Source: Bacteroidota bacterium (GTDB lineage: Bacteria > Bacteroidota > Ignavibacteria > Ignavibacteriales > Melioribacteraceae). From it: a DNA stretch of 64,000 nt. This document shows positions 1 to 64,000 of this stretch, one piece after another. Numbering within the stretch: position 1 is the stretch's first letter; each line of letters opens with the position of its first letter. The stretch spans positions 78,069 to 142,068 of the forward strand of contig JAHJUE010000014.1 in the NCBI GenBank assembly GCA_018829205.1. Reading direction: 5' to 3'. The translations under genes were made by a program, and so were the position numbers. The notes under the pieces were generated by a model, which ran no database searches, was not told the DNA's origin, and saw only the letters and a list, made by a program, of their open reading frames with translations.

Positions 1-1
1 A

Positions 2-1129
2 GCGGGAGCTTTCTGGTATTGCACAAAATACCCCGGGGATATCGACGAATATATTTATCAGCCGACCGATTTCCTAATGAGCATTTTTAACGCTTTCGAA
101 AAAAAGAAACTCGAAAAAGCTACCTTTGTTTCAAACAAAAAATTAATCGGAAATGTTGAGAATATTCTTGAACAGAAAAAAATAATCTCAATTTCCGAAC
201 CAATGGAAAAACTGAAAGTTAACCTCGATAGATATTCGGGGAGCGATATTAATATTTTAATTACAGGGCCTTCGGGAACGGGGAAAGAACTTGTAGCTTA
301 TAATATTCATTATAGAAGCAAAAGAAAATTTGAAAACTTTGTGCCGATAAACTGCGGCAGCATTCCTCATGATTTAATAGAAAGCGAATTTTTCGGATAT
401 GAAAAAGGTGCCTTTACAGGTGCAAATAGTTCTAAACAAGGCCTGTTTGAGGTAGCCGATAACGGTACCTTGTTCCTTGACGAAATTGGCGAGCTTCCTT
501 TAAATGCACAGGTGAAACTTCTAAGAGTAATTCAGGACGGTGAAATAGAAAAAATAGGGCGTACCAAAAGCATAAAAGTTAACGTAAGAATTATTGCGGC
601 AACCAATAAAAATCTTGAAAACGAAGTGCGCGAAAAAAGATTTAGAGAAGATTTATATTATCGCTTAAATGTTGTGCCTATTCATCTCCTTCCTTTAAAG
701 GAAAGACTTGCCGATATTAATCATTTAATGAAACATTTTTTGGAAGTTTACAGTCTTGATGTAGGTAAACCAACACCTAAAATTGATAAGGATGTATTGG
801 AATTATTCGAAAATTATGACTGGCCGGGAAATGTTAGGGAATTAAAAAATGTAGCGCAGAGATTAATTTTTAATTGTTACAATGAAATTACAATGGAGGA
901 TTTGGAAAACGTCCTCATCATTAAAAAAGAAAACCCGCAGAATACTAATCTCCTCGATTTTTCTAAACAGAGTAAAATATTACCGCTTAAATTAATGGAG
1001 CAGAATTTTAGAAAAAGTTACTTCATTTTTGTCCGTGAAAACTCAGAGTCCGATGCCGATGCCGCAGTAAAACTCGGATTAGCGCCCCCTAACTTCCATA
1101 GAATGTGTAAAGAGCTTGGATTAAAGTAG
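2..1129 (+). CDS. Sigma-54-dependent transcriptional activator (AAA+ EBP with C-terminal Fis-type HTH), 5'-partial
   Basis: Walker A GPSGTGKE, the sigma-54 contact loop GAFTGA (EKGAFTGA), Walker [21 protein letters not shown] and PLKER motifs. I checked that the reading frame stays open back to the window edge with no stop between 2 and 76, so the sensor domain probably lies upstream of the window. Confidence 0.85.
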
Positions 1130-1224
1130 TTATTCTTTTGATAATTATTTTAATGCAGTGTTATCATTTTAATAATTAATTTTATTTTTATCCCTATAAT
1201 TATTCAAATACAATACACATTTTC

Positions 1225-1240
1225 TGGTGTGAAATTTGCA
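1225..1240 (+). promoter_or_regulatory. Candidate sigma-54 (-24/-12) promoter TGGTGTGAAATTTGCA
   Basis: Matches TGGCACG-N4-TTGCW at the invariant GG and GC with exact spacing. It lies 34 nt upstream of the ATG at 1274 and directly downstream of a sigma-54 activator gene. Confidence 0.55.
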
Positions 1241-1273
1241 CTTATATATAAAATTATATTTAAAAAGGACATT

Positions 1274-3262
1274 ATGAAATTCACTTCTAAGATTTTTATC
1301 TATTGCCTGCTTTTAAACACATTTGCCTTATCAAAAGGTTTTCTTAAAACTCAAAACACAAAAATAGTTAATGGAAATGGGGAAGAAGTTCTGCTCAGAG
1401 GTATTGGTTTAGGCGGATGGCTTTTGCAGGAAGGTTATATGATTAAAACTTCCGCATTCGCAAATGCAGAACACCAAATCAGAAAAAACATTGAAAATCT
1501 TATCGGTGCCGCCAAAACAGATGAATTTTACTCCAAGTATCATGAAAATTTTATTACAAGAGAAGATATTGATTCAATAGCAAGCTGGGGATTTAATTCT
1601 ATCAGACTTCCGATGCATTATAATAAACTGACCCCCGAAGATCAGCCTTATGTTTATACAGAAGAAGGATTCCTAACCATCGATACACTTTTATCATGGT
1701 GTAAGGCAAATGAAATTTATCTTATTCTTGATCTTCATGCGGCGCCGGGCGGACAAAGTGACGAACCGATTAGCGATTATGACCCTTCCAAACCATCATT
1801 ATGGGAAAGCGACTTGAATAAACAAAGAACAGTTGATCTTTGGAAAAAACTTGCCCAAAGATATGTTGATGAAGAATGGATTGGCGGATATGATTTAATA
1901 AATGAGCCTAAATGGAATCTGGGCGCAAACAATGAACCTTTGCGTGAATTGTATATTCAAATTACAGACGCGATTAGAGACATTGATACTAATCATATAA
2001 TTTTTATTGAAGGGAATTGGTTCGCTACCAATTTTACAGGACTTACACCGCCGTGGGACAATAACATGTGTTATAGTTTTCATAAGTACTGGAATGAAAA
2101 TTCGCAGGCGTCAATACAAGGTTACCTGAATCTTAGGAATTATAATGTCCCTTTGTGGAACGGCGAGAGCGGGGAAAATTCTAATCAGTGGTTCGCCGAA
2201 AGCATTAAACTTATGGAAGATAATAATGTCGGATGGGCTTGGTGGACGCATAAAAAAATTGACAATATTGCCGGTCCGTTGTCAGCGGTTAAACTTCCTC
2301 AGTACCAGCAGCTTCTGGATTACTGGAGCGGAACAGGCAGCAAACCTAGTGAATCATTCGCTTACGCTGCATTATTAGCGCAGGCAGATAAATTAAAAAT
2401 TTCACAGTGCGAATTTCATCCCGATATGATTGATGCTATGTTCAGACAAGTTAAGGATAATACTTCAGTCCCGTATAAAAAAAATAATATACCCGGAAGA
2501 ATTTATATGGTTAATTATGATATGGGACAAAACGGTGTCGCATATAGCGATTCTGAAAATCAGAATTCAACCGGCAGCCCGGGCGGACAAGCATGGAATA
2601 ACGGAGGAGTTTATAGAAACGACGGAGTTGATATTGAGAGATGCAGCGATAATTTTACAAATGGTTATAATGTCGGTTGGATTGAATCTGGCGAATGGCT
2701 GAAATTTACCGTTGATATTGAAATTGCGGGGGTTTATTCGGCAAGTATAAGATTAGCATGCGCAAATCCCGGAGGAAAAATTTCTTTGAATCTGGAAGAC
2801 AGGGCGCTTGGCAAATTAATTGACGTTCCCGTTACAGGCGGCTGGCAGAATTGGCAGACTGTTATTTTGGATAATGTAGAACTTCCCGCGGGAAGACATG
2901 AGCTTAGCGTAAAATTTTATTTCGGCGGGTTTAATATTAATTTTATTGAATTCTTTCCTAATACGGTTGGAATTATTGAAAATAAAAAAGTTCCTGATTC
3001 ATTTGAATTGCAGCAGAACACTCCAAACCCGTTTAATAATTCCACTGTCATCCGTTACAGTATCCCGGAAGATTCGATTGTAAGTCTTAACGTTTATTCA
3101 TTAACAGGCGAACTGGTTGATAACTTGATATCGGAATTTCAGCAAAGCGGAAATTACACATTAAACTGGGATACAAAAAATATTAACTCCGGTGTTTATT
3201 TTTATAGAATTAGTACATCTACCGGATTTGAAAAGACAAAAAAAGCAGTGTTATTAAAGTAG
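1274..3262 (+). CDS. GH5 endo-beta-glucanase (cellulase family) with a CBM6-like module and a T9SS C-terminal sorting domain
   Basis: GH5 motifs GFNSIRLPMHY, acid/base DLINEP, nucleophile WNGESGE. CBM6-like segment GWIESGEWLKFTV...TGGWQNWQT...FNINFIEF. CTD PNPFNNSTVIRYSIP...GVYFYRI. I moved the start from the track GTG at 1229 to the ATG at 1274 (MKFTSKIFIYCLL signal peptide) because 1229 sits inside the sigma-54 promoter. Confidence 0.85.
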   Translation: MKFTSKIFIYCLLLNTFALSKGFLKTQNTKIVNGNGEEVLLRGIGLGGWLLQEGYMIKTSAFANAEHQIRKNIENLIGAAKTDEFYSKYHENFITREDIDSIASWGFNSIRLPMHYNKLTPEDQPYVYTEEGFLTIDTLLSWCKANEIYLILDLHAAPGGQSDEPISDYDPSKPSLWESDLNKQRTVDLWKKLAQRYVDEEWIGGYDLINEPKWNLGANNEPLRELYIQITDAIRDIDTNHIIFIEGNWFATNFTGLTPPWDNNMCYSFHKYWNENSQASIQGYLNLRNYNVPLWNGESGENSNQWFAESIKLMEDNNVGWAWWTHKKIDNIAGPLSAVKLPQYQQLLDYWSGTGSKPSESFAYAALLAQADKLKISQCEFHPDMIDAMFRQVKDNTSVPYKKNNIPGRIYMVNYDMGQNGVAYSDSENQNSTGSPGGQAWNNGGVYRNDGVDIERCSDNFTNGYNVGWIESGEWLKFTVDIEIAGVYSASIRLACANPGGKISLNLEDRALGKLIDVPVTGGWQNWQTVILDNVELPAGRHELSVKFYFGGFNINFIEFFPNTVGIIENKKVPDSFELQQNTPNPFNNSTVIRYSIPEDSIVSLNVYSLTGELVDNLISEFQQSGNYTLNWDTKNINSGVYFYRISTSTGFEKTKKAVLLK

Positions 3263-3314
3263 CGTTTTAATTTTTATAAATTATTATTCAAAATAGTTTA
3301 AATACGAGAAAAAT

Positions 3315-5672
3315 ATGCGCGGAATTGAAAATAATAAAACTCTATTTCCACTATTAATTATTATTGTTTTATTTTTTTGCCATGATTTAATTTATTCGCA
3401 GTCGGCTGATATCGACGCTACATTAAAACTAATAAATATTAATGGAGTACAAATACCCTATCAAAACGATATGCCTGTTCCGTCATTTGAAAAACAGAAT
3501 AGGAAAGTTGTAAACCTGAAGGGTACATGGAAAAAGCAGCGTTTTTCTGCTGATCATAATTTATCTCTTTCACGCCGTGATGAAGCGGGTTATAATAGTT
3601 TGATTACCGAAGCCGATGGAAGAAACCTAGTTTCTTATGACGACAGTGCGTGGGAAAATAAATTAATTCCTTCGGTTGAAAATTCTATGAATATATATCC
3701 TTCCGTGCCTGAATATTATCAGGACGGAGTATGGTACAGATATAAATTCAATGCTGGCGATTCGCTTAGCGGTAAATTTGTAAAACTTATCTTTTATTCC
3801 GTTAATTATCTGGCCGATGTCTGGTTAAATGATACTTATTTGGGATATCATGAAGGAGGTTTCACTCCATTCGCTTTTGATGTATCTTCCATTCTTATAA
3901 ATAACGGAGAAAATACAATTGCGGTGCGTGTTGATAATCCCGCGTGGGGTTCACGAAAAGATATAGTTCCTTTCTATCCGTGCGATTGGTTTAATTATAC
4001 TGGAATAATTCACGACGTTTATCTTGAAATCTCTGATAATATATCCATATTAAGAGCTGATATTGTTCCGTTAAATTCCGACGGGGATTTTAAAACTACA
4101 ATAGTTGTAGGTAATAATAATAATTCCGCAAAAAATGTATCGGTTGATTTTAATGTTTACGAGGCGGATATAAATGAATTAAACATCAAATCAGATAATG
4201 CTTTTGATATAATAGGGAACGAAGTGCCGTTCGCGAGTTTGACTAAAATTTCAAACCTTGATGTGCCTGCCGATTCAATAAATGTAATTTTAGCTGATTT
4301 AAAAATTTCATCTCCAAAATTATGGTCTCCGCAATTTCCAAACTTGTATGTTTTTAAAATTACGGTGAAAGAAAACGGAGTTATAAAAGACGAATATTTT
4401 ACCCAGTTTGGTATTAGACATATAAAAACCGAAGGCAATAAAGTATTGCTGAACGGAAAGGTTGTGTTTTTTACAGGCGTGGCCAGACATGAAGATCACC
4501 CTGATTATGGAAGAAGTCTGCCGAAAGAAATTATTTATAATGATCTCAAACAGATAAATCAGTCAAATATTAATTTTCTTAGATCAGGGCATTATCCAAA
4601 CCATCCTTATACATATTTAATTGCTGACCGATTAGGTTTGGCTGTTATGGAAGAAATTCCTGTATGGTGGTTCGATAATGAATTGGAATGGGATATCCAA
4701 AACAATAACCGTCACATTCATGAACAAATGTTCCGCGAAATGGTATTTAAAGATTATAACAGGCCTTCTATTTTAATTTGGAGTACTTCTAACGAATGCA
4801 AGGAAGAGACCAATAGATTAATCTTTAATGAAAGAATTAAGAATGATATAATTCAAAATTATAACGACCGTAGATTAATTTCACAGTCTTCTGCAGGGGA
4901 TAAACCCGGTAATGCAGATATCACTCAGAATCCTCTTGATGTTGCCGGATGGACATTGTATTTCGGTATATTCCACGGAAGTACTTATTGGGCAGGCACA
5001 ACAAATTTTCTTGTACAAGCCAAAAATAATTTCCCGGATAAACCTCTCCTTGACACGGAATTCGGTTACTGGTCTTCAGAAAACGGATCAAGTTCTTCAA
5101 CACAGGTTACTGTTTTTGACGAGACTTTCAGAGCACTTAAATTTTTCAGTCCGTTGAAAGAAAACGGTACTATTAATCAATCGGGATGCCTGATGGGTGT
5201 AACCTGGTGGTGTTTTTACGACTGGTATACACATCAGCAGAAAAACGGTTTCCAGAGTATGGGATTAATAGGAATGGATAGATTAACCGAAAAACCTGTG
5301 TACAATAAACTTGTCAACGGATACGCACCCTATTTTAATAACGGGGGAATGGTAACAACAGGGATTGAAGAAAAAAAAAACTTTCTCCCGGAAAATTATA
5401 AACTGAATCAGAATTACCCGAATCCGTTTAATCCTAATACTGTAATTGAATTCTCTTTGCCGTATCAAAGTTCTGTAATTATTGAATTATATAATTTGAT
5501 TGGTGAACGGATTCAAACTCTTGCCGAAGGAATTTATTCCGGGGGATTTCATAAAGTGATATTTGAAAGCTCAAATATTTCAAGCGGCGTATATTTTTAT
5601 TCTATGAGAGTTAATTCAGAAAAATCTGAAAATGTTTTTTATTCTGTTAAAAAAATGATAGTTCTTAAATAA
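3315..5672 (+). CDS. GH2 family glycosidase (beta-galactosidase/mannosidase/glucuronidase-like) with a T9SS C-terminal domain
   Basis: GH2 TIM-barrel signature NFLRSGHYPNHPYTYLIADRLGLAVMEEIP, acid/base region WSTSNEC, sugar-binding-domain motif VWLNDTYLGYHEGGFTPFAFDV. CTD NYPNPFNPNTVIEFSLP...GVYFYSM. Confidence 0.8.
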   Translation: MRGIENNKTLFPLLIIIVLFFCHDLIYSQSADIDATLKLININGVQIPYQNDMPVPSFEKQNRKVVNLKGTWKKQRFSADHNLSLSRRDEAGYNSLITEADGRNLVSYDDSAWENKLIPSVENSMNIYPSVPEYYQDGVWYRYKFNAGDSLSGKFVKLIFYSVNYLADVWLNDTYLGYHEGGFTPFAFDVSSILINNGENTIAVRVDNPAWGSRKDIVPFYPCDWFNYTGIIHDVYLEISDNISILRADIVPLNSDGDFKTTIVVGNNNNSAKNVSVDFNVYEADINELNIKSDNAFDIIGNEVPFASLTKISNLDVPADSINVILADLKISSPKLWSPQFPNLYVFKITVKENGVIKDEYFTQFGIRHIKTEGNKVLLNGKVVFFTGVARHEDHPDYGRSLPKEIIYNDLKQINQSNINFLRSGHYPNHPYTYLIADRLGLAVMEEIPVWWFDNELEWDIQNNNRHIHEQMFREMVFKDYNRPSILIWSTSNECKEETNRLIFNERIKNDIIQNYNDRRLISQSSAGDKPGNADITQNPLDVAGWTLYFGIFHGSTYWAGTTNFLVQAKNNFPDKPLLDTEFGYWSSENGSSSSTQVTVFDETFRALKFFSPLKENGTINQSGCLMGVTWWCFYDWYTHQQKNGFQSMGLIGMDRLTEKPVYNKLVNGYAPYFNNGGMVTTGIEEKKNFLPENYKLNQNYPNPFNPNTVIEFSLPYQSSVIIELYNLIGERIQTLAEGIYSGGFHKVIFESSNISSGVYFYSMRVNSEKSENVFYSVKKMIVLK

Positions 5673-5719
5673 AAATTACAGATATTTAATAACTCCAAAA
5701 AAATGAAACCAGAATAATT

Positions 5720-7603
5720 GTGCATAAAAGAAAAATTAAACAAACTGATAAAAAATATTCGGCCTGGTTTTATTTTGTAATGTTTCTTATTCCTTTTCTT
5801 ATACTGATTATTCTGGAGACCGGGTTAAGATTTTTTAATTACGGAAAAGACTATACCGTATTTGTTAAAATATCAGATCAATTCGAAAACCTGTTATTTT
5901 TTAATCCGGTTTTGCCTCAAAAATATTTCAGTTCTTCTCTGCCTATTCCTTCTGTTATTCCGGACGGATTCGATAAAATTAAAAAAGAAAATACATTTAG
6001 AATATTTGTTATGGGGGGCAGCAGCGCGGCCGGATTTCCTTATCCGCCTAACGCCTCATTTCCCAGGTTCTTAAAAAGAAAACTTCAGCTAGTTTATCCG
6101 GAAAATAAAATTGAAGTAATAAACCTTGGCGTATCCGCTGTTAATTCAATTTTTATTAGAGATATTCTAAATGATGTAATTGATCAGTCGCCGGATCTGA
6201 TAATATTTTATACCGGACATAATGAGTACTATGGTGCTTATGGCGCTGCTTCAAATGATTTAAAAGGTTATTCACCAACATTAACTCGTTTCACATTATT
6301 TTTAAAACATTATAAAGTATATCAGCTGATTCTAAATATTATTGAATATGTAAACACTTCACTTGATAATGATAAAATTGAAGAAAACAACAAAACTCTT
6401 ATGGCTTCTATGGTCGGAGATAGTAAGGTTGAATTAGATTCTAAAATTTATAATAACGGTCTTGAACAATTCGGTGAGAATTTTGATTTTATATTGAAAG
6501 AATGCATAAGTAATAAAATAAATGTTTTAACAGCTACGTTAACATCAAACATGAAACAGAAACCTCTTATCGGGATATCAGATATAAATCATATTTCAAA
6601 TAAAATATTTCTGGACGCTGAGACTAATTTAACTGAAGGAAATTTTGATAAAGCAGCAATGCAATTTTCAAAAGCAATTGATCATGATGCGGTAATGTTC
6701 AGAGCTCCCTCGGCTGTAAATGAAATTATAAAAAAAATATCGCTTACTTATAATTACTCAATTGTTGATATTGATTCTGTATTTAAATCAGTTGGTGAAA
6801 ATGGCATGCCGGGTTATGATTTATTTGTTGATCATCTTCATCCAAATATCCGCGGGAATAAAATTATTGCCGATGAATTTTATAACAAAATAAAATCAAC
6901 TGCCGATCTGAATAAAAATAATAATTATGAGAACAGGGAAACGGAAATCGAAAATTATCTAAATCAAGAATTCCCGTTTTCAAGGTTTGATTCTACTTAT
7001 TCCCAAATAAAAATTGAGCTACTTCTAAATTCATATCCATTTAAAAGAAATTCAAATTTATCTGCGGTTTTAAATAGTTTTAAATTATATAATTTGTCCG
7101 ATTCATTGGCTCTAATGGCTGTCAAAGGGAATATAAGCTGGGAAGACGCGCATTATAAATTAGCAGAGCATTTTTACCGAGTAAATGATATTCCATCGTT
7201 TTATAAAGAAATGAACGTACTTATTGAAGATAAAACTTTTGACAAATATACATACACGGTAACTGCTGAAAAATTGATTGAAAAGAAATATTATTCTTTA
7301 AGCAAAATTGTTTTATTAAAACTATTTCATCTTTATCCTGATGAAAATTCTGCTTCAAAACTTGGTTTTTTATTCTTAGAAGAAAACAACTTTATTTCGG
7401 CAATTAGATTTTATAATGACGCTATAAAATTTAACCCTAAAAAACCCGAATATTATTTTTATTTATCCAAAGCTTACTTTAAAAATAATGAATTGCAGAA
7501 AGCTGTTTCTGCGATAGAATATTGCTTGAAATTATCGCCTAATAACCAAACCGCCAGAAAAATTTACGAAAGTTTAAAAACCTCTTCTTTTAAAAATAAA
7601 TAA
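5720..7603 (+). CDS. SGNH/GDSL-like hydrolase (putative carbohydrate esterase) with an N-terminal membrane anchor and C-terminal TPR repeats
   Basis: SGNH-like blocks FVMGGSSAAG, YTGHNEYYG and DHLHPN. One N-terminal TM helix. The C-terminal AIRFYNDAIKFNPKKPEYYFYLSKAYFKNNELQKAVSAIEYCLKLSPNN is TPR-like. GTG start. Confidence 0.6.
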   Translation: MHKRKIKQTDKKYSAWFYFVMFLIPFLILIILETGLRFFNYGKDYTVFVKISDQFENLLFFNPVLPQKYFSSSLPIPSVIPDGFDKIKKENTFRIFVMGGSSAAGFPYPPNASFPRFLKRKLQLVYPENKIEVINLGVSAVNSIFIRDILNDVIDQSPDLIIFYTGHNEYYGAYGAASNDLKGYSPTLTRFTLFLKHYKVYQLILNIIEYVNTSLDNDKIEENNKTLMASMVGDSKVELDSKIYNNGLEQFGENFDFILKECISNKINVLTATLTSNMKQKPLIGISDINHISNKIFLDAETNLTEGNFDKAAMQFSKAIDHDAVMFRAPSAVNEIIKKISLTYNYSIVDIDSVFKSVGENGMPGYDLFVDHLHPNIRGNKIIADEFYNKIKSTADLNKNNNYENRETEIENYLNQEFPFSRFDSTYSQIKIELLLNSYPFKRNSNLSAVLNSFKLYNLSDSLALMAVKGNISWEDAHYKLAEHFYRVNDIPSFYKEMNVLIEDKTFDKYTYTVTAEKLIEKKYYSLSKIVLLKLFHLYPDENSASKLGFLFLEENNFISAIRFYNDAIKFNPKKPEYYFYLSKAYFKNNELQKAVSAIEYCLKLSPNNQTARKIYESLKTSSFKNK

Positions 7604-7751
7604 ATCCGTCAGAACTTAATTTCAATAATTTTTATGAAGCTGATTATTAAAATAATAACGAGGGCTTATTTTTTTAATAACCTAACTTATTTGACCTAAC
7701 GATATTTTACATAAAACCTATCTTTTTGGTGAATATAAGTTGGCACCAAAT

Positions 7752-9341
7752 ATGAAAGAATACTCTTACAAACCAAGAGAGTATCTTTTGATAGGAAATT
7801 TAGACTTTTACGATAACCTTGTAATTTTAATTTATTTTGCCGTTGTTTTTTTGATCGGCATTATATCTGCAAGAGGAAAAGGTAAATCCGCAAAGTCCTA
7901 TTTTTTAGCAGATAAAAAAATGGGTTGGATTGCAATAGGCACATCACTTTTTGCTACCAACATTTCCAGTGAACATTTAGTCGGTTTGGCGGGCGCCAGT
8001 TCCGCTCACGGATTTAGCGTTGGGCATTTTGAATGGCTTGCCGTTTTAAGTTTATTTATGCTCGGTTGGGTTTTTGCCCCTGTGTTTATACGTGCCGATG
8101 TTTATACAATCCCGGAATTTCTCGGAAAACGATTTAATAAAAAATGCAGAACCTATCTTTCGGTTGTATCTATCTTTTCATATTTGTTCACAAAAATAGC
8201 AGTCACACTCCTTGCCGGAAGTTATTTACTTAATAAACTTTTAGGCTGGGATATGTTTATCGCCGCAATTCTTATAGTCTTATTAACGGGAATTTACACA
8301 CTTGTAGGAGGATTGTCTTCTGTAATCCGCACGCAGGTATTCCAGGCATTTGTTCTGATTCTCGGTTCATTGCTTCTTACAATTTATGGATTAAACGAAG
8401 TCGGCGGCATTTCAGCTTTAATAACAAAACTGCCGCCGGGTTATCTTACAATATTTAAACCGTTTTCCGATCCGGATTTTCCATGGACAGGTATTTTATT
8501 AGGCGCGCCTATTTTGGGAATATGGTATTGGTGTACCGATCAATATATAGTTCAGAGAATTTTAGGAGCCAAAGGAATTAAAGACGCGAAAAAAGGAACC
8601 GCTTTAGCTGCCGGTTTAAAAACTATTCCGATTCTTCTTTTAATATTTCCGGGCTTAATTTCCGCAGTACTTTATCCTGAAGTAAAAGGGGACGAAGCAT
8701 ATACATATTTAATCGCCGGGAATTTACTTCCAATTGGAATTAAAGGAATTGTAATCGCGGGAATGTTCGCCGCTTTAATGTCATCACTGGCAAGCGCCTT
8801 TAACAGTACGGCAACTCTAATTGCAATAGATTTTGTAAAAGCTAACAAACCGAATATTTCCGAAAATGAATTAATTCTAATCGGCCGACTTTCGACTATG
8901 TTAATTGTAATTATTGCAATCGGAATAATACCTGCATTAAAGATGGTTAATACACAAATGTATGTTTATCTGCAAAGTATGCAGGCTTTTATAAGTCCGC
9001 CAATTGCCAGCGTCTTTCTTATTGGAATATTTTGGAAAAAGGCAACGAGTAAAGGCGCAATATGGTCTCTAACTATTGGCGGCGTTTTAGGTCTTACAAG
9101 AATAATAATAGCTCTTTTGGATAAAAGTTTTGTAGAGGGTTCATGGCTGCTAAATATATATGCAAATGTTAACTATCTGCATTTTGCAGTACTTCTATTC
9201 TTATTCAGCACTTTTATTTTAGTGGTTGTCAGCCTAGCGGATCAGAAATCAAATTTATTTGAATATAATTTATCAATAATGGATGTAAAGGATAAAGAAC
9301 TAGGACTAATCACTCCAAGCAGCAAATTAAAAAGGGAGTAA
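7752..9341 (+). CDS. Sodium:solute symporter family (SSF/SGLT-like) sugar transporter
   Basis: Polytopic membrane protein with SSF-type motifs (YFLADKKMGWIAIGTSLFATNISSEHLVGLAG, WYWCTDQYIVQR). ATG at 7752 preferred over the track TTG at 7740. Confidence 0.85.
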   Translation: MKEYSYKPREYLLIGNLDFYDNLVILIYFAVVFLIGIISARGKGKSAKSYFLADKKMGWIAIGTSLFATNISSEHLVGLAGASSAHGFSVGHFEWLAVLSLFMLGWVFAPVFIRADVYTIPEFLGKRFNKKCRTYLSVVSIFSYLFTKIAVTLLAGSYLLNKLLGWDMFIAAILIVLLTGIYTLVGGLSSVIRTQVFQAFVLILGSLLLTIYGLNEVGGISALITKLPPGYLTIFKPFSDPDFPWTGILLGAPILGIWYWCTDQYIVQRILGAKGIKDAKKGTALAAGLKTIPILLLIFPGLISAVLYPEVKGDEAYTYLIAGNLLPIGIKGIVIAGMFAALMSSLASAFNSTATLIAIDFVKANKPNISENELILIGRLSTMLIVIIAIGIIPALKMVNTQMYVYLQSMQAFISPPIASVFLIGIFWKKATSKGAIWSLTIGGVLGLTRIIIALLDKSFVEGSWLLNIYANVNYLHFAVLLFLFSTFILVVVSLADQKSNLFEYNLSIMDVKDKELGLITPSSKLKRE

Positions 9342-9379
9342 CCATTTTTTTTTTCAAACACATAAGGGAGGAGCCTTAA

Positions 9380-11872
9380 ATGAAAAAAATATTATTATCA
9401 TTTCTAATTATTTTCTTTTCAACTGTTCTTTTTGCGCAGGAACAGGTGCTTAATAGTTTCGATCAGGCAGACCCTGATACAAACTATTGGGCGTATTTTG
9501 ATAATCACGGAGGACAGCATTATCAAACAAGCGCAAGTGCAGATTCAGCAAAGGGATGGATTAATATCTCTTATCCAACAGAATATTTTGTAAGCGGGTC
9601 CGGTTCAATGCGTTTGGATTACAGTGCGCAGAATATTGAATCATGGGGCGGTTATACAAAACTTGAACATTGGAACCCGGATTCAAACGGAGTTTATGAC
9701 TGGTCGTTATACGACACTTTGTCAGTTTGGTATTTTAACGTTGTTCCTCAATCAGAATCAGGCAGAATTCACCTAAGAATTAATTTACACGATGTAAGCG
9801 ACGCAACAACCGGCAATAAAACTTATGACGTTACTCAGGTTGAATACTACTATTCATTCCAATATATCCTGGATAACGAACCGGGCTGGAACGAACTTAA
9901 AATTCCACTTGTCAACAACGCCAACTGGGATGGAAACGGTTTTAACTTAACCGGATGGTCTGGCATTGCCGGCAACTCTACTCTTGATCTTGATAAAATA
10001 AAAGGATATTCACTTGAATTTTCTATTAATGGAAGCGGCGACGGTGATTTCGTAACCGGATCTGTAATCCTTGATCAATTAGCTCTAAAAGGAGCTGCTG
10101 AAAATTCTGTTGTATTTTTTAACGGTGCGGCTATTCCTTCTGTAATGGAACAATTTGTTTGGGGCGGAAGTACTGAAATAGTTTTAGGCGCTGGACACAC
10201 TGCATCTTCTCCAAACGCTATTAAATGGGTGCAAAGCGATGCATGGTCGGGTACGGGATTTAATTTCGGTCCGGTTAACCTTTCACTAAGATGGGATCTT
10301 GATTCATTAAAATTTTATATGAAAACAGAAGTTGGTACAGGTAAATTAAGACTTCAATGGGAAGACGGAACTGCGAAAGTCGGCCTTAACTTTGACCCAA
10401 TTGCGGACAACGAATGGCATTTATATTCTTTCCCATTAAACACTATGACTACAGAATTTGACGGAACAACAGGATTTAATAATAAAAATGTTGTGGTATT
10501 CCAAATTTTAACAGAAGGTACAGGTTCAGGCAAGGTCGCTTATTTGGATGACTGGTGGACTGGCAACCCTTCATTTGACGTAGTTGCGCCTGCCGAACCA
10601 GCTTTGGTAACGGCAGCAGGCGGTGATTTCGTTAATTTAGTTACATGGACCGATGTTCCGGGCGAATCTAAAGAAGTATACGATGTTTATTATAGCCTTA
10701 ATGAAATTACAGATTTGACAGCTCCCGGTGTTGAAGTAGTTCAATTCGGAGTTGAAGAAGGTCTCCAAGTTGTTGAACATGTATTAATTGCCCCCGCAAC
10801 TAATCAAGAATTAACTTTCCATTACGCTGTTGTTTGTAAAGACGCTGCCGGCAATGCAAGCGGAATTTCGAAAAGTGATCCAATTACAAATACAGCCAAA
10901 GGAACTACTGTAATTCATCCAACAGCGCCTTCAAATTTTGTTGCTGACGGCGACTTAAGCGAATGGAGCGGTATAACTCCTTTCAGAATGTATTCTTCTG
11001 ACGGAAGCGGTTCAATTGTTACCAACCAGGTAATTGACGGCGATAACGATGCCTCTGCAGATGCTTACGTTGCAATGGACGGAGAATACCTATATGTAGC
11101 TTATAATGTAAATGATGATATCGTATCAAGCGATTCTACAATTGCATCTTATTTAAGAGACGCGGCCGATTTATTTATAGCATTATATGACTGGCATGGT
11201 CCTTCGCATACAAGTTTAAAACGCGGCGAAGAACCTGATTATCAATTCAGATTTAATAAAGAAAGCGCTATTATTGGCACAATCGGTGATTATTTATTAG
11301 CTAGACCAGGTGAAGATTATGCTTGGGTTGAAAAATTCCCTTCAGGATATACTGTTGAAGGTAAATTCTCATTTGCCGAAATTTCAGCTGCGGCAACTCC
11401 CGACGATGCATTATTTTCTCCTAGAGTCGGCAAAAGAATCAAAATAGATTTCGCGATTAATGACGCCGACGCTACTGGTTCAAGAGAAGGTATTTTAACA
11501 TATTCTCCTAAAAATGAAGATAAATCTTATCAGGATGTTTCCCGTTGGGTGTATACATGGATCGGAACTGAAATGACAGTTGATGTAGAAGATACCGAAA
11601 CTCTTCCAAGTTCTTATTCTTTATACCAGAATTATCCTAATCCTTTTAACCCGACTACTAATATAAAATTCAGTATTCCTCAATCGGGAATTGTAACTTT
11701 AAAAATATTTAACGTGCTTGGTCAGGAAGTTGCTGTATTAAATAATAATTTCCTACAGGCTGGTACACATAATTTTAGCTTTGATGCAGGTAATTTGTCA
11801 AGCGGAGTTTATATTTATCAGATTACGGCAAATAATTTTGTAAGTTCAAAGAAAATGTTATTAATTAAATAG
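9380..11872 (+). CDS. Secreted multi-domain carbohydrate-binding protein (FN3-like and CBM9-like modules) with a T9SS C-terminal domain
   Basis: Signal peptide and strong RBS GGGAGGAG. CBM9-like segment DGDLSEWSGITPF...DAYVAMDGEYLYVAYNVNDD...YQFRFNK. CTD NYPNPFNPTTNIKFSIP...GVYIYQI. No catalytic motif recognised. Confidence 0.6.
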   Translation: MKKILLSFLIIFFSTVLFAQEQVLNSFDQADPDTNYWAYFDNHGGQHYQTSASADSAKGWINISYPTEYFVSGSGSMRLDYSAQNIESWGGYTKLEHWNPDSNGVYDWSLYDTLSVWYFNVVPQSESGRIHLRINLHDVSDATTGNKTYDVTQVEYYYSFQYILDNEPGWNELKIPLVNNANWDGNGFNLTGWSGIAGNSTLDLDKIKGYSLEFSINGSGDGDFVTGSVILDQLALKGAAENSVVFFNGAAIPSVMEQFVWGGSTEIVLGAGHTASSPNAIKWVQSDAWSGTGFNFGPVNLSLRWDLDSLKFYMKTEVGTGKLRLQWEDGTAKVGLNFDPIADNEWHLYSFPLNTMTTEFDGTTGFNNKNVVVFQILTEGTGSGKVAYLDDWWTGNPSFDVVAPAEPALVTAAGGDFVNLVTWTDVPGESKEVYDVYYSLNEITDLTAPGVEVVQFGVEEGLQVVEHVLIAPATNQELTFHYAVVCKDAAGNASGISKSDPITNTAKGTTVIHPTAPSNFVADGDLSEWSGITPFRMYSSDGSGSIVTNQVIDGDNDASADAYVAMDGEYLYVAYNVNDDIVSSDSTIASYLRDAADLFIALYDWHGPSHTSLKRGEEPDYQFRFNKESAIIGTIGDYLLARPGEDYAWVEKFPSGYTVEGKFSFAEISAAATPDDALFSPRVGKRIKIDFAINDADATGSREGILTYSPKNEDKSYQDVSRWVYTWIGTEMTVDVEDTETLPSSYSLYQNYPNPFNPTTNIKFSIPQSGIVTLKIFNVLGQEVAVLNNNFLQAGTHNFSFDAGNLSSGVYIYQITANNFVSSKKMLLIK

Positions 11873-11878
11873 TTACTC

Positions 11879-11906
11879 TTACCGGAATACAACCCGGTAA
11901 TTAATT
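11879..11906 (+). terminator. Weak terminator-like hairpin TTACCGG-N8-CCGGTAA followed by TTAATT
   Basis: 7-bp perfect stem immediately after the stop at 11872. The T tract is poor, so termination is probably only partial. Confidence 0.35.
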
Positions 11907-11967
11907 GTGGTGAAAGGGGCACTTTATTAAATAAGTGCCCCAATTATTAATAAAAAGAAAAAAGAAA

Positions 11968-14637
11968 ATGAATAAAATAAATATTACTTACAGCCGGACA
12001 CTTCTTTTTTATATAATATTTTTTTCTTTGTTATCCATTGCCTATGCCGGGCAGACTGGTAAAATATCCGGAATTATAACTGACAGCGATACAGGCGAGC
12101 CACTTATCGGAGCTAATGTTATTGTAAACGGTACTTACTTCGGCGCGGCAACTGATATAGAAGGATATTATTATATAAACAATATTACACCCGGAAAATA
12201 TACCATTTCCGCTACAGCGGTTGGATATAGGAAAACTATCGTTGAACAAGTAATTGTTAAAATTGATCAGACAACATATATGGATATTGTTCTGCATCCT
12301 GAATCAATTGAACTTGCAGGGGAAGTTGTTGTTGTTGCTGAGAGACCTATGATTACAAAGGATTTAACCTCGACCAAAGCAACCGTTTCATCATCCGATA
12401 TTGAGCTTATGCCGGTTGATAATATCGACCGTGTTATAAATCTTCAGGCTGGAGTCGTAGATGGTCACTTTAGAGGCGGAAGATCAAACGAAGTTTCTTA
12501 TTTGATTGACGGTATTCCTGTTACCGATGTATTCAGCGGCGATAATTCAATTACTGTTGAAAATAGCTCCGTTAGAGAACTGGAAGTTATCTCAGGTACA
12601 TTCAACGCTGAATACGGACAAGCTCTTTCGGGAATCGTTAATATTGTTACAAAGGAAGGTTCAAGCAAATACGAAGGTTTTGTCTCCGGTTATTTCGGTT
12701 CTTATTATTCCAATAATTCAGAGATATTTCAAAACCTTAATAAATTCAGCACCGACGGAATTGAGGATTTTCAATTTAACCTAAGCGGACCTACACAAGT
12801 TTTAAATGGACTTAATTTTTTCGTAACCGGACGTTTCTTAAATGACGACGGATACTATTACGGTAAAAGAGTCTATAATATTTATGACTCTAATCCTTTT
12901 CTACCTTCCGGCGACGGCGAAAATGTTTTAATGAATTCAAGTAAAAAGTATTCGTTTAACGGAAAACTTACATACATTTTGCCTGATATAAAATTCAGTT
13001 ATTCCTTGTTCTGGGACGACAGCAAAAACAAATATTATGATCACGCATATAAATGGACACCCGATGGAATAAGAACTCATTTTAATAATAATCTTATTCA
13101 TAATTTTCAGATTTCGTATTATCCGTCGCAGAACACAATAACTTCCTTAAAATTATCTTCAAATTTATACAGATTTAAAGGCTACCTATTTGAAGATGAA
13201 TATGATTCAAGATATGTTGAGCCGTCACAGGGAGCAGCGCAATCAGATTATACGTTCAGAACAGGCGGTAATCAAAGCGATAGATATCAAAGAAACACTC
13301 TATCATACATAGGTTTATGGAGCCTTGAATCCCAGGTCTCAAAAGAACATAAGGTGAAAATAGGGGTTGAAGGACAATACCACGATATATTCAACCATTG
13401 GAAAAATATCGTGAATCTTAAAGAAGGACAGGTTGACGATAACGGAAATCTGTTATTCGATCTCGGTTATAGAAACGAAGGCACGGATCAGAATCAAAAG
13501 TTTACAAAATCACCTTATCAAATTTCAGCCTACATTCAGGATAAAATGGAATATGATATTATGGTGATTAATGCGGGACTTAGATTTGACTATTTCAGTG
13601 CTAATGATGTTTTACCTGTTGATTTAAGAAATCCGTATCAAGTATCGCCAAATCCGAATTTCCCGGGAGCCGGGCAAACAAGAAGCGTATCTGCTAAACA
13701 GCAGGTAAGTCCGAGGATTGGAGTTTCATTCCCCATAACAGAAAAAGGCGCGATATATTTTTCATACGGACATTTTTTCCAGATACCTAACTTTGAAAAT
13801 CTTTATAGAAACGATTTATATATAATCAGTCAAGGTCAAAGTTTATCTTCTATTGCAGGCAATCCTGATCTTGACGCTCAAAAAACAATCAAGTATGAAC
13901 TTGGACTTCAGCAGGTAATTTTCCCTAATGTATCTCTGGACTTAACTGTTTATTACAGTGATATTAGAAACCTGCTGGGTACTGAAATAATAAATACTTA
14001 TGAAGGATTTAAGTACGCGAGATTTATTAATAGAGATTACGGAAACGTAAAAGGATTTATTCTTACTCTCGAAAAAAGATTTGCTGATTATTTCGGTGTA
14101 AAAATGGATTATACCTATCAAATAGCAGAAGGTAATTCATCCGATCCGCTTTCTGTTTATAACGATAATCAGTCGAACCCGCCCGTTGAATCTGAAAAGA
14201 AAGTTGTTCTTTTAAATTGGGATCAGCGTTCTACATTTAATCTTTCATCCACTATTGGAACCCCGGGAGACTGGACTATAGGATTAATACTGCAGTATGG
14301 TTCTGGTATGCCGTATACAGAGGATATTCAAATTTCCAACGGAGTTAGATTTGAAAACGGCGGAAGAAAACCAACCTATCTTAATGTTGATTTAAAAGCT
14401 GATAAGTTTTTTGATGTTTTCGGCCTGAATGTTCATACATATCTTTTAGTTTATAATCTGTTTGATATTAAAAACGAAGTCGGTGTGTACGGCACTACTG
14501 GTCGTGCAACGTCAGACTTAAATACAAAATTTGCCGGTGATATTGTGGGGTTAAATACTATTGAAGAATACATTAACAATCCGCAAATGTATTCTGCTCC
14601 AAGACAAATAAGATTGGGATTAAGTTTCGGATTTTAA
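11968..14637 (+). CDS. TonB-dependent outer-membrane receptor with an N-terminal carboxypeptidase-regulatory-like domain
   Basis: CarboxypepD_reg-like GKISGIITDSDTGEPLIGANVIVNG...GYYYINNITPGKYTISATAVGY. Plug region DIDRVINLQAGV...RGGRSNEVSYLIDGIPV. C-terminal barrel ending RQIRLGLSFGF. ATG at 11968 preferred, because the track GTG at 11935 lies inside a hairpin. Confidence 0.85.
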   Translation: MNKINITYSRTLLFYIIFFSLLSIAYAGQTGKISGIITDSDTGEPLIGANVIVNGTYFGAATDIEGYYYINNITPGKYTISATAVGYRKTIVEQVIVKIDQTTYMDIVLHPESIELAGEVVVVAERPMITKDLTSTKATVSSSDIELMPVDNIDRVINLQAGVVDGHFRGGRSNEVSYLIDGIPVTDVFSGDNSITVENSSVRELEVISGTFNAEYGQALSGIVNIVTKEGSSKYEGFVSGYFGSYYSNNSEIFQNLNKFSTDGIEDFQFNLSGPTQVLNGLNFFVTGRFLNDDGYYYGKRVYNIYDSNPFLPSGDGENVLMNSSKKYSFNGKLTYILPDIKFSYSLFWDDSKNKYYDHAYKWTPDGIRTHFNNNLIHNFQISYYPSQNTITSLKLSSNLYRFKGYLFEDEYDSRYVEPSQGAAQSDYTFRTGGNQSDRYQRNTLSYIGLWSLESQVSKEHKVKIGVEGQYHDIFNHWKNIVNLKEGQVDDNGNLLFDLGYRNEGTDQNQKFTKSPYQISAYIQDKMEYDIMVINAGLRFDYFSANDVLPVDLRNPYQVSPNPNFPGAGQTRSVSAKQQVSPRIGVSFPITEKGAIYFSYGHFFQIPNFENLYRNDLYIISQGQSLSSIAGNPDLDAQKTIKYELGLQQVIFPNVSLDLTVYYSDIRNLLGTEIINTYEGFKYARFINRDYGNVKGFILTLEKRFADYFGVKMDYTYQIAEGNSSDPLSVYNDNQSNPPVESEKKVVLLNWDQRSTFNLSSTIGTPGDWTIGLILQYGSGMPYTEDIQISNGVRFENGGRKPTYLNVDLKADKFFDVFGLNVHTYLLVYNLFDIKNEVGVYGTTGRATSDLNTKFAGDIVGLNTIEEYINNPQMYSAPRQIRLGLSFGF

Positions 14638-14685
14638 CCAACCTGCCTTATGCGGGTGAAATGCTATTGCAATACGGAGGAAGTA

Positions 14686-17600
14686 ATGTTTCGTAAATTA
14701 ATTTGTTTTTCATTTTTTATAGTGTCTTTTAATACTTTGTTTGCCCAGGCAACAGAACAGACATTAAAATATAGAAGTGAGGATTACGGAAACGTTCAAT
14801 ACCGCAGAGAAGGTACTATGGACGGAAACCTTGTAAGAACACTTTTTTATAATAACGGCGAAGTTGCTCAATGGCCTTTTTCGCCTTCGGGTGAGTGGCC
14901 TAAAGGAAGTGGGCATAATTATCTTGACGGGGTTTGTGTTCTAATCGCGTCCGAAATTGAAACTAATGGGGGAATTGTTCATCCTCTTGAAACTTCATAT
15001 AGAGAATGGATGGATAAAGATCCCGTAACAGGAGAAGTTTGGGGCTTGGAACCGGTACCCGGATATACATACCCTTCTTCTGAAAAACCTGCAATTAACA
15101 ATGATCCGACTTCATGGCCCGAAGCCTGGCCTAGCGCGCTTCCTAATATAACATCGGAATGGAACGGTTTCTGGTACGGCTATTTCGGTAGAGGAGTTAA
15201 TAACGCTGATTTTGAAACTTTCTATGTAATGGATGATTCAAAAGACGGTGAGTTTTCAAGGCCGCCTTATAATTATTTCCCAATTGAATCCGATCATAAC
15301 CGTAAAGGATTAGGTCTTAGGGTTGAAGTTAGAGGTTTTCAATGGTCGCATGTTTTAGCCGAAGATATAATTTTTTGGCATTATGATATAGTAAATATTT
15401 CCGATAGAAATTATGAGAAAACTTATTTCGGTTTCTATACTGATACCGGTGTTGGCGGTTCCGGAGATAATGGCGACGATAACGCTTCATTTGATACTAA
15501 AATAGATTTAGCCTATGCTTTTGACGACGACGGATTCGGAGCGCCTGGAAGATTTGTTACAGGTTATTACGGCTATGCTTATCTTGAAAGTCCCGGCGAC
15601 GCTACAAACGGAATTGACGACGATGAAGATGGTATGATTGACGAACGCAGAGACGACGGTATTGATAACGACAATGACTGGTTAACATATCTGGATCTAA
15701 ACGGTAACGGCGAATGGGATGCTGACGAAAATGAACCTTTAAATAACGATGTGGGAGAAGACGGTGTCGGTCCGTTTGATCCTCAATATATTGGACCGGA
15801 CAAAGGTGAAGGTGACGGACTTCCAACCGACGGTGAACCAAATTTTGATAAAACTGATAAAGATGAATCAGATCAAATTGGTTTGACAAGTTTATCAATT
15901 TACAGGCTTGGAGACGGCGGCACAGGCGGCGGATGGCCTAAAGATGATGAGCAAATGTGGCTTAGAATGCAGAAGGCTAATTATGATACCTCTCTGCAAA
16001 GAGCAAATATAAGTATGGTTTTTGCATCCGGTATTTTCCCGTTGAGCCAGAACTTAAGAGAAAGATTTTCTATGGCCCTGGTTTTCGGCAATAATTTTGA
16101 TGATATGGTTTTTAATAAAGAGACCGTACAGCAGATTTACAATGCCAATTATAATTTTTCAAAACCTCCTCTTAAACCGATAGTTAAAGCAGTTCCCGGC
16201 GACGGAAAAGTATTTATTTATTGGGATAATTCAGCTGAAGAATCAAGAGATCCTTTCCTGGGATTTGAAAATAATGATCCGACTCAAGGGTATAAAAAAG
16301 ATTTTGAAGGGTATTTGATTTATAGAAGCACCGAACCGGAATTTAACGATATCAAAGTTATTACCGATTCAAAAGGGGAAGCAAAATTCTGGAAACCTAT
16401 TGCTCAATTCGATAAAATTGACGGCATTTACGGTCCCGATCCCGTTGGAATAAACGGCGCTAGTTTCTGGAGAGGCAATGAAACCGGTCTGCAGCATTCA
16501 TATGTTGATGAAGATGTAGTAAACGGACAGAAATATTATTACGCCGTAGTTTCTTATGATCAGGGCGATCCTTCGTTTGGAACTAAAGGTTTGGTCCCTT
16601 CGGAATGTACAAAAATTATTTCTGAGGATTTTTCGGGAGTATTAAAATTTGTTGATTATAACTGTGCGGTTGTTACTCCTAACGCGCCTGCGGCCGGTTA
16701 TATTCCGCCTCAGGTTAACGGAAACTTCGAAAAAGTTGAAAACGGTATTGGTACCGGTAATTTAATTGTAGGATTACTTAGCGCGGATGAAATAAAAGAT
16801 AACGCTGTTTATAAAATTCTTTTTGAGTCGGCTGGTAATGAACAAAAATATAATACAACAAAATATAAAATTATTAGAACCGCAGGATCAGCTACAGATA
16901 CTTTAATGTCAGTTAATTCTTCAGAAATTGGGGCAAACAAATTTAGTACTCCGTTTGACGGTATGACAATTTCTATTAATAATGATACAACTGTAGCTGT
17001 AATTGATTCTGAAACAGGTTGGTTAATAGGAAGCAGTAATTTAACAATGAATGTATTTGCCGATCAAAGTTCTCCCGCAAAAAATGTTAAATGGCCGGCC
17101 GATTATGAAATTCATTTTTATGCTGAACAAAAAGCAATAACTCCTTTCTTTAAAATTCCGATTAATTTCGAAGTTATAAATGTTACTTCAGGAAAAACTG
17201 TTGAAGCCGAGGTATTTGATAATAACGGCGATAAAACTTTATCAATTGGGGATGAAATTTCTATAATTGAAAGAGTGGGAACCGACTTTAGACTAACCTG
17301 GAGAATTACATATTACCAGCCAGCAGGAATGGGCTTTCAGCCAAGATACCCTGAAGCCGGCGATGTATTTTTGGTTAAAATTAGTAAGCAGTTTGCTACT
17401 GGCGATTATTTTACTTTTACAACAAATTCGTCAAAAATTGACGAAGAAATTGCTAAAGGTGCTTTAGACAAAATTTCTGTTGTTCCTAATCCTTATATAG
17501 CCACAAACAAATGGGAAAAACGAAATTTAAATCAAACCGGCAGAGGTGAAAGACGAATAGATTTCATCAATCTTCCATCTGATTGTACAATTAGGATATA

Positions 17601-17778
17601 TACTGTTACCGGCTCGTTGATAAAAACATTATATAAAAACACAACGCCAACAGACGGAACCGTTACATGGAACCTAGTTTCGGATGACGGAATGGATGTT
17701 GCGTTCGGTTTATATATATATCATGTTGATGCGCCCGGCATTGGTACACAAATAGGAAAATTTGCAATAATCAAATAA
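14686..17778 (+). CDS. Large secreted protein of unknown function (about 1030 aa) with an Asp-rich calcium-binding-like segment and a divergent C-terminal beta-sandwich/sorting-like domain
   Basis: Signal peptide FRKLICFSFFIVSFNTLFAQA after RBS GGAGGA. Acidic repeats DDDEDGMIDERRDDGIDNDNDW...DLNGNGEWDADENE...DVGEDGVGPFD...DGLPTDGEPNFD. C-terminus VVPNPYIATNKWE...IRIYTVTGSLIKTLY...FGLYIYHV resembles but differs from the QNYPNPFN CTDs. No catalytic motif recognised. Confidence 0.6.
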   Translation: MFRKLICFSFFIVSFNTLFAQATEQTLKYRSEDYGNVQYRREGTMDGNLVRTLFYNNGEVAQWPFSPSGEWPKGSGHNYLDGVCVLIASEIETNGGIVHPLETSYREWMDKDPVTGEVWGLEPVPGYTYPSSEKPAINNDPTSWPEAWPSALPNITSEWNGFWYGYFGRGVNNADFETFYVMDDSKDGEFSRPPYNYFPIESDHNRKGLGLRVEVRGFQWSHVLAEDIIFWHYDIVNISDRNYEKTYFGFYTDTGVGGSGDNGDDNASFDTKIDLAYAFDDDGFGAPGRFVTGYYGYAYLESPGDATNGIDDDEDGMIDERRDDGIDNDNDWLTYLDLNGNGEWDADENEPLNNDVGEDGVGPFDPQYIGPDKGEGDGLPTDGEPNFDKTDKDESDQIGLTSLSIYRLGDGGTGGGWPKDDEQMWLRMQKANYDTSLQRANISMVFASGIFPLSQNLRERFSMALVFGNNFDDMVFNKETVQQIYNANYNFSKPPLKPIVKAVPGDGKVFIYWDNSAEESRDPFLGFENNDPTQGYKKDFEGYLIYRSTEPEFNDIKVITDSKGEAKFWKPIAQFDKIDGIYGPDPVGINGASFWRGNETGLQHSYVDEDVVNGQKYYYAVVSYDQGDPSFGTKGLVPSECTKIISEDFSGVLKFVDYNCAVVTPNAPAAGYIPPQVNGNFEKVENGIGTGNLIVGLLSADEIKDNAVYKILFESAGNEQKYNTTKYKIIRTAGSATDTLMSVNSSEIGANKFSTPFDGMTISINNDTTVAVIDSETGWLIGSSNLTMNVFADQSSPAKNVKWPADYEIHFYAEQKAITPFFKIPINFEVINVTSGKTVEAEVFDNNGDKTLSIGDEISIIERVGTDFRLTWRITYYQPAGMGFQPRYPEAGDVFLVKISKQFATGDYFTFTTNSSKIDEEIAKGALDKISVVPNPYIATNKWEKRNLNQTGRGERRIDFINLPSDCTIRIYTVTGSLIKTLYKNTTPTDGTVTWNLVSDDGMDVAFGLYIYHVDAPGIGTQIGKFAIIK

Positions 17779-17794
17779 GAAATTTGGTAATAAT

Positions 17795-18826
17795 ATGAAA
17801 AAGATTCTCTTTCAAATATGTATAATAATTCTTGCTGTTTCCGGATTTAATTTTGGACAAAATTTTGTTTCGGATGTCTCTAAAAGGGGAACAACCGCCG
17901 CGGCGTTTTTAACAATTAGTCAAGGCGCTCGTGCTTCTTCGATGGGAAGCGCGTTTGTCGCCGTTGCTGATGATCCAAGCGCTATTTTTTGGAATCCAGC
18001 CGGTTTGGCGAGACTTCAAAACAGCGGTTTTATAATTGATCATACCGAGTGGGTCGCCGATCTTAAATACAATTTTTTAGCAGGCAGTTTAAATCTTGGA
18101 GAATACGGCGCCATTGGTTTGAGCTTTATTTCTTCGGATTACGGCGATATGAAGGTAACCACAATTGACGAACCTAACGGAACGGGCGAAATATTTAATG
18201 TTACCGACGCAATGTTCAGTATTGCATGGGCAATAAATCTTACAGATAATTTCTCAATTGGTCTTAACCCAAAAGTTATTTACCAGGGTATCTGGAATAT
18301 GTCCGATTACGCATTGGCAATTGATCTGGGAGTACTTTATAACACTCCGTTTAAAGGTTTTACATTAGGAATGGCAATTTCAAATTTCGGATCTAAGATG
18401 GGCTTGGACGGCACAACCGCTGTTGTTCTATATGATCCTGATCAGGCAACTACCGGCAACAACGGACGTATACCGGCAAACCTTCAAACTGATTTGTGGG
18501 ATTTACCTCTTAACTTTAAGGTTGGTGTATCGTATAAACCTGATTTAGGAGATGTTCATCACCTTGTGCTTGATGTTGACGCCGCTCATCCAAACAATGA
18601 TTATGAAAGTATAAATCTTGGCGGAGAATATTCATTCAAAAATATTTTCTATTTAAGAGGCGGGTATAAATCTCTGTTTCTTAATGATTCCGAAGAATCA
18701 TTTACATTCGGCGCCGGTATTAAACAGCACCTTTTGGGGAACGTAAATATTGTTTTCGATTACGCGTATTCGGATTTCGGCAGGCTAAGCAATGTACAGA
18801 AATTTTCAGTTGGTATTAATTTCTAA
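17795..18826 (+). CDS. PorV/PorQ-like outer-membrane beta-barrel protein
   Basis: Signal peptide. N-terminal signature GARASSMGSAFVAVADDPSAIFWNPAGLA, typical of the PorV/PorQ (UPF0164-like) family. Alternating beta-strand pattern ending in F. Confidence 0.6.
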   Translation: MKKILFQICIIILAVSGFNFGQNFVSDVSKRGTTAAAFLTISQGARASSMGSAFVAVADDPSAIFWNPAGLARLQNSGFIIDHTEWVADLKYNFLAGSLNLGEYGAIGLSFISSDYGDMKVTTIDEPNGTGEIFNVTDAMFSIAWAINLTDNFSIGLNPKVIYQGIWNMSDYALAIDLGVLYNTPFKGFTLGMAISNFGSKMGLDGTTAVVLYDPDQATTGNNGRIPANLQTDLWDLPLNFKVGVSYKPDLGDVHHLVLDVDAAHPNNDYESINLGGEYSFKNIFYLRGGYKSLFLNDSEESFTFGAGIKQHLLGNVNIVFDYAYSDFGRLSNVQKFSVGINF

Positions 18827-18864
18827 TTGATTCCGGACTATTACGAATTTTGTAAAGGTATATC

Positions 18865-20670
18865 ATGAAGTTTTTAACGCTGTTAATTGCAGCTGCGGCA
18901 ATAACTATATCTTTTACTTACGGTAAAAATTATAAAGGCGCCGAATATAGAACTAAAGAGAATTATACCTACGGCAGGTTTGAAGTCAGATTCAAACCTG
19001 CTAATAGGGAAGGCGTTGTATCGTCATTTTTTACCTATCATGAAATTTCTAGTACTGCGGAATGGAACGAAATTGATATTGAAGCGATTGGACGGTATAC
19101 AAACCTGGTGCAGTTTAATACAATTACTCCCGGTCAGCAGAATCATGTAAGAAACAACTACGTTGCTTTTAATCCTTTTGTTGATTTTCATGATTATGCC
19201 TTTGAATGGACTCCGGATTATATCGCTTGGTTTATTGATAACGAAGAAGTTTACAGGCAGACAGGCGATTTTGTAAAATCAGTTGTTCATGAACAAAAAA
19301 TAATGATGAATATATGGAATCCGGTCTATACTGGCTGGGTTGGATATTGGAATGATGACTTCCTTCCGGCAAGATCTTATTACGATTGGGTTAGCTATTC
19401 TTCCTACACTCCTGGCAGCGGTAATACGGGAACATCCGGCAACTTTTCATTTCAATGGAAAGATGATTTTGATTCATGGGATAAAAACAGATGGGAAAAA
19501 GCAACTCATACATTCGGCGGGAATCAGGCCGATTTTATACAGGAAAACGCTGTGCTGCAGGACGGTTATTTAATATTATGCTTAACGGATGAAACCAATA
19601 TTGGATTATCCGACAACAGAAAACCAAATATTCTGTGGGCACGAGAGAATTTTGACAATACAGTCACCGTAATGTTTTCAGAAGAAATCAATAAACCTAT
19701 CGCTGAAACTGTATCAAATTATACAATTCCCGGTGTTAAAGTAATAAGCGCAAACTTAAACGAAGATTCGAAAAGCGTTTTACTGCATACGCAGAATTAT
19801 GACCCCGATATTACATACAATATTATAATTCAAAACATAACCGACGATGAATCTATTCCAAATAAAATGGCTTTAAAAGCTATTTCAATTATTCAGATTA
19901 ACGAACTTTTTTTACCTGTAAAAATTAATGCCGGCGGTTCTAGTTTAGGAGAATTTAATTCCGACATCGAATGGAGCAGCTCAACCGAATACGGATATTC
20001 TAACGGAAGCGGCAAAATGTGGCCGCAGAATATTATTATCGGAGGAACTTCGGATGGAAATATTTACAAATATGAATTAAATGGTTTGGCCGCCTATAAA
20101 ATACGTGTTAAAAACGGTACATATAATATTAAACTTATGTTTGCCGAAAATGAATTTAACGAATCCGGCAGAAGAATTTTTGATGTCGTTGCCGAAGGCA
20201 GATTGTTGAAAGATAATTTAGATATTTATTCGGAGGTTGGAAAAAACCAGGCCTTTGATATTGAAGCTTCTATTGAAGTTAACGACGAGGTAATAGATTT
20301 ATATTTCCCTGAAGAGACCGGAAACGCTATTATTAACGGTATTATTGTTGACCATGGTACTACGGATATAAATATTAATAAATCATTGCCCGATGATTTT
20401 GAATTATTGCAGAACTATCCAAATCCGTTTAATAACACCACTATCATTAAGTTCTATCTTAATTCCGAACAGAATCTTAAACTGAAAATTTATGATTCAC
20501 TCGGAAGAAATATTGTTACGGAAAATTTAGGATCACTGTCAGTCGGTGAACATAAATATGAATGGAACGGAAACGGCGCTAATGAATCATCCTTAAGTTC
20601 CGGAGTATATTTCTACTCGCTGCAAGGGGAGAAAAATTTCTCGGTTAAAAAACTAATGCTGTTAAAATAA
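18865..20670 (+). CDS. GH16 beta-glucanase (lichenase/laminarinase type) with a malectin-like module and a T9SS C-terminal domain
   Basis: GH16 catalytic motif EWNEIDIEAIG (ExDxE). The malectin-like segment is centred on GRRIFDVVAEGRLLKDNLDIYSEVGKNQAFDIE. CTD NYPNPFNNTTIIKFYL...GVYFYSL. Confidence 0.8.
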   Translation: MKFLTLLIAAAAITISFTYGKNYKGAEYRTKENYTYGRFEVRFKPANREGVVSSFFTYHEISSTAEWNEIDIEAIGRYTNLVQFNTITPGQQNHVRNNYVAFNPFVDFHDYAFEWTPDYIAWFIDNEEVYRQTGDFVKSVVHEQKIMMNIWNPVYTGWVGYWNDDFLPARSYYDWVSYSSYTPGSGNTGTSGNFSFQWKDDFDSWDKNRWEKATHTFGGNQADFIQENAVLQDGYLILCLTDETNIGLSDNRKPNILWARENFDNTVTVMFSEEINKPIAETVSNYTIPGVKVISANLNEDSKSVLLHTQNYDPDITYNIIIQNITDDESIPNKMALKAISIIQINELFLPVKINAGGSSLGEFNSDIEWSSSTEYGYSNGSGKMWPQNIIIGGTSDGNIYKYELNGLAAYKIRVKNGTYNIKLMFAENEFNESGRRIFDVVAEGRLLKDNLDIYSEVGKNQAFDIEASIEVNDEVIDLYFPEETGNAIINGIIVDHGTTDININKSLPDDFELLQNYPNPFNNTTIIKFYLNSEQNLKLKIYDSLGRNIVTENLGSLSVGEHKYEWNGNGANESSLSSGVYFYSLQGEKNFSVKKLMLLK

Positions 20671-20714
20671 ATATGTTAATGAAAACAAAAATTACCGCAA
20701 TATTTGAGGTTTAT

Positions 20715-22556
20715 ATGAAAAAATATTCTGTTACAATCCTAACACTTATATTATTGACTTTAGTTATCTGTGCGCCGCTAAACAATAATCCAAAAGAAAT
20801 ATTTGTTGATGATATGCTGTCTAAAATGACATTAGAGGAAAAAATAGGTCAAATGACACAGGTGGATTATTCCGCGTTTGAAGATTTTAATGATATTGAA
20901 AAATACGCTATTGGTTCCGTGCTCTGGGGCGGAGGATCCGAAATAAGCGATATAACTCCGCAAGGCTGGGCCAACGTTAGCGATCAGCTGCAGACATACG
21001 CCGGCAAAACAAGATTAAAAATTCCTTTGCTGTTTGGAATTGACGCTGTGCACGGACATAATAATGTTGACGGAGCTGTAATATTTCCACATAATATCGG
21101 ATTGGGTTGCACACAAAACCCCGAGCTTATTGAGAAATCAGCAAGAGCTACAGCAGAAGAAATTGCAGGAACAGGTATTCATTGGACATTTGCTCCTTGC
21201 GTAGCAGTCGCAAGAAATGAAAGATGGGGAAGAACATACGAAAGCTTCAGCGAAGATCCCGAACTTGTCGCCAAACTTGGCGCAGCCGCGGTTAAAGGCT
21301 TTGAAAATGGAAACCTGTCTGCCAAAGATGCTGTACTTTCATGCACAAAACATTATATGGGAGACGGCGGCACTACCAACGGTAAAGATCAAGGTCATAC
21401 CGAAGTTGATGAAGAAACATTAAGAAAAATTCATCTGCCCGGTTATATTCAAGCAATTAAAGAAAATACAGGTTCTATTATGGCTTCTTATAATACTTGG
21501 GACGGAATTAAAATGCATGGAAATAAATATCTGCTAACGGATGTATTAAAAAATGAATTAGGATTCAAAGGATTTATAGTTTCAGACTGGGCCGCAATTG
21601 ATCAGCTGCCGGGCGATTATAAAAGCGATATTGAGATTTGTATTAATGCAGGTATGGATATGATTATGATACCTAACGGACCAAGAGAACAGGGAGTAGT
21701 AGAAGAAACCGATAACGGGCCTATAACAAAAAATACTTATTTCGATTTTATTAAGTATACAAAAGAACTCGTTGAAGAAAATAAAATCCCGATGTCAAGA
21801 ATTGATGACGCGGTAACTCGTATTCTAAACGTTAAATATGATTTGGACTTGTTTAATAAATTAACCCATGATAAAGAACTGTTATCAAAAATCGGTTCAA
21901 AAGAACATAGAGATATCGCGAAAGAATGTGTAAGAGAATCATTAGTATTGTTAAAAAATGAAAATAACACATTGCCGGTTTCAAAATCAGCAAAAAGAAT
22001 TCATTTAGCGGGAACTGGTGCCGATAATATTGGAATGCAGTGCGGTGGATGGACTATCTCATGGCAGGGAGAAGTTGGTGATGTTATAAGCGGCGGAACA
22101 ACCATTCTAGATGCATTTAAAAATTCTGCCCCCGAAGGTACGGAAATAACTTATTCGGAAGATGCATCTAACGCGCATGGAGCTGATTATTGTATTGTTG
22201 TTGTCGGTGAAAAACCATATGCAGAAATGTTCGGAGACAGGGAAAATTTAGCTTTAAGCGAAGACGATATTAATGTTATTAAAATTGCGAAAGATAGCGG
22301 CGCTAAAGTAATTGTTGTACTGCTGTCAGGAAGACCATTAATAATAAACTCCGCTTTGGAATTGGCCGATGCATTTGTTGCCGCATGGCTCCCGGGTTCC
22401 GAAGGTCAGGGAGTGGCTGACGTTTTATTCGGTGACTATAATTTTAAAGGGAGATTATCCCATAGCTGGCCGAAAGATATGTCCCAGATTCCAGTAAATA
22501 AAGATGATGAAAATTATGATCCCCTATTTAAAATTAATTATGGTCTTTGTTATTAA
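20715..22556 (+). CDS. GH3 beta-glucosidase / exo-beta-1,3(4)-glucanase (no CBM or CTD, probably periplasmic)
   Basis: [23 protein letters not shown], nucleophile region [17 protein letters not shown] at 20715 (MKKYSVTILTL signal peptide) preferred over 20673. Confidence 0.9.
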   Translation: MKKYSVTILTLILLTLVICAPLNNNPKEIFVDDMLSKMTLEEKIGQMTQVDYSAFEDFNDIEKYAIGSVLWGGGSEISDITPQGWANVSDQLQTYAGKTRLKIPLLFGIDAVHGHNNVDGAVIFPHNIGLGCTQNPELIEKSARATAEEIAGTGIHWTFAPCVAVARNERWGRTYESFSEDPELVAKLGAAAVKGFENGNLSAKDAVLSCTKHYMGDGGTTNGKDQGHTEVDEETLRKIHLPGYIQAIKENTGSIMASYNTWDGIKMHGNKYLLTDVLKNELGFKGFIVSDWAAIDQLPGDYKSDIEICINAGMDMIMIPNGPREQGVVEETDNGPITKNTYFDFIKYTKELVEENKIPMSRIDDAVTRILNVKYDLDLFNKLTHDKELLSKIGSKEHRDIAKECVRESLVLLKNENNTLPVSKSAKRIHLAGTGADNIGMQCGGWTISWQGEVGDVISGGTTILDAFKNSAPEGTEITYSEDASNAHGADYCIVVVGEKPYAEMFGDRENLALSEDDINVIKIAKDSGAKVIVVLLSGRPLIINSALELADAFVAAWLPGSEGQGVADVLFGDYNFKGRLSHSWPKDMSQIPVNKDDENYDPLFKINYGLCY

Positions 22557-22618
22557 AAGTTATAAATAATTATAGAATTTGACTTAAGGTTTATTGCATT
22601 ACTCTAATTGGAGAATTA

Positions 22619-23899
22619 ATGGAAAACAAGAATTCCTCTTCCTCACAAACGTCATATAAAAAAGAACTAATAGTTCTTACCTCATTATTTTTTATGTGGG
22701 GATTTTTAACTAGTCTAAATGATATTCTTATTCCTCATTTGAAAGCAATATTTGAATTGAATTACACTGAAGCAATGCTTGTGCAATTTGTATTTTTCGC
22801 GGCCTACTTTATGGCATCATTGCCTTCGAGTGCAATTATAGAAAAAATAGGATATAAAAAAGGAATAATTGCTGGATTATTAATTGCGGGAATTGGCGCG
22901 TTGCTTTTTTACCCTGCCGCTGCAATGAGAATTTACAGCCTGTTCTTATTCGCTTTTTTTATTCTTGCAGTTGGAATTACTATTCTTCAGGTTGCCGCTA
23001 ATCCCTATGTATCGGTGCTTGGCAAACCTGAAACTGCCTCAAGCAGATTGAATTTGACGCAGGCGTTTAATTCCTTAGGAACAACTGTCGGTCCTATTTT
23101 CGGAAGTGTTCTTATACTTTCTGTTGCCGTTAAGTCTGTCGACCAGCTTGCCGCTATGTCCGTAGGCGATCTTGAAGCATATAAACTTGCTGAAGCTTCG
23201 TCGGTGCAATTACCCTATATAGGACTTGCATTTGCTCTAATTTTATTGGCCGTAGTGATTTCGTTTTTTAAATTACCTGAAATAAATGAATCTGAAATTG
23301 AGGGAATGGAAGGTAATGATAACGGCGAATTAAAAATTGAAAGCATTTGGAAAATAAAACACCTTGTTCTGGGAGCGGTCGCTATATTTGTTTATGTCGG
23401 CGCTGAGGTTTCAATCGGAAGTTTCCTTGTTAATTTTTTAAGTGATGAAAAAATCGGAGGATTTACTGAGGCTGAAGCAGGTAAATATGTAGCTTTTTAT
23501 TGGGGTGCGGCAATGGTAGGACGTTTTATCGGATCTGCGCTTCTTCAAAAAATTAAGCCCGGAAAACTGCTTGCCTTTAATTCATTCGGAGCGGTTGTAT
23601 TAATATTTATTACAATTATAACAACCGGGCATATCGCGATGGTTACAATTCTTGCCGTTGGTTTAATGAATTCAATTATGTTCCCTACAATTTTTACTTT
23701 AGGAATAAACAATCTGAAAAATTACACAAAGAAAGGCTCAGGTATAATGATTATGGCGATTGTAGGTGGTGCAATTATTCCTTTAATGCAGGGCGCTTTA
23801 GCCGATTCAATCGGAATTCAGCTCGCTTTCATTCTGCCTTTATTATGCTATTTGTATATTGGATATTACGGTATAAGCGGTTCAAAGGTGAGGTTTTAA
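22619..23899 (+). CDS. MFS sugar transporter, glucose/galactose (FucP/GluP) family
   Basis: 12-TM protein. N-terminal [20 protein letters not shown] motif typical of FucP/GluP-family permeases. Confidence 0.85.
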
Positions 23900-24871
23900 T
23901 TGTCCGATTATAATAAACATGACGCGGTTCTTGGTATTGATATCGGCGGTACTAATACAAAATACGGTCTGGTTACACCTGATGGTAAATTAATTCATAA
24001 AGGATCATGCCCCACAAATTCCGGGAAACCTATTTCAGCTCTATTTAAGAATATTCTGAGAACGGTTAAAAAAGTTAAAAAAGATTTAAATATAATCGGA
24101 ATCGGAATCGGGGCGCCCAATGCTAATTACTTCAATGGGTATATTGAATCGCCACCTAATTTAAAATGGGGTACGGTTAATGTAAAAAAGGAACTTAAAA
24201 AATTAATTTCATGCCCGGTCGCATTAACAAATGACGCTAATGCCGGGGCAATTGGGGAAATGATTTTCGGCAACGGGAAAGGAATAAATGATTTTATATT
24301 TATCACTTTAGGAACAGGACTTGGGAGCGGGCTAATTGTTGACGGTAAATTAGTATACGGTCACGATGGATTCGCCGGAGAAATTGGACACGTAATTGTA
24401 AAAGAAAACGGCAGATTATGCGGCTGCGGCAGAAAAGGTTGTCTTGAAACATATGTATCTGCACCGGGCTTAAAAAGAACAGCCTTTGAAATTCTGTCTG
24501 ATTTAAACTGCGAAAGTTTGTTGACAAAAATTCCTTATGAAAAATTAACCGCAAAAAATATATTCGAAGCTGCAGCCGCAAAAGATAAGGTAGCTATGCT
24601 TGCTTTTGAAAAAACAGGCGAAATACTTGGCAAAGCACTTGCTAATTCAATCGCTTACTTAAGTCCGAAAGCTATATTTCTATTTGGGGGATTAGTCGAA
24701 GCCGGTGATTTACTTTTTAAACCGGTTAAAAAATATATGAATGCGAACACACTTAACATTATGAAAAATAAGGTTACAATTATGCCTTCGGGATTAGATG
24801 AAGGCAGCGCCGCTGTATTGGGTGCTGCTGCATTAATTATAAATGAATTAGAAAAACTAAAATTGAAATAA
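23900..24871 (+). CDS. ROK-family glucokinase
   Basis: DIGGTNTK ATP-binding motif and ROK zinc motif GHVIV...CGCGRKGCLETY. The TTG start directly abuts the upstream stop. Confidence 0.85.
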   Translation: MSDYNKHDAVLGIDIGGTNTKYGLVTPDGKLIHKGSCPTNSGKPISALFKNILRTVKKVKKDLNIIGIGIGAPNANYFNGYIESPPNLKWGTVNVKKELKKLISCPVALTNDANAGAIGEMIFGNGKGINDFIFITLGTGLGSGLIVDGKLVYGHDGFAGEIGHVIVKENGRLCGCGRKGCLETYVSAPGLKRTAFEILSDLNCESLLTKIPYEKLTAKNIFEAAAAKDKVAMLAFEKTGEILGKALANSIAYLSPKAIFLFGGLVEAGDLLFKPVKKYMNANTLNIMKNKVTIMPSGLDEGSAAVLGAAALIINELEKLKLK

Positions 24872-24873
24872 AT

Positions 24874-25722
24874 ATGAAAACGATAAAAAATATAATTATG
24901 CTGAATCTATTCGTAGCTTCTTGCACATTTTGCGGATGTTCAGGTGATGATAATCCCTCCGATTCATCCTCTGTTACCGAAATTCCTGGTTATAATTTAA
25001 TATGGAATGATGAGTTCGAAGGAACTTCTATAAATGATAAGAAATGGGAACATGAAGTAAATGCAAATGGTGGAGGTAATAATGAATTGCAGTATTATAC
25101 AGCAAGATCTGAAAACTCGTATGTAAAAGATGGTTCATTATTTATTGTAGCGTTAAAAGAAAATTATTCAGGCAATGAAGGCAAAAGAGATTATACTTCA
25201 GCAAGAATGAGGACATTAAATAAAGGCGATTGGAAATACGGACGAATTGAAGTCAGAGCAAAACTTCCGTTTGGACAAGGATTATGGCCGGCAATTTGGA
25301 TGCTTCCAACTGACTGGGTTTACGGCGGATGGGCTGCAAGCGGCGAAATTGACATAATGGAATTGCTTGGACATGAACCTGAGCGTGTATACGGAACCTT
25401 GCATTACGGCGGAACATTTCCTAATAATACGCATTCAGGTTCTTCGTATAAACTACCGACGGGAAATTTCTCTAATGATTTTCATGTTTTCCGTCTTGAT
25501 TGGGAAGAAGGCGAGTTTAGATGGTATGTAGACGATATAATTTATCTTACACAGAAAAATTGGTTTTCAGGAAGTAACCCATACCCGGCTCCTTTTGATC
25601 AAAAATTTCATATGCTGCTTAATGTTGCCGTAGGTGGCAACTGGCCCGGCAGTCCTAATCTTTCGACTTCCTTTCCTCAAATAATGGAAGTTGATTTTGT
25701 GCGGGTTTATCAGAAAAAATAA
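24874..25722 (+). CDS. GH16 laminarinase (endo-beta-1,3-glucanase), probable lipoprotein
   Basis: GH16 catalytic motif SGEIDIMELLG (ExDxxE), WPAIWMLP. N-terminal lipobox-like LFVASCTFCGCSGDD. Confidence 0.85.
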   Translation: MKTIKNIIMLNLFVASCTFCGCSGDDNPSDSSSVTEIPGYNLIWNDEFEGTSINDKKWEHEVNANGGGNNELQYYTARSENSYVKDGSLFIVALKENYSGNEGKRDYTSARMRTLNKGDWKYGRIEVRAKLPFGQGLWPAIWMLPTDWVYGGWAASGEIDIMELLGHEPERVYGTLHYGGTFPNNTHSGSSYKLPTGNFSNDFHVFRLDWEEGEFRWYVDDIIYLTQKNWFSGSNPYPAPFDQKFHMLLNVAVGGNWPGSPNLSTSFPQIMEVDFVRVYQKK

Positions 25723-25758
25723 CTCGCTAAATCAAAACTATAAATCAAAGAGTGACAA

Positions 25759-28233
25759 ATGAAAAACTTTGGATGGATATTAATGTTCATTCTTTCGGTG
25801 AACTTTGTTTTATCGGCACAAAATATTAATGAACAAAATGAAATTGAAATTGATAGTCTTCTAGCTAAAATGACACTTGAAGAAAAAATTAATCTGCTTG
25901 GAGGTACTGGTTTTGCTTCTAAACCTATTGAACGAATAGGAATTCCTGAAATAAAAATGACAGACGGTCCCGTAGGCGTGCGCTGGGATGAAGCTACCGC
26001 TTTCCCGGTTTCAATTGCTATGGCCGCTACATGGAATGTTGATCTTATTAATTCTATCGGCAAATCTCTCGCAAATGAAACAATGATGAGAGACCGTAAT
26101 ATGATATTGGGGCCATGCGTAAATCTTGTAAGAACACCTCACGGCGGAAGAAACTTTGAAAGTTTTGGCGAAGATCCGTATCTAACCTCAAGGCTTGCCG
26201 TATCATACATAAAAGGAGTTGAAGAAAACGGAGTTATTGCTTCGATTAAACATTTTGCGGTTAATAATCAGGAATTTGAAAGAATGACAATAAGTGCCGA
26301 AGTAGATGAACGTGTACTTCGCGAAATTTATCTCCCCGCATTTGAAGCCGCTGTAAAAGAAGCAAATGTTTCAACTGTAATGGCGGCATATAATAAATTA
26401 AACGGAATTTACTGTGCCGAAAATGATTTTCTTCTTAACAAAATATTAAAAGATGAATGGGGATTTAAAGGATTTGTTGTTTCGGATTGGGGAGCTGTGC
26501 ATTCAACCAAGGGAACAGCAAACTTCGGAATCGACCTGGAGATGCCAAACGGAAAGTTTCTAAATAATACTTTATATGAATTAATAGAAAATGGTGAAGT
26601 TGATATCAATGTTATTAATGATAAAGTCAAAAGAATACTTAGAGTTATCAGCAAATTTAATTTTTTAAAATCAACTAATAACCTAAATGAAGACGAAATT
26701 CTTAAAACCAGTTTCCAAAAAGCTTTTCATGCAGCTTCCGAAAGTATAGTGCTGTTAAAAAATGAAAATAATATTCTGCCTATTAATTTAGATCTTTATA
26801 AAAAAATTGCGGTTCTGGGACCTAATGCCGCTGTAAATATAAGCGGCGGCGGCGGAAGCTCTAAGGTAAATCCAATTAATTCAATTAGCCCGTTGGAAGC
26901 TTTAAAAAATATCATGCCGTCAGACATTCAGCTGGTTTATGCACAGGGAAGCAGGACAGAAGGCCAGATAGAAGTTTTATCATCCGAATATTTGTCATGT
27001 AATTTTAATTCACAAAATGTAAAAGGCTTAAAAGCTGAATATTTCACAAACCCAAATTTGGAAGGTCCGCCTCAGATCGTTAGAGTCGATGAGCAGTTAA
27101 ATTTTTTATGGGGTTCCGGCGGTCCAGATCCTAAAATAGGCAAAGACAATTATTCCGTTAGATGGACGGGAAAACTTATAGCGCCTTTCAGCGGAAATAT
27201 AAAACTTGGAACCGTTAGCGATGACGGTGTAAGATTATATTTGAATAATAAGTTAATAATAGATAACTGGACAAATCACGCTGCAATGTTCGATGGGTTT
27301 GATATTAATCTTGAAGAAGGGAAAGAATACGATATCAAAATTGAGTTTTATGAAGACGCCGGTGACGCGGTATTTAAACTTGGATATATAACTCTCGAGG
27401 ATACATTGATTTCTGCCGCGGTTGAAGCAGCTGAATTATGCGATGTCGCAATTTTGTTTTTAGGTACATCCGACTTTTTTGAGAGCGAAGGCTTTGACAG
27501 AAAGGAATTAAATCTTCCCGAAGATCAGCTGAAATTACTTAACTCAGTTTTGGAAGTAAATAAAAATGTTATAGTTGTTTTAAATAACGGCGGACAAATT
27601 TTAATGTCTGATTGGATCGAAAGAACAAGCGCTGTTTTAGAAGCTTGGTTTCCCGGTCAGGAAGGCGGAAAAGCTGTTGCCGATATTCTTGTCGGGAAAA
27701 TAAATCCTTCGGGAAAACTCCCCTATACAATTCCTCAAAAATGGGAAGATTGTTCCGCTTATCCTTATTACCCCGGAAGCGGCGGGAAAATATTTTACGG
27801 CGAAGGTTTGTTTATCGGTTATAGGCATTTTGATAAATATAATATTCAACCTTTGTTCCATTTTGGTTACGGATTATCATACACGCAATTCAAATTAAGC
27901 GGCATTAATGTAAATGCCGCAGATTCAAAAATTAATGTATCTCTTACCGTTTCAAATATAGGAAATAAAGAAGGAAGTGAAGTTGTTCAAGTTTATGTAA
28001 GCGATAAAACAAATAAAACCGAAAGACCATTAAAAGAACTTAAAAAATTTGAAAAAGTATTTTTACTTCCAGGCGAATCAAAAATTGTAAATCTTGAATT
28101 AAGTTTTGACGCACTTAAATATTACAGCGTTGAAAAAGCCGCATGGACTTATGAACCGGGTATTTACGAAATACTTGTTGGCAGCTCATCTGCCGATTCG
28201 GATTTAATCAAAAATATTATTACTGTGAAGTAG
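25759..28233 (+). CDS. GH3 beta-glucosidase with an inserted PA14 domain and a C-terminal Fn3-like domain
   Basis: MTLEEKINLLGG, KHFAVNNQE, nucleophile GFKGFVVSDWGA. PA14-like KAEYFTNPNLEGPP...YSVRWTGKL...DDGVRLYLNNKLIIDNW. Confidence 0.9.
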   Translation: MKNFGWILMFILSVNFVLSAQNINEQNEIEIDSLLAKMTLEEKINLLGGTGFASKPIERIGIPEIKMTDGPVGVRWDEATAFPVSIAMAATWNVDLINSIGKSLANETMMRDRNMILGPCVNLVRTPHGGRNFESFGEDPYLTSRLAVSYIKGVEENGVIASIKHFAVNNQEFERMTISAEVDERVLREIYLPAFEAAVKEANVSTVMAAYNKLNGIYCAENDFLLNKILKDEWGFKGFVVSDWGAVHSTKGTANFGIDLEMPNGKFLNNTLYELIENGEVDINVINDKVKRILRVISKFNFLKSTNNLNEDEILKTSFQKAFHAASESIVLLKNENNILPINLDLYKKIAVLGPNAAVNISGGGGSSKVNPINSISPLEALKNIMPSDIQLVYAQGSRTEGQIEVLSSEYLSCNFNSQNVKGLKAEYFTNPNLEGPPQIVRVDEQLNFLWGSGGPDPKIGKDNYSVRWTGKLIAPFSGNIKLGTVSDDGVRLYLNNKLIIDNWTNHAAMFDGFDINLEEGKEYDIKIEFYEDAGDAVFKLGYITLEDTLISAAVEAAELCDVAILFLGTSDFFESEGFDRKELNLPEDQLKLLNSVLEVNKNVIVVLNNGGQILMSDWIERTSAVLEAWFPGQEGGKAVADILVGKINPSGKLPYTIPQKWEDCSAYPYYPGSGGKIFYGEGLFIGYRHFDKYNIQPLFHFGYGLSYTQFKLSGINVNAADSKINVSLTVSNIGNKEGSEVVQVYVSDKTNKTERPLKELKKFEKVFLLPGESKIVNLELSFDALKYYSVEKAAWTYEPGIYEILVGSSSADSDLIKNIITVK

Positions 28234-28272
28234 TTTAACGATTTGGAAATTAATTTTACGGGAATTTTTAAA

Positions 28273-31086
28273 GTGAAACTTTGTGTGAAAATATACTTAT
28301 ATATTTTATTGATATTAACGGCTGGATATGTGAATATTTTATCGCAGACATATTTAGATCCGACCAAAAGTATTAATGAAAGAGCTGAAGATTTACTTGC
28401 GCGTATGACGCTCGATGAAAAAATAGGACAAATGACTCAAGCCGGAAGAAGTTTTTTAAACAGCAATAACGATATATCCAAATACTTTCTCGGATCATTG
28501 CTAAGCGGCGGCGGCAGCGCTCCTTCAAATAATTCCGCCTCCGGATGGGCGCAAATGTATGACGAGTACCAAAGCATAGCTTTAACAACCCGGTTAAAAA
28601 TCCCGATGATTTACGGTATCGACGCGGTGCATGGACATAACAATGTAAAAGGCGCTGTAATTTTTCCTCATAATATCGGGTTGGGCGCGACTAATAACCC
28701 AGAACTTGTTAAAAGAGCTGCGGAAATTACTGCATTAGAAGTCGCCGCAACAGGAATTGATTGGACTTTCGCGCCATGTATTGCCGTACCGAGAGATGAA
28801 AGATGGGGAAGAACATATGAAGGTTTTGCCGAAACTCCGGAACTTACGAGCATTATGAGCGCTGCTGCTGTTTCAGGTTTACAAGGAGATTTACTTTCTA
28901 ATCCCGCTTCAATTCTTGCCTGCGCAAAACATTTTATAGGTGACGGCGGTACCGCTCAAGGTAGTGATCAGGGGAATACTCAATTAAGCGAAGATGAATT
29001 AAGAGCCATACATTTACCCGGTTATTTAGCCGCTATTGAAAATAATGTCGGCTCAATAATGGCATCTTACAACAGCTGGAACGGGGAAAAACTTCACGGT
29101 CAGAAATATCTGATGACTGATTTACTAAAAACAGAACTTGGTTTTGAAGGTTTTATTGTCTCTGACTGGGCGGCTATTGATCAATTACCCGGCGATTATA
29201 AAGGTGATATTGAAAAATCAATTAATGCCGGTATTGATATGGTTATGGTTCCCGGGAAATACGCGGAGTTTATTAATTTATTTAAGGAATTGGTAAACGA
29301 AGGAAAAATTAATGATAACAGAATCAATGACGCGGTATTAAGAATTCTTAAAATAAAATTTAAGTTGGGTTTATTTGAAAATCCATATTCTGATATCAGT
29401 TTGCTCGGCAGTTTCGGAAATCAGGATCATCGTGATGTCGCGCGTCAATGCGTTAGGGAATCTTTGGTATTGCTAAAAAAGAAAGACGATATTCTTCCGC
29501 TTAAAAAAGACGGAAGTAAAATTCTTGTTGCCGGAAAAGCCGCGAATGATATTGGAACTCAATGCGGTGGATGGACAATAAGCTGGCAGGGAATGAATGG
29601 AGATATAACCGAAGGAACAACAATTTTTGAAGCATTGCAGATTACCGCGTTATCTTCAACAGTAACTTATTCTGAAAATGGAGATGTCCCTTCCGATGCT
29701 GACGCAGCAGTGGTGGTAATTGGCGAAGCGCCATACGCTGAAGGAAACGGCGACAGAACAGATTTGCATTTTTCGGATGAAGATGTAAATCTTATTAGAA
29801 AAGTTAAAGAATCGGGAAAACCTGTAATTGTTATTATGCTCTCGGGAAGACCAATGATTATCGATAATATTGTTCCCTACAGCGATGTATTAATTGCGGC
29901 ATGGCTGCCGGGAACAGAAGCTTTGGGCATAACGGATGTATTATTCGGCGATTATCAGCCTAAAGGAAAACTCCCGCATTCATGGCCAAAAAGTATGTAT
30001 CAAATTCCAATTAATTTTGGAGACGAAATTTATGATCCGCTTTTCGAATACCAGTTTGGAATTAACAGCTCCGGTAATACACCTTCAGGATCAGCTCCGG
30101 AATTTTATTCCGGTTTAATTTTAGACGCGGGTTTATCGTTGGAGATTTCTTTCACAAAAGATATTAATGACCTAACCGTTTCAAAAAATGATTTTAGTGT
30201 TTTAACAAATAACAATGAATTGGAAATCTCCAATATTCAAATGAATCCTAACGGCAAAAAATCAATAATATTTAATGTAAATTCACCAATTAACAAAGGT
30301 GATGTTGTAAACCTTTTTTATAATCAGGGTTCGCTGCAATCTTATGACGGAGGATTTCTAAACACCTTTGAAACAGATCAGATTTATAATCTGTTAAACG
30401 AAACAACTGCCGCCGTTACAATACCCGCTAAAATTGAAGCTGAGGATTATACAGATATGAACGGCATTCAAACCGAGAATACGCTTGACGAAGGCGGCGG
30501 AATAAATGTTGGATGGATTGACGACGGGGATTGGATGGATTACAATATTAATGTTCCTTCGCCGGGGAGTTATATTGTTAATTATAGAATTGCCAGTCCG
30601 AATACAGGAGGCAAACTAAATTTTATAAATAACGGAAGTGTGCTTTCATCGGCAAATATTCCTGTTACAGGTAACTGGCAGTTCTGGCAGACCGTGCAGA
30701 CATTGGTAAATCTAAACTTCGGGGAGCAGACTATAAGATTATTTGCAGAAAAAGGTGGATTTAATCTAAATTGGTTTTCTTTTGATGCTGTTACGGATAT
30801 TGAAGAAACTAAAAATATCACACCAAACTTTTCACTTGAACAGAATTACCCAAACCCCTTTAACGGTTCTACAATTATAAAATTTTCAATACCGGAAAAA
30901 GATTTTGTGAATCTTAAAATTTTCGATATGCTTGGCCGTGAAATCAAAACTCTTATCAGCTCAAATCTTGATAGCGGCAACTATACATTTGAATTAAACG
31001 CGGCGAATATGACATCCGGCGTTTATTTCTATTATCTTACCAACTCAAAATATGTCTCGGTTAAAAAATTTATTCTATTAAAATAA
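28273..31086 (+). CDS. GH3 exo-beta-glucanase with a CBM6 module and a T9SS C-terminal domain (secreted paralogue of 20715-22556)
   Basis: [40 protein letters not shown]6 [11 protein letters not shown]...[15 protein letters not shown]...TGNWQFWQT...[28 protein letters not shown]...GVYFYYL. The start is uncertain: the track gives TTG at 28243, and I prefer the GTG at 28273 ahead of the hydrophobic signal. Confidence 0.85.
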
Positions 31087-31179
31087 ATTTATTTATATTA
31101 CTAAAGTCATTTCCCTTTTTTAGAATATTACATTTCATTATTATTACTGTGTAATTTTATAAAATTGGGGAGAACATTT

Positions 31180-33300
31180 ATGAAAAATCTTTTTTTGCTT
31201 TTACCGTTATTAATAATTTTTTCATTTGCGTGCAAATCATCAGAAGGAGACAGTGTAATGGATAATCCTTTTTTTGCCGAATATAATACTCCGTTTTCAA
31301 CTCCGCCGTTCGATAAAATTAATGAGGATCATTATTTACCGGCATTCATAAAGGGAATGGAAGAGCAAAATAAGGAAATTGAGATTATTATTAACAATCC
31401 CGACGAACCTACATTCGAAAATACTATTGAGGCTATTGAATATTCAGGTAATCTTTTATCAAAGGTAAGCAGGGTGTTTAACGCTATGACAGAATCAAAC
31501 ACCAGCGAAAAACTGCAGAATATTTCAAAAGAAATTTCGCCTAAACTTTCTAAACACCGGGATGAAATCAATTTAAATCCCAAATTATTTGAAAGAGTAA
31601 AATCCGTATACGATAAAAAAGATAATCTCGGTCTTAATACGGAACAGGCTAAACTGCTTGATGAATATTACAAAGGATTTGTTAGAGGCGGAGCGAATTT
31701 AAACCCCGTAGATAAAGATAAGTTTAAAGAGATAAACAGCCAGCTTTCTTTGTTGACTCTCCAGTTCGGCGAAAATGTATTAAAAGAAAATAATTCTTTT
31801 CAGCTTGTAATCGATAACAAGGATGATCTTGAAGGACTTACAGAAGATGTTATCGCTTCGGGCGCAGAAGAAGCTGCTGCCAAAAGGTTGAAAGATAAAT
31901 GGGTTTTTACTCTGCAAAAACCGAGCATGATTCCTTTTCTTCAATATTCTAAAAAAAGAGAACTAAGAGAAAAACTTTATAAAGGATATCTAAATAAAGG
32001 CAATAACAATAATGAGCTTGACAACAAAGAGATAATTAAAAAGATTGTTAATCTCCGACTTCAGAAAGCTAACCTGCTCGGATTTAAAACCTACGCCGAA
32101 TATGTGCTTGATGACAACATGGCAAAGAATCCTAAGAATGTTTATGAACTGCTTAATAAATTATTGGATCCCGCGCTTAATGTAGCTAAAAAAGAAGCAG
32201 CAGATATGCAGAAGATGATTTATAATGAAGGCAATAAGTTTAAATTGGCATCATGGGACTGGTGGCATTACGCCGAGAAAGTAAAAAAAGAAAAATACGA
32301 TTTGGACGAAACTCAGCTTACTCCTTATTTCAAAGTTGAAAATGTAATTAATGGTGTGTTTAACCTTGCTTCAAATCTTTTCGGAATAACTTTCGAAGAA
32401 AGAACAGATATACCTGTTTACCATCCGGATGTAAAAACATTTGAAGTAAGAGACGCCGACGGTTCCCATATAGGAATTTTATATACCGATTATTATCCAA
32501 GAGAAAGCAAGAGAGGCGGTGCCTGGATGGACGCTTTCCGTAAACAGTATAAAAAAGACGGTAAGAATATTTCTCCTGTAATTTATAATGTCGGAAATTT
32601 TACAAAACCTACTGCCGATAAACCGTCGCTTTTAACTGTTGATAATGTAAATACATTGTTTCATGAATTCGGACACGCCATTCACGGTCTACTATCTAAT
32701 TGCACATATCCGAAATTGTCGGGGACAGCTACTCCGCAGGACTTCGTTGAATTTCCATCGCAGGTTATGGAAAACTGGGCAATGGAACCTGTTGTGCTTA
32801 AATCATATGCTAAACATTATTTAACCGGCGAACCGATCTCTGATGAATTAATTGAAAAAATTCAAAAATCAGGAAAGTTTAATCAAGGATTTGAAACTAC
32901 CGAATATCTTGCCGCGGCATTATTAGATATGGATTTTCATTCAATTGAAAAACCGTTCGAAGGGGATGTAATCGAATTTGAAAATGAAGCAATGAAAAAA
33001 ATAGGATTGATAAGTGAAATTGAACCTAGATATAAAAGCACGTATTATAATCATATATTTTCAAGCGAACCGGGTTATGCAACAGGATACTACAGTTATA
33101 TTTGGGCAGCAGTGCTTGACGCGGACGCGTTCGCGGCATTTAAGGAAACTGGCAACGTGTTAAATCCCGAACTCGGTCAAAAATATAGAAAATATATTCT
33201 CTCATCCGGAGGAACCGAGGATTCAATGGAACTTTACAGAAAATTCAGAGGAAAAGATCCCGACATAAAAGCTCTTCTTGAGAAAAGGGGACTGAACTAA
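31180..33300 (+). CDS. dcp: M3-family peptidyl-dipeptidase (Dcp-like zinc metallopeptidase), lipoprotein/secreted
   Basis: HEFGHAIHG zinc motif. Length and overall pattern match M3A Dcp/oligopeptidase. Signal peptide with Cys (FSFACKSS). Confidence 0.8.
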   Translation: MKNLFLLLPLLIIFSFACKSSEGDSVMDNPFFAEYNTPFSTPPFDKINEDHYLPAFIKGMEEQNKEIEIIINNPDEPTFENTIEAIEYSGNLLSKVSRVFNAMTESNTSEKLQNISKEISPKLSKHRDEINLNPKLFERVKSVYDKKDNLGLNTEQAKLLDEYYKGFVRGGANLNPVDKDKFKEINSQLSLLTLQFGENVLKENNSFQLVIDNKDDLEGLTEDVIASGAEEAAAKRLKDKWVFTLQKPSMIPFLQYSKKRELREKLYKGYLNKGNNNNELDNKEIIKKIVNLRLQKANLLGFKTYAEYVLDDNMAKNPKNVYELLNKLLDPALNVAKKEAADMQKMIYNEGNKFKLASWDWWHYAEKVKKEKYDLDETQLTPYFKVENVINGVFNLASNLFGITFEERTDIPVYHPDVKTFEVRDADGSHIGILYTDYYPRESKRGGAWMDAFRKQYKKDGKNISPVIYNVGNFTKPTADKPSLLTVDNVNTLFHEFGHAIHGLLSNCTYPKLSGTATPQDFVEFPSQVMENWAMEPVVLKSYAKHYLTGEPISDELIEKIQKSGKFNQGFETTEYLAAALLDMDFHSIEKPFEGDVIEFENEAMKKIGLISEIEPRYKSTYYNHIFSSEPGYATGYYSYIWAAVLDADAFAAFKETGNVLNPELGQKYRKYILSSGGTEDSMELYRKFRGKDPDIKALLEKRGLN

Positions 33301-33323
33301 TAATATTTCTTAATTAACTTTTT

Positions 33324-33355
33324 AAGCCCGTTGATTTTCAGCGGGCTTTTTAATT
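33324..33355 (+). terminator. Rho-independent terminator AAGCCCG-N11-CGGGCTT followed by TTTTAATTTT
   Basis: 7-bp GC-rich stem plus a T-rich tail, 24 nt after the dcp stop. Confidence 0.65.
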
Positions 33356-33375
33356 TTAAAGAGAATAGAATTATA

Positions 33376-33404
33376 TTGACATCAATATCCTGATTCTATA
33401 TATT
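33376..33404 (+). promoter_or_regulatory. Sigma-70-like promoter TTGACA-17 nt-TATATT
   Basis: Near-consensus -35 and -10 hexamers with 17-nt spacing, 34 nt upstream of the regulator ATG. Confidence 0.45.
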
Positions 33405-33410
33405 GCAAAC

Positions 33411-33428
33411 GTTTGGAAAATTTCAAAT
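33411..33428 (+). promoter_or_regulatory. Operator-like inverted repeat GTTTGGAA-AA-TTTCAAAT (site 1)
   Basis: Imperfect copy of the palindrome at 33961-33978. The shared extended context is AAACGTTTG(G)AAAATTTCAAA..AAAAACAT. It lies just downstream of the -10 hexamer of the regulator's own promoter. Confidence 0.5.
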
Positions 33429-33437
33429 ACTAAAAAC

Positions 33438-33920
33438 ATGACAGAAAAAGAAAAACTTCAAAATGAATTTATAATGAACTTCGGCCATGCTTATAAAGCA
33501 TTCGGCTTAAGCAAGTTGATGGGGCACGTTGTAGCTCTTCTAATCTATTCTTCTGAACCTGTTTCATTGGAAGATATTGCTAAATTACTTAATAGAAGTA
33601 AAGGCCCAATCAGTCAAATTACCCGCAGACTAAGGGATAAACATCTGATTCGAAGAGTTTGGCACCCCACAAGCAGAAAAGATTTTTATGAAATTGAGCC
33701 TGAAATTTTCGAGAATGCATTTCGAAATAATATTGATCTTATCAGGAACAACATGAAAATTGCAAAACATTTTCAAGTTGAAATAGCAAAACGTAAAATT
33801 GAAGATGCTGATTTATTAAAATCTAGACTCGTAGAGATGGAAAAGTTTTATGAACTAATGGATAAACATTATAAAAATTTTCTTGATGAATGGGAAATTG
33901 AAGAAAAGAAATTGAAATAG
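33438..33920 (+). CDS. GbsR/MarR-like winged-helix transcriptional regulator
   Basis: N-terminal wHTH pattern LSKLMGHVVALLIYSSEPVSLEDIAKLLNRSKGPISQITRRLRDKHLIRRV, then a helical C-terminal domain. This is family-level recognition only. Confidence 0.6.
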   Translation: MTEKEKLQNEFIMNFGHAYKAFGLSKLMGHVVALLIYSSEPVSLEDIAKLLNRSKGPISQITRRLRDKHLIRRVWHPTSRKDFYEIEPEIFENAFRNNIDLIRNNMKIAKHFQVEIAKRKIEDADLLKSRLVEMEKFYELMDKHYKNFLDEWEIEEKKLK

Positions 33921-33927
33921 AACAATA

Positions 33928-33951
33928 TGGCTTGTAAAGCCAAGTTTTTTT
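33928..33951 (+). terminator. Weak terminator TGGCTT-GTA-AAGCCA followed by AGTTTTTTT
   Basis: 6-bp stem and a 7-T run immediately after the regulator stop. Confidence 0.4.
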
Positions 33952-33960
33952 GTATTAAAC

Positions 33961-33978
33961 GTTTGAAAAATTTCAAAC
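33961..33978 (+). promoter_or_regulatory. Operator-like perfect inverted repeat GTTTGAAA-AA-TTTCAAAC (site 2)
   Basis: 8-bp perfect arms with a 2-nt spacer, 24 nt upstream of the fabG-like ATG. A second copy sits at 33411-33428. Confidence 0.55.
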
Positions 33979-34001
33979 GATAAAAACATTGAGAGAATAT
34001 T

Positions 34002-34745
34002 ATGAAAAGATTAGAAAACAAAGTAGCTGTAATTACTGGCGGCGCTCAGGGAATTGGAGCCGCTACTGTGGAAAAATTCCTAAACGAAGGAGCATCTGTT
34101 GCTGTATGGGATATTGATGTTTCTATTGGAGAAAAATTTGCAAACAAATTAAAAAATGAGGGTTTTAATGTCTCATTCTATCAAGTAGATGTTAGCAATT
34201 TTGAATCCGTTAGAACAAATGTTGAGAAAGTTATTTCTGAATTCGGAACAATTGATATTCTTGTTAATAATGCAGGGATTACCAGGGATGCGACTCTGAA
34301 AAAAATGACGCCCGAATTGTGGCAGCAGGTTATAAACGTAAATCTTACAGGGGTTTTTAACTGCTCTCAAATTATTTCTCAAATTATGATTGAAAAAGGA
34401 TATGGGAAAATCATTAACGCCTCTTCGGTTGTCGGTTTGTATGGAAATTTCGGGCAGACAAATTATGTAGCTACTAAATCAGGTGTGATTGGAATGACAA
34501 AGGTCTGGGCGCGTGAACTGGGCAGAAAGGGAATTAATGTAAACGCCGTTGCTCCGGGTTTCATTGCGACAGAAATGGTTAAAGCAATGCCCGAAAAAGT
34601 AATTCAAATGATGGAAGAAAAAACTCCGCTCGGAAGATTAGGCCAGCCTGAAGACATTGCAAATGCATACTTATTTTTGGCAAGCGAAGAAGCATCATTT
34701 ATAAACGGCGCTACATTAAGTGTTGACGGCGGTATTGTAATTTAA
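34002..34745 (+). CDS. fabG: Classical SDR, 3-oxoacyl-ACP (or acetoacetyl-CoA) reductase FabG/PhaB-like
   Basis: TGGAQGIGAA cofactor motif, NNAGI, catalytic S...YVATK. 247 aa. Confidence 0.8.
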   Translation: MKRLENKVAVITGGAQGIGAATVEKFLNEGASVAVWDIDVSIGEKFANKLKNEGFNVSFYQVDVSNFESVRTNVEKVISEFGTIDILVNNAGITRDATLKKMTPELWQQVINVNLTGVFNCSQIISQIMIEKGYGKIINASSVVGLYGNFGQTNYVATKSGVIGMTKVWARELGRKGINVNAVAPGFIATEMVKAMPEKVIQMMEEKTPLGRLGQPEDIANAYLFLASEEASFINGATLSVDGGIVI

Positions 34746-34755
34746 AAGGAATTCT

Positions 34756-35745
34756 ATGAGAAATGCTGTTATACATTCAACCGGAATTTACGTGCCGGAA
34801 AAAATCGTTAAAAATGATTTCTTCGATAAAATTTTAAACGAAAATGTAAGCACCTGGCTTGAAGAACATGTTCAGATTTTTGAAAGAAGATGGTGCAGCG
34901 AAAATGAATCTACATCGGATTTAGCCATTGCCGCCGCAAAAAATGCGATGGCAAAAGGTGGAGTTAATCCCGAAGATATTGATTTGTTAATTATCGCTAC
35001 CGATACACCCGAATATATCTCACCTTCTACATCTTCCAAAGTTCAATTCAAATTAAATTTGAAGAATGCGGGTACGTTTGATATAAATACCGCATGCGCA
35101 GGTTTTGTTACAGCGGTTGATACTGCGGTTAAATTTATTCGCGCGGACGAAAATTATAATACAGTTATGGTTATTGGCGCTTATGCTATGAGCAAGTATT
35201 TAAATATGCTCGATAAAAAAACCGTTAATTTATTTGCCGATGGCGCGGGATGCATGATTCTGAAATCTTCAGAAAATTCAGGAAACGGATATCTTGCGAG
35301 CAAGCTTATTACTAAAGGGGAATATTACGATTATATGGGAATTTATGCGGGTGGTACAAAACATCCGATAAACGAGAATGTAATTGCAGAAAAAACAAAT
35401 TTATTAACAATCGCGAAAAAATTTCCGCCTGAGTTAAATCCTAAAATATGGTCAGGCATGGCCGAAGATTTATCAAAAATGTCTGGAGTATCCTTAAATG
35501 ATGTAGCCCTATTTTTATTTACTCAAATTAATATAAATAGCATATGGGATACTATGGAAATTCTAAAGCAGCCAAAGGAAAAAACTCAAACCAGTATGCA
35601 TTATTACGGCTATACAGGATCCGCATGTATTCCTCTTGCTTTAGAAGACGCGATTAATAATAAAAAATTAAAAAAGGGCGATGTGTTTTTTATGATAGGT
35701 TCGGGCGGAGGATTATCATTCGCCGGAGCGGCTTTTAAATATTAA
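34756..35745 (+). CDS. KASIII (FabH)-like thiolase-fold protein that keeps the active-site Cys but lacks the canonical His and Asn
   Basis: FDINTACAGF (Cys114) and LFADGAGCMIL align with FabH. At the FabH PHQAN position the protein reads FTQIN (Thr256). At the GNTSAAS position it reads GYTGSAC (Tyr286). Confidence 0.75.
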   Translation: MRNAVIHSTGIYVPEKIVKNDFFDKILNENVSTWLEEHVQIFERRWCSENESTSDLAIAAAKNAMAKGGVNPEDIDLLIIATDTPEYISPSTSSKVQFKLNLKNAGTFDINTACAGFVTAVDTAVKFIRADENYNTVMVIGAYAMSKYLNMLDKKTVNLFADGAGCMILKSSENSGNGYLASKLITKGEYYDYMGIYAGGTKHPINENVIAEKTNLLTIAKKFPPELNPKIWSGMAEDLSKMSGVSLNDVALFLFTQININSIWDTMEILKQPKEKTQTSMHYYGYTGSACIPLALEDAINNKKLKKGDVFFMIGSGGGLSFAGAAFKY

Positions 35746-35764
35746 CTAATCAATTGTAAATATT

Positions 35765-37315
35765 ATGGCGACTGCAGAACAAATAATTGGTACCTGGTTT
35801 TTAATAATTACTTACGCCGCAATTATAATTTTTATTGTGGTTAAAGGGTCTATTAAAACAAAAAGCTTCAAAGATTATGCGGTCGGCAATATTAATTTCT
35901 CTCCTGTTTCTGTAGGTCTGTCTCTTGCCGCGTCAATGACCAGTGCCGCTACATTTGTCATAAATCCCGGTTTTATTGCAAATTACGGAATAAGCGGTTT
36001 TATTTCTTTCGGACTCGTTTTTCCATTAGGTTCTATGATCTCCCTTGTAGTACTAACAAAAAGTTTTCAGAAATACGGGCAGACAATAAAAGCATTAACT
36101 TTGGCGCAATGGATTGGGAAAAGATATGACAGTAAGGGTTATTCACTGCTTATGGCTTTTTTATCTTTACTTCTTATTACCTTTATAGTTTTAATAGTAG
36201 TAGCGTTAACAAAGGTTTTGTCTAAATCATTAAATATTAATGAGATTTATGTTTTAGCAAGCATTGTGATTTTTGTTTTCGGTTATATGATGTTCGGCGG
36301 CGCTAACTCAATGGTTTATACGAATACTGTTCAGGCAATTATTATGATTGTCGTAGCTGTAATTCTGCTTACATCAGGTTATCAGCATTTTAGTCAAGGA
36401 ATCTCTACTTTCTTCGATAATCTAACTGAAATTGATCCTGATTTAACAAAGATTACTAATGTTAACAGTCCGCTTTTTAGAGATATATTTGAAATTTTTA
36501 TTGCTCAATTTATTATTGGTATTGCTGTTGTTTGCCAGCCGCACATTATTACCAAATCACTTTTATTAAAAAGCGGCAAAGACGTTAATAAATTTTTAAT
36601 TGTTAGCGTTGCAGCTGAAGTATTATTCTTTTTGGTTGTATTAACAGGTTTATACGCCAGGCTAACATTTCCTGATCTGACAGTCAACGGAATTGGGTTA
36701 AAGAATGACGGTATTGTCTCGGCTTATGTTGTTCAAATATTTTCCGACGGTAAAATTGCTGTTGCTGTTGGTCTTTTGGTTATTCTAGGATTAATTTCTG
36801 CCGGGATGTCAACATTAGAAGGATTAATTCAATCGGTATCATCTTCAATTACGTCAGATATTATTCAGCCTCTTTTTGGTCACAGACTTAAAAACGAAAA
36901 CTCACTTATTACAGTTAACAGGGTTGTAATTTCTCTGCTCGCATTAATTTCTTTCATAATATCTTATGATCAGTTAATAAACCCGAAACTCAGTGTTGGA
37001 ATATTTGCGCAGAACGGAGTATACGCTTTTTTCTCAGCGGCTTTTATTCCTATACTTTTCGGCATCTTTATTAAAGATGTTAAATTAAAAGCTCCCTTGT
37101 ATGCAACATTGACAGCTTTATTTACGCATTTCTCAGTTTATTATATAATGCCTTTGTTTGTTTCGGAATTTGGTTTCTCATTCGGAGTTTTTACAAAATA
37201 TCTTGTCGGGGATGTCCGTAATCCTGCCATAGCTTCTTCTTGTGCGATTGTAATTTCTACCTTGGTTGGTCTTCTAATCCATTTTAAAGAGAAAAATAAA
37301 TCAGGGAAAAATTAA
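35765..37315 (+). CDS. Sodium:solute symporter family (SSF) transporter, substrate unknown
   Basis: About 13 predicted TM helices with an SSF-like layout. Embedded between the KASIII-like and ligase genes with gaps of 1-20 nt. Confidence 0.7.
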   Translation: MATAEQIIGTWFLIITYAAIIIFIVVKGSIKTKSFKDYAVGNINFSPVSVGLSLAASMTSAATFVINPGFIANYGISGFISFGLVFPLGSMISLVVLTKSFQKYGQTIKALTLAQWIGKRYDSKGYSLLMAFLSLLLITFIVLIVVALTKVLSKSLNINEIYVLASIVIFVFGYMMFGGANSMVYTNTVQAIIMIVVAVILLTSGYQHFSQGISTFFDNLTEIDPDLTKITNVNSPLFRDIFEIFIAQFIIGIAVVCQPHIITKSLLLKSGKDVNKFLIVSVAAEVLFFLVVLTGLYARLTFPDLTVNGIGLKNDGIVSAYVVQIFSDGKIAVAVGLLVILGLISAGMSTLEGLIQSVSSSITSDIIQPLFGHRLKNENSLITVNRVVISLLALISFIISYDQLINPKLSVGIFAQNGVYAFFSAAFIPILFGIFIKDVKLKAPLYATLTALFTHFSVYYIMPLFVSEFGFSFGVFTKYLVGDVRNPAIASSCAIVISTLVGLLIHFKEKNKSGKN

Positions 37316-37316
37316 A

Positions 37317-38831
37317 ATGCAGGTATTCGATTGGTTCGGTAAATGGGGAATTTATTCAAAAGATAAAACAGCGTTCAAAGAATTTGAAACCGGAAGAACA
37401 TTTACTTATAAAAAAGTAAATGTTCTCGCATCGGCGCTTAGTAAATATTTTAAAGATAATATGAATCTTAAAAAAGGAGATCGCGTATCGGTACTGGCTG
37501 AAAATTCTATTGAATATATAATATTGTTTGGTGTGGCTCAAAAACTTGGAATTACTTTAGTACCTCTAAATTACAGATTAACCTCAAGCGAACTTGATTT
37601 TATTATCTCCGATGCCGGCTGCATGTTAATAATATCAGAAGAAAAATTCGCAAATAAAATAACAACTTTGGATTGTTATCAAAATATCAAATTCAAATTA
37701 TTACTGGAAGAATTAAAATCCATACTGGCCGGATTTGAAAGTGAAGAATTTGACGGTGAATTTAATAATGACAATCAAACTGAAGAAATAACTGAAGATG
37801 ACGCCGCATTTATCTTATATACGTCAGGCACAACGGCATTTCCAAAAGGTGCTGTATATACTCATAAAATGCTGTTTTATAACAGTATAAATACCGAGTT
37901 GAGACTTGATTTAACATCTTCCGACCGATCAATAAATAGCGCGCCGTCATTCCATACAGGGAGCTGGAATGTGCTTATGACGCCCTTTATTCATCATGGC
38001 GCATTTACTCTTTTAATGAAAAGTTTTAATCCTGAATTGATGCTGAAAGCATTGGATGAAGAAAAAATAACTATCTGGTGGGCTGTTCCGACAATGCTTA
38101 AAATGATGTCCGATTCTGAAATGTTTGAAAAAGTTGAGCTTAAGAATTTAAGATATCTTGTTGTAGGCGGCGAAGCTATGCCTATTGACCTGATTGAAAA
38201 ATGGCACAGCAAAGGTGTTTTAATACGCCAGGGTTACGGATTAACTGAAGTAGGACCAAACGTTACTTCTCTTAATCATCAGGACGCAATAAGAAAACAA
38301 GGCTCAATTGGCACTCCGAACTTTTATTACAATACAAAGATTGTCGACGCCGATGAAAAAGAGATTGTTAATGAAGGAGTCGGAGAACTCGCATTAAAAG
38401 GCCCGACGGTTACTCCGGGTTATTGGAAGAATGATGTTGCTACAAAGGAATCAATTAAAAACGGATGGTTTTTTACCGGTGATATTGTAAGGCGTGATAA
38501 AGAAGGTTTCTTGTTTGTTGTCGATAGAATAAAAAATATGTATATCTCAGGGGGAGAAAATGTTTACCCGGCCGAAGTTGAGCATGTCTTATTAAACCAT
38601 CCGAAAATTAAAGACGCGGCAATAATAGGAATACCTGATGAAAAATGGGGCGAAACTGGCAAAGCGTTTATTGTGAAGAATGAATTATCAGATTTAAAAG
38701 AAGAGGACATAATAAATTATTGTGTTGAAAGATTGGCTAAGTATAAGGTTCCGAAACATATAAGATTTTTAACGTCGCTCCCGACTAACGATGCCGGAAA
38801 AATTGACAGAAAAAAACTAAAAGAGCTTTAA
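37317..38831 (+). CDS. AMP-dependent synthetase/ligase (acyl-CoA synthetase family, ANL superfamily)
   Basis: AMP-binding motif LYTSGTTAFPKG, YGLTE, TGD, and C-terminal GKIDRKKL. Confidence 0.85.
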   Translation: MQVFDWFGKWGIYSKDKTAFKEFETGRTFTYKKVNVLASALSKYFKDNMNLKKGDRVSVLAENSIEYIILFGVAQKLGITLVPLNYRLTSSELDFIISDAGCMLIISEEKFANKITTLDCYQNIKFKLLLEELKSILAGFESEEFDGEFNNDNQTEEITEDDAAFILYTSGTTAFPKGAVYTHKMLFYNSINTELRLDLTSSDRSINSAPSFHTGSWNVLMTPFIHHGAFTLLMKSFNPELMLKALDEEKITIWWAVPTMLKMMSDSEMFEKVELKNLRYLVVGGEAMPIDLIEKWHSKGVLIRQGYGLTEVGPNVTSLNHQDAIRKQGSIGTPNFYYNTKIVDADEKEIVNEGVGELALKGPTVTPGYWKNDVATKESIKNGWFFTGDIVRRDKEGFLFVVDRIKNMYISGGENVYPAEVEHVLLNHPKIKDAAIIGIPDEKWGETGKAFIVKNELSDLKEEDIINYCVERLAKYKVPKHIRFLTSLPTNDAGKIDRKKLKEL

Positions 38832-39859
38832 TGACAATGTCCGATAATCCAAACATAGGAATTGTTTCGACAGGCATATATTTGCCCGAAAATAAAATCA
38901 CCGCCGAAGAAATCGCGCTTCAAACAAAAGGAATATGGGAAGCTGAAGCGGTAAAATCAAAATTAGGAATTATTGAAAAAACGATTCCCGGTCCCAACGA
39001 CGGAACTCAAATGATGGGTGTACACGCTTCATTTGATGCGTTGCGCAACGGTAATATTAATCCGGATGAAATTGATTTGATCATTAATATCGGTGAAGAA
39101 TGGAAGGAATATCCGTTGACCACTTCAGGTATTTTTCTTCAGGAAAAAATAAATGCCGTAAACGCCTGGGCAATAGATTTTCAGCAGAGATGCTGTACTA
39201 CTATCTCAGCAATGAAAATCGCAAAGGATATGATGATCTCGGACGAATCAATTAATACAGTTTTAATAGCCGGTGGATATAGAAACGGCGACTTTGTCGA
39301 TTACTCGGATAAAGATTTATCCATGATGTTTAACCTGGGAGCAGGCGGAGGAGCAATAATATTAAAGAAAAATTTTAATAAAAATTTACTTCTTGGATCT
39401 CATGTTATTACCGACGGAAGTCTTTCGCGTGATGTCGGCGTAAAATACGGCGGTACTGAAATTCCTATTACTAAGGAGAATGTAGATAAGGCATATAAAT
39501 CATTAACTGTTTTTAACCCGGGGCATATGAAAAGCAGGTTAAATGAAGTATCAATGAATAACTGGATGATATGCATTAATAAAGCGTTTGAAAAAAGCGG
39601 TATTGATAAAAATAAACTGGGATATCTGGCAGTCCTGCATTTTAAATATTCAATGTATCTGCATATGCTTGAACTTCTGGGTTTAAGCGTAGATCAATCA
39701 ATATACCTTAATAAGATAGGTCACGTTGGGCAGATTGATCAAATAATATCATTACATATGGCTTTGGAACAGAATAAAATACAAAACGGAACTATAATAG
39801 CAATGATAGCTGCAGGCATAGGATATGCATGGGCAGCAAACGTTATTAAATGGGGCTAA
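38831..39859 (+). CDS. Second KASIII-like thiolase-fold protein with a Cys-His-His arrangement
   Basis: AIDFQQRCCTT (Cys121) and FNLGAGGGAIIL align with FabH. LHFKY (His270) sits at the HQAN position and GHVGQ (His298) at the GNTSA position. The start overlaps the ligase stop (TAATG), consistent with translational coupling. Confidence 0.7.
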   Translation: MTMSDNPNIGIVSTGIYLPENKITAEEIALQTKGIWEAEAVKSKLGIIEKTIPGPNDGTQMMGVHASFDALRNGNINPDEIDLIINIGEEWKEYPLTTSGIFLQEKINAVNAWAIDFQQRCCTTISAMKIAKDMMISDESINTVLIAGGYRNGDFVDYSDKDLSMMFNLGAGGGAIILKKNFNKNLLLGSHVITDGSLSRDVGVKYGGTEIPITKENVDKAYKSLTVFNPGHMKSRLNEVSMNNWMICINKAFEKSGIDKNKLGYLAVLHFKYSMYLHMLELLGLSVDQSIYLNKIGHVGQIDQIISLHMALEQNKIQNGTIIAMIAAGIGYAWAANVIKWG

Positions 39860-39890
39860 ATTAAACTAACTTAATTCAAGGAGTACCAAA

Positions 39891-40385
39891 ATGAAAAAAA
39901 TTATTTCTCTATCGGTAGCTGTACTGTTATCAGTTACATTTTTTGCTTGCAGCAGTTCGGACGATAATCCTGTTGATGCTGTTGAGGTAGATGCATGGGT
40001 CGGTACATGGTTAAGCGCCGGAACAGATGTTGCGCCGATACTTGTATCACTATTTAAGTACGATAGTGTAAAAGTGCAATTCAAAGAAGATTTAACTGTA
40101 AGTCTGCAGACACATGTAAAAGACGGGGCTTGGTCAACTCTTCCTGGAGTATTTACTATTACTAAATCTGAGACCGGCGATGTTCATTCTATTAACATTA
40201 ATTATTCGGCATTTGAACAGGGCGGAATTATACAGGTAATTCCGGGTACTCAAGCAAAATTAAAATTAGAAGTCGTTCAAACTGTTCCGAATATCGGTGC
40301 GGTTCCTAGAACCCCGGCTACCGGTTTCGGTTCAGATGCCGCGTTAGGCACTCTTAATATTCAAAACTATGTGAAAATTAATTAA
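39891..40385 (+). CDS. Small lipoprotein of unknown function
   Basis: Lipobox VTFFACSSSDD after a signal peptide. RBS AAGGAG upstream. No recognised domain. Confidence 0.5.
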   Translation: MKKIISLSVAVLLSVTFFACSSSDDNPVDAVEVDAWVGTWLSAGTDVAPILVSLFKYDSVKVQFKEDLTVSLQTHVKDGAWSTLPGVFTITKSETGDVHSININYSAFEQGGIIQVIPGTQAKLKLEVVQTVPNIGAVPRTPATGFGSDAALGTLNIQNYVKIN

Positions 40386-40399
40386 TTATTCTCTCTGAA

Positions 40400-40430
40400 A
40401 GGAAGAAGTTTTTTACTTCTTCCTTTTATT
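40400..40430 (+). terminator. Rho-independent terminator AGGAAGAAGT-TTTTT-ACTTCTTCCT followed by TTTATT
   Basis: 10-bp perfect stem, 5-nt loop and a T-rich tail, 15 nt after the lipoprotein stop. Confidence 0.65.
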
Positions 40431-40463
40431 CAGACCTTTATTAAAAATAATATAGGTACAAAA

Positions 40464-41999
40464 ATGAAGCGGATTATACCATTTGTGTTTTTTGTTTTTT
40501 CTTTGGGAATAAACCTATTGGCTCAAACCGGTGGAGATTTTCCCGAAGAAAAAATAAAAGAAGATAAAAATGAATTTAAATTTATTGGGTATTATTATAT
40601 GAGATCCGAGATTTCAAATACATACCCTACAAACGAGTTTTTGAAAGGTCAGATTGTCGGACGCCTTTTTGGCGGCAATACAACAAAAACAGGAAGTGAT
40701 TCACGCTTTACCGAACAAAGATTTATTCCGATTATCGCGTATACACCCAGGCTTTTCGACGGGTGGGCAACAATGCGTATGTCGTTTGAATTTGACTGGA
40801 CATGGGGTGACGCAAATTACGGAGCTGGCGGAAATTTCGGCGGTGCTTTTGGAGCCGATTTTGTAAATATGCAGACTCAGAATTTATTTATTGAATTCAG
40901 ACCGCAGAGAAATTTATTTATTAACGCGGGACTAACACGAATATTTGATAATATAAGGGTACCTGCTTATACTTTTACCGATGACCTTATTACAACAGGA
41001 TATAGACTTGCTATTTGGGGATCCGACGGTACCGGCGTTGCGGGACATTATTATCTAAATGATCAGAGATTTAAATTCGGCGCTTATCAATTATATGAAA
41101 ATAATGTAGATCAAAATGATGATGTTTCTTTATTCGAACTGGATTATGAATATGATTTCGATATAAAAAACTCTGCCGGTCTTACTCTTTATTATTTAAG
41201 AGACAGAGGTAATGCAGAAGGCGGAGTTTCAATTCTTGGACAGGGGTTAAATTCAGGTTTAAGCAATTATAACGGTGTATTTAATTTTAATTTCGGGAAT
41301 AATGATTATACAGCCGACATTATTTGGCTGGGAACTCATTTCCACGGGGATCCTTTGCTAAAGCAGGGGAGATTCGGATACAGCGGATTCGTTATTTCAA
41401 ATTTTGGTAACGCCAAAACCGAAATTCAATCGGTAGACATTTTCGGTCTAGCCGCCAATTTAAGATTAGCATATAAATACGGCAAAAATACTAATGATTA
41501 TGTTTCTGCCGACGGTGTTTTTTCAACGGGAGACGATAATAATATTTCTGACGGAAAATACAGCGGCGTATTAACGGGAAATAACTGGACTGCTCCCGGT
41601 GCGGTTTTCTTTAGTCATGGATTATATCTTTTACTTCCTCACGGCAATGTTGTAAACAGATTTACCGGCGCGGTAATCGATATTCAGAATATCGGTTACG
41701 GGTTAATGGCCGGATCGCTAACAGGTTCATACGATATAATTCCTAATAAATTAAAAATAAAATCTTCTTTGGGTATCGGTGCTTCTCCCGTAACTCCAGC
41801 CGGAGGAGGTAGCTTAATCGGAACCGAATTTAATTTCAATCTCCTTTATAAATTAAGAGTATTTATGGATCTCGAACTTCACGCGGCTTACTTAAAACTC
41901 GGCGATTTTTACGACTCACAAGCCGTTAACGGTGGAATTCCTGTTAGACCCGATGATCCTTGGGTACTGTTTGCTTCATTAAAATGGATAATGTTCTAG
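40464..41999 (+). CDS. Outer-membrane beta-barrel protein of unknown family (porin/export-channel-like)
   Basis: Signal peptide, Gly/aromatic-rich alternating strands, C-terminal residue F (KWIMF). Confidence 0.5.
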   Translation: MKRIIPFVFFVFSLGINLLAQTGGDFPEEKIKEDKNEFKFIGYYYMRSEISNTYPTNEFLKGQIVGRLFGGNTTKTGSDSRFTEQRFIPIIAYTPRLFDGWATMRMSFEFDWTWGDANYGAGGNFGGAFGADFVNMQTQNLFIEFRPQRNLFINAGLTRIFDNIRVPAYTFTDDLITTGYRLAIWGSDGTGVAGHYYLNDQRFKFGAYQLYENNVDQNDDVSLFELDYEYDFDIKNSAGLTLYYLRDRGNAEGGVSILGQGLNSGLSNYNGVFNFNFGNNDYTADIIWLGTHFHGDPLLKQGRFGYSGFVISNFGNAKTEIQSVDIFGLAANLRLAYKYGKNTNDYVSADGVFSTGDDNNISDGKYSGVLTGNNWTAPGAVFFSHGLYLLLPHGNVVNRFTGAVIDIQNIGYGLMAGSLTGSYDIIPNKLKIKSSLGIGASPVTPAGGGSLIGTEFNFNLLYKLRVFMDLELHAAYLKLGDFYDSQAVNGGIPVRPDDPWVLFASLKWIMF

Positions 42000-42008
42000 G
42001 AGGCTGAA

Positions 42009-42956
42009 ATGAAAAAATATATTTATTTATTATCAATAATCGCGGCTATTATGCTAAACAGTTGTGCAACTTCATATTATTATAACCTCCCTTCAAAAGA
42101 GTTTGAAGAGATTGATTATAAATTCGATATAAATAAAGTTAAGGTTAAAAACATAACCGTAGCTTTTATTGACGAAGGCAAAAGCGATAATGTTCTGTTA
42201 TTAATACACGGACTAGGAACAAACGCAAAAAGCTGGATTAAAAATATTCCTTTCTTGTCAAAACATTTTAGAGTAATAGCCGTTGATTTACCGGGATACG
42301 GAAAATCCGATAAGGGATATTATCAATACTCAATGTCATTTTACTCCGAAGTATTAACTGAGTTATTAACCGAACTGAAAATTAAAAAAGCAACCTTTGT
42401 CGGCCATTCGATGGGTGCGCAGATATCATTAATGACCGCTTTAAAATATCCTCAATATGTTGATAAACTTGTTTTAATATCTCCGGCGGGATTCGAAAAA
42501 TTTACCGAAGGAGAAGGCGACTGGATGAAGTCTGCTTTTACAGTTGAGCTTGTTAAAGAAACTACAACTAGAAATATTGACGTTAACTTAAGAGCAAATT
42601 TTTATAAAACTCCCGATGAAGCGGCATTTTTTGTAACGGATAGAATTCAAATCAAAGGAGCTAAAGATTTTGAGGATTACTGTTATGCTGTTACTAGAAA
42701 TGTTGCCGGTATGATAAACGAACCTTTGCTCAATGAGCTTAAAAATATTAAGCATGAGACTTTAATATTATTCGGCGAAAACGACGGACTTATTCCAAAT
42801 CCTTATTTGCATGGCGGAAATACTGTTGACATCGCGAACTTTGCCCAATCCCAATTGGAAAATTCAAAATTAATTCTAATACCGGAATGCGGACATATGC
42901 TTCCGTTTGAAAAGGCAGATGAAGCGAATAATGCTATAGTTGAATTTATGAAATAG
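42009..42956 (+). CDS. Alpha/beta-fold hydrolase, lipoprotein-like N-terminus
   Basis: HGLGTN oxyanion region, nucleophile elbow GHSMGA, C-terminal CGHM His motif. N-terminal LNSCATS lipobox. Confidence 0.8.
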   Translation: MKKYIYLLSIIAAIMLNSCATSYYYNLPSKEFEEIDYKFDINKVKVKNITVAFIDEGKSDNVLLLIHGLGTNAKSWIKNIPFLSKHFRVIAVDLPGYGKSDKGYYQYSMSFYSEVLTELLTELKIKKATFVGHSMGAQISLMTALKYPQYVDKLVLISPAGFEKFTEGEGDWMKSAFTVELVKETTTRNIDVNLRANFYKTPDEAAFFVTDRIQIKGAKDFEDYCYAVTRNVAGMINEPLLNELKNIKHETLILFGENDGLIPNPYLHGGNTVDIANFAQSQLENSKLILIPECGHMLPFEKADEANNAIVEFMK

Positions 42957-42972
42957 AAATCAAGGAAATAAA

Positions 42973-44160
42973 ATGCCAGAACTTAAAGAGGTTTACATTA
43001 TTGACGCCGTAAGAACTCCAATAGGGTCCTTTATGGGAGCATTAAGCGGCGTACCTGCTGTTAATTTAGGAAGCATTGTTATCAAAGCTCTTCTTGAAAG
43101 AAACAAACTTTCCGGTAATGAAGTAGGCGAAGTTATAATGGGAAACGTAATACAAGCCGGGGAAGGGCAGGCTCCTGCCCGGCAAGCGGCTTTAGGCGCG
43201 GGAATTGATAATAGCGTTCCATGTATGACAATCAACAAAGTTTGCGGTTCAGGATTAAAATCAGTAATGCTTTCCGCACAGTCAATTATGACCGGTGATT
43301 CCGACATTGTTATTGCTGGCGGAATGGAAAATATGTCCCAGATACCTTTTATTCTTAAAAATGCGCGCGGCGGATTTAAAATGGGGAATCAGACTATTGA
43401 AGACGCTATGCTTTCCGACGGATTAATTGATGCATACGATAATGTTCATATGGGAAATTTTGCGGAATTATGCGCCGAAGAATATAATATTACCAGGGAT
43501 GAACAGGATAATTTCGCGATTGATAGCTATAAGAAAGCCTTAAAAGCAATTGATGAAAATACTTTTGAAGAAGAAATTATACCGGTTGAAATAAAAAGCA
43601 GAAAAGGTGAAATCATGATTATAAAAAATGATGAAGAACCAGGGAAAGTAAATTTTGATAAAGTTAAAACTCTTAAACCGGCATTTAAAAAAGACGGAAC
43701 AGTTACTGCGGCTAATGCCTCTTCAATAAATGACGGTGCTTCGGCTCTTTTATTAATGAGTAAAGAAAAAGCAGATTTACTTGGCTTGAAACCTATAGCC
43801 AAAATAGTTGCTCAAGCTCAGGCTTCAAAAGATCCTAAATGGTTTACCACCGCGCCTGTCGACGCTATTAAAATAGTACTTGAAAAGTCAGGCCTAAATA
43901 AAAATCATATTGATCTGTTCGAAATTAACGAAGCATTTTCGGTTGTTTCATTAATTGTAAATAAGCAATTGGGTCTGGATATTTCTAAAGTAAATATATA
44001 CGGCGGTGCGGTAGCGCTTGGTCATCCCATTGGAGCAAGCGGAGCAAGAATTTTAACAACCCTTCTGCATGGATTAAAAAGAAATAATTTAAAATTCGGA
44101 TTAGCTTCGTTATGCATTGGCGGAGGTGAAGCGGTTGCCGTAATCGTAGAAAGATGTTAA
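42973..44160 (+). CDS. Acetyl-CoA C-acetyltransferase (thiolase II)
   Basis: NKVCGSGLK active-site Cys, NEAFS, GHPIGASG, C-terminal CIGGGEAVA. Confidence 0.9.
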   Translation: MPELKEVYIIDAVRTPIGSFMGALSGVPAVNLGSIVIKALLERNKLSGNEVGEVIMGNVIQAGEGQAPARQAALGAGIDNSVPCMTINKVCGSGLKSVMLSAQSIMTGDSDIVIAGGMENMSQIPFILKNARGGFKMGNQTIEDAMLSDGLIDAYDNVHMGNFAELCAEEYNITRDEQDNFAIDSYKKALKAIDENTFEEEIIPVEIKSRKGEIMIIKNDEEPGKVNFDKVKTLKPAFKKDGTVTAANASSINDGASALLLMSKEKADLLGLKPIAKIVAQAQASKDPKWFTTAPVDAIKIVLEKSGLNKNHIDLFEINEAFSVVSLIVNKQLGLDISKVNIYGGAVALGHPIGASGARILTTLLHGLKRNNLKFGLASLCIGGGEAVAVIVERC

Positions 44161-44190
44161 ATGGATTTTGTTAAATAATTTGGTATTCGC

Positions 44191-44220
44191 AAAGGGTTCA
44201 TATATGAACCCTTTCTTTTT
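44191..44220 (+). terminator. Rho-independent terminator AAAGGGTTCATA/TATGAACCCTTT followed by CTTTTT
   Basis: Perfect 24-nt palindrome with a T tail, 30 nt after the thiolase stop. Confidence 0.7.
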
Positions 44221-44344
44221 AAATTATAAAAAGATATTTTGTCCGCATAATGTATGTATTTTTATGTTTTCGTTTACTTTGCTATAAATTAAAGATATTT
44301 TATTACGATTATATAACAAAATAGTATAATTAATATTTTTTCAT

Positions 44345-45787
44345 TTGGAAAAATTGAATAACGAAAAAATAAATACTGCCCAGACAGAAAAGAAAAAAGA
44401 ATCTAATTCCGAAATAATATTCGCGGAAGACGGATTTTCAATTCTAATTGCCGCCAATCAACTCTCAGTTGCCGTTAATCTTTTTGCGCCTCAAAATGAA
44501 AACGGTCAAATTATGTTCTCAAAAATTAAATCGGAATTAATTAACGCCGGAATTAAAACTGAAATACAGGATGAAGTAATTAAATCCGCGGTTGTTCAAT
44601 TTAATAATGATAAAATCCCGGTTTCAGGAATTGTCGTTTCAGTTGGAGCGGATAATCAGAAAGGGAAGGACGGATGGTTTGAATTATTATGCGGCGATAA
44701 ACTAAATAACGAATCCAAAGGTAAATTCGACGGAAAAATTGACGGCATAATTAGCCTGAAACAAGATGATTTAATCGGGGCTATTCATATGCCTCTTAAC
44801 GGCAAGGATGGCATGGATGTATTCGGGAAAATTATTCCCGCCGAACATGGTAAAAAGTATGAAATCAGTTTGGGTGAAAATGTTTACACAAAAGAGAAAA
44901 TTATCATATCAATTTATTCTTCCATCGACGGTTTCTTAAATATAAAAAGTAATATTATATCGGTCACAGAGCTTCTTACCATTTATGAAGATATTGACTA
45001 CCGCTGCGGTAATATAATCGGATACGGTTCAATCAAGGTGCTCGGTAATGTTATGAACGGTTATTATCTTAATCTAAAAAATAATATTGATGTCGGCGGT
45101 TATGTAGGCGACTCAGAATTAGTGGCCGGGAATAATATAAAAATCCTGGGCGGATTTATGGGAGCGGGCAGCGGCAAAATTAAGGCTGGCGGTAATATTG
45201 ATGTTAAATTTGTGCAGGATCAACAAATATACTGCAGGGGATCGCTTAATTTTATCCGCGAAATCGTGCATTCAAAAATTTATGTAAAAGACAATATCAC
45301 CGGGAAAGGTAATCACGCTTCTATTATTGGCGGTTATACTGTCGCGGGTAAAGGTATTGAAATCTATTCTTGCGGGAATGAATACGGCTTAAATACAATT
45401 ATTGAAGCCGGGTATGATTATGAAATAAAAGATATACTTCTCAGAAACAGAACAAAAATTAATGAGTTAAAAAAAGAACTTAAAAAAATTGATAAAGATA
45501 TTTTCGGTTATACTGAAATGAAAAGATTAAATGAGGCGATGTATAAAAAATTAAAACTTCTGGCCGATAGACACAAAGAAATAATTGACGATATGAAAAA
45601 ATTGAATGATGAAAATAAGGAATTAATTCAAGCCGTGCGTAAATATTCCGGAGCGTATGTTAAAATTCTTAATACAATTTATCCCGGGACTAAAATTACT
45701 ATAAATAGAAAATCATTTTTAGTTAAAGAAAAATTATTCTCAAAAACTTTTCAACTTTCCGAAGATAAAGAAATTATTTTAGTATAA
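44345..45787 (+). CDS. DUF342 / FapA-family protein
   Basis: GKDGMDVFGKIIPA motif, a beta-helix-like repeat region (GNVMNGYYL..VGGYVG..AGNNIKILGG..AGGNIDV), a coiled coil (INELKKELKKIDKD), and C-terminal IYPGTKITINRKSFLVKE. The TTG start is uncertain. Confidence 0.7.
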   Translation: MEKLNNEKINTAQTEKKKESNSEIIFAEDGFSILIAANQLSVAVNLFAPQNENGQIMFSKIKSELINAGIKTEIQDEVIKSAVVQFNNDKIPVSGIVVSVGADNQKGKDGWFELLCGDKLNNESKGKFDGKIDGIISLKQDDLIGAIHMPLNGKDGMDVFGKIIPAEHGKKYEISLGENVYTKEKIIISIYSSIDGFLNIKSNIISVTELLTIYEDIDYRCGNIIGYGSIKVLGNVMNGYYLNLKNNIDVGGYVGDSELVAGNNIKILGGFMGAGSGKIKAGGNIDVKFVQDQQIYCRGSLNFIREIVHSKIYVKDNITGKGNHASIIGGYTVAGKGIEIYSCGNEYGLNTIIEAGYDYEIKDILLRNRTKINELKKELKKIDKDIFGYTEMKRLNEAMYKKLKLLADRHKEIIDDMKKLNDENKELIQAVRKYSGAYVKILNTIYPGTKITINRKSFLVKEKLFSKTFQLSEDKEIILV

Positions 45788-46009
45788 ATTGATTTCCTTA
45801 TCATTTACTTCTTAAATAAACATTATATCAACTCGCAATTGTTAAATCCGGTACCGCGTAAATAATATCAAAAGCATTCAATAAAATAATTTGTCTAAAT
45901 CCGGCGGCTGGCAATTATCTCTTTTATTATAAGCCATATTTGTTAAATTAATGATAACTTTAAGTCAGATAAAATATTTTAAAGTAAAATAAATTTAACC
46001 GGATTAATT

Positions 46010-46861
46010 ATGGCTGAAATAGGAAAAATTAATAATCTAAAAGTAGCAAGGAAACAGGATTTCGGGATTTATCTTGACGGCGAAAATCTTGGGGAAATAT
46101 TACTTCCCAATAAATATATCCCGGAAAATACCGGGCTCGATGATAAACTTGATGTTTTTATTTTCTTTGATTCCGAAGATAGAATAATTGCTACAACCGA
46201 AATTCCGTTTGTTATGACTAATCAATTCGCTTACTTAAAAGTCGTTTCGACTACTCAAATAGGCGCGTTTTTGGATTGGGGACTTCAGAAGGATTTGCTT
46301 GTGCCGTTCCGTGAACAGAAAAGAACAATGGAAATGGGGAAATCATATGTTGTTTATGTTTACCTCGATGAAAAAAGCAATAGAATAGCGGCTACAACAA
46401 AAATCGACAAATACCTTGATATCGCCGAGCATAACTATAAGGAAAACGATCCGGTAGATCTTTTGATTTGTTATAAAACAGATCTCGGTTATAAAGCAAT
46501 TGTTAATAACGCCCATTGGGGAGTTTTATACGGCAGCGAATTGTTCCAGCCTTTAAGCGTGGGACAAAGAATTAAAGGTTATATCAAAAAAGTAAGAGAC
46601 GACAAAAAATTGGATCTTAGTTTAAGTAAATCAGGTATTGAAAAATTGGCCGACTTTGCCCAACTGATAATAGATAAATTAGAAAAGAATAATGGTTTTC
46701 TTCCGGTTACAGACAGCTCACCTACAGAAGATATTTATAAGTTATTTGGAATTAGTAAAAAGGCCTACAAAAAAGCGGTCGGAGCATTATACAAAAGAAG
46801 ATTAATAATAATCGAAGATAAAGGAATAAGAATTGCCCAGAATATTTCTAATAAACCATAA
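46010..46861 (+). CDS. S1-like RNA-binding protein of the CvfB/YitL family
   Basis: Repeated S1-like modules (LKVARKQDFGIYLDG...GEILLPNKYIP; AYLKVVSTTQIGAFLDWGLQKDLLVP) and a C-terminal winged-helix-like tail. About 283 aa. Confidence 0.75.
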   Translation: MAEIGKINNLKVARKQDFGIYLDGENLGEILLPNKYIPENTGLDDKLDVFIFFDSEDRIIATTEIPFVMTNQFAYLKVVSTTQIGAFLDWGLQKDLLVPFREQKRTMEMGKSYVVYVYLDEKSNRIAATTKIDKYLDIAEHNYKENDPVDLLICYKTDLGYKAIVNNAHWGVLYGSELFQPLSVGQRIKGYIKKVRDDKKLDLSLSKSGIEKLADFAQLIIDKLEKNNGFLPVTDSSPTEDIYKLFGISKKAYKKAVGALYKRRLIIIEDKGIRIAQNISNKP

Positions 46862-47483
46862 AACGAATTGAATGTTTTTTCAATTACATTTTTTCAATAG
46901 AGCTTTCACATTGTATCAAAATTGTGGAATGTATATTCCACAACTGACCCTGAGGCATTAAACTGCACATTATTGTTTAAATGCATACGCGCTTCATTGT
47001 AAAAAAGTGCAGCGAATTTTTATAATTTGTAATAAATAATTTTTTGATACCTATTCCAATATCTGAACTTAAACTTGAACAATTAACGGTATCTGCAATT
47101 CCGTTATCTTCTCGTGAAAACAGATTTACATGTAAAGAATAACCAAAAGTATATTGATTATGTTATAAGCGGTTGAAGCGATTAAGATAATTACAGTGAA
47201 TATCTATCATAGATAAATATGTAATTCATTATAGTTTTAATAATTTTATTTCGATATGCTTTAAGTTATTCTAAAAGCAGGAACACTAGTCTTAAATGTA
47301 AGTTCTTCGTTCGCTTAAACAGAAATTCACCACTTCTCTGCAAAATAAAATAATGCTTGCCAAATAGGAGAATACGTCCTAAAATCGAACTTTTTGCATA
47401 TCTATAATATCTAATAAATAGTATATTTGATAAGGAAAAATTTAAGTTTATATCATAAATATTAAATAAATTGAGGCCCGCCA

Positions 47484-49916
47484 ATGAAATCTCATTTTTT
47501 AATTTTTTCTAATTGGAAATTATTTATTCTTATATCGTTTCTATTAATATGCGGTACAATCCATTCTCAAGATTTTCATGGAAATTTTAAGTTGACAGGT
47601 ACTGTTGTAGATTCTGCAGCCGGCAGTGAGCTGGTTGGCGTTAACATACTTATTTCATCAAGAGCCGATAGTTTATTAATAACAGGAACTACAACGGATG
47701 AACATGGTTATTTTTCAGCTGAAAATATTTCTGAGAATAATGTTAGATTAAAATTTTCAATGATGGGTTATCAATCGAAGATTATAGACTCGGTTTCACT
47801 GGAGTCTGTTTCGAAAATTGGACTTATAAAATTAAGAGCTACCGATATATTACTTCCGGAAGTAGTGGTGAAATCTATTAAACCAATGGTTGAAATCCAT
47901 ATTGATAAACATATCGTAAATATTGATCAGGTCCCCGGCAATACTGGATCCTTGACTGAAGCTTTAAACAATTCGGGAGAAGTGCAAATTGATCAGGCTA
48001 CAAATGAAATTACGGTTCGCGGTGATGCCGTAAAAATTCAAATGGACGGTCATGATTTTAATATGCCGAATGATTTGCTTGCGCAAATGCCGGCCTCAAT
48101 ATTTGAACAGGTGGAAGTAATCCTTTCTCCTTCAGCTAAAGAAAGCGCCGAAGGCGGTGTATATATTATAAATTTAATTTCTAAGAAAACTATTTTAGAT
48201 AATTTAAATGCTTCTATAAGTTTTAACACCTCTACAAATAATAGAAATTACGGTGGGATAAATTTTAACTATAAAAAAAATAAATTAAATATTTTTTCGG
48301 CATTGTTCGGTTATTCCGGAAATTATAAATGGATCAGAAATTACGAACAGTTGAATTACAACAGCGTTAATTTATATCACCAGTTAAGCAGCGGTGAAGG
48401 AAATTCAAACGGGAAAAATGTTTATTTAAAACTTGGGTGCGATTACGATATTGATGAGAATAATCTTTTAACCCTATATGGAACATATAGTGAATATAAA
48501 TCGGACTATAATTCACAAAATATCCAGTATGTGACAGACAAATTTGACATGCCTTTATATTCTTATAATAATAATTCTAACGGCTTGTATAAGTTTAGAA
48601 ATACCTCAGTCTATTTGTTTTATAAAAAGAAATTTAAGAATAAGGGGAATGAATTAACATTGGACGCGCTTTATTATGATCAGGGAAATCCCTCAAACTC
48701 CGAACAATATATAAATTATTCAAACCGCCTCCCGCAAATACACAAAGATAAAATAGGAGAAAATTCTAATACTCTTATTCTTAAATTAGAATACAAGCAT
48801 CCGTCGGAAATCGGAGATTTTGAAACAGGTTATAATTTTACTTACAGAAATAGAGAGAACGAACTTAGTGCCTTGGATTTCTTAAATAATTCTGACAGCT
48901 GGTTCGACAGTATGAACTTAAGTAATTATTTTAAATATAAGGAAGACATTCACGCCTATTATATTACTTATTCCAAAAACTTTGGTAAAATTGGGATTAA
49001 AACCGGAATGAGACTTGAAAATCTACATACCAATGGTGATCAATTAACTACTAATGAAAATTTTTCTAAAAATTATTTCAATTTGTTCCCGAATTTTAAT
49101 CTTTCTTATAAATTAAATAATACCTTTCAAGTTGTTCTCAATATATTCCGCAGAGTTAGTTATCCAAGATTATACTATGTAAATCCTTTTAAACGTTATA
49201 ACGGGCCTAACAACTATAGCATGGGAAACCCGGAATTGGAACCTTATTTTCTTAATTCGTATGGTATAAATCTGTCACAATTTATTGACGCATATTATGT
49301 ATATTCAAACGGTTTATATAGTTCTATAAATTCGGTTATTGACGATAGTGTTTCTGTCAGTAAATATATTAATCTTAACACTAATAAAACTTACGGAATA
49401 GAATTTACACTGCCTTATTATAATAGTCCCGATATGCTGGTCAAACTTCCTGATTTCATAAGTACGCTTCGAATTCAATACAGTTATAATTACAGAATAC
49501 AAACCGGACAATATTTGAACGAGAACCTTAACTATTCCAGTAATTATCAATGGTTAAATGCAAGCATGGGACTTAAATTATGGTTTGATATAAACGCGAA
49601 TATTTCCTTCAGATATAACCCTAAAATTGAAAACGTAAGATTTAAAAGAGGAGAAGAGTCCTACTTATCGTTGTATCTTAGCAAGTCATTCTTTGAGAAT
49701 AAATTAAGAGTTAACATTTCAGTTAGAGACCTCTTGAATTCACAAAGATATTTATCTGAAACTTTTGGAACTGATTTCTATTCAAAAAGTTTGTCTGAAA
49801 CCTACAGAAGCAGAAGTGTTTCTATAGGTATTTCTTATATTTTTAATGATTATAAGGAAAGAAGAGACAGAAATATTGATGACGGCAGAGACGCCGGTGA
49901 AAACACAAATTTATAA
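47484..49916 (+). CDS. Outer-membrane beta-barrel receptor (CarboxypepD_reg-like N-domain plus a TonB-dependent-receptor-like barrel)
   Basis: Signal peptide. LTGTVVDSAAGSELVGVNILI...GYFSAENI...LKFSMMGYQS regulatory-like domain. Plug-like ITVRGDAVKIQMDG. Long Asn/Tyr-rich barrel. Confidence 0.7.
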   Translation: MKSHFLIFSNWKLFILISFLLICGTIHSQDFHGNFKLTGTVVDSAAGSELVGVNILISSRADSLLITGTTTDEHGYFSAENISENNVRLKFSMMGYQSKIIDSVSLESVSKIGLIKLRATDILLPEVVVKSIKPMVEIHIDKHIVNIDQVPGNTGSLTEALNNSGEVQIDQATNEITVRGDAVKIQMDGHDFNMPNDLLAQMPASIFEQVEVILSPSAKESAEGGVYIINLISKKTILDNLNASISFNTSTNNRNYGGINFNYKKNKLNIFSALFGYSGNYKWIRNYEQLNYNSVNLYHQLSSGEGNSNGKNVYLKLGCDYDIDENNLLTLYGTYSEYKSDYNSQNIQYVTDKFDMPLYSYNNNSNGLYKFRNTSVYLFYKKKFKNKGNELTLDALYYDQGNPSNSEQYINYSNRLPQIHKDKIGENSNTLILKLEYKHPSEIGDFETGYNFTYRNRENELSALDFLNNSDSWFDSMNLSNYFKYKEDIHAYYITYSKNFGKIGIKTGMRLENLHTNGDQLTTNENFSKNYFNLFPNFNLSYKLNNTFQVVLNIFRRVSYPRLYYVNPFKRYNGPNNYSMGNPELEPYFLNSYGINLSQFIDAYYVYSNGLYSSINSVIDDSVSVSKYINLNTNKTYGIEFTLPYYNSPDMLVKLPDFISTLRIQYSYNYRIQTGQYLNENLNYSSNYQWLNASMGLKLWFDINANISFRYNPKIENVRFKRGEESYLSLYLSKSFFENKLRVNISVRDLLNSQRYLSETFGTDFYSKSLSETYRSRSVSIGISYIFNDYKERRDRNIDDGRDAGENTNL

Positions 49917-50046
49917 TATATATATATAATTTTAACCGAACATTTGATTGGAGTAAATTATTAAATAATATTTAGTAGTGAATAAATTGTTGAGTATTAC
50001 ATCCAATAGTTTTGTATTTTAACATTTTTAAAATCCGGGATATTAA

Positions 50047-50805
50047 ATGCAGAAACTTTTTGATGATAGTATCAAACTTATTGAAAGCACACATAAATAT
50101 ATTTTAAAGCAGGAACCAAATTTTGAATTTACTTCATGCACCTCGTTTGCGAAGTATTTCTTTGAAACATTCGATACAATCGGAATCGCAAACAGGTTAA
50201 CCGAGACACATCCAAATTATATTCATTTAAGTCCGCAGGAATTAGTAAGCGATTGGGATAAAACCGCGAAAGAGGGAACCTTCATTCATAATGAAGTTGA
50301 AAACTTTATTAAAGAAAACATTAATCCTACCCACCCTAAAAGTATTCTTGCGGCCGAATGGATTAAGAAAAATATTATTGAAAAAGATAAATTCGATATA
50401 TTTTCGGAAGTAATAGTTTATTCTAAAGAACTCGCCCTCGCAGGTACAATCGATCTTCTTATTTACGACAGGGAAAATAATACTTATAAAATCCTTGACT
50501 GGAAAACAAATAAAAGAATTGATACGCAGTCGTTTAATAATAAATTGGGAAACCACGAAGCCAGTGCAAACTTAATGGACTGCAATTTTTCACATTATTC
50601 AATTCAGCTTTCACTATACCGCTACATTCTTGAAAATTATTACGGCCTGACTGTAACCGGTACGGCAATTTCGCACCTTATGGATTCGGGAATTCAATTT
50701 TATAAAACAGATTATCATAAAGCCGAAATTCAGATGATGCTGAAAGCCGATAGAACAGAATTGAAACAAAGATCTGAAGATTGTCTTACAACCGATTACT
50801 TATAA
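50047..50805 (+). CDS. PD-(D/E)XK nuclease superfamily protein (RecB-nuclease-like motifs, no Cas4-type cysteines)
   Basis: Motif order GTFIHNEVE, AGTIDLL, ILDWKTN (DxK), YSIQLSLYRY (QxxxY). Confidence 0.65.
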   Translation: MQKLFDDSIKLIESTHKYILKQEPNFEFTSCTSFAKYFFETFDTIGIANRLTETHPNYIHLSPQELVSDWDKTAKEGTFIHNEVENFIKENINPTHPKSILAAEWIKKNIIEKDKFDIFSEVIVYSKELALAGTIDLLIYDRENNTYKILDWKTNKRIDTQSFNNKLGNHEASANLMDCNFSHYSIQLSLYRYILENYYGLTVTGTAISHLMDSGIQFYKTDYHKAEIQMMLKADRTELKQRSEDCLTTDYL

Positions 50806-50856
50806 ATTAATAATCAATTAAGCAGGTTATAAAAGAGTATTTCCTAATTAATAATC

Positions 50857-52596
50857 TTAATGAGTTAAAGAAATATTTAACCTTTTCATTTTCCTCCATA
50901 AAGTAGAAGGATTAATTCTTAATTCATTCGCCGCTTTTGCACGGTTCCAATTATTCTTTTCCAAAACTGAAATTATCAAATCTTTTTCAGCGTCTTTAAA
51001 ACTTAATTTCGATTTCGAAGCGGTTATATCAGAGTTCACTTCGTTCTTTTCTCTTAATCTTTTGGGAAGACAATCAACTTGTATAATATCATTATTGCAT
51101 AAAATAAAACAATGTTCTATTACATTTTCCAATTCGCGTATATTGCCGGGCCAATCGTATTCCATTAGTATATCATAAGCGGGTGATGAAAATTGTTTTA
51201 TCTTTTTGTTAAACTTTTTATTGAACTCTTTAATAAAATGTGTTACTAACAAAGGAAGATCATCTTTTCTTTCTCTAAGCGGCGGCAAATTAATATTTAT
51301 TACGTTTATTCTGTAAAATAAATCTTCTCTAAACCTTCCCGAGGATATTTCATTTTCGAGATTTTTATTAGTAGCGGCGATTATCCTTGCGTCCATTTTA
51401 TATGTTTTATTTCCACCGACTCTCTCAAACTCCCGCGTTTCTAAAACTCGCAAAAGTTTTGTTTGAACTGCGGCGGAAAGGTCTCCAATTTCATCCATAA
51501 ATAATGTTCCGCCTTGCGCAAGTTCAAATTTTCCAATTTTGGTTTTAATTGCCCCTGTAAATGATCCTTTTTCATGCCCGAAAAGTTCGCTTTCAATAAG
51601 CGATTCAACGAAGGCGCTGCAATTAACTGTTATAAAAGGGCCGGGTTTTCTCGGACTATTAATATGAATTGCCCGTGCCGCAAGTTCCTTTCCTGTTCCG
51701 CTTTCGCCTGTAACCAATACTGAGCTATCTGTTTGCGCTACGCTTTCAAGGACTGAAATAATTTGTTTGATCTCTTTGTTTCTTCCAACAATGTTTTCAT
51801 ACTTAAAAAACTCGTTTAAATGAGCGGACAAATTTCTGATCTCGGATATATCAATAAACGTTTCGACTGCACCAATGTTCTCATTTTTGTTATTTAAAAG
51901 TATCCCGGAGTTTACGCGTATCGGAATGATTTTTCCTCCTTTATGAACTATTTCAAGTTCATTGCCTATCATAGGTTTTCCTTTTTGAAGCGTCTGTTCC
52001 ATGTGGCATCCGTTACGGCATAAAGATGAGTTGAAAATATTCCAGCATTTTTTACCTAATGCTTCGTTTCTTTTGTATCCTGTTATTTTTTCGGCAGATG
52101 TATTAAAAGAAGTTATATTCCACTCATTATCAATCGTAAAAGTTCCTTCAATATTGCTGTTGAAGATAGCGTCAAGTTTATTCTTCTGATCTATTAATTC
52201 TAAAGTTTTCTCTTCAAGCTCATCGGATAAATTCAGCATTTCTTTTGTATCCCGGAAAACAAAAACTACGCTTAATACATTCTTATCCTTAGTTATTGGA
52301 GTTATTGAAACAAGCACATTTTTAACAATTCCTTTTTTATCGATAATATTTATTGAAAGATTTGTAAATACCCGGTTGTTTTCAAGCGACTCGATTATAA
52401 AATTAATATCACCGGCGCTTCCGCCGAATAAAAGGGAAGCGTCAGCGCCGATAATCTCATCCTCGGCATATCCGCTGATTCTCGAAGCGGCTTCGTTAAA
52501 AACTATAATTTTTAAGTCCTTTCCTATAACTGCTATCCCGTCCGGGATTATTACCGCTTCCTTATTTTTATCAAAAATCTGCTGAACTTCTTTCAT
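50857..52596 (-). CDS. Sigma-54-dependent transcriptional activator with two PAS domains, an AAA+ domain and a Fis-type HTH
   Basis: Two PAS-like repeats ([18 protein letters not shown]; [18 protein letters not shown], followed by a Cys-rich [15 protein letters not shown]). [35 protein letters not shown]-terminal [27 protein letters not shown] at 52596 (MKEVQQ) preferred over the track start at 52659. Confidence 0.9.
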
Positions 52597-52789
52597 ATTA
52601 TTTCCTTTTAAAGTATTGCAAAAATATATAAAACATTGCATATCTGCAACAAGCCGCAATGAATATTGCGTAATTGCAAATTATATTTTATTAAGAAGCT
52701 TCTAAATAAGGCAAAAAAGCATTATTTATTCTGGAATGATTCTGGACTATTAATAGAAATTATACAATTCCTAATGGAGACCATTATAT

Positions 52790-53851
52790 ATGGCAAATAC
52801 AAATAAAGAATGGGTTAAGCAAAAAATCAAATTTTTCTGCAAAAAAATTGAAAAAGGAATTCTTGCTGATAAATCATTAAAGTGCCGGGTTGTATTTGGG
52901 CCCATACGTTCAAGAAGATTAGGATATGTACTTGGAATAAACAATGTAAAATCAAAAATCTGTTCTTATGATTGCATTTATTGTCCTTCGGGAAATACTA
53001 CTTGTTATTCTGTCTGCGCGAATTATTGTCTGTCGCCTTATGAACTTCATCTTTCAGTTAAAAATAAATTGGAAGAATTAAAGAAAAGTAACAAAAAAAT
53101 CGAGTACATAGTTTTTGCAGGCGGCGGGGAAGCAACTCTTGATTCCAGTCTATCAAAAGAAATTTCACTATTGCGTGAGTTTGGCTATAAGATTGCTGTC
53201 TTTACAAACGCATCTTTATTGTGGAATTACGACATTCAGGAAAACTTAATGTATGCGGATTATGTATCCGTTAAAATTGATACGGTTAATGATGATACAT
53301 GGATGAAGATAAACCGTCCGCATAGAAAACTGGACTATAATGTCATTCTAAACGGCATAAAAGAATTTTCACAAAAATTTAACGGTACCTTCGTAACAGA
53401 AACTACGCTTATTAAAAATCTAAATGATAACGCTGAAGAAATTGAAAATTTATCAACATATTTGAACTCTCTTAAACATGAAGCTTCTTATTTTATGACG
53501 CCAATTTACCCGCCGTCTGAAAGTTATGCCGAAAGTCCCGATAAAGAAATACTCGATCATTTATCCAAAATGATTAATGAAAAAGTAAATAAATCCGTAA
53601 TGCTGTGCTGTCCTAAAACAGAGGAGTTCTTTGCTACCGGTGATTTTGAAAATGAACTTTTGGGATTACTTTCACTTCATCCCGTAGGAGTTGAAGCCGT
53701 AAATCATTTTATTAAAGATAAAGTAGAGATAGAGAAGCTGAAGGATATGATCAAAAATAATGTGATAAAAGAAATAAACTTTAACGGCAAAAAATATTTA
53801 GCCGGAAAAGAGGACATAAATCTCAACATGCTTAACTATACTCATTCATAA
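52790..53851 (+). CDS. Radical SAM protein (paralogue 1)
   Basis: CxxxCxxC cluster motif CSYDCIYC (Cys58/62/65), preceded by FGPIRSRRLGYVLGINN. GGGEATLD and KINRPH motifs are shared with 61257-62192. Confidence 0.8.
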   Translation: MANTNKEWVKQKIKFFCKKIEKGILADKSLKCRVVFGPIRSRRLGYVLGINNVKSKICSYDCIYCPSGNTTCYSVCANYCLSPYELHLSVKNKLEELKKSNKKIEYIVFAGGGEATLDSSLSKEISLLREFGYKIAVFTNASLLWNYDIQENLMYADYVSVKIDTVNDDTWMKINRPHRKLDYNVILNGIKEFSQKFNGTFVTETTLIKNLNDNAEEIENLSTYLNSLKHEASYFMTPIYPPSESYAESPDKEILDHLSKMINEKVNKSVMLCCPKTEEFFATGDFENELLGLLSLHPVGVEAVNHFIKDKVEIEKLKDMIKNNVIKEINFNGKKYLAGKEDINLNMLNYTHS

Positions 53852-53861
53852 GAACTTAAGG

Positions 53862-54758
53862 ATGGATTCTAAAATGGTATTTGATCCTGCTTGTATACCG
53901 TGTATTATTAATCAGGCTTACAGTATTGCAAAAATTTTTACCAACGGCGATAAAGAAACACAATTAAACATTGTTAAAAAAGTCTGTGAAGAAGTCAGAA
54001 ATATTAACAGCGATTTTACCGCGCCGTTGTTTTCTAAAGTAATGCAAAAAATAGTTGAAGATAACCTGCGCGTTAAAAATCCATATCAGAATATAAAAGA
54101 AACAAATTTGGATGAGGCCGAAAATTATATTCCGTATTTGAAAACTATGTATGAGAATTCTGTAGACAAACTTGAGTTGGCTTTAAGAATTGCCATTCCC
54201 GGGAACATAATAGATTTAGGTGCTAATCCTAATTTTAATATTATAAATGAAGTTAATAAAATCACCTCCGACAATATTGATCTCTCTTCACTACAGAAAT
54301 TTAAAGAAGATTTGGTAAACTCCAACCTAATTCTCTATATAGGCGATAATTACGAAGAAGCACTATTCGATAAATTCTTATTGAACGAATTAAATCATAA
54401 AAGAGTTGTATACGCTGTCCGTTCAAAACCAATACTTAATGATATTACCATTGAAGACGCTTACAAATTAGGCATGGACAAAATTTGTGAAGTAATAGAA
54501 AGCGGCAGTACAATTGCCGGAACAGATTTAAGAGAATGCACTAATGAGTTTATGGATTTATATAAAAGCGCCGATATGGTAATATCAAAAGGACAGGGTA
54601 ATTATGAAACATTAATTGATGAGTCACGCCCCATCTATTTTCTTTTCAAAGTAAAGTGCGAGGTAGTGGCCCTGAGGTGCGGGGTTCAAAATGGTAATGG
54701 GGTACTTCTTTATAATAAAAAAGTGTTGAGAATTAAAAATGAAAAACTTCAATTTTAG
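53862..54758 (+). CDS. DUF89 / ARMT1-like (damage-control phosphatase family) protein
   Basis: N-terminal CIPCIINQ, GDNYEEALFDKF and KGQGNYETL motifs characteristic of DUF89. Confidence 0.65.
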   Translation: MDSKMVFDPACIPCIINQAYSIAKIFTNGDKETQLNIVKKVCEEVRNINSDFTAPLFSKVMQKIVEDNLRVKNPYQNIKETNLDEAENYIPYLKTMYENSVDKLELALRIAIPGNIIDLGANPNFNIINEVNKITSDNIDLSSLQKFKEDLVNSNLILYIGDNYEEALFDKFLLNELNHKRVVYAVRSKPILNDITIEDAYKLGMDKICEVIESGSTIAGTDLRECTNEFMDLYKSADMVISKGQGNYETLIDESRPIYFLFKVKCEVVALRCGVQNGNGVLLYNKKVLRIKNEKLQF

Positions 54759-55152
54759 CAGATACCTTTCAGTATTTCTTTGGCTTGTTGCGTTTCATTC
54801 TTTATGCGTGGGCGTTGGATTAATTGTTGTCCCATGCTCATTTATGCAGGACCTTGGTTACGGGATTTGTTCGGAAAGATTTTTCCGATCACAAGGGGGT
54901 GTATTTCATATTGTTATGGCTGTAGGATACTCAATGGCTGCATTCAATTCAAAACGGTTTGAGTGCCTCGTCATTTTTTCAGTAATCGTTAAATTTATCG
55001 CCGCTGTTTTTCTTTTCTATTATTACTTCATAATTAATCCATTAATTGTAATAATACTTTCCTGTGTTTCGGATTTAATAATGGGTGCTGCAATTCTATC
55101 TCTTTACTTGCTTTCAAAAAAAACAGAACAAAATTGGATAAAGAATGAATAA
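54739..55152 (+). CDS. Small integral membrane protein (about 4 TM helices), unknown function
   Basis: Hydrophobic helices. The ORF overlaps both neighbours (20 nt and 8 nt), consistent with co-translation in an operon. Confidence 0.5.
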   Translation: MKNFNFSRYLSVFLWLVAFHSLCVGVGLIVVPCSFMQDLGYGICSERFFRSQGGVFHIVMAVGYSMAAFNSKRFECLVIFSVIVKFIAAVFLFYYYFIINPLIVIILSCVSDLIMGAAILSLYLLSKKTEQNWIKNE

Positions 55153-56191
55153 TAAACTTCCATCTATTGTAATTACCGGAGCAAGCGGCTTTGTTGGGCG
55201 TTTTCTTCTGGAAAATGTAAGAGAAGAATTTAAAGTGTACGCTATTGCCCGGCGGTCAAGAAAAGAATCAAACATTCCGTACCACAAAAATATCCATTGG
55301 ATTCAATGTGATATCGCCAATAAGGATACGTTAAACGATGTCAAAAATTATATCAATGAAAATGGCGGCGCGGATTACTTGGTTCACCTTGCGGCTTTTT
55401 ATGATTTTACTTACATGGATAATAACGAATACAAGCGCACGAATATTGAGGGAACGTTAAACGTTCTAAAATTTGCAAAAGAATTAAATGTGAAAAGATT
55501 CATTTTTGCCAGTTCATTAGCTGCATGTAATTTCCCGGCCGACGGTGAAAAAATTTCCGAGACAACAAATCCGGAAGCTGAGTTTGCATATGCAAAAAGC
55601 AAAAGAATAGGTGAACAATATGTAAAGGAGTATTCAAAATATTTTCCTTGTTCCGTTGTTAGATTTGCAGCTATTTACAGTGATTGGTGCGAATACGCCC
55701 CGCTTTATAAATTTCTTTCAATTTGGCTTTCAAAAAAAATCGATTCACGACTTCTTGCGGGGAAAGGAGAATCGGCTGTTCCTTATATTCATGTGCAAGA
55801 TGTTATTTCACTAATTCGTATCATAATTAAAAACTCAAATAATCTTACTCAATTCAGCATGTATAACGGAAGCCCGGACGGCTCTGTTTCTCACAAGGAA
55901 CTATTTCTAATTTCAACGGCTTATTTCTTTGGGAAAAAGATAAACCCGGTTTTCATTCCCAAGTCCCTAACTTATCCGGGCTTATTTCTAAAGATGCTTT
56001 TAAAATACTCTCATCTCGTATGCGATGAGCCTCTTGAAAAATTCTGGATGATAAAATATATTGATAAAAAATTAGACGTTGATTCCAGCTTTACTCGTAA
56101 AGAATTGGCATGGGAACCCGCCCCCCGATACCATATTACAAGAAGACTTCTTTTTCTGCTTGAAAAAATTAAAAGTCATCCCGACGAATAG
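55145..56191 (+). CDS. NAD(P)-dependent epimerase/dehydratase-family (extended SDR) protein, ending at a TAG in frame with the next ORF
   Basis: Rossmann motif ITGASGFVGRFL and catalytic YAKSK. The stop TAG at 56189-56191 is followed by 37 sense codons in the same frame leading into the 56303 ORF. Confidence 0.8.
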   Translation: MNNKLPSIVITGASGFVGRFLLENVREEFKVYAIARRSRKESNIPYHKNIHWIQCDIANKDTLNDVKNYINENGGADYLVHLAAFYDFTYMDNNEYKRTNIEGTLNVLKFAKELNVKRFIFASSLAACNFPADGEKISETTNPEAEFAYAKSKRIGEQYVKEYSKYFPCSVVRFAAIYSDWCEYAPLYKFLSIWLSKKIDSRLLAGKGESAVPYIHVQDVISLIRIIIKNSNNLTQFSMYNGSPDGSVSHKELFLISTAYFFGKKINPVFIPKSLTYPGLFLKMLLKYSHLVCDEPLEKFWMIKYIDKKLDVDSSFTRKELAWEPAPRYHITRRLLFLLEKIKSHPDE

Positions 56192-56302
56192 CGGCTTAAA
56201 AACGAAGCGGTTTTACATCGTGTTGCGCGAAGAAACAACCTGATTATTTATGAAGCTTTAACCAAAAAGAAAGATGATATACTTCCGCTGATTATTGCCC
56301 AG

Positions 56303-56809
56303 ATGAACTCGCTCGAAAATAATTACAAATTTGAACGTTATAAAAAATTAAACGAAAAAGATTTTCAATGCTATATGAGCACTCTTTATCATCTGCTTAT
56401 GGCAACTGTTCGCAGCGGCGACCGCGGTCTCATGATTAAATACATTGACGATATTGCAATCAGAAGATTTGCGGAAGGATTTTTACCCGTTGAACTTTGT
56501 GAGACGTTAACAGTATTTAAAAATATTATAATCCGTGAGCTCTCGGCTATAAACGATTTTAAGAAGCTTGAACAGGAAATTTATGATTACATAGGATTAA
56601 CATTGCAGCTGGCCCAGGACGAAATAGAAGATTTATATGACAAACTCCTGAATCAAATTCCTCATGATAAAATTTCGGAGTCTCCTTTATTGCCCGACTG
56701 CAAAGAACTTCAGCGTATGATCAGGCAGCTTAGCGCGTTTTATCAAATTTCACCCGAAGACCGAAATACTTATGAGAACATGACAGAAAAAAATGAATAT
56801 ACCAGTTAA
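56303..56809 (+). CDS. Hypothetical helical protein, possibly the detached C-terminal domain of the upstream SDR
   Basis: Same frame as 55145-56191 with no intervening stop other than the TAG at 56189. No good RBS before the ATG at 56303. Confidence 0.45.
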   Translation: MNSLENNYKFERYKKLNEKDFQCYMSTLYHLLMATVRSGDRGLMIKYIDDIAIRRFAEGFLPVELCETLTVFKNIIIRELSAINDFKKLEQEIYDYIGLTLQLAQDEIEDLYDKLLNQIPHDKISESPLLPDCKELQRMIRQLSAFYQISPEDRNTYENMTEKNEYTS

Positions 56810-56840
56810 CTAAATAAAATTTAAAAGGAAAAAGAACAAA

Positions 56841-58190
56841 ATGAAAAAGTATGATATTGTAATTATCGGAGGCGGTCCCGCTGGAGTTACTTGCGCTCTT
56901 TCGGCAAAAAATACTTACCCTGATAAAAAAATTGTGTTGATTAGAAAAGAACCAAAACCGATGATTCCTTGCGGTATTCCTTATGTATTTAATACTCTAA
57001 AGGAAGTAAGCGATAATATTCTTCCCGACAATCCGCTTATAATGAATCAAATTGAAATCATTAACGATGAAGCTGTCGGCAGAAGCGATAATAGAATTAA
57101 ACTCGCAGATAACGGCGAAATTGAATTTGAAAAGCTTGTAATTGCAACAGGCTCGAAAGCGGTTATGCCGCCTATTAAAGGCGCGGATAAAGAAAATGTT
57201 TTTCTCGTAAGAAAGGATATTGAATATCTTAATAATTTAAAAACTCGTATAAATGAAGCGGAAAAAATTGTCATTCTCGGAGGCGGATATATTGGCGTTG
57301 AAGTTGCAGATGAATTATTAAAAGCCCGCAAGGATGTTACTGTTGTTGAGATGATGGATTTTCTTCTTGCTTCAATGGATGAAGAATTCGGTAATAAAGT
57401 AAAAGATATTTTAGAGAAGCAGGGCGGTAAAGTAATTACAGGCAAAAGCGTTCAAAAAATTCTAGGGTACGAAAAAGTAAACGCTGTGGAATTGAACGAC
57501 GGTACAATAATAGACTGTGATCTTTTAATCGTTTCCTGCGGCTACAAACCTAATCTTGAACTTGCCGAATCATTCGGCCTGGATTATGAGGACGGAAAAG
57601 GAATTTTAGTTGACGCTTATCTTCGAACATCCGAAAAAGATGTTTTTGCGGTCGGTGACTGCGCCGCAAAATATGATTTTTTTACAGGCGAATATTCAAA
57701 TATTATGCTCGCTTCAACCGCAATGGCTGAAGGACGGCTTGTCGGTTCCAATCTATATTCAATAAAGGTGATTCGTCAGTATTCAGGAGTTCTCGGTTCT
57801 TTCTCGACAAAAATTGGGAACACAGCTTTTGCAGTAAGCGGCATAATTGAACGACGCGCGAAAAAACGGTCGCTAGATTATACGGTTGGAGTTGCAAAAG
57901 CTGTTGACCGACATCCGGGTAAACTCCCTGGCGCTTCGGAAGTTACGGTCAAATTATTATTCTCAACTTACTCGCACACATTAATGGGAGCTCAAATAAT
58001 GGGAGGAGATTCCGTTGGAGAAATGATAAACATAATATCTGTAATGATCTTAAATAAAATGACTGATATTGATATCAACAGTATGCAAATAGGCACGCAT
58101 CCGCTATTAACAGCCTCGCCAATTGCTTATCCGGTAATTAATGCAACGGTAGATGCGATAAAAAAATGGTATAAACCACAGGTAGCTTAA
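56841..58190 (+). CDS. FAD-dependent pyridine nucleotide-disulfide oxidoreductase (NADH oxidase / CoA-disulfide reductase family)
   Basis: GGGPAG FAD motif, single redox Cys in PMIPCGIPYVF (the position of Cys42 in Nox/CoADR), second Rossmann motif ILGGGYIGVE, GDCA. Confidence 0.85.
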   Translation: MKKYDIVIIGGGPAGVTCALSAKNTYPDKKIVLIRKEPKPMIPCGIPYVFNTLKEVSDNILPDNPLIMNQIEIINDEAVGRSDNRIKLADNGEIEFEKLVIATGSKAVMPPIKGADKENVFLVRKDIEYLNNLKTRINEAEKIVILGGGYIGVEVADELLKARKDVTVVEMMDFLLASMDEEFGNKVKDILEKQGGKVITGKSVQKILGYEKVNAVELNDGTIIDCDLLIVSCGYKPNLELAESFGLDYEDGKGILVDAYLRTSEKDVFAVGDCAAKYDFFTGEYSNIMLASTAMAEGRLVGSNLYSIKVIRQYSGVLGSFSTKIGNTAFAVSGIIERRAKKRSLDYTVGVAKAVDRHPGKLPGASEVTVKLLFSTYSHTLMGAQIMGGDSVGEMINIISVMILNKMTDIDINSMQIGTHPLLTASPIAYPVINATVDAIKKWYKPQVA

Positions 58191-58205
58191 TTGATAGGAG
58201 TTGTG

Positions 58206-59033
58206 ATGAACGAACAAGACAATCAAAATAAATTTGAAGATGAAGAAAAACGAATTTCTGAAAATATTTCAAAAATAAAACACCGCATTGCTGTCTTTAG
58301 CGGAAAAGGCGGAGTAGGTAAAACAACCGTTAGCGTTAACCTTGCTTATACATTACAGTCTCAAGGTTTCTCAACGGGAATATTGGACGCCGATATTACA
58401 GGTCCAAATGTCGCCAAAATGTTAGGTATTCAAGGAGAATTAATTGTACTCGATTCGAAAATGATTCCTTTCGAAAATAAAGGCGTAAAAATGATTTCAA
58501 TTGCTTCGCTTGTACAATCGGGACAGGCTGTAATATGGCGCGGACCAATGCGCTCAAAAATTATTAATCAGTTTCTTGCCGATGTTGAATGGGGCGTGCT
58601 CGATTATTTAATTGCCGATCTTCCTCCGGGGACCGGGGATGAAATTTTAACAATAGCTCAGCATATGAAACCCGATTACGCGGTTATTGTTACTACCCCT
58701 CAAGAAGTTTCAGTAATGGACGCAGAACGTGCCATCAGTATGGCTAAGAAACTTGAAATCCCTTTTATTGGTGTAGTCGAAAATATGGCCGGTTTTATTT
58801 GTCCTCATTGCAGCGCGGTTATAGAATTATTCGGAGCCGGTGGAGGGGCATATTTGGCTGATAAGTACAATGTTCCATTTCTCGGTTCAATTCCTATTGA
58901 TATTAACGCGAGGATTTTAGGTGATAAAGGAATCCCGATTGTAAGCGAAAGAAAAGATTCTGAGGTCTCGCTTACATTTAGAAAAATTGTTGATTTAATC
59001 AAGGATCATTTTCAAATATCAATAGACGCATAA
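58206..59033 (+). CDS. Mrp/NBP35/ApbC-family P-loop ATPase (Fe-S cluster carrier)
   Basis: Deviant Walker A SGKGGVGKTT, DLPPGTGD, cluster-bridging CPHC motif. ATG at 58206 after AGGAG preferred over the TTG at 58191. Confidence 0.9.
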   Translation: MNEQDNQNKFEDEEKRISENISKIKHRIAVFSGKGGVGKTTVSVNLAYTLQSQGFSTGILDADITGPNVAKMLGIQGELIVLDSKMIPFENKGVKMISIASLVQSGQAVIWRGPMRSKIINQFLADVEWGVLDYLIADLPPGTGDEILTIAQHMKPDYAVIVTTPQEVSVMDAERAISMAKKLEIPFIGVVENMAGFICPHCSAVIELFGAGGGAYLADKYNVPFLGSIPIDINARILGDKGIPIVSERKDSEVSLTFRKIVDLIKDHFQISIDA

Positions 59034-59062
59034 TAAAAGATATTTAAATAAAGGAGAATTCT

Positions 59063-60430
59063 ATGCTTAGCAGAATATTAATAATTCTTGCGGCTCTTAA
59101 TATAACCGCCGCCGCTCAGTCTCATAAGGAATTTTTCACCGAAAAATTTCTTTCCCCACAGGATGTAACTAAAGCGTGTATCTCATGTCATGATTTATCG
59201 GCAAAAGAAGTTATGAGGACAAATCATTGGACATGGTTAAATGAAGAATTTTTAGATAGTGATAGTTTCGCCAAACAAAGAGGCAAAATAAATTTTATAA
59301 ACAATTTCTGTATCGCGGTTCCGTCTAATTATTCAAGATGTACAAGCTGCCATGTTGGATATGGATGGAAGGACAAAGATTTTGATTTCACCAAAGAAGA
59401 AAATGTTGATTGCCTAATTTGTCATGATCAATCAGGCACATACAAAAAAATCCCTACAGGCGCAGGAATGCCCGACAAAAATGTTGATCTTTTATTGGTT
59501 GCGCAAAACGTTGGTAAACCATCTAGAAAAAACTGCGGAATATGTCATTTTGACGGCGGCGGCGGCACAGGCGTAAAACACGGCGACCTAGATGACAGCC
59601 TTTATGATCCTAAACCTGAAACAGATATTCATATGGGCAAATTGGATTTTCAATGCATCGAATGTCATGTGTCGGAACAGCATAAAATTATGGGAGCAAG
59701 TCATGGTTCTATTGCTTCTGGAAAAAATCATATTTATTGTACCGATTGTCATCAAGACGAAATCCATAAGAATAAAATCCTTAATCAGCATAGTAATTCA
59801 ATTGCATGTGAAACTTGTCATATACCCGAATTCGCGCGCGTTGAACCTACAAAAATGTGGTGGGATTGGTCGGCAGCCGGAGAGGATAGACCAATATCAA
59901 AAGATGAATACGGTAAAGAAACTTATAATAAAATGAAGGGCGAGTTTAAATGGGAAAAAAATGTAATGCCGGTTTATAAATGGTATAACGGCAGCGCGTC
60001 GTATTATCAATTCGGTGATAAAATTGATTCAGGTAGAATAGTAGAGCTGAATAAATTGAACGGCGATATTTCTGATCCTGAATCAAAGATAACTCCATTT
60101 AAAGTTATGCGCGGTAAACAAAATTATGATACCGAAAATAATTATTTGATCGCTCCTAAACTTTTCGGTGAAAATGGTTACTGGAAAACATATGACTGGA
60201 ATTTAGCTTCTCAAATTGGAATGAAAGAAATCAATCTTCCGTATTCAGGCAGTTACGCTTTTGTTGAGACCGAAATGTACTGGCCAATAAATCATATGGT
60301 GGCTTCAAAGGAAAAAGCGTTAAAGTGTAATTCATGTCATTCAAAGGAAGGCAGATTGGATTGGAATAAACTTGGTTATCCGGGAGATCCTGTTAAGGTA
60401 AAAGGAAGAAAAATTAAATATGACAACTAA
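59063..60430 (+). CDS. Octahaem c-type cytochrome, tetrathionate-reductase (OTR) family-like
   Basis: Signal peptide plus eight CxxCH motifs (CISCH, CTSCH, CLICH, CGICH, CIECH, CTDCH, CETCH, CNSCH). About 455 aa, similar in size and haem spacing to the Shewanella OTR family. Confidence 0.8.
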   Translation: MLSRILIILAALNITAAAQSHKEFFTEKFLSPQDVTKACISCHDLSAKEVMRTNHWTWLNEEFLDSDSFAKQRGKINFINNFCIAVPSNYSRCTSCHVGYGWKDKDFDFTKEENVDCLICHDQSGTYKKIPTGAGMPDKNVDLLLVAQNVGKPSRKNCGICHFDGGGGTGVKHGDLDDSLYDPKPETDIHMGKLDFQCIECHVSEQHKIMGASHGSIASGKNHIYCTDCHQDEIHKNKILNQHSNSIACETCHIPEFARVEPTKMWWDWSAAGEDRPISKDEYGKETYNKMKGEFKWEKNVMPVYKWYNGSASYYQFGDKIDSGRIVELNKLNGDISDPESKITPFKVMRGKQNYDTENNYLIAPKLFGENGYWKTYDWNLASQIGMKEINLPYSGSYAFVETEMYWPINHMVASKEKALKCNSCHSKEGRLDWNKLGYPGDPVKVKGRKIKYDN

Positions 60431-60478
60431 GCTTTGTATTAACAAATATAAAATCAATGATTGTTAATAGGGGATGAA

Positions 60479-60925
60479 ATGGAAAATAGTATAAAAATCG
60501 GAATAATTATTTGCGACAGGTATAGAAGCTGCGCTGGCGGAAAATGCTTTAAATCTCTTAAAGAAAAAGCCGGAGCGTTTGATATTTACGAAGGTAAAGA
60601 CGTTGAACTTGTCGGCTATACATCATGCGGCGGATGCCCGGGCGGCAATATTGAATACGCGCCGGAAGAAATGAAGAAAAACGGAGCCGAAATAATTCAT
60701 TTTGCAACCGGTATGATTGTCGGTTTCCCGCCTTGTCCTTATGTAGATCATTTTAAAAAATTTATTGAAATAAAATATGGGTTAAAAGTTGTCGTGGGCA
60801 CTCATCCAATCCCCGAAAAATATTTTACCGCTCATACAAAATTAAATACATGGGATTCTGATGATTGGAAGGAGTTTATTAAACCGACTCTTAAAAACAG
60901 AGATGTAAGATTGTCGTATGAATAA
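60479..60925 (+). CDS. CGGC-domain protein
   Basis: IIICDRYRSCAGGKCF and YTSCGGCPGG motifs. ATG at 60479 preferred over the TTG at 60461. Confidence 0.7.
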   Translation: MENSIKIGIIICDRYRSCAGGKCFKSLKEKAGAFDIYEGKDVELVGYTSCGGCPGGNIEYAPEEMKKNGAEIIHFATGMIVGFPPCPYVDHFKKFIEIKYGLKVVVGTHPIPEKYFTAHTKLNTWDSDDWKEFIKPTLKNRDVRLSYE

Positions 60926-60976
60926 TCATAGTATAAAGAATATAGTTTAACACTTCTTAAAAGGAGTAATTAGAAA

Positions 60977-61237
60977 ATGAGTAAGAATGATCTACCTATA
61001 ACAGTTTCTCAATTTTACTTTCTGCAGGCTTATTTATTCGAAATATTCAGATCTAAAAAAGAATGCAAGAATAATTTTGAATACACTGAATATTACCTGG
61101 AGGAAAATTACTCGGTAAATGAAATTAAACAGATTGAAAATTTCTTAATTCAAAACAACCTTAATTGTGATTGTGATTTAATAACAAAACTTGACTTAAG
61201 AAAATATTCGCTTGGCTTTATAAATTTTCATGAATAA
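60977..61237 (+). CDS. Small hypothetical protein (86 aa)
   Basis: RBS AAGGAG 8 nt upstream. No recognisable domain. Contains CDCD. Confidence 0.35.
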   Translation: MSKNDLPITVSQFYFLQAYLFEIFRSKKECKNNFEYTEYYLEENYSVNEIKQIENFLIQNNLNCDCDLITKLDLRKYSLGFINFHE

Positions 61238-61256
61238 TATTTTGTGAGATATCATT

Positions 61257-62192
61257 ATGTCAATTGTATTTGGTGCTATACCGTCGCGTAGATTAGGCAG
61301 AAGTCTGGGGATAAATAATATCCCTTATAAATATTGTACATATTCATGTGTTTATTGCCAGCTTGGTGCGACTAATTCAATGACAACAATAATAAGAGAT
61401 TTTTTTTCGCCGGGGGCAGTATTTGAAGAAACCAAACAAAAGCTGTATGAATTGGAATCGGCTGGCGAATTAGTTGATTATATAACGTTTGTACCCGACG
61501 GTGAACCGACATTAGATATAAATCTTGGGGTAATGATTGAGAAATTAAAAAGTTTAGGGAAACCTGTCGCGGTTATAACTAATTCATCATTAATAAATGA
61601 TAAAAACATTAGAAATGAACTTATGCTTGCAGATTGGGTATCGCTAAAAATTGATTCGGCATCACCTTCAATTTGGGAAAAAATTAATAGGCCGCACGGT
61701 TCATTAAGACTTAACAAAATAATAAACGGGTTAATAAAGTTCGCTTCCGAATTTTCAGGCGAACTTGTAACTGAAACAATGCTGGTTAAAAATATTAATA
61801 CTAGTTTCGGATCGCTTAGGAAAACCGCGGAAGTAATTAGTAAAATTAATCCTTCAACAGCATATATAATTGTTCCGACAAGACCGCCGGCCGAGTCTTT
61901 TGTACAAGCTCCGGATGAAGAGAGAATAAATGCAGCGTATCAAATATTCAGCGAATTTAAAATTAACGCCGAATTATTAACCCATTATGAAGGCGCGGAG
62001 TTTTCATACACTCATGACGTTCAAAAAGAACTGCTCAGCATTCTTGCAGTTCATCCGATGAGAATAGACGCGGTAAAAGTGTTATTAAATAAGGCAAATT
62101 CGGGATGGGAAATTATAGATAATTTAATAAAGAAGAATTTAATCAAAGAATCTACATACTCGAATAATTCCTTTATAATTAGGAAATATTAG
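61257..62192 (+). CDS. Radical SAM protein (paralogue 2)
   Basis: CTYSCVYC (Cys27/31/34) after FGAIPSRRLGRSLGINN. DGEPTLD, KINRPH and VTETMLVKNIN are collinear with 52790-53851. Confidence 0.8.
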   Translation: MSIVFGAIPSRRLGRSLGINNIPYKYCTYSCVYCQLGATNSMTTIIRDFFSPGAVFEETKQKLYELESAGELVDYITFVPDGEPTLDINLGVMIEKLKSLGKPVAVITNSSLINDKNIRNELMLADWVSLKIDSASPSIWEKINRPHGSLRLNKIINGLIKFASEFSGELVTETMLVKNINTSFGSLRKTAEVISKINPSTAYIIVPTRPPAESFVQAPDEERINAAYQIFSEFKINAELLTHYEGAEFSYTHDVQKELLSILAVHPMRIDAVKVLLNKANSGWEIIDNLIKKNLIKESTYSNNSFIIRKY

Positions 62193-62202
62193 GAGGTTAA
62201 TT

Positions 62203-62514
62203 ATGGCAGTCGTGAAAAAGTATTCAAGAGATAAAAAAAGTTGCCGGGTTACTTTTACTCTTCCGAAAGAATTATGTGAAAACTTTAATGAGATAAGCGT
62301 TGTGGGTGATTTTAACAATTGGGATTCCCATCAGAATAAATTTTCACAGAAAAATCCCGACGGGTCGTCTTCTACCGAGATCGTTTTGGAAGCGGGCATA
62401 GAGTACAAGTTTAAATATTTATGCGACGGTATAACCTGGTTGAATAAACCTGACGCGGATAAGCAGATTGAAACTCAATTCGGTGATTCGAAAAATTCCG
62501 TATTGATAATTTAA
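62203..62514 (+). CDS. CBM48 / early-set (AMPK-beta glycogen-binding-like) domain protein
   Basis: VTFTLP...VSVVGDFNNWD...EYKFKYLCDG..W pattern typical of CBM48/E-set modules. 103 aa. Confidence 0.6.
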   Translation: MAVVKKYSRDKKSCRVTFTLPKELCENFNEISVVGDFNNWDSHQNKFSQKNPDGSSSTEIVLEAGIEYKFKYLCDGITWLNKPDADKQIETQFGDSKNSVLII

Positions 62515-62565
62515 CAGGTTTCCTATGTACATCGCAGTTGTTTTAAAAATAAATAGGAGGTTTAA

Positions 62566-62805
62566 ATGCCGAACTTAAACGGAACGGGACCCGAAGGAAA
62601 AGGAGCTCTTACGGGTAGAAGAAGAGGCAGATGCCGGGAGTCTCAAATCGAAAATTCCGAAAATCAAACCGCCGACGAAAAGGAGCTTAAAATCGGGCTG
62701 GGTCGCGGCGGAAGACCGCGCGGTAGAGGTTTAGGTAATCGTTTCGGAGGCGGTTTTGGAAAAGAGCAGGGCAGAGGCCGGGTTAGAGGACTAGGGAATA
62801 TGTGA
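62566..62805 (+). CDS. DUF5320-like small Gly/Arg-rich protein
   Basis: N-terminal MPNLNGTGPEGKGALTGRRRGRC resembles the DUF5320 signature (MPxxDGTGPxGxGPxTGRGxGxC). RG-rich tail. Strong RBS AGGAGG. Confidence 0.6.
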   Translation: MPNLNGTGPEGKGALTGRRRGRCRESQIENSENQTADEKELKIGLGRGGRPRGRGLGNRFGGGFGKEQGRGRVRGLGNM

Positions 62806-62820
62806 AAATTTAAGGTAACT

Positions 62821-63222
62821 ATGTTAATTGCTATAACAGCTGAAAGCCCGGATACTGATTCAAAGATTGCGGAGAAATTCGGAAGGGCTCCGTTTATAAT
62901 TATTTATGATACGGTAAATAATACTTCCGAGTATCTCCACAATCCTTTTATAAATTTATACGGCGGAGCGGGAATTCAAACTTCCCAATTTATTATTGAA
63001 AATAATGTAGAGGCAGTAATTACAAAGGATATTGGGCCAAATCCTCTCCGGTTTTTAAAATCCGCCGATATTAAGGTTTACCTTTGTACCGGGGGAAAAA
63101 TTATAGACGCTATAAAGGATTTTATTCAAATGAATTTAATCGAAGTTAAACAAGAAAGTATGGTAAATACAGTCGGAAGAAGACAGAAAGGCAAAAGAAG
63201 AAACCGGCATAGGAAACTTTAA
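62821..63222 (+). CDS. NifX/NifB-C-terminal-domain-like (dinitrogenase FeMo-cofactor biosynthesis family) protein with a basic tail
   Basis: KFGRAPFIIIYD start motif and GAGIQ...VEAVITKDIGPNPLRFL pattern typical of this fold. Lys/Arg-rich C-terminus. Confidence 0.65.
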   Translation: MLIAITAESPDTDSKIAEKFGRAPFIIIYDTVNNTSEYLHNPFINLYGGAGIQTSQFIIENNVEAVITKDIGPNPLRFLKSADIKVYLCTGGKIIDAIKDFIQMNLIEVKQESMVNTVGRRQKGKRRNRHRKL

Positions 63223-63287
63223 TGAAGAATTCGTTTAACGTTCAATATAAATGTTTTACTAAGAAGAATACTAATTAAGGAGTTAAA

Positions 63288-63662
63288 ATGAATCATCGCT
63301 TAGCAATTGCAGTTGAAGAAGGAAGAAATGAAGAAAGAGTCGCTGAACATTTCGGAAGATGTTCAAAAATACTGGTATTTGAACTGGATCAAAGTAAACA
63401 AGTAACAAAAAAAGAATCATATTTTAATCCTTTAAACGGGAATCACGGCGGAATTTGCCAGCTTCCGGGTTATATCAATCAATACAACATTAATACAATT
63501 ATTGCCGGCGGTATGGGCGCAAAAGCAGTTTCAAATTTCCATTCCTTCGGTATAGAAGTAATTACCGCGCCCGGTATGATTTGTCAAGAAGCTTTGAACA
63601 ATTTTATAGCAGGTAAATTAAGCGGATACGAAGAGTGCGCCGGCCATTCGCACGATTGCTAA
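63288..63662 (+). CDS. NifX/NifB-C-terminal-domain-like protein (second copy) with a C-terminal Cys/His motif
   Basis: HFGRCSKILVFE, INTIIAGGMGAKAVSNF. C-terminal ECAGHSHDC. Confidence 0.65.
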   Translation: MNHRLAIAVEEGRNEERVAEHFGRCSKILVFELDQSKQVTKKESYFNPLNGNHGGICQLPGYINQYNINTIIAGGMGAKAVSNFHSFGIEVITAPGMICQEALNNFIAGKLSGYEECAGHSHDC

Positions 63663-63674
63663 CAAGGAGTTATA

Positions 63675-64000
63675 ATGATTATTTCTGTTGCATCGGGTAA
63701 AGGGGGAACAGGCAAAACTACTGTGGCGGCAAGTTTGGCTTCGGTAAAAGATAATTGCGTTTATATCGATTGTGATGTTGAAGAACCGAATGGCCATCTG
63801 CTTCTAAATCCTAAAATTGATTTTGAGGAAAAGGTTTACAAAAAACTTCCTCAGATTGATTATAACAAATGCGATTTCTGCGGCAAGTGCGTTGAGGTAT
63901 GCGAATTCAATGCCTTAATAAATCTTAAGTTTGAAATTATTCTTTTTGAGGAAATGTGTCATTGGTGCGGCTCGTGCAAATATTTTTGTCCGGCTAAAGC
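63675..64000 (+). CDS. MinD/ParA-type P-loop ATPase with a 2x[4Fe-4S] ferredoxin insert, 3'-partial
   Basis: My own translation: MIISVASGKGGTGKTTVAASLA...CDVEEPNGHLL...CDFCGKCVEVC...CHWCGSCKYFCPAK. RBS AAGGAG at 63665. The ORF runs off the window end and is therefore absent from the ORF track. Confidence 0.8.
   Translation, partial: MIISVASGKGGTGKTTVAASLASVKDNCVYIDCDVEEPNGHLLLNPKIDFEEKVYKKLPQIDYNKCDFCGKCVEVCEFNALINLKFEIILFEEMCHWCGSCKYFCPAK

What the first reader, a model, noticed from the sequence alone, without database searches (positions are those of the whole stretch)
11968..18826. TonB-dependent receptor, 1030-aa unknown protein and PorV-like barrel: a candidate non-SusCD glycan capture module
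At the core of the locus, where a Bacteroidota PUL would have susC-susD, there are three tightly spaced genes with gaps of 48 and 16 nt. They encode a CarboxypepD_reg-type TonB-dependent receptor, a very large secreted protein with no recognisable catalytic motif, and a barrel with the PorV/PorQ N-terminal signature (SMGSAFVAVADDPSAIFWNPAGLA). PorV is known as the T9SS shuttle that binds C-terminal sorting domains, and every secreted enzyme of this locus carries such a domain. One hypothesis is that the locus-encoded PorV-like barrel tethers CTD-bearing enzymes or binding proteins next to the receptor, with the 1030-aa protein acting as the SusD-equivalent lid or glycan binder. As far as I know, this triad has not been characterised functionally.
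Basis: inference. Interest (0 to 1): 0.7.

Follow-up and report, generated by a model that had tools for sequence, protein, structure and literature searches.

The report
TonB receptor, big surface protein, PorV-like anchor
Three adjacent genes in a beta-glucan locus (an outer-membrane importer, a 1030-residue unnamed surface protein and a PorV-like barrel) recur together across several bacterial phyla that mostly lack the classic SusC/SusD system, and probably form an undescribed nutrient-capture machine.

Summary
Window 11968-18826 holds three + strand genes with gaps of 48 and 16 nt. They encode a CarboxypepD_reg/Plug/barrel TonB-dependent receptor, a 1030-aa secreted protein ("BIG") with no Pfam or NCBIfam hit, and a PorV/PorQ-family barrel (NF033709, 219.6 bits against a cut-off of 90).

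The trio is far from chance. In 80 related loci, a receptor homologue lies directly upstream of BIG in 68/70 and a PorV-like gene directly downstream in 72/75. The phyla include Ignavibacteriota, Calditrichota, Neomarinimicrobiota, Rhodothermales and KSB1. The BIG family has 4776 clusters at 50% identity, all unnamed, and often several paralogues per genome.

- BIG ends in a divergent T9SS sorting domain (hhalign probability 96.9%).
- BIG's N-terminal half folds like the non-catalytic beta-supersandwich of GH94-type glycan phosphorylases.
- A non-catalytic CBM9 or CBM4_9 protein with an ordinary sorting domain sits directly upstream of the receptor in 42/51 loci.

Some trios sit in loci without detected glycan-degrading enzymes (PhoD, GlpD).

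My best reading is a SusCD-like import module. Its surface partner would be exported by the T9SS and held by the PorV-like barrel, as PorQ holds PorZ. The complex itself and any lid role are untested. I found no paper describing the trio.

The parts
9380..11872 (+). Non-catalytic surface protein with CBM9 and an ordinary type-A T9SS sorting domain (830 aa). It is a recurrent fourth component and the likely primary glycan binder.
   Evidence: CBM9_1 E 1.1e-14 and Por_Secre_tail E 1.3e-11; TIGR04183 48 bits. A same-strand protein with a type-A sorting domain lies directly upstream of the receptor in 42/51 related loci. Those examined carry CBM9 or CBM4_9 and no catalytic domain.
11879..11941 (+). 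Two stem-loops (11879-11900 and 11916-11941) between the CBM9 gene and the receptor gene. They look like a terminator or attenuator.
   Evidence: Terminator-like scan; RNA fold -29.2 kcal/mol. GC-rich hairpins, often followed by a T run, occupy the same place in most related loci. Function is inferred.
11968..14637 (+). TonB-dependent receptor (889 aa) with signal peptide, CarboxypepD_reg-like N-terminal domain, a candidate TonB box GEVVVVAE, plug and barrel. It is not a SusC/RagA member.
   Evidence: Pfam hits. TIGR04056 scores 59 bits against a cut-off of 368, and only on the N-terminal domain. PDB sequence hits are limited to plug and N-terminal domain fragments. The TonB box is read from the sequence and is an inference.
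14686..17778 (+). BIG, a 1030-aa secreted all-beta protein of an unnamed family with a type I signal peptide and no lipobox.
   Evidence: No Pfam, NCBIfam or PDB sequence hit. 100% match to the hypothetical protein KJ571_09885. The family has 4776 clusters at 50% identity with E<=1e-3. AlphaFold2 model: pLDDT 82.2, pTM 0.73. A lipobox-like motif occurs in only 10/241 homologues.
14749..16185 (+). BIG residues 22-500: a beta-supersandwich domain carrying a conserved Asp-rich insert (residues 301-420, nt 15586-15945) that probably binds Ca2+.
   Evidence: Separate AlphaFold2 model: pLDDT 88.4, pTM 0.88. [quoted passage not shown] E 3e-5 to 1e-2, probability about 1.0 for the best hits (0.54-1.00 over the 50), TM about 0.35. 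Which domain is matched, their N-terminal supersandwich, is my inference; no per-residue alignment was shown. Invariant residues include D311, D313, D315, D327, D355, E384, D391, E394 and D396. Ca2+ binding is inferred.
16186..17460 (+). BIG residues 501-925: a conserved Fn3-like domain (501-660), then the most variable beta-rich region (661-925), a candidate specificity region.
   Evidence: Secondary structure of the model. Mean identity to the window protein is 49% for 501-660 and 27% for 661-925. The specificity role is inferred.
17461..17775 (+). BIG residues 926-1030: a divergent T9SS type-A-like C-terminal domain with a conserved insert of about 15 residues (939-953, ...WE......GRGER) after the PNPY motif.
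   Evidence: hhalign of 119 BIG C-termini against 140 ordinary sorting domains from the same loci: probability 96.9%, E 2e-10, 67 columns. A sorting-domain HMM built without BIG hits the C-terminus of 78/83 BIG ORFs. It is among the best-conserved parts of BIG, 53% identity. The insert has pLDDT below 50. The curated models PF18962 and TIGR04183 do not reach threshold.
17795..18826 (+). PorV/PorQ-family outer-membrane barrel (343 aa), a subfamily distinct from PorV, PorQ and PorV2. Proposed anchor for BIG's C-terminal domain.
   Evidence: NF033709 219.6 bits against 90. PorQ 95.7 against 220, PorV 77.5 against 250, PorV2 75.5 against 325. 71/71 third genes of related loci hit NF033709 at E<=1e-20. 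The anchoring role is inferred from the PorQ:PorZ and PorV:PorU precedents (PMC5562754).
1229..9341 (+). Upstream part of the beta-glucan locus: GH5+CBM6 with sorting domain (1229-3262), GH2 with sorting domain (3315-5672), GDSL esterase with TPR (5720-7603) and a sodium:solute symporter (7740-9341). A sigma-54 activator lies at 77-1129.
   Evidence: Pfam. The same gene content is found in Ignavibacterium sp. AP026678.
18865..31086 (+). Downstream part of the locus: GH16+malectin with sorting domain, GH3, MFS transporter, ROK kinase, GH16, GH3+PA14, and GH3+CBM6 with sorting domain.
   Evidence: Pfam.

Best explanation
The three genes encode a conserved outer-membrane nutrient-import module that does the job of SusC/SusD but is built differently. 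The steps below are marked as shown or inferred.

1. **Degradation outside the cell.** Enzymes carrying a T9SS sorting domain (GH16-malectin, GH5-CBM6, GH2, GH3-CBM6) and the CBM9 binder are exported by the T9SS and act on beta-glucan at the cell surface. The domain content is shown; the location is inferred.
2. **Import.** The TonB-dependent receptor imports the oligosaccharides. The family assignment is shown; the substrate is inferred from the neighbouring genes.
3. **Export of BIG.** BIG is a 1030-aa protein and not a lipoprotein. It crosses the inner membrane by its signal peptide and the outer membrane by the T9SS through its divergent C-terminal domain. The homology of that domain is shown; export is inferred.
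4. **Anchoring of BIG.** The locus-encoded PorV/PorQ-family barrel binds this C-terminal domain without its removal and so holds BIG in the outer membrane next to the receptor. This copies how PorQ holds PorZ and PorV holds PorU. This step is inferred.
5. **Division of labour within BIG.** The conserved N-terminal supersandwich and its Asp-rich insert would engage the receptor or a feature common to all substrates. The variable region 661-925 would tune substrate specificity. This step is inferred.
6. **Downstream processing.** Periplasmic GH3 and GH16 enzymes, the SSF and MFS transporters and the ROK kinase complete uptake (inferred from domain content).

Paralogous modules serve other substrates in the same genomes.
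For: **Conserved order and adjacency.** A receptor homologue is directly upstream of BIG in 68/70 loci and a PorV-like gene directly downstream in 72/75, across several phyla. Bit scores decline in parallel, Spearman 0.89.

**Many paralogues, as with SusC/SusD.**
- At least 4 in one KSB1 MAG and 2 in each of two other MAGs.
- Three receptor-BIG pairs on one contig.
- Two modules on one Neomarinimicrobiota contig.
- An Ignavibacterium sp. beta-1,2-glucan locus (GH94, GH144, GH35) carries a 37%-identical paralogue, and a MAG labelled I. album has a 36%-identical BIG. I. album also has a 67%-identical BIG, and the fully syntenic beta-glucan locus is in Ignavibacterium sp. AP026678.

**Neighbouring genes fit nutrient uptake.** LacI regulators, sugar ABC transporters, GH144, GH94, GH130, GH35 and CBM proteins with sorting domains.

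**BIG looks like a T9SS client.**
- Its C-terminus is homologous to T9SS sorting domains.
- That C-terminal domain and the Asp-rich insert are the most conserved parts of BIG.
- It has a conserved, low-confidence insert that suits a binding epitope.
- BIG has a type I signal peptide and no lipobox, so it needs an anchor other than a lipid.

**The third gene is PorV/PorQ family in 71/71 loci** but never an equivalog of PorV, PorQ or PorV2.

**Precedent.** PorU:PorV and PorZ:PorQ sub-complexes anchor surface proteins that carry a sorting domain (PMC5562754). PorV binds substrate sorting domains through its loops (PMC10994853).

**Fold.** The N-terminal half of BIG matches glycan phosphorylases and related glycan-active enzymes, which I take to be their non-catalytic supersandwich domain.
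Against: - There is no direct evidence of any physical contact.
- Distance-matrix correlations do not link the C-terminal domain to the PorV-like gene more than other BIG regions. Partial correlations are 0.22-0.34 for all regions.
- Curated sorting-domain models (PF18962, TIGR04183) do not detect BIG's C-terminus.
- In L082, two of three receptor-BIG pairs have no PorV-like gene of their own. In L073 and L046 the order differs.
- Ordinary proteins with sorting domains are present in 49/51 long loci, so the PorV-like barrel could serve them instead.
- The supersandwich match is moderate (TM about 0.35, E 1e-5 to 1e-2).
- The best full-length structural match, to PorZ, has TM of only 0.09-0.12.
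- The residues that are invariant across paralogues argue against the N-terminal domain being the substrate-specific binder.
Confidence: 0.5

Rival explanations
1. The PorV-like barrel is a local tether for the ordinary sorting domains of the locus's enzymes and CBM proteins. It gathers them around the receptor, while BIG, anchored in some other way, is the SusD-like lid or glycan binder.
For: 49/51 loci of at least 15 kb have at least one ordinary neighbour with a sorting domain. A CBM protein with a sorting domain lies directly upstream of the receptor in 42/51 loci. PorV is known to hold many different sorting-domain substrates (PMC5562754).
Against: BIG has a sorting domain of its own, which is more conserved than those of the neighbours and is next to the PorV-like gene. 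Modules exist with no enzyme nearby, in L082 and L085. A housekeeping PorV would already serve ordinary type-A sorting domains. BIG has no lipid anchor, so its own attachment would remain unexplained.
Confidence: 0.2
2. The PorV-like barrel is only a dedicated export shuttle for BIG's atypical C-terminal domain. After export that domain is cleaved and BIG is attached to LPS or released. No stable receptor-BIG-barrel complex exists.
For: PorV's canonical role is as a shuttle (PMC5562754; PMC10994853). BIG's C-terminal domain is divergent and may not fit the housekeeping PorV. Some receptor-BIG pairs lack their own PorV-like gene.
Against: The tight three-gene linkage with the receptor in 68/70 and 72/75 loci is hard to explain if only secretion were involved. 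The third gene scores slightly closer to PorQ, an anchor, than to PorV: 95.7 against 77.5 bits.
Confidence: 0.15
3. BIG is an undescribed enzyme, for example a glycan-active enzyme built on the supersandwich, rather than a binding or lid protein.
For: The fold matches domains of GH94, GH149, GH161 and GH116 enzymes. Invariant acidic and aromatic residues (E177, R216, W220, E301, W144, W148, W163) could form an active site.
Against: The matched supersandwich domain is not the catalytic domain in those enzymes (established knowledge), and BIG's model is all-beta with no helical barrel region. The same invariant residues occur next to loci for different glycans and next to loci without detected glycan-degrading enzymes. 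There is no Pfam or NCBIfam hit. BIG is strictly paired with a transporter, as binding partners are.
Confidence: 0.07
4. The three genes are co-inherited but act independently. The barrel would be a FadL-type diffusion channel and BIG an adhesin or S-layer-like surface protein unrelated to import.
For: The third gene has weak FadL/Toluene_X similarity. Foldseek full-length hits include S-layer and multi-Ig proteins.
Against: The order, spacing and paralogy are conserved across phyla and substrates. The full-length match is to the PorV/PorQ family rather than to FadL.
Confidence: 0.05

Closest known systems
SusC/SusD (RagA/RagB) transporter-lipoprotein pairs of Bacteroidota polysaccharide utilization loci
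   Same: - A TonB-dependent transporter with a CarboxypepD_reg-like N-terminal domain is encoded directly before a large surface partner.
- There are many paralogues per genome, each inside a substrate-specific locus with enzymes, regulators and inner-membrane transporters.
- Tandem pairs occur.
   Different: - The receptor fails the SusC model (59 bits against a cut-off of 368).
- The partner is a 1030-aa all-beta protein with no SusD domain. It is not a lipoprotein and has a T9SS-type C-terminal domain.
- A third gene, for a PorV/PorQ-family barrel, is almost always present.
- The distribution is mainly outside Bacteroidia: Ignavibacteriota, Calditrichota, Neomarinimicrobiota, KSB1 and Rhodothermales.
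T9SS attachment sub-complexes PorQ:PorZ and PorV:PorU of Porphyromonas gingivalis
   Same: A PorV-family barrel is paired with a large surface protein that carries a sorting domain, and the barrel anchors that protein at the cell surface (PMC5562754). The best full-length structural match of BIG is PorZ, though weakly.
   Different: - The barrel here is neither a PorQ nor a PorV equivalog.
- BIG is not homologous to the PorZ or PorU bodies by sequence.
- The pair is encoded with a TonB-dependent receptor inside nutrient loci and in many paralogous copies, not once per genome as secretion machinery.
Surface glycan-binding proteins (SusE/F-like SGBPs) and T9SS-anchored CBM proteins
   Same: The upstream CBM9 or CBM4_9 protein with a sorting domain is non-catalytic, carries CBMs and is encoded next to the transporter, as SGBPs are.
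   Different: It is anchored by the T9SS sorting-domain route rather than by a lipid, and it has no sequence relationship to SusE or SusF.
N-terminal beta-supersandwich domain of GH94, GH149 and GH161 glycoside phosphorylases
   Same: The predicted fold of BIG residues 22-500 matches these enzymes; I take the matched part to be their N-terminal supersandwich.
   Different: There is no sequence-level match to PF06165, no helical-barrel catalytic domain follows, and BIG carries a unique Asp-rich insert.

Membership tests
TonB-dependent receptor (gene 1) | Plug domain followed by a 22-strand barrel domain | tested here: met
   PF07715 25.3 bits (cut-off 23.9) and PF00593 93.1 bits (cut-off 27).
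TonB-dependent receptor (gene 1) | TonB box N-terminal to the plug | tested here: inconclusive
   GEVVVVAE lies between the CarboxypepD_reg domain and the plug, read from the translation. No model was available to score it.
SusC/RagA subfamily (gene 1) | Full-length match to TIGR04056 above its cut-off | tested here: not met
   59.1 bits against 368.25, and only residues 43-169 (the N-terminal domain) match.
SusC/SusD pair (canonical PUL) | A SusD/RagB-family lipoprotein gene adjacent to the receptor | tested here: not met
   The adjacent gene has no Pfam hit at all and no lipobox, and its model is all-beta. No SusD family was found among the 40 window ORFs scanned.
PorV/PorQ family (gene 3) | Full-length match to NF033709 above its cut-off | tested here: met
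   219.6 bits against 90, residues 33-343 on profile positions 1-326. 71/71 third genes of related loci match at E<=1e-20.
PorV proper (T9SS shuttle, NF033710) | Equivalog score above its cut-off | tested here: not met
   77.5 bits against 250.
PorQ proper (NF033711) and PorV2 (NF052325) | Equivalog score above its cut-off | tested here: not met
   PorQ 95.7 bits against 220; PorV2 75.5 bits against 325.
PorV/PorQ family (gene 3) | Binds the C-terminal domain of a T9SS client | not testable with these tools
   This needs complex prediction or biochemistry. The precedent is PMC5562754.
T9SS type-A sorting domain (BIG C-terminus) | Match to the curated models PF18962 or TIGR04183 | tested here: not met
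   No hit at E<=0.01 (Pfam) or E<=0.1 (NCBIfam).
T9SS type-A sorting domain (BIG C-terminus) | Homology to bona fide sorting domains, at the extreme C-terminus, with the shared motifs PNP(F/Y), IxF, IY..G, GxYxY and K..(I/L)(I/L)K | tested here: met
   hhalign probability 96.9%, E 2e-10, 67 columns. An independent sorting-domain HMM hits the C-terminus of 78/83 BIG ORFs. The motifs align.
T9SS cargo (BIG) | Actual export by a T9SS, and the fate of the C-terminal domain | not testable with these tools
   No T9SS component genes lie in the window. The rest of the genome was not available.
GH94-type glycoside phosphorylase (BIG) | Supersandwich domain followed by a helical-barrel catalytic domain | tested here: not met
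   Only a supersandwich-like fold is present. The rest of BIG is beta-rich. There is no PF06165 or PF17167 hit.

The most novel reading that the evidence does not exclude
Non-Bacteroidia members of the FCB group (Ignavibacteriota, Calditrichota, Neomarinimicrobiota, KSB1, Rhodothermales) use, as their main high-molecular-weight nutrient importer, a previously unrecognised complex. In it a TonB-dependent transporter is capped or served by a large protein exported by the T9SS. That protein's uncleaved, specialised C-terminal domain is permanently held by a dedicated PorV-family barrel. This would join the T9SS and TonB-dependent import into one machine and give PorV paralogues a second, non-secretory function.
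Probability: 0.35. Interest if true: 0.85.

Novelty: new variant of a known kind. Interest (0 to 1): 0.72.

Why it matters
SusC/SusD explains glycan capture in Bacteroidia. How the related but SusD-poor phyla capture polymers is largely unknown, although Ignavibacteriota, Calditrichota, Marinimicrobia and KSB1 are abundant in sediments, hot springs, groundwater and the dark ocean.

This module is very common: 4776 clusters at 50% identity, and at least 593 loci in one-genome-per-species data. It is multi-copy and sits inside substrate-specific loci, yet every member is annotated 'hypothetical protein' and no Pfam family covers the central protein.

Recognising it would have four uses:
- It gives a marker for predicting PUL-like loci outside Bacteroidota.
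- It assigns a probable role to a large class of PorV/PorQ paralogues.
- It suggests that the T9SS supplies structural parts of import machines.
- It offers cultured test systems: the Ignavibacterium album beta-1,2-glucan locus, Melioribacter roseus, and possibly Rhodothermus marinus Rmar_1070-1072.

Tried and rejected
- **Sequence annotation of BIG.** Pfam, NCBIfam and PDB sequence searches found nothing.
- **Full-length Foldseek search.** The top hit, PorZ, and the many Ig/Fn3 chain proteins all have TM of 0.1 or less. I treat this only as a hint.
- **Distance-matrix (mirror-tree) test** of BIG regions against the PorV-like protein and the receptor. All regions correlate at 0.7-0.85 and the partial correlations are similar, so the test says nothing about who contacts whom.
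- **Sigma-54 promoter consensus in the window.** It found 15 matches against 18 expected by chance, none at a useful place, even though a sigma-54 activator heads the locus.
- **Confirming by sequence that Rhodothermus marinus Rmar_1070-1072 is this trio.** The 120 best relatives of a Rhodothermales BIG carried no R. marinus name. The link rests only on the published table: a TonB-dependent receptor, then a hypothetical protein with a Por sorting domain, then another hypothetical protein (PMC6987092).
- **Literature.** Ten searches found no description of the trio. [quoted passage not shown]
- **Rejected: the third gene is an unrelated porin**.
- **Rejected: the receptor is a SusC**.
- **Rejected: BIG is a lipoprotein like SusD**.
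- **Rejected: the module is exclusive to glycan loci**.

Full report
**1. The observation**

The window is a run of + strand genes. The three genes are at 11968-14637, 14686-17778 and 17795-18826.

The mechanical ORFs begin a little earlier, at GTG 11935 and ATG 14650. The internal ATGs are the better starts. They give proper signal peptides, and the 1030-aa product is identical to the NCBI MAG protein KJ571_09885.

- **Gene 1** has CarbopepD_reg_2, Plug and TonB-dependent barrel domains.
- **Gene 2**, called BIG here, has no Pfam or NCBIfam hit and no sequence relative in the PDB.
- **Gene 3** matches the PorV/PorQ family model NF033709 over its full length, 219.6 bits against a cut-off of 90. 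It stays far below the equivalog cut-offs for PorV, PorQ and PorV2. Its only PDB relative is F. johnsoniae PorV.

The quoted motif is at residues 49-72 of gene 3. Five proteins of the locus carry a T9SS sorting domain, but three glycosidases with signal sequences do not.

**2. The locus**

From 77 to 31086 the genes are, in order:
- a sigma-54 activator
- GH5+CBM6 with a sorting domain
- GH2 with a sorting domain
- GDSL esterase with TPR
- a sodium:solute symporter
- a CBM9 protein with a sorting domain
- the trio
- GH16+malectin with a sorting domain
- GH3
- an MFS transporter
- a ROK kinase
- GH16
- GH3+PA14
- GH3+CBM6 with a sorting domain

This is a beta-glucan (laminarin or mixed-linkage type) utilisation locus. 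Most of the same genes flank a 67%-identical BIG in Ignavibacterium sp. AP026678. No SusD-family gene and no T9SS core gene occur among the 40 window ORFs scanned.

**3. Is the trio conserved?**

BIG belongs to a very large unnamed family.
- More than 5295 clusters at 90% identity match it, none with a Pfam domain.
- 4776 representatives at 50% identity match at E<=1e-3, and 658 at E<=1e-30. The full-length members among the best hits are roughly 900-1600 aa.

A scan of one genome per species found at least 593 loci. The best 80 come from these groups:
- Ignavibacteriota
- Calditrichota
- Neomarinimicrobiota
- Rhodothermales and Balneola
- KSB1
- Stahlbacteria
- Eisenbacteria

I searched all ORFs of those loci with the three window proteins. 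A receptor homologue lies directly upstream of BIG in 68 of 70 loci that have room for it. A PorV-like gene lies directly downstream in 72 of 75. The three bit scores fall together (Spearman 0.89), which is expected for co-inherited genes.

All 71 third genes tested hit NF033709 at E<=1e-20, and none approaches an equivalog score. Co-occurrence holds, and the third gene is not an unrelated porin.

The exceptions are informative:
- L082 has receptor-BIG, receptor-BIG-PorV-like and receptor-BIG in tandem.
- L046 and L073 have rearranged orders.

So receptor-BIG is the core pair, and one barrel may serve several pairs.

**4. Paralogy and substrates**

Several genomes hold more than one module:
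- at least four in a KSB1 MAG, and two in each of two other MAGs
- two on one Neomarinimicrobiota contig (L057 and L087)
- in Ignavibacterium, both a beta-glucan-type BIG (67% identity to the window protein) and paralogues of only 36-37% identity, one of them in a MAG labelled I. album (L071, L081)

I scanned 135 neighbours of 34 distant modules against Pfam:

| Pfam family or group | Neighbours matching (of 135) |
|---|---|
| Por_Secre_tail | 28 |
| LacI-type regulator (periplasmic-binding fold) | 13 |
| SBP_bac_1 (sugar ABC binding protein) | 10 |
| BPD_transp_1 (ABC permease) | 18 |
| PF10091 'Glycoamylase' (GH144) | 10 |
| GH94 | 7 |
| GH130 | 2 |
| GH35 | 1 |
| CBM9 | 6 |
| CBM4_9 | 3 |

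L071 reads LacI, GH94, CBM9 protein with a sorting domain, receptor, BIG, PorV-like, GH144, F5/8 type C protein, GH35, GH144 with a sorting domain. This gene content matches the published I. album beta-1,2-glucan cluster. Its authors could say only that a TonB-dependent transporter 'might' import the products (PMC8861115).

Another subfamily, in L086 and L087, sits beside GlpD-like dehydrogenases, an MFS transporter and, in L087, PhoD with a sorting domain and an RpiR regulator. No glycan-degrading enzyme was detected there. The module is therefore a general nutrient importer whose paralogues track different substrates, as SusC/SusD pairs do.

**5. What BIG is**

BIG has a type I signal peptide and no lipobox. 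Only 10 of 241 homologues have a lipobox-like motif. AlphaFold2 with 84 homologues gives an all-beta, multi-domain model with pLDDT 82.2 and pTM 0.73.

*(a) C-terminal domain.* The last 105 residues or so align with the ordinary sorting domains of the same locus, motif by motif: PNPY, IDF, IRIYTVTG, FGLYIYH and GKFAIIK. There is an insert of about 15 residues after PNPY.
- A sorting-domain HMM built from about 140 non-BIG sorting domains hits the extreme C-terminus of 78 of 83 BIG ORFs.
- Profile-profile comparison gives 96.9% probability and E 2e-10.
- Curated models miss it, so it is a divergent member.
- It is among the best-conserved parts of the protein, at 53% identity against 27% for residues 661-925.
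- The insert carries invariant residues E944, G952 and G954, yet it is modelled with pLDDT below 50. That pattern suits a loop that becomes ordered on a partner.

*(b) N-terminal half.* Residues 22-500, modelled alone (pLDDT 88.4, pTM 0.88), match only glycan-active enzymes in the PDB. Most of the 50 best hits are GH94, GH149 or GH161 phosphorylases. [quoted passage not shown] Probability is about 1.0 for the best hits (0.54-1.00 over the 50), E 3e-5 to 1e-2, and TM about 0.35. I infer that the matched part is their N-terminal supersandwich; no per-residue alignment was shown. No helical catalytic barrel follows in BIG.

*(c) Asp-rich insert.* Residues 301-420 carry invariant Asp and Glu residues. 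They look like Ca2+-binding loops, which is an inference.

*(d) Middle and variable regions.* An Fn3-like domain (501-660) is followed by the variable beta-rich region 661-925.

The full-length Foldseek search puts PorZ first and PorU at rank 33, but with TM of 0.12 or less, so I count it only as a hint.

**6. A fourth recurrent part**

The gene directly upstream of the receptor is, in 42 of 51 loci, a same-strand protein with an ordinary type-A sorting domain. Those examined are non-catalytic and carry CBM9 or CBM4_9. In the window this is 9380-11872.

Between it and the receptor gene there is a strong hairpin in most loci, often followed by a T run. In the window the hairpins are at 11879-11900 and 11916-11941.

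**7. Mechanism**

*Shown:* the family assignments, the gene order and its conservation, the paralogy, the substrate-linked context, the sorting-domain homology, the absence of a lipobox, and the fold similarity.

*Inferred:*
- BIG is exported by the T9SS.
- Its specialised C-terminal domain is held, uncleaved, by the PorV-like barrel. The precedent is P. gingivalis, where PorU and PorZ are anchored at the cell surface by PorV and PorQ respectively, and truncating half of PorZ's C-terminal domain abolishes its surface presentation (PMC5562754).
- PorV loops contact the sorting domains of substrates (PMC10994853).
- BIG works with the receptor in capture or gating.

The invariant N-terminal residues across paralogues for different substrates argue that this domain meets a constant partner, such as the receptor or the outer membrane, rather than the variable ligand. 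The variable region 661-925 and the CBM protein are better candidates for specificity.

I could not run a complex prediction. My distance-matrix test was uninformative.

**8. Comparison with what is known**

Functionally the module resembles SusC/SusD. It is not a member of that system:
- the receptor fails TIGR04056
- BIG has no SusD domain
- BIG is all-beta and is not lipidated

In its anchoring logic it resembles PorQ:PorZ, but the barrel is not a PorQ equivalog and the pair is multi-copy and linked to nutrient loci.

The Rhodothermus marinus xylan locus lists Rmar_1070 (TonB-dependent receptor), Rmar_1071 (hypothetical protein with signal peptide and Por sorting domain) and Rmar_1072 (hypothetical protein) (PMC6987092). 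This looks like the same trio, but I could not verify it by sequence.

Ten literature searches found no functional or comparative description of the trio.

**9. Verdict**

The finding is a new variant of a known kind: a TonB-dependent transporter with a surface partner, where the partner appears to come through the T9SS and to be held by a PorV-family barrel. It is widespread, unnamed and testable in cultured organisms. I score interest at 0.72.

I give 0.5 to the specific anchoring-and-import model. I am much more confident (about 0.85, my judgement) that the three genes form one functional outer-membrane uptake module.

Noticed in passing
window 9380-11872: A non-catalytic CBM9 protein with an ordinary T9SS sorting domain lies directly upstream of the receptor. 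A same-strand protein with a type-A sorting domain (CBM9 or CBM4_9 where examined) holds this position in 42/51 related loci, making the module effectively four genes.
   Followed up: yes
window 11879-11900 and 11916-11941: Two stem-loops lie in the 95-nt gap before the receptor gene. GC-rich hairpins, often followed by a T run, occupy the same place in most related loci. They may act as a terminator or attenuator that sets the ratio of binder to transporter.
   Followed up: partly
L086 14530-22641; L087 4178-23309: One subfamily of the trio, in Rhodothermales and Neomarinimicrobiota, sits next to GlpD/DAO dehydrogenases and an MFS transporter, plus PhoD phosphodiesterases with sorting domains and an RpiR regulator in L087. 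No glycan-degrading enzymes were detected. This hints at uptake of an organophosphate or phosphoglycerol polymer.
   Followed up: partly
L082 1-21026: A tandem array of receptor-BIG, receptor-BIG-PorV-like and receptor-BIG lies on one contig. One PorV-like barrel may therefore serve several pairs.
   Followed up: partly
L028 784-2436; L087 14495-16237 (9 of 135 neighbours): Genes for PPIC-type peptidyl-prolyl isomerases (Rotamase_2, about 550-580 aa) recur beside the trio. The T9SS translocon SprA also carries a PPIase subunit of unknown function (PMC10994853).
   Followed up: no
BIG residues 939-953 (window 17500-17544): An insert inside the C-terminal domain has invariant E944, G952 and G954 but pLDDT below 50. 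It is a candidate partner-binding loop specific to this family.
   Followed up: partly
window 47484-49916: A second receptor-like gene (CarbopepD_reg plus OMP_b-brl_3, 810 aa) has no BIG or PorV-like neighbour.
   Followed up: no
window 33438-44160: A cluster of MarR regulator, SDR, two KAS III-like enzymes, SSF transporter, AMP-ligase, alpha/beta hydrolase and thiolase includes two ORFs with no Pfam hit (39891-40385 and 40464-41999). It may be a fatty-acid or polyketide-like pathway.
   Followed up: no
window 77-1129 and 50857-52659 (- strand): Two sigma-54 activators are present, the first heading the glucan locus. No sigma-54 promoter consensus was found above chance in the window.
   Followed up: partly
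Rhodothermus marinus Rmar_1070-1072 (literature, PMC6987092): The published xylan locus lists a TonB-dependent receptor, a hypothetical protein with a Por sorting domain, and another hypothetical protein in this order. It is probably the same trio in a cultured, genetically tractable organism, but this was not verified by sequence.
   Followed up: partly

Follow-up and report, generated by a model that had tools for sequence, protein, structure and literature searches.

Organization of the locus

The window analyzed here is a 64,000-nucleotide stretch of contig JAHJUE010000014.1 from a Bacteroidota bacterium of the family Melioribacteraceae. Ten co-directional genes occupy positions 33438-44160 of its + strand, encoding in order a regulator (REG), a short-chain dehydrogenase (SDR), a FabH-fold protein (KAS-A), a symporter (SSF), an acyl-CoA ligase (LIG), a second FabH-fold protein (KAS-B), a lipoprotein (LIPO), an outer-membrane barrel (OMB), an alpha/beta hydrolase (ABH), and a thiolase (THL). 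ORF calls confirmed the ten reading frames listed in the first-pass annotation, and Pfam and NCBIfam agree with its domain calls (MarR/GbsR-like, SDR, two ACP_syn_III, SSF, AMP-binding, alpha/beta hydrolase, and thiolase, with LIPO and OMB family-less).

From REG to THL, the intergenic gaps are 81, 10, 19, 1, -1, 31, 78, 9, and 16 nt, the second to sixth of which span 34002-40385 and bear out the tight packing (-1 to 31 nt) described earlier. The LIG stop and KAS-B start share a real TAATG overlap at 38829-38833. On the left, the unit is bounded by an intrinsic terminator belonging to the M3-peptidase gene upstream (33324-33348, + strand; an 11-bp stem with 6 GC pairs, then a T-run), and on the right by an intrinsic terminator 31 nt past the THL stop codon (44191-44214, + strand; a 10-bp stem and T-run). 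These are the only strong terminators of the region; a weak hairpin and T-run 3' of REG (33928-33942, + strand; a 6-bp stem then TTTTTTT) is a possible partial terminator. The 5' neighbors (GH3 and peptidase M3) and the 3' neighbors (FapA-like and CvfB) have no relation to the cluster.

More than 85 related loci were compared, 43 of which counted as complete, and the modular gene set recurs among them. Matched genes in the complete loci are co-directional in 330/334 cases and their order is repeated where the genomic surroundings are unrelated, an arrangement far beyond chance. Given the flanking terminators, the small gaps, and the LIG/KAS-B overlap, the ten genes are one real conserved operon. 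The separate second unit proposed for 40464-44160 does not hold, since no strong terminator lies inside the operon and, in every diderm locus, LIPO, OMB, and ABH come after the KAS genes.

REG (33438-33920, + strand) is a MarR/GbsR(CudC)-like winged-helix regulator of 160 aa (Pfam MarR, 1.5e-6). It matches the NCBIfam CudC-like model at 5e-10 over the full length, yet far under the model cutoff, and among the compared loci it is restricted to the Ignavibacteria type. A predicted sigma-70-type promoter 5' of REG, TTGACA-17-TATATT (33376-33404, + strand), is a consensus match only; it is near-consensus (11/12 matches) and the best of the region. A motif search located two operator-like copies on the + strand: AAACGTTTGGAAAATTTCAAA at 33407-33427, immediately 3' of the -10 box, and AAACGTTTGAAAAATTTCAAA at 33957-33977, 25 nt 5' of the SDR start codon. 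The motif AAACGTTTGNAAANTTTCAAA has exactly two perfect copies in the window, where 0.27 matches at three or fewer mismatches are expected by chance. Copy 1 takes the equivalent position in 9/9 loci having REG, and copy 2, between REG and SDR, is kept in L004, L006-L010, L012, L018, and L020. Judged by this conservation, the 21-nt pair, which keeps its two positions in every locus with REG, forms candidate operators of the GbsR/MarR-like REG.

Distribution and modular composition

The gene set is found in at least 470 species of Ignavibacteria, Bacteroidales, Bacillota, Bacteriovoracaceae, and others, and a KAS-B relative is likewise encoded in at least 470 species. The carriers are mostly anaerobic and belong to five or more phyla. 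Besides one or both KAS proteins, the modules of the set are an importer, a CoA-activating enzyme, a thiolase, an NAD-type SDR, and one or more serine hydrolases. Among the complete loci, the CoA-activating enzyme is present in 41/43, the importer and the hydrolase each in 37/43, the SDR in 31/43, and the thiolase in 29/43. An ACP gene occurs in none of the compared loci. Some Bacillus-type loci also encode MaoC, an (R)-hydratase, and an enoyl-CoA reductase resembling TER/FabV, both of which point to C4 thioester metabolism; diderm loci lack both a dehydratase and an enoyl reductase.

The minimal Firmicute operon consists of EBP, KAS-B, and a CoA-transferase (COAT) behind a sigma-54 promoter, and Firmicute genes adjoin uptake ABC transporters and a chemoreceptor. 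Canonical sigma-54 promoters of the form TGGCA[CT]-N5-TTGC[AT] are present in 24/25 Firmicute loci, compared with 1 match on opposite strands. They lie 25-100 nt 5' of KAS-B, ABH, ABC genes, THL, SDR, MaoC, and the chemoreceptor gene. By this motif, the Firmicute loci form one sigma-54 regulon of catabolic type.

Two divergent FabH relatives

KAS-A (34756-35745, + strand) is a FabH-fold protein with ACP_syn_III N- and C-terminal domains. Alignment to FabH structures places its Cys114 at the conserved cysteine, Thr256 at His244, and Tyr286 at Asn274. It scores under both FabH model cutoffs (238 versus 249; 217 versus 292), and its AF2 model (pLDDT 88) superimposes on FabH with a TM of 0.88-0.91. 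Its C, FTQIN, and YGYTGS motifs are ~96-98% conserved across the 47 members of the family, down to 35% identity.

KAS-B (38831-39859, + strand) is a more divergent FabH-fold protein (ACP_syn_III) and a member of NF005308 (PRK06840), scoring 442.7 bits against a 315-bit NCBIfam cutoff. Aligned to 2ebd, it keeps Cys121 and His270 and carries His298 in place of Asn274. Its AF2 model (pTM 0.82) has a TM of 0.76-0.80 to FabH, BioZ, and OleA at 15-21% identity, and in the alignment with FabH it lacks the Arg249 ACP-docking residue. Of all genes in the system, KAS-B is the best conserved (61-79% identity across phyla), with an invariant EEWKE loop, QQRCC motif, Arg adjoining the nucleophile, and many invariant aromatic residues. 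Conserved acidic loop residues are common to both families and persist across phyla together with the Cys/Thr/Tyr and Cys/His/His patterns.

The view that both proteins are aberrant KASIII relatives rather than housekeeping FabH is thus upheld, and these previously undescribed FabH relatives each define a conserved family with altered catalytic residues. FabH mutants of His244 or Asn274 reportedly lose decarboxylation and retain transacylation. KAS-A lacks the His/Asn pair required for malonyl decarboxylation, which, with the acidic loop residues acquired by both proteins, suggests non-decarboxylative KAS chemistry. An obligate heterodimer of the PqsBC/LstAB kind is unlikely because KAS-B occurs alone in Firmicutes and KAS-A alone in Lentimicrobium and one Bacteroides MAG.

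CoA activation, reduction, and thiolysis

LIG (37317-38831, + strand) is an ANL-family acyl-CoA ligase (AMP-binding, 1.8e-77, plus the C-terminal domain). Its best model is PRK06839 (449 bits, under cutoff), and its top PDB matches are FadD13 and feruloyl-CoA synthetase at ~305 bits. In 35/43 complete loci, COAT takes the same position. COAT falls in the 4-hydroxybutyrate/butyryl-CoA:acetate CoA-transferase clade (352 bits to 3gk7), with butyryl-CoA:acetate CoA-transferase as the best named model. The alternation and the COAT clade indicate that a short acid is activated with CoA at this point, and the interchange marks LIG as a plain CoA-activating enzyme rather than an OleC-type beta-lactone synthetase.

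An improbable route starts from imported (substituted) malonate: LIG or COAT would form malonyl-CoA, KAS-B would condense it with acetyl-CoA to acetoacetyl-CoA and CO2, and thiolase would yield two acetyl-CoA. With COAT, this would be a CoA-recycling decarboxylation cycle like Frc/Oxc (oxalate) or YgfH/YgfG, whose needs the minimal Firmicute operon matches. The Cys-His-His of KAS-B is the triad of decarboxylating KAS I/II, an invariant Arg adjoins its nucleophile, and THL, SDR, MaoC, and TER all lie downstream of acetoacetyl-CoA. LIG is as long as MatB and scores 295 bits to the malonyl-CoA synthase model, but this is under cutoff and LIG is nearer to other ligase models. The route also leaves unexplained the exported esterase, barrel, and lipoprotein, KAS-A without both decarboxylation residues, and the loci with KAS-A but no KAS-B. 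In its CoA-transferase form it would bring no net gain of thioester or ATP, except with electrogenic transport.

SDR (34002-34745, + strand) is a 247-aa classical short-chain dehydrogenase of FabG/PhaB-like fold (adh_short_C2, 1.8e-68). It passes the NF004198 FabG cutoff (312.7 versus 296 bits) and stays under that of AcAcCoA_reduct (276.6 bits). Its beta-2 strand ends in Asp (VAVWDID), compared with TATS in E. coli FabG, and SDRs of all loci share the Asp. Asp at this position is the NAD(H) signature of classical SDRs, so the enzyme is predicted to be NAD(H)-dependent, unlike the NADPH-dependent FabG and PhaB. THL (42973-44160, + strand) is a thiolase of the acetyl-CoA C-acetyl/acyltransferase type (Thiolase_N, 7e-101, plus Thiolase_C) that reaches 472.6 bits to TIGR01930 (cutoff 240.6); its best equivalog models are acetoacetyl-CoA thiolases, all under cutoff.

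These enzymes could also turn imported short fatty acids, which may be branched, to anabolic or reductive ends through CoA activation, KAS condensation, and SDR reduction (with MaoC and TER in Bacillus-type loci). Such a pathway would prime lipid synthesis, or it would lengthen acids to serve as an electron sink in fermentation, and COAT would release the product. In its favor are the FabH fold shared by the two KAS proteins, the FabG equivalog cutoff attained by SDR, the full KAS-KR-DH-ER set of some loci, the best COAT model, and an ABC binding protein of branched-chain amino-acid type; branched-chain fatty acids are also abundant in the carrier phyla. However, it is unlikely: KAS-A cannot decarboxylate a malonyl unit, KAS-B is remote from FabH and lacks Arg249, no locus has an ACP gene, the SDRs are NAD-type, diderm loci lack the dehydratase and enoyl reductase, and the exported hydrolase and thiolase have no role.

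Transport and envelope proteins

SSF (35765-37315, + strand) is a sodium:solute symporter and inner-membrane importer (PF00474, 5.6e-34) whose top NCBIfam models, PanF, PutP, and MctC, are all under cutoff. LIPO (39891-40385, + strand) is a small lipoprotein (lipobox ...FFAC) for which no Pfam family was found. In diderm loci it always lies between KAS-B (or LIG) and OMB, and it is longer in Bacteroidales (~275 aa). OMB (40464-41999, + strand) is an outer-membrane beta-barrel that has a signal peptide and ends in ...WIMF; its only Pfam match is a faint one to Alginate_exp (9e-4). It is 44-84% identical in 40 loci and is probably the substrate channel.

ABH (42009-42956, + strand) is an exported lipoprotein serine alpha/beta hydrolase (Abhydrolase_1, 2.9e-33; lipobox LNSC). 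Diderm-locus hydrolases have a lipobox and the Ser nucleophile motif GHSMG. MhpC-type C-C hydrolases are marked by Asn-Ser and His-Trp, both of which are missing in ABH (GHSMG, CGHM). Firmicute hydrolases are cytoplasmic, 23-29% identical to ABH, and by sequence may not be its functional equivalents. In the monoderm locus L033, a secreted Lipase_2-like protein and an SSF adjoin KAS-B and COAT; this lipase does not match PhaZ7-type depolymerases, and no cluster hydrolase passes any PHA-depolymerase model cutoff.

All associated transporters are of importer type: some are SSF proteins, and the others are ABC systems whose Peripla_BP_6 binding protein is of branched-chain amino-acid type. Of the two directions entertained in the first-pass annotation, import and activation of an exogenous carboxylate fits the comparative data best, together with a thiolase/PhaB-like C4 route, and export of a lipid product is disfavored by the importer-type transporters. 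The annotation's analogy to the head-to-head Claisen systems OleABCD, LstAB/NltAB, and PqsA/PqsBC is not supported. In such a system, a Claisen condensation by the KAS pair, head-to-head or decarboxylative, would precede reduction, the ligase would then form a lactone or the hydrolase would carry out tailoring, and a hydrocarbon, beta-lactone, or signal molecule would leave through the barrel. The same four superfamilies (KAS III, ANL ligase, SDR, and alpha/beta hydrolase) occur here, and OleA is among the structural neighbors of KAS-B (TM ~0.7). However, the ligase gives way to an acetyl-CoA-dependent CoA-transferase, the hydrolase is periplasmic, neither KAS has the OleA Cys-His-Asn triad, and the classical SDR differs from the extended SDRs OleD and LstD. 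Either KAS may be missing, the Firmicute genes are under sigma-54 control with a chemoreceptor, and the system spans its phyla without tailoring genes. This reading is already largely refuted and scarcely credible.

Transport also weighs against catabolism of a carnitine-like C4 3-hydroxy acid with a charged 4-substituent, which is very improbable. It would proceed by CoA activation, NAD-dependent oxidation, and cleavage by a specialized KAS with an acidic/aromatic pocket, with a MaoC/TER branch analogous to CaiD/CaiA. REG is closest to choline/betaine-responsive GbsR/CudC-type regulators, the COAT clade acts on 4-substituted butyrates, and the acidic loops and KAS-B aromatics would suit such a pocket; many Firmicute carriers ferment amino acids or betaine. 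However, the regulator similarity is weak, no BCCT or OpuC betaine/carnitine-type transporter is present, betaine-handling genes are absent nearby, and the exported esterase is unexplained.

Proposed role

A literature search found no paper describing the cluster, and no characterized pathway matched it, in line with the earlier impression. The comparisons above show the operon structure, its modular conservation, the exchange of ligase and CoA-transferase, export of the diderm hydrolase, the NAD type of the SDR, and sigma-54 regulon membership in Firmicutes; from these, we infer which way flux runs, what the substrate is, and which reactions the KAS proteins perform. With a little less than even confidence, we propose that the operon scavenges, for catabolism or assimilation, a small carboxylic acid that is extracellularly blocked as an ester or lactone.

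Several points count against scavenging, among them the divergent cytoplasmic Firmicute hydrolases and the lack of PHA-depolymerase matches described above. The roles it gives the two KAS proteins are conjectural, and KAS-B is the system's best-conserved gene. A simple 3-hydroxybutyrate or acetoacetate route could dispense with both KAS proteins, and the operon already has a canonical thiolase. An AMP-forming ligase is energetically poor for C4-acid fermentation in strict anaerobes, SDR passes one FabG equivalog cutoff, and the same enzymes run in reverse would perform reductive chain elongation.

In the proposed scavenging route, the compound would cross the outer membrane via OMB, with LIPO as an accessory protein, and ABH would release the acid in the periplasm. 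SSF would bring the acid in with Na+, and LIG, or in most other lineages the acetyl-CoA-dependent CoA-transferase, would form the CoA thioester. KAS-A and KAS-B, as thiolase-superfamily enzymes, would act on a CoA thioester via their conserved cysteine, performing acyl transfer or (retro-)Claisen/thiolytic cleavage of a pathway-specific intermediate beyond the reach of an ordinary thiolase. SDR and thiolase would process 3-hydroxyacyl- and 3-oxoacyl-CoA at the acetoacetyl-CoA node to acetyl-CoA, and REG would repress the operon through the two 21-nt operators. Short 3-hydroxy/3-oxo acids are the most likely substrate class, for example 3-hydroxybutyrate/valerate derived from PHA, or their oligomers.

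Organization and Control of the Operon

Ten ORFs run in one direction from 33438 to 44160, with gaps of 81, 10, 19, 1, -1, 31, 78, 9, and 16 nt. Pfam and NCBIfam assign them, in order, to a MarR/GbsR-like regulator (REG, 33438-33920), a classical SDR of 247 aa (34002-34745), a FabH-like protein (KAS-A, 34756-35745), an SSF symporter (35765-37315), an ANL ligase (LIG, 37317-38831), a second FabH-like protein (KAS-B, 38831-39859), a lipoprotein of no family (LIPO, 39891-40385), an outer-membrane barrel with a faint Alginate_exp match alone (OMB, 40464-41999), an alpha/beta hydrolase (ABH, 42009-42956), and an acetoacetyl-CoA-type thiolase (THL, 42973-44160). These assignments bear out the domain calls of the first-pass annotation. 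The close packing it described is also present, including the TAATG at 38829-38833 in which the LIG stop codon overlaps the KAS-B start codon. Permissive Pfam scans of OMB and LIPO are without match.

Strong intrinsic terminators are found only at 33324-33348, 3' of an unrelated M3 peptidase gene, and at 44191-44214, 3' of THL; REG is followed by just a weak hairpin. Because the strong terminators flank the whole ten-gene set, the genes from OMB onward, initially viewed as a separate second unit, are part of the same operon. A near-consensus promoter lies upstream of REG (33376-33404), and an Rfam scan of the window returned no riboswitch and no other RNA family. The flanks are unrelated to the cluster, with GH3 and peptidase M3 genes upstream and FapA-like and CvfB genes downstream, in a source genome of low GC content (about 35%), an Ignavibacteria/Bacteroidota-like MAG.

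The 21-nt motif AAACGTTTG[G/A]AAAATTTCAAA has exactly two copies in the window, with 0.27 expected at ≤3 mismatches. One (33407-33427, + strand) abuts the -10 box upstream of REG, and the other (33957-33977, + strand) sits 25 nt ahead of the start codon of SDR. Both positions are kept in 9/9 REG-containing loci, and the pair represents candidate REG operators. A three-mismatch copy at 55459-55479, inside a NAD-dependent epimerase-like gene (55145-56191), is probably a chance occurrence in AT-rich DNA.

Related Loci and Their Architectures

KAS-B homologues with 61-79% identity occur in Ignavibacteria, Bacteroidales, Bacillota (Tissierellia, Clostridia, and Bacillus-like genera), Izemoplasmatales, Bacteriovoracaceae, and Chlorobiota, and at least 470 species representatives carry a homologue. 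The gene set is strongly conserved as a module and evidently horizontally transferred. Window proteins and Firmicute neighbors were mapped onto 85 loci, all ORFs were clustered, and further loci were looked up.

The mapped loci fall into four architectures. The window type, (REG)-SDR-KASA-SSF-LIG-KASB-LIPO-OMB-ABH-(THL), is also found in cultured Salinivirga cyanobacteriivorans. The common Bacteroidales type is THL-SDR-SSF-COAT-KASA'-KASB-LIPO-OMB-ABH, where COAT is a CoA-transferase that scores 352 bits to C. aminobutyricum AbfT and belongs to the 4-hydroxybutyrate/butyryl-CoA:acetate clade. The Firmicute type contains a sigma-54 activator, a branched-chain-type ABC importer, one or more cytoplasmic hydrolases, KASB, and COAT; it also carries SDR and THL, in some cases with MaoC and a TER/FabV-like reductase, and its smallest form is activator-KASB-COAT. 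The Lentimicrobium/Bacteroides-MAG type follows the window type without KAS-B. Besides S. cyanobacteriivorans, cultured carriers include Neobacillus sp. SCS-31, Wukongibacter sp. M2B1, Paraliobacillus quinghaiensis, and Tissierella sp.

In the 43 complete loci, defined by at least 8 kb on either side of KAS-B, 330 of 334 matched genes share the direction of KAS-B. A CoA-activating enzyme is present in 41 of the 43, an importer in 37, a hydrolase in 37, an SDR in 31, a thiolase in 29, and the OMB/LIPO envelope module in 22, all of which have KAS-A. KAS-B occurs without KAS-A in about 20 of the 43, and KAS-A without KAS-B in L086-L088. COAT takes the place of LIG in 35/43; one tally gives COAT alone in 35, LIG alone in 6, and both in one, another by gene gives COAT in 35 and LIG in 7, and the two were not reconciled. 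Because LIG is interchangeable with COAT, the two are taken to fill one functional slot in which LIG would simply make a short acyl-CoA, and the analogy to OleC/LstC falls.

In an Ignavibacteriales MAG, LIG is split into ORFs of 294 and 155 aa (L004, 8347-9850, same contig as L009), a sign either of a pseudogene or of a frameshift in the long-read assembly. In several clostridial loci (L051, L053, and L056, at about 4.5-8.2 kb), an arginine deiminase operon (arcA, OTCase, carbamate kinase; judged by N-terminal sequences) lies directly upstream of activator-KASB-COAT, and PFOR and a flavodiiron protein lie downstream.

Canonical sigma-54 promoters (TGGCA[CT]-N5-TTGC[AT]) are located 25-100 nt upstream of genes in 24 of 25 activator-bearing Firmicute loci, with one match on the opposite strands. 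They precede KASB, hydrolase, and ABC genes, and further promoters of this kind serve THL, SDR, MaoC, and a chemoreceptor gene. These common promoters tie THL, SDR, and MaoC functionally to KASB/COAT, and the gene set looks like a nutrient-catabolic regulon. The chemoreceptor is a short protein (274 aa, MCPsignal domain only) encoded within the cluster under its own sigma-54 promoter (8099-8988 in L002/L003, and in other Tissierellia loci), which suggests chemotaxis toward the pathway substrate. The window encodes two sigma-54 enhancer-binding proteins (77-1129 and 50857-52659, - strand), one with PAS domains. The TGGCA[CT]-N5-TTGC[AT] promoter was not found anywhere in the window, so their targets are elsewhere or have a divergent motif. 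In 24 loci, the Bacteroidales cluster lies beside a gene for a conserved protein (cytoplasmic, about 475 aa) that matches TPR weakly and belongs to no other family (L085 14709-16133; L091 7606-9030, - strand; L086 5020-6450; L088 2608-4110; L089 5203-6675). The window has REG but not this protein, which may be a regulator or sensor of the Bacteroidales versions.

Predicted Transport, Cofactor Use, and Substrate Release

The associated transporters are importers in every case, which counts against the earlier suggestion that a lipid product is exported. The same annotation offered import and activation of an exogenous carboxylate as an alternative, and this fits the set of importer, CoA-activating enzyme, and thiolase, with enzyme roles predicted from sequence. 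SSF, LIG, and THL share one operon with a putative repressor and putative operators, as in an ato-like or ketone-body operon. A carnitine-like substrate is very improbable, given the weak similarity of the regulator and the unsuitable type of the transporters.

The SDRs of all loci end beta-2 with Asp (WDID, WDMN, or ADIN); the corresponding E. coli FabG sequence is TATS. In classical SDRs, Asp at this position is the standard predictor of NAD(H), not NADPH. The cluster SDRs are thus predicted to use NAD(H), which argues against a FabG/PhaB biosynthetic role, although SDR scores above one FabG equivalog cutoff. No ACP gene is present in any locus examined, which disfavors ACP-dependent pathways. 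The operon might instead supply primers or elongate chains reductively, but the NAD-type SDRs, the lack of ACP, the active-site residues of KAS-A, and diderm loci without dehydratase/reductase make this improbable. Hydroxycinnamate beta-oxidation was rejected for the diderm loci because they have no hydratase. Biotin (BioZ/BioH/BioW) and menaquinone (MenE/MenH) readings were also discarded, with no bio or men genes and scores under cutoff. MaoC and TER occur in Bacillus-type loci and point to C4 thioesters. Together with the NAD-type SDR, the lack of ACP, and the acetoacetyl-CoA-type THL, they place the acetoacetyl-CoA/3-hydroxybutyryl-CoA node at the center of the pathway.

Diderm hydrolases always have a lipobox and a Ser nucleophile (GHSMG), with the barrel and lipoprotein alongside. 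In one clostridial locus (L033), KASB-COAT follows genes for an SSF transporter and a secreted Lipase_2-like protein, and the remaining Firmicutes combine cytoplasmic hydrolases with an ABC importer. This distribution of exported and cytoplasmic hydrolases fits a substrate whose carboxyl has to be released hydrolytically, whether in the cell or outside it, ahead of CoA activation. No hydrolase scores above the curated cutoffs for PHA depolymerases or 3HB-oligomer hydrolases: ABH reaches 88.8 bits on NF050089 (cutoff 300) and 37.7 on TIGR02240 (cutoff 250.6), and Firmicute hydrolases reach 93 and 111 bits on depolymerase models. These scores reflect generic alpha/beta-hydrolase similarity throughout. 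The L033 Lipase_2-like protein was considered as a PhaZ7-type PHB depolymerase and rejected, with weak LipA matches only. MhpC is marked by an Asn before the nucleophile Ser and by a Cys-Gly-His-Trp motif. ABH has GHSMG and CGHM, so an MhpC/BphD-type C-C hydrolase was rejected. A phloroglucinol/triacetate route fails on the same missing hallmarks and on the export of ABH, which clashes with a cytoplasmic NADPH-dependent first step.

Active Sites of KAS-A and KAS-B

Catalytic positions of both KAS proteins were read from alignments to solved FabH structures. The nucleophile is retained in both (Cys114 in KAS-A, Cys121 in KAS-B). In KAS-A, Thr stands at His244 and Tyr at Asn274, while KAS-B also keeps the His and has His at Asn274. 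About 96-98% of 47 KAS-A family members, among them a Bacteroidales subtype at only about 35% identity, share the motifs C, FTQIN, and YGYTGS. In KAS-B, QQRCC, H270, H298, and the loop GEEWKEYPLTT are invariant across 39 sequences from several phyla. Given this family-wide conservation, the altered residues are not a product of random decay. Both families also have conserved acidic residues in one common loop at the position of FabH's TTSAT (T-D83-T-P-E86 in KAS-A; E89-E90-W-K-E93 in KAS-B), which may play a role comparable to the OleA Glu base (Glu117).

KAS-A falls just under the FabH models (238 vs. a cutoff of 249 for NF006829 and 217 vs. 292 for TIGR00747), and KAS-B scores 105 and 98 on the same models. 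With both under the curated cutoffs and without the Cys112-His244-Asn274 triad family-wide, housekeeping FabH was rejected, and their description as aberrant KASIII-like proteins stands. KAS-B is a full member of NCBIfam NF005308 (PRK06840; 442.7 bits vs. a cutoff of 315, residues 7-342), an uncharacterized "3-oxoacyl-ACP synthase" equivalog whose name is probably wrong as a fatty-acid synthesis annotation. HMG-CoA synthase, a Glu-Cys-His enzyme, was rejected because KAS-B matches its N-terminal half only (NF003274, 9e-19, 67.6 bits vs. a cutoff of 244). KAS-B Glu89/90 may align with HMGCS Glu79, which is a lead only.

AlphaFold models of KAS-A (pLDDT 88) and KAS-B (pLDDT 77) both return the KAS III fold in Foldseek. 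KAS-A superposes on FabH with a TM-score of 0.88-0.91, and KAS-B on FabH, BioZ, and OleA with 0.76-0.80 at 15-21% identity; by TM-score, BioZ is its top match (0.80-0.83). The fold searches with both models yield FabH, BioZ, OleA, and PqsD only, with no functional discrimination and no closer characterized relative.

FabH without His244 or Asn274 loses malonyl decarboxylation but keeps acyl-enzyme formation. Since KAS-A has no equivalents of these residues, it is very unlikely to be a decarboxylating condensing enzyme. A malonate-type decarboxylative route finds some support in the minimal KASB-COAT operon and the Cys-His-His triad of KAS-B, but it has no explanation for the envelope module, for KAS-A, or for loci without KAS-B and is judged quite unlikely. 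An obligate KAS-A/KAS-B heterodimer like PqsBC or LstAB is also unlikely, since either KAS can be absent from a locus.

Relation to Known Systems

The components are individually familiar, and in its general logic the system recalls ato and ketone-body/PHB utilization. E. coli ato consists of the AtoSC sigma-54 activator and atoDAEB (acetate CoA-transferase, short-chain acid transporter, thiolase). It shares with these loci an importer, an acetyl-CoA-dependent CoA-transferase, an acetoacetyl-CoA thiolase, sigma-54/EBP control (in the Firmicute versions), and the conversion of a short acid to acetyl-CoA. The CoA-transferase here is of the AcetylCoA_hydro/4HB type rather than AtoDA, and the transporters differ. 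Beyond the ato set, these loci encode an SDR, hydrolases, one or two proteins of the KAS III fold, and, where the host is diderm, a module for the outer membrane; in the window, LIG and a putative MarR/GbsR-like repressor are used. PHB/ketone-body utilization employs a depolymerase or oligomer hydrolase, 3-hydroxybutyrate dehydrogenase, a CoA-transferase or acetoacetyl-CoA synthetase, and thiolase. The order of serine hydrolase, NAD-dependent SDR, CoA activation, and thiolase is similar here, and the MaoC/PhaJ-like hydratase of some loci fits. However, the hydrolases fall below PHA-depolymerase cutoffs, the SDR is more FabG/PhaB-like than BDH-like, and that pathway has no KAS counterpart.

The first-pass annotation led with biosynthesis of the Ole, Lst, or Pqs type, a reading that is now largely refuted and barely credible. 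OleABCD, LstABCD, and NltABCD have four superfamilies in common with the operon, and OleA is a FabH-fold enzyme that performs non-decarboxylative Claisen condensation with a Glu base. However, OleA relies on Cys-His-Asn and a trans Glu base, and the Asn is replaced in both KAS proteins. The OleC-type beta-lactone synthetase is indispensable there, whereas the ligase is replaceable by COAT here; OleD is an extended SDR (3-beta-HSD-like, about 330 aa), whereas the window SDR is classical; and OleB is cytoplasmic, whereas ABH carries a lipoprotein signal. Importers accompany the genes here, and loci can lack either KAS. PqsBC with PqsA likewise combines a divergent FabH-like pair with incomplete triads and an adjoining acid-CoA ligase. 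PqsB, however, has no cysteine and its heterodimer is obligatory, whereas both KAS proteins keep Cys and each occurs alone somewhere; anthranilate and quinolone genes are absent.

Alpha-proteobacterial BioZ, which works with a CaiB-type CoA-transferase in pimelate formation, is comparable as a KAS III-fold enzyme supplied with a carboxylated short acyl-CoA by such a transferase. BioZ differs in its Cys-His-Asn triad, use of malonyl-ACP, and location in bio operons. The invariant two-gene COAT and KAS-B core could recycle CoA as in the Frc/Oxc and YgfH/YgfG cycles, but the second enzyme is thiolase-fold rather than ThDP or crotonase, and decarboxylation here is hypothetical.

No match to the combination was found in curated models or in the literature searched, in line with the earlier statement that it was not recognized as a described pathway. 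The full text searched, which does not describe the cluster, covered the PRK06840 name, KASIII-like heterodimers, sigma-54 regulons, PHB/3HB oligomers, TER/4HB-CoA-transferase/FabH, retro-Claisen KAS III, and Salinivirga; the sigma-54 regulon literature examined does not mention these genes. Nor did these models and searches give a counterpart for the pair of conserved KAS III-fold families whose active sites are altered, or for the outer-membrane module dedicated to the system.

Proposed Pathway

The operon is tentatively read, with not quite even confidence, as a scavenging pathway from a short acid to acetyl-CoA. The ester-bound substrate would enter through OMB with LIPO as an accessory, be de-esterified in the periplasm by ABH, and be imported by SSF with Na+ coupling. 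LIG would activate the acid with CoA, NAD-dependent oxidation and thiolysis would yield acetyl-CoA, and REG would repress the unit. The substrate is probably a short 3-hydroxy or 3-oxo acid, and we infer that PHA-derived 3-hydroxybutyrate/valerate or oligomers are the most abundant natural candidates in carrier habitats.

The KAS proteins would use their Cys to work on the CoA thioester, either as transacylases or as (retro-)Claisen enzymes and probably with no decarboxylation. An attractive option is CoA-dependent thiolytic cleavage of oligomer-CoA, which would make an AMP-forming LIG affordable for fermenters. The scavenging reading is weakest chiefly in that a plain C4 route requires no KAS and that all hydrolases fall under depolymerase-model cutoffs. 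It is a speculative and rather doubtful possibility that KAS-A (Cys/Thr/Tyr) and KAS-B (Cys/His/His with a Glu loop) are the first catabolic KAS III-fold enzymes, either thiolase-like retro-Claisen enzymes or CoA-dependent transacylases that thiolyse esters or oligomers. There is a realistic chance that they perform new chemistry.

Remainder of the Window

A beta-glucan utilization locus occupies 1229-31086 and encodes a GH5 with CBM6/35, a GH2, two GH16, and three GH3 enzymes (one with PA14, one with CBM6). It also encodes a TonB-dependent receptor, a PorV-like protein, an SSF sugar transporter, an MFS transporter, and a ROK kinase, and several of its enzymes have C-terminal sorting domains for type IX secretion. 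A 1042-aa ORF (14650-17778) that comes right after the TonB-dependent receptor matches no Pfam family at E≤1e-5 and may be a novel surface glycan-binding protein.

Significance

Hundreds of species, from habitats such as anaerobic digesters, activated sludge, sediments, and the guts of animals or termites, carry the module. The 21-nt putative operator, the sigma-54 promoters, and the binding proteins are direct experimental handles for ligand discovery. Substrate identity would assign function to about ten gene families together and would expose carbon flux in anaerobic communities, possibly including storage-polyester turnover. If the proposal is true, the operon represents an unrecognized, widespread route by which sediment, digester, and gut anaerobes convert a common ester-bound short acid, such as PHA-derived oligo-3-hydroxyalkanoates, to acetyl-CoA. 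Thiolytic KAS cleavage would then conserve the energy of the ester or oligomer bond, and the two KAS families would extend known FabH-fold chemistry.

What the first reader, a model, noticed from the sequence alone, without database searches (positions are those of the whole stretch)
52790..64000. Sigma-54/PAS-controlled island of Fe-S, radical SAM, NifX-like and multihaem proteins: a candidate uncharacterised metallocofactor or redox system
Sixteen co-directional genes with mostly tiny or overlapping junctions encode the following. There are two paralogous radical SAM enzymes, DUF89, a small membrane protein and an extended SDR with a helical domain. There is also a single-Cys Nox/CoADR flavoprotein, an Mrp/ApbC Fe-S carrier, a periplasmic octahaem cytochrome, a CGGC protein, a CBM48-like protein and DUF5320. 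Two NifX/NifB-C-like cofactor-binding proteins and a MinD-type ATPase with a 2x[4Fe-4S] insert complete the set. The locus continues past the window end. Scaffold- and carrier-type proteins (Mrp, NifX-like, MinD-ferredoxin, CGGC) together with radical SAM chemistry are the ingredients of complex metallocluster maturation. No nitrogenase, hydrogenase or other obvious client enzyme is present apart from the cytochrome. The divergent regulator has two PAS domains, one followed by a Cys-rich [15 protein letters not shown] segment, which suggests redox or small-molecule sensing. I know of no characterised function for this combination.
Basis: inference. Interest (0 to 1): 0.75.

Follow-up and report, generated by a model that had tools for sequence, protein, structure and literature searches.

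The report
Expanded orange-protein (ORP) iron-sulfur operon
This is a real operon of about 19 genes in an uncultured Ignavibacteria-like anaerobe; its core and regulator match the partly studied "orange protein" iron-sulfur system of sulfate reducers, enlarged here with radical SAM and other enzymes of unknown role.

Summary
Every domain call was reproduced, the genes are co-directional and tightly packed, and the locus runs 2.2 kb past the window end. There it adds a second MinD-ferredoxin ATPase, a third NifX-like protein and a Dps.

The claim that no characterised function is known is only partly right. The regulator and core genes correspond to the ORP (orange protein) system of Desulfovibrio:
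- The divergent sigma-54 activator carries the C-x8-C-x3-C triad of OrpR, the [4Fe-4S] redox sensor, inside its second PAS domain.
- The Mrp protein scores best against NCBI's MrpORP model.
- One NifX-like protein is closest to the crystallised orange protein.
- Two MinD ATPases with 2x[4Fe-4S] inserts match the published description of Orp3 and Orp4.

Not found described in the papers I could read: this core lies in one operon with two radical SAM paralogues, DUF89, CGGC, a CoA-disulfide/persulfide-reductase-like flavoprotein, an octahaem Otr-family cytochrome, DUF5320 and Dps. The block is syntenic in several Ignavibacteriota genomes. The radical SAM family also sits beside ORP-type genes in distant bacteria and archaea.

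The physiological function of ORP is still unknown. My best reading is low-redox-induced Fe-S or iron-sulfide handling. Verdict: a new variant of a known kind, of moderate interest.

The parts
50857..52596 (-). OrpR-like sigma-54 enhancer-binding protein, PAS1-PAS2-AAA+-HTH_8, 579 aa from the ATG at 52596. PAS2 carries the Cys184-x8-Cys193-x3-Cys197 triad.
   Evidence: Pfam Sigma54_activat 8.7e-71, two PAS_9 stretches, HTH_8. The triad has the same spacing as OrpR C52/C61/C65 (PMC8359166). It is invariant in five orthologues of 68-76% identity.
52636..52679 (.). Two 14-bp palindromes, TTGCATATCTGCAA and TTGCGTAATTGCAA, 30 bp apart. Candidate activator-binding sites (UAS).
   Evidence: Only 3 matches to TTGC-N6-GCAA in 64 kb, and 2 of them are here. 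TTGCA-N4-TGCAA copies occur at the same place in the orthologous intergenic regions of L034, L012, L013, L071 and L010.
52732..52747 (+). -24/-12-like element TGGAAT-GATTC-TGGAC, 43 nt before the first start codon. A degenerate sigma-54 promoter candidate: the -12 GC is missing.
   Evidence: Positional homologues in orthologous loci: L012 TGGCAC-N5-TTGCG (perfect), L071 TGGCAT-N5-TTGAG, L010 GGGCAC-N5-TTGGC, L013 CGGCAT-N5-TTGGC, L034 TGGAAT-N5-TAGCA. A consensus search alone is at chance level.
52790..53851 (+). rSAM paralogue 1 (353 aa) with an N-terminal extension and seven extra Cys, most of them conserved in its four orthologues.
   Evidence: PF04055. Alignment with four orthologues of 59-62% identity. 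Cys positions.
53862..54758 (+). DUF89/ARMT1-like metal-dependent phosphatase with an N-terminal CxxC.
   Evidence: PF01937 7.6e-56. Nearest solved structures PH1575 2G8L and AF1104 2FFJ. Found near the rSAM in 9-12 of 80 loci, archaea included.
54739..55152 (+). Small membrane protein (137 aa) with no family match.
   Evidence: No Pfam or NCBIfam hit.
55145..56809 (+). One gene for an extended SDR/epimerase with a C-terminal helical domain (about 554 aa), interrupted by an in-frame TAG at 56189-56191.
   Evidence: Same reading frame, with no further stop and no ATG/GTG/TTG start codon in the 111-nt gap. Homologues read KSHPDEWRLKNEA where the window has KSHPDE*RLKNEA. An intact 547-aa orthologue lies next to the CoADR-like gene in L088.
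56841..58190 (+). FAD/NAD(P)H disulfide-reductase-class flavoprotein of the CoADR / persulfide reductase / Nox group, with active-site Cys44.
   Evidence: Pyr_redox_2 5.7e-63. CoADR models score 228 bits, below their cutoffs of 458 and 579. Nearest solved structures: CoADR 3CGB, NoxA-3 6PFZ, CoA-persulfide reductase 8A56.
58191..59033 (+). Mrp/NBP35 Fe-S carrier ATPase with CPHC. It corresponds to the P-loop domain of MrpORP (Orp9).
   Evidence: PF10609 8.8e-95. Best NCBIfam hit is NF041136 MrpORP, 309 bits over model positions 2-249 of 365, below the cutoff of 450 because the C-terminal domain is absent.
59063..60430 (+). Periplasmic octahaem c-type cytochrome of the tetrathionate reductase (Otr) family.
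   Evidence: TIGR04315 607 bits against a cutoff of 375. Eight CXXCH motifs. The N-terminus looks like a signal peptide by eye. In the same operon position in L003, L004, L010 and L088.
60479..60925 (+). CGGC-domain protein (148 aa from the ATG).
   Evidence: PF08821 9.1e-30. 59-75% identical copies lie next to the rSAM in 11-14 loci from several phyla.
60977..61237 (+). 86-aa protein with no family match, conserved immediately upstream of the rSAM in Ignavibacteria.
   Evidence: No Pfam hit. 45-49% identical copies in L003, L004, L010 and L034.
61257..62192 (+). rSAM paralogue 2 (311 aa): a minimal rSAM core with only CX3CX2C, plus a C-terminal helix/strand domain that resembles a winged helix by eye.
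   Evidence: PF04055. 722 representatives of 50%-identity clusters at E<=1e-30. About 50% identical from Ignavibacteria to Thermoplasmata. AF2 model pLDDT 78, with only generic rSAM structural neighbours.
62203..62514 (+). 103-aa protein with a weak CBM48/AMPK-CBM-like match.
   Evidence: PF16561 1.5e-4, below its cutoff. 68-74% identical copies directly after the rSAM in L004, L005, L034 and L078.
62566..62805 (+). DUF5320: 79 aa, pI 11.5, 21 Gly, 13 Arg, one Cys.
   Evidence: PF17253. Composition. Sits immediately upstream of a NifX-like gene here and in L003, L011, L012, L087 and L088.
62821..63222 (+). NifX-like (Nitro_FeMo-Co) protein of the MTH1175 type with a short cationic tail, GRRQKGKRRNRHRKL.
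   Evidence: PF02579 3.2e-20. Best solved relative is MTH1175, 1EO1, 8.4e-19. Tail pI 12.
63288..63662 (+). NifX-like protein that corresponds to the C-terminal Di-Nase domain of MrpORP.
   Evidence: PF02579 1e-15. NF041136 MrpORP model positions 266-365, 1.5e-16. It carries HFGRC and a C-terminal HSHDC, compared with the published CxHFGHCE and CDH motifs (PMC6345978).
63675..64000 (+). 5' part of the first of two MinD/CbiA ATPases with a 2x[4Fe-4S] ferredoxin insert (Orp3/Orp4-like). The gene ends at window-equivalent position 64529.
   Evidence: CbiA plus Fer4. The full 284-aa gene is followed by a 293-aa paralogue, a 124-aa ORP-like NifX protein (best solved relative 2WFB, 6.6e-19) and a 147-aa Dps in L001.

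Best explanation
The locus is an enlarged version of the ORP (orange protein complex) system, controlled by an OrpR-type regulator.

Regulation (inferred from OrpR):
- The divergent sigma-54 activator holds a redox-sensitive [4Fe-4S] cluster on the Cys184/193/197 triad of its second PAS domain.
- At low redox potential it is active. It binds the two TTGCA-N4-TGCAA palindromes upstream of the first gene.
- It then drives sigma-54 RNA polymerase from the -24/-12-like element at 52732-52747.
- The result would be one transcript of about 13.4 kb running from the first rSAM gene to the Dps gene, which lies just past the window end.

Core products:
- An Mrp/NBP35 carrier.
- Two MinD-type ATPases with 2x[4Fe-4S] inserts.
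- Three NifX-like cluster-binding proteins.
By analogy with Desulfovibrio, these form a complex that receives Fe-S clusters from Mrp.

Iron and iron-sulfide buffering (inferred): the DUF5320 Gly/Arg-rich peptide, the cationic-tailed NifX-like protein and Dps.

Sulfur-compound reductases that this lineage has added: the persulfide-reductase-like flavoprotein and the periplasmic Otr-family cytochrome.

Unknown chemical steps: the two rSAM enzymes, DUF89, CGGC and the SDR-helical protein. They are genomically tied to the ORP core.

What is shown: homology, the Cys triad, synteny, and the conserved upstream palindromes and promoter-like elements. What is inferred: single-transcript status, the direction of redox control and the Fe-S handling role.
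For: Regulator:
- The PAS-AAA+-HTH_8 architecture and the C-x8-C-x3-C triad match OrpR (PMC8359166).
- The triad is invariant in five orthologues.
- Palindromes and -24/-12-like elements are conserved by position in six orthologous intergenic regions.

Core genes:
- Mrp scores best against MrpORP.
- The protein at 63288-63662 matches the MrpORP C-terminal domain.
- The third NifX-like protein is closest to the crystallised orange protein, 2WFB, E = 6.6e-19.
- There are two paralogous MinD-2xFer4 ATPases, as described for Orp3 and Orp4 (PMC6345978).

Operon structure: junctions are tight and there are no + strand terminators.

Synteny:
- The block recurs in L003, L004, L010, L087 and L088.
- 29 of 39 rSAM loci of at least 15 kb carry at least one ORP-type gene within 10 kb, archaeal loci included.
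- Iron and Fe-S genes recur nearby: FeoB, NifU, Dps and Mrp.
Against: - The physiological role of ORP is unknown even in Desulfovibrio, where a link to cell division was proposed. The Fe-S handling role is therefore an inference.
- The promoter element in the window lacks the -12 GC.
- The layout differs from D. vulgaris: one co-directional operon rather than two divergent ones, and Mrp and its Di-Nase domain are separate genes 4.2 kb apart.
- The published D/E residue two positions after the first Cys is Asn here.
- Gene modules are shuffled between genomes, and the first gene after the promoter differs in each.
- The SDR-helical gene carries a premature stop.
Confidence: 0.6

Rival explanations
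1. The locus is a pathway for a new complex metal-sulfur cofactor, built on the logic of nitrogenase maturation. The rSAM enzymes would modify a cluster held on NifX-like carriers, with help from NifH-like SIMIBI ATPases and Mrp.
For: - The rSAM family lies beside NifX-like, MinD-ferredoxin and Mrp genes in distant bacterial and archaeal phyla.
- rSAM paralogue 1 has seven extra Cys, most of them conserved, that could hold an auxiliary cluster.
- The orange protein is known to carry an unusual Mo-Cu-S cluster (PMC6345978).
Against: - The rSAM next to the ORP genes has only the CX3CX2C cysteines.
- Neither paralogue hits NifB models. The hits to TYW1, MoaA and viperin models are far below their cutoffs.
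- The structural neighbours are generic, with TM-scores of 0.5-0.6.
- No rSAM-NifX fusion was found among the 10 longer-than-usual proteins scanned out of the best 150 representatives.
- No conserved client enzyme is present.
- Characterised ORP components bind ordinary Fe-S clusters (PMC6345978).
Confidence: 0.15
2. The locus is a cell-division or positioning system. The MinD-like ATPases would place the septum or polar structures, as proposed for ORP in Desulfovibrio. The Fe-S parts would serve only as redox inputs.
For: - Inactivating OrpR causes morphological defects in D. vulgaris.
- MrpORP is polar there, and Orp3 and Orp4 have MinD-like C-terminal helices (PMC8359166; PMC6345978).
- The ATPases here hit MinD models.
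Against: - No division genes lie in or near the operon.
- The recurrent neighbours are iron, sulfur and redox genes: FeoB, NifU, Dps, the CoADR-like protein and Otr.
- The MinD model scores are far below their cutoffs.
Confidence: 0.1
3. The locus is mainly a sulfur-compound reduction or detoxification operon for tetrathionate, polysulfide or persulfide. The Fe-S and iron-sulfide storage proteins would cope with the sulfide produced, as in the IssA response of Pyrococcus to elemental sulfur.
For: - A true Otr-family cytochrome and a persulfide-reductase-like flavoprotein are present.
- L088 adds Cys/Met PLP enzymes and a cysteine-synthase-like protein.
- L082 places the DUF89, CoADR-like and SDR module next to rhodanese and sulfur-transporter genes.
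- The MTH1175-type NifX protein with a cationic tail, together with the Gly/Arg-rich DUF5320, resembles the published description of IssA and IssX (PMC5524996).
Against: - Otr is inside the block only in the window and four Ignavibacteriota loci (L003, L004, L010, L088). It lies 2 kb outside the operon in L087.
- The core recurs without any sulfur reductase in most phyla.
- The IssA tail features (about 70 residues, aromatic- and Gly-rich) are not met, and no DUF5320-NifX fusions were found.
Confidence: 0.1
4. The genes are a juxtaposition of several independent units with no common function.
For: - Modules are reshuffled between genomes, and the first gene after the regulator differs in each.
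- The SDR-helical gene is disrupted here, and the SDR part of it is called as separate fragments in L082/L083.
- The membrane protein and the SDR gene were not found in the 80 rSAM loci.
Against: - The junctions are tiny or overlapping, and there are no + strand terminators.
- The same long gene order occurs in at least five independent genomes.
- The linkage of the rSAM with ORP-type genes crosses phyla, in 29 of 39 long loci.
Confidence: 0.05

Closest known systems
ORP (orange protein) complex and orp operons of Desulfovibrio vulgaris Hildenborough (DVU2103-DVU2109; Fievet 2011; PMC6345978; PMC3897727)
   Same: - Two paralogous MinD-type ATPases with two [4Fe-4S] motifs each.
- Several single-domain NifX-like (Di-Nase) proteins, one of them closest to the crystallised orange protein.
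- An Mrp/NBP35 carrier that scores best against the MrpORP model.
- An adjacent, divergently transcribed sigma-54 activator with a PAS sensor.
- Occurrence in anaerobes.
   Different: - One co-directional operon of about 19 genes, not two three-gene divergent operons.
- Mrp and its Di-Nase domain are separate genes.
- Ten to eleven extra genes: two rSAM, DUF89, a membrane protein, the SDR-helical protein, a CoADR-like protein, Otr, CGGC, an 86-aa ORF, a CBM-like protein, DUF5320 and Dps.
- The host is an Ignavibacteriota-like MAG rather than a sulfate reducer.
OrpR (DVU2106), the [4Fe-4S]-PAS redox-sensing sigma-54 activator (PMC8359166)
   Same: - PAS-AAA+-HTH architecture.
- A three-Cys triad with identical C-x8-C-x3-C spacing inside the PAS domain.
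- A position next to its presumed target operon.
- Palindromic sites upstream of a -24/-12-type element.
   Different: - An additional N-terminal PAS domain, absent in the L071 orthologue.
- A different palindrome: TTGCA-N4-TGCAA against GGGCGYRTTTTGCGCCC.
- GSFTGA instead of GAFTDA.
- Asn instead of Asp/Glu two residues after the first Cys.
- Cluster binding has not been tested here.
IssA/IssX thioferrate storage proteins of Pyrococcus and relatives (PMC5524996)
   Same: - An IPR003731 (NifX-like) domain protein whose nearest solved relative is MTH1175, the IssA-type protein used to model IssA's globular domain.
- A cationic tail, with a Gly/Arg-rich basic polypeptide (DUF5320) encoded right next to it.
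   Different: - The tail is about 20 residues and lacks the aromatic- and Gly-rich repeat.
- The Gly/Arg-rich part is a separate 79-aa protein.
- No evidence of nanoparticles.
NifB/NifX/NifH logic of nitrogenase cofactor assembly
   Same: An rSAM enzyme, NifX-like carriers and SIMIBI-class ATPases with Fe-S clusters are encoded together.
   Different: - The rSAM enzymes are not NifB-like, judged by family models, Cys content and fold neighbours.
- There are no NifEN-like scaffolds and no nitrogenase-like client.
Octahaem tetrathionate reductase (Otr) of Shewanella
   Same: Full-length match above the curated family cutoff, eight CXXCH motifs and a signal peptide.
   Different: It is embedded in an operon of cytoplasmic Fe-S proteins. 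Its substrate is unknown.

Membership tests
ORP gene cluster / complex (Desulfovibrio Orp3, 4, 5, 8, 9) | Two paralogous MinD/ParA ATPases, each with two [4Fe-4S] ferredoxin motifs (Orp3/Orp4) | tested here: met
   Genes of 284 and 293 aa carry CbiA plus 2xFer4, each with two CxxCxxCxxxC motifs. The first starts at 63675 and the second lies just past the window end in L001.
ORP gene cluster / complex (Desulfovibrio Orp3, 4, 5, 8, 9) | A single-domain Di-Nase protein of the orange-protein (Orp8) type | tested here: met
   The 124-aa protein at L001 6083-6457 has D. gigas ORP, 2WFB, as its best solved relative, E = 6.6e-19. It lies outside the window.
ORP gene cluster / complex (Desulfovibrio Orp3, 4, 5, 8, 9) | MrpORP: an Mrp/NBP35 P-loop domain fused to a C-terminal Di-Nase domain | tested here: not met
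   The two domains are on separate genes, 58191-59033 and 63288-63662. Each matches its half of NF041136, at 309 bits and 61 bits, against a whole-protein cutoff of 450.
ORP gene cluster / complex (Desulfovibrio Orp3, 4, 5, 8, 9) | Two divergent sigma-54 operons flanking the regulator gene | tested here: not met
   All structural genes are on the + strand on one side of the regulator. The other side holds unrelated genes.
ORP gene cluster / complex (Desulfovibrio Orp3, 4, 5, 8, 9) | The proteins form a physical complex, and Mrp transfers Fe-S clusters to it | not testable with these tools
   Needs pull-downs and in-vitro transfer assays.
OrpR-type enhancer-binding protein | PAS sensor, sigma-54 interaction AAA+ domain and HTH_8 | tested here: met
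   An extra N-terminal PAS domain is present. The GAFTGA loop reads GSFTGA.
OrpR-type enhancer-binding protein | Three conserved Cys in the PAS domain spaced C-x8-C-x3-C (C52, C61, C65 in OrpR) | tested here: met
   Cys184/193/197 in [16 protein letters not shown]. Invariant in five orthologues. The spacing is taken from PMC8359166.
OrpR-type enhancer-binding protein | Asp or Glu two residues after the first Cys | tested here: not met
   Asn in the window. The orthologues have N, E or S.
OrpR-type enhancer-binding protein | Palindromic binding sites upstream of a sigma-54 promoter of the adjacent operon | tested here: inconclusive
   Conserved TTGCA-N4-TGCAA palindromes and a positionally conserved -24/-12-like element are present. 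The palindrome differs from the Desulfovibrio site, and the window's -12 lacks GC.
OrpR-type enhancer-binding protein | Binds a redox-sensitive [4Fe-4S] cluster that switches activity | not testable with these tools
   Needs anaerobic purification with UV-visible and EPR spectroscopy.
Otr-family octahaem cytochrome (TIGR04315) | Full-length match above the curated cutoff, with eight haem-binding motifs | tested here: met
   607 bits against a cutoff of 375, model positions 2-440 of 440. Eight CXXCH motifs.
IssA thioferrate storage protein | An IPR003731 domain followed by a cationic, Gly- and aromatic-rich tail of about 70 residues | tested here: inconclusive
   The protein at 62821-63222 has the domain (best solved relative MTH1175) but only a Lys/Arg tail of about 20 residues. 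The Gly/Arg-rich DUF5320 is a separate neighbouring gene, and no fusions occur among 54 homologues.
NifB-type rSAM | An rSAM core with additional cluster ligands and a NifB family match, often with a C-terminal NifX domain | tested here: not met
   No NifB model among the NCBIfam hits. The rSAM at 61257-62192 has only three Cys. Foldseek places NifB at rank 31, TM-score 0.49. No NifX fusion in the 10 longer representatives scanned.
TYW1 wyosine synthase (the name JGI gives to homologues) | Match to TIGR03972 above its cutoff | tested here: not met
   21 and 19 bits against a cutoff of 318.
CoA-disulfide reductase | Match to the CoADR equivalog models above their cutoffs | tested here: not met
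   228 bits against cutoffs of 458 and 579. Class-level features are present: single active-site Cys44 and the FAD, NAD and dimerisation domains.

The most novel reading that the evidence does not exclude
The two rSAM families, DUF89, CGGC, the NifX-like proteins and the MinD-ferredoxin ATPases together form an ancient pathway shared by anaerobic bacteria and archaea. This pathway would make or remodel a non-canonical metal-sulfur species, for example a thiometallate or thioferrate-type cluster or a modified Fe-S cluster. The Desulfovibrio ORP complex would then be only its reduced remnant, and the long-unknown function of ORP would be cofactor or iron-sulfide biosynthesis rather than cell division.
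Probability: 0.15. Interest if true: 0.85.

Novelty: new variant of a known kind. Interest (0 to 1): 0.45.

Why it matters
The ORP system is described as anaerobe-specific (Fievet 2011, cited). Its components occur from Desulfovibrio to Ignavibacteriota and archaea, yet it has had no assigned physiological function since it was described in 2011.

This locus places the ORP core in one redox-controlled operon with enzymes, and that association gives concrete, testable leads for what ORP proteins do:
- Two rSAM proteins, a DUF89 phosphatase, CGGC, a persulfide-reductase-like flavoprotein and an Otr cytochrome sit in the same operon.
- The link to one large uncharacterised rSAM family holds across phyla. 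That family has 722 cluster representatives and is about 50% identical between bacteria and archaea.

The locus also extends the OrpR type of Fe-S PAS redox sensor beyond the Deltaproteobacteria, with a recognisable binding palindrome.

Tried and rejected
- Sigma-54 consensus search (TGGCAC-N5-TTGCW, up to 2 mismatches): 15 hits against 18 expected, none intergenic. The promoter candidate came only from comparing orthologous intergenic regions.
- Sigma-70 and terminator scans: at chance level, and uninformative except for the lack of + strand intergenic terminators.
- Rfam scan of the whole window: no match.
- PDB sequence search with the rSAM and with CGGC: no hits.
- Foldseek on the rSAM model: only generic rSAM folds.
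- Fusion proteins linking DUF5320 to NifX-like domains: none among 54 homologues.
- Fusion proteins linking the rSAM to NifX-like domains: none among the 10 longer representatives scanned. One TrmO_N fusion was found.
- Fievet 2011 (PMC3133258) is not held, and the OrpR supplement with the alignment is not held. No residue-by-residue comparison with Desulfovibrio proteins was therefore possible.
- Literature searches for DUF5320, DUF134, DUF89 and CGGC combined with ORP terms found nothing that describes the wider neighbourhood.
- Selenocysteine or programmed read-through as an explanation for the in-frame stop: rejected as unlikely. The stop is TAG at a conserved Trp (TGG) codon, which is one transition away.

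Full report
**What is in the sequence**

On the minus strand at 50857-52596 lies a sigma-54 enhancer-binding protein with two PAS domains, the AAA+ sigma-54 interaction domain and an HTH_8 domain. The + strand, from 52790 to the window end, carries in order:
- an rSAM protein;
- DUF89/ARMT1;
- a small membrane protein;
- an SDR/epimerase followed by a helical region;
- a CoADR/Nox-class flavoprotein;
- an Mrp/NBP35 ATPase;
- an octahaem cytochrome;
- a CGGC protein;
- an 86-aa ORF;
- a second rSAM protein, 36% identical to the first;
- a weak CBM48-like protein;
- DUF5320;
- two Nitro_FeMo-Co (NifX-like) proteins;
- the start of a MinD/CbiA ATPase with two ferredoxin motifs.

Junctions range from -20 to 65 nt, and no terminator-like hairpin lies in a + strand intergenic gap. 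GC content does not differ from the flanks, so this is an operon rather than a foreign island. The genes upstream of the regulator are unrelated: a thiolase, a hydrolase, FapA, CvfB and an outer-membrane barrel.

**Extension past the window end**

A public contig, L001, is identical to the window over 4666 nt. It shows that the locus continues with:
- the rest of the first MinD-2xFer4 gene (284 aa);
- a second, paralogous MinD-2xFer4 gene (293 aa);
- a third NifX-like protein (124 aa);
- a Dps (147 aa);
- a long hairpin.

The unit is therefore about 13.4 kb with about 19 genes. The source is annotated at NCBI as a "Bacteroidetes bacterium" MAG, and its nearest relatives are Ignavibacteriota MAGs.

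**A correction: the SDR and helical ORFs are one gene**

The SDR ORF ends in TAG at 56189-56191. The 111-nt gap before the helical ORF is in the same frame, with no further stop and no ATG/GTG/TTG start codon. Homologues read ...KSHPDEWRLKNEA... where the window reads ...KSHPDE*RLKNEA.... An intact 547-aa orthologue sits next to the CoADR-like gene in L088. The SDR and helical domain are thus one gene, with a nonsense change (TGG to TAG) or an assembly error at a conserved Trp codon.

**The core is the ORP system**

The best NCBIfam hit of the Mrp gene is NF041136, "iron-sulfur cluster carrier protein MrpORP". It covers the P-loop part of the model. The NifX-like protein at 63288-63662 matches the C-terminal part of the same model.

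[quoted passage not shown] That complex also contains two MinD-like proteins with two [4Fe-4S] motifs each (Orp3, Orp4) and the single-domain NifX-like proteins Orp5 and Orp8. It is encoded around the sigma-54 activator OrpR (PMC6345978; PMC8359166).

The three NifX-like proteins here belong to different subtypes:
- The one past the window end is closest to the crystallised orange protein 2WFB (E = 6.6e-19).
- The one at 63288-63662 is closest to TM1816 and PH0822, and to the MrpORP C-terminal domain.
- The one at 62821-63222 is closest to MTH1175 and has a short cationic tail.

**The regulator is OrpR-like**

OrpR senses redox potential through a [4Fe-4S] cluster that needs Cys52, Cys61 and Cys65 of its PAS domain (PMC8359166). 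That spacing is C-x8-C-x3-C. The window regulator has Cys184-x8-Cys193-x3-Cys197 ([16 protein letters not shown]) inside PAS2. This stretch is invariant in five orthologues of 68-76% identity from other genomes. One of those orthologues lacks PAS1 and so has the single-PAS layout of OrpR.

The published Asp/Glu two residues after the first Cys is Asn here.

**Upstream control elements**

The 193-nt intergenic region holds two of the only three TTGC-N6-GCAA palindromes in the 64-kb window, 30 bp apart.

Orthologous intergenic regions carry one or two TTGCA-N4-TGCAA copies at the same place. A -24/-12-type element follows 55-90 nt downstream. It is perfect in L012 (TGGCAC-TTGTG-TTGCG) and degenerate elsewhere. 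The window has TGGAAT-GATTC-TGGAC at 52732-52747, without the -12 GC.

A plain consensus search would not have found this element. The first gene after the element differs between genomes: rSAM, DUF89, Mrp, DUF5320, a ferritin-like protein or a ferredoxin-like protein. In each genome ORP-type or associated genes lie in the stretch downstream of it.

**Is the larger set a conserved unit?**

A scan of one genome per species with an alignment of the second rSAM returned 80 loci, the best of 596 confirmed matches. They come from Ignavibacteriota, Kryptoniota, Calditrichota, Anaerolineae, Desulfobacterota, Thermoplasmata, Bathyarchaeia, Methanothrix and other groups, at about 50% identity.

Within 10 kb of the rSAM, tblastn with the window proteins finds the following:
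- the MinD-ferredoxin pair in 18-19 loci;
- NifX-like genes in 20;
- Mrp in 17;
- CGGC in 14;
- DUF89 in 12;
- the CoADR-like gene in 12;
- close orthologues of the regulator (68-76% identical) in 5, plus more distant sigma-54 activators (42-50%) in 7 more.

Among the 39 loci of at least 15 kb, 29 have at least one ORP-type gene.

The full order Mrp-Otr-CGGC-86aa-rSAM-(CBM)-DUF5320-NifX-NifX-MinDFer-MinDFer-NifX recurs, wholly or largely, in L003, L004 and L010. L088 has the same order, with TrmO_N, PNPOx and cysteine-synthase-like genes in place of the 86-aa and CBM-like genes, and also carries the SDR-helical and CoADR-like genes. L087, from an Ignavibacterium, shows a shorter form with the divergent regulator.

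An unbiased clustering of all neighbouring ORFs adds recurrent partners that are absent from the window: a metallo-beta-lactamase-fold protein, a class I methyltransferase, an ArsP_2 permease, DUF134, FeoB and a NifU-like protein.

The octahaem cytochrome, the 86-aa ORF, the CBM-like protein, DUF5320 and Dps were found only in the window and the Ignavibacteriota-like loci. I found no paper in the library that describes this wider neighbourhood.

**The rSAM enzymes**

The family next to the ORP genes is large: 722 representatives of 50%-identity clusters at E <= 1e-30. JGI names it a wyosine synthase, but it scores about 20 bits against a TYW1 cutoff of 318.

This rSAM has only the CX3CX2C cysteines. 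It has no solved sequence relative. Its AlphaFold model (pLDDT 78) resembles PFL-activase, RlmN, viperin, TYW1, MoaA and NifB about equally, with TM-scores of 0.5-0.6.

The first paralogue has an N-terminal extension and seven extra cysteines, most of them conserved in its orthologues, that could hold an auxiliary cluster. No fusion to a NifX-like domain was seen in the 10 longer representatives scanned. One member is fused to a TrmO_N domain, and a TrmO_N gene sits in the L088 cluster. The substrate remains unknown.

**Most likely mechanism**

By analogy with OrpR, the activator is active while its PAS2 [4Fe-4S] cluster is intact, that is, at low redox potential. It then drives the operon from the sigma-54-type promoter.

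The core proteins form an ORP-type complex that Mrp loads with Fe-S clusters. This transfer has been shown in vitro for the Desulfovibrio proteins (PMC6345978).

Dps, the basic DUF5320 peptide and the cationic-tailed MTH1175-type protein plausibly buffer iron or iron sulfide. This recalls IssA (PMC5524996), although the defining features of the IssA tail are not met and no fusions support the link.

The persulfide-reductase-like flavoprotein and the Otr-family cytochrome add sulfur-compound reduction in this lineage.

The homology, the triad, the synteny and the conserved upstream elements are shown here. Single-transcript status, the direction of redox control and the Fe-S handling role are inferred. 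I give this reading about 0.6.

**Rival readings**
- A new metal-sulfur cofactor pathway: 0.15.
- A cell-division or positioning role, as proposed for Desulfovibrio: 0.1.
- A sulfur-compound operon with iron-sulfide storage: 0.1.
- A chance juxtaposition of independent units: 0.05.

**Verdict**

The locus is a new, much enlarged variant of the ORP/OrpR system, found outside the sulfate reducers. Its main value lies in tying ORP proteins to a widespread uncharacterised rSAM family and to other enzymes, which gives handles on a function that has stayed open since 2011.

Noticed in passing
window 56189-56191: An in-frame TAG splits the SDR-helical gene at a Trp conserved in homologues (TGG to TAG). 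It is either a recent nonsense mutation or an assembly error. An intact 547-aa orthologue exists in L088. In L082/L083 the SDR part is called as two separate ORFs of 76 and 210 aa, ahead of a 268-aa ORF that spans the stop position.
   Followed up: yes
window 52790-53851, and L006, L009, L012, L071: The first rSAM paralogue defines a subfamily with an N-terminal extension and extra cysteines (positions 17, 32, 72, 76, 80, 273, 274), most of them conserved in its orthologues. This suggests an auxiliary Fe-S cluster. The subfamily lies next to or near the minimal paralogue in four other genomes.
   Followed up: partly
L002-L081, within 7 kb of the rSAM gene: Recurrent neighbours of the rSAM family that are absent from the window: a metallo-beta-lactamase-fold protein (18 loci), a class I methyltransferase (17), an ArsP_2 permease (12), DUF134 (8), FeoB (8), a further CbiA/MinD ATPase (8), a second kind of rSAM (7) and a NifU-like protein (6).
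   Followed up: partly
P0312; L088 6624-7112: One member of the rSAM family is fused to a TrmO_N domain, and a standalone TrmO_N gene sits inside the L088 version of the operon. This may be a hint about the substrate or about SAM handling.
   Followed up: no
L001 6935-6998 (window-equivalent about 66269-66332): A long inverted repeat, CTTTGTGCCTTCGTG ... CACGAAGGCACAAAG, lies right after the Dps gene. It is probably the operon terminator or a repeat element.
   Followed up: no
L071 6192-7646: The orthologous regulator in this genome lacks the first PAS domain but keeps the Cys-triad PAS domain. This gives it the single-PAS layout of Desulfovibrio OrpR, so PAS1 is an optional addition.
   Followed up: partly
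L082 1-12321, L083: The DUF89, CoADR-like, small-ORF and SDR-helical module occurs in another bacterium. In L082 it lies between IS elements (ISL3, rve) and near two Sulf_transp genes and a rhodanese. This suggests that the module moves as a unit and has a sulfur-related context.
   Followed up: no
L002-L013, L034, L071, L087, L088: A pyruvoyl-dependent arginine decarboxylase gene follows the ORP-type block, directly or one gene (Dps) later, in most Ignavibacteriota loci. It marks a conserved downstream boundary.
   Followed up: no
window 40464-41999 and 50047-50805: ORFs of 511 and 252 aa upstream of the regulator have no Pfam match at E <= 1e-5.
   Followed up: no
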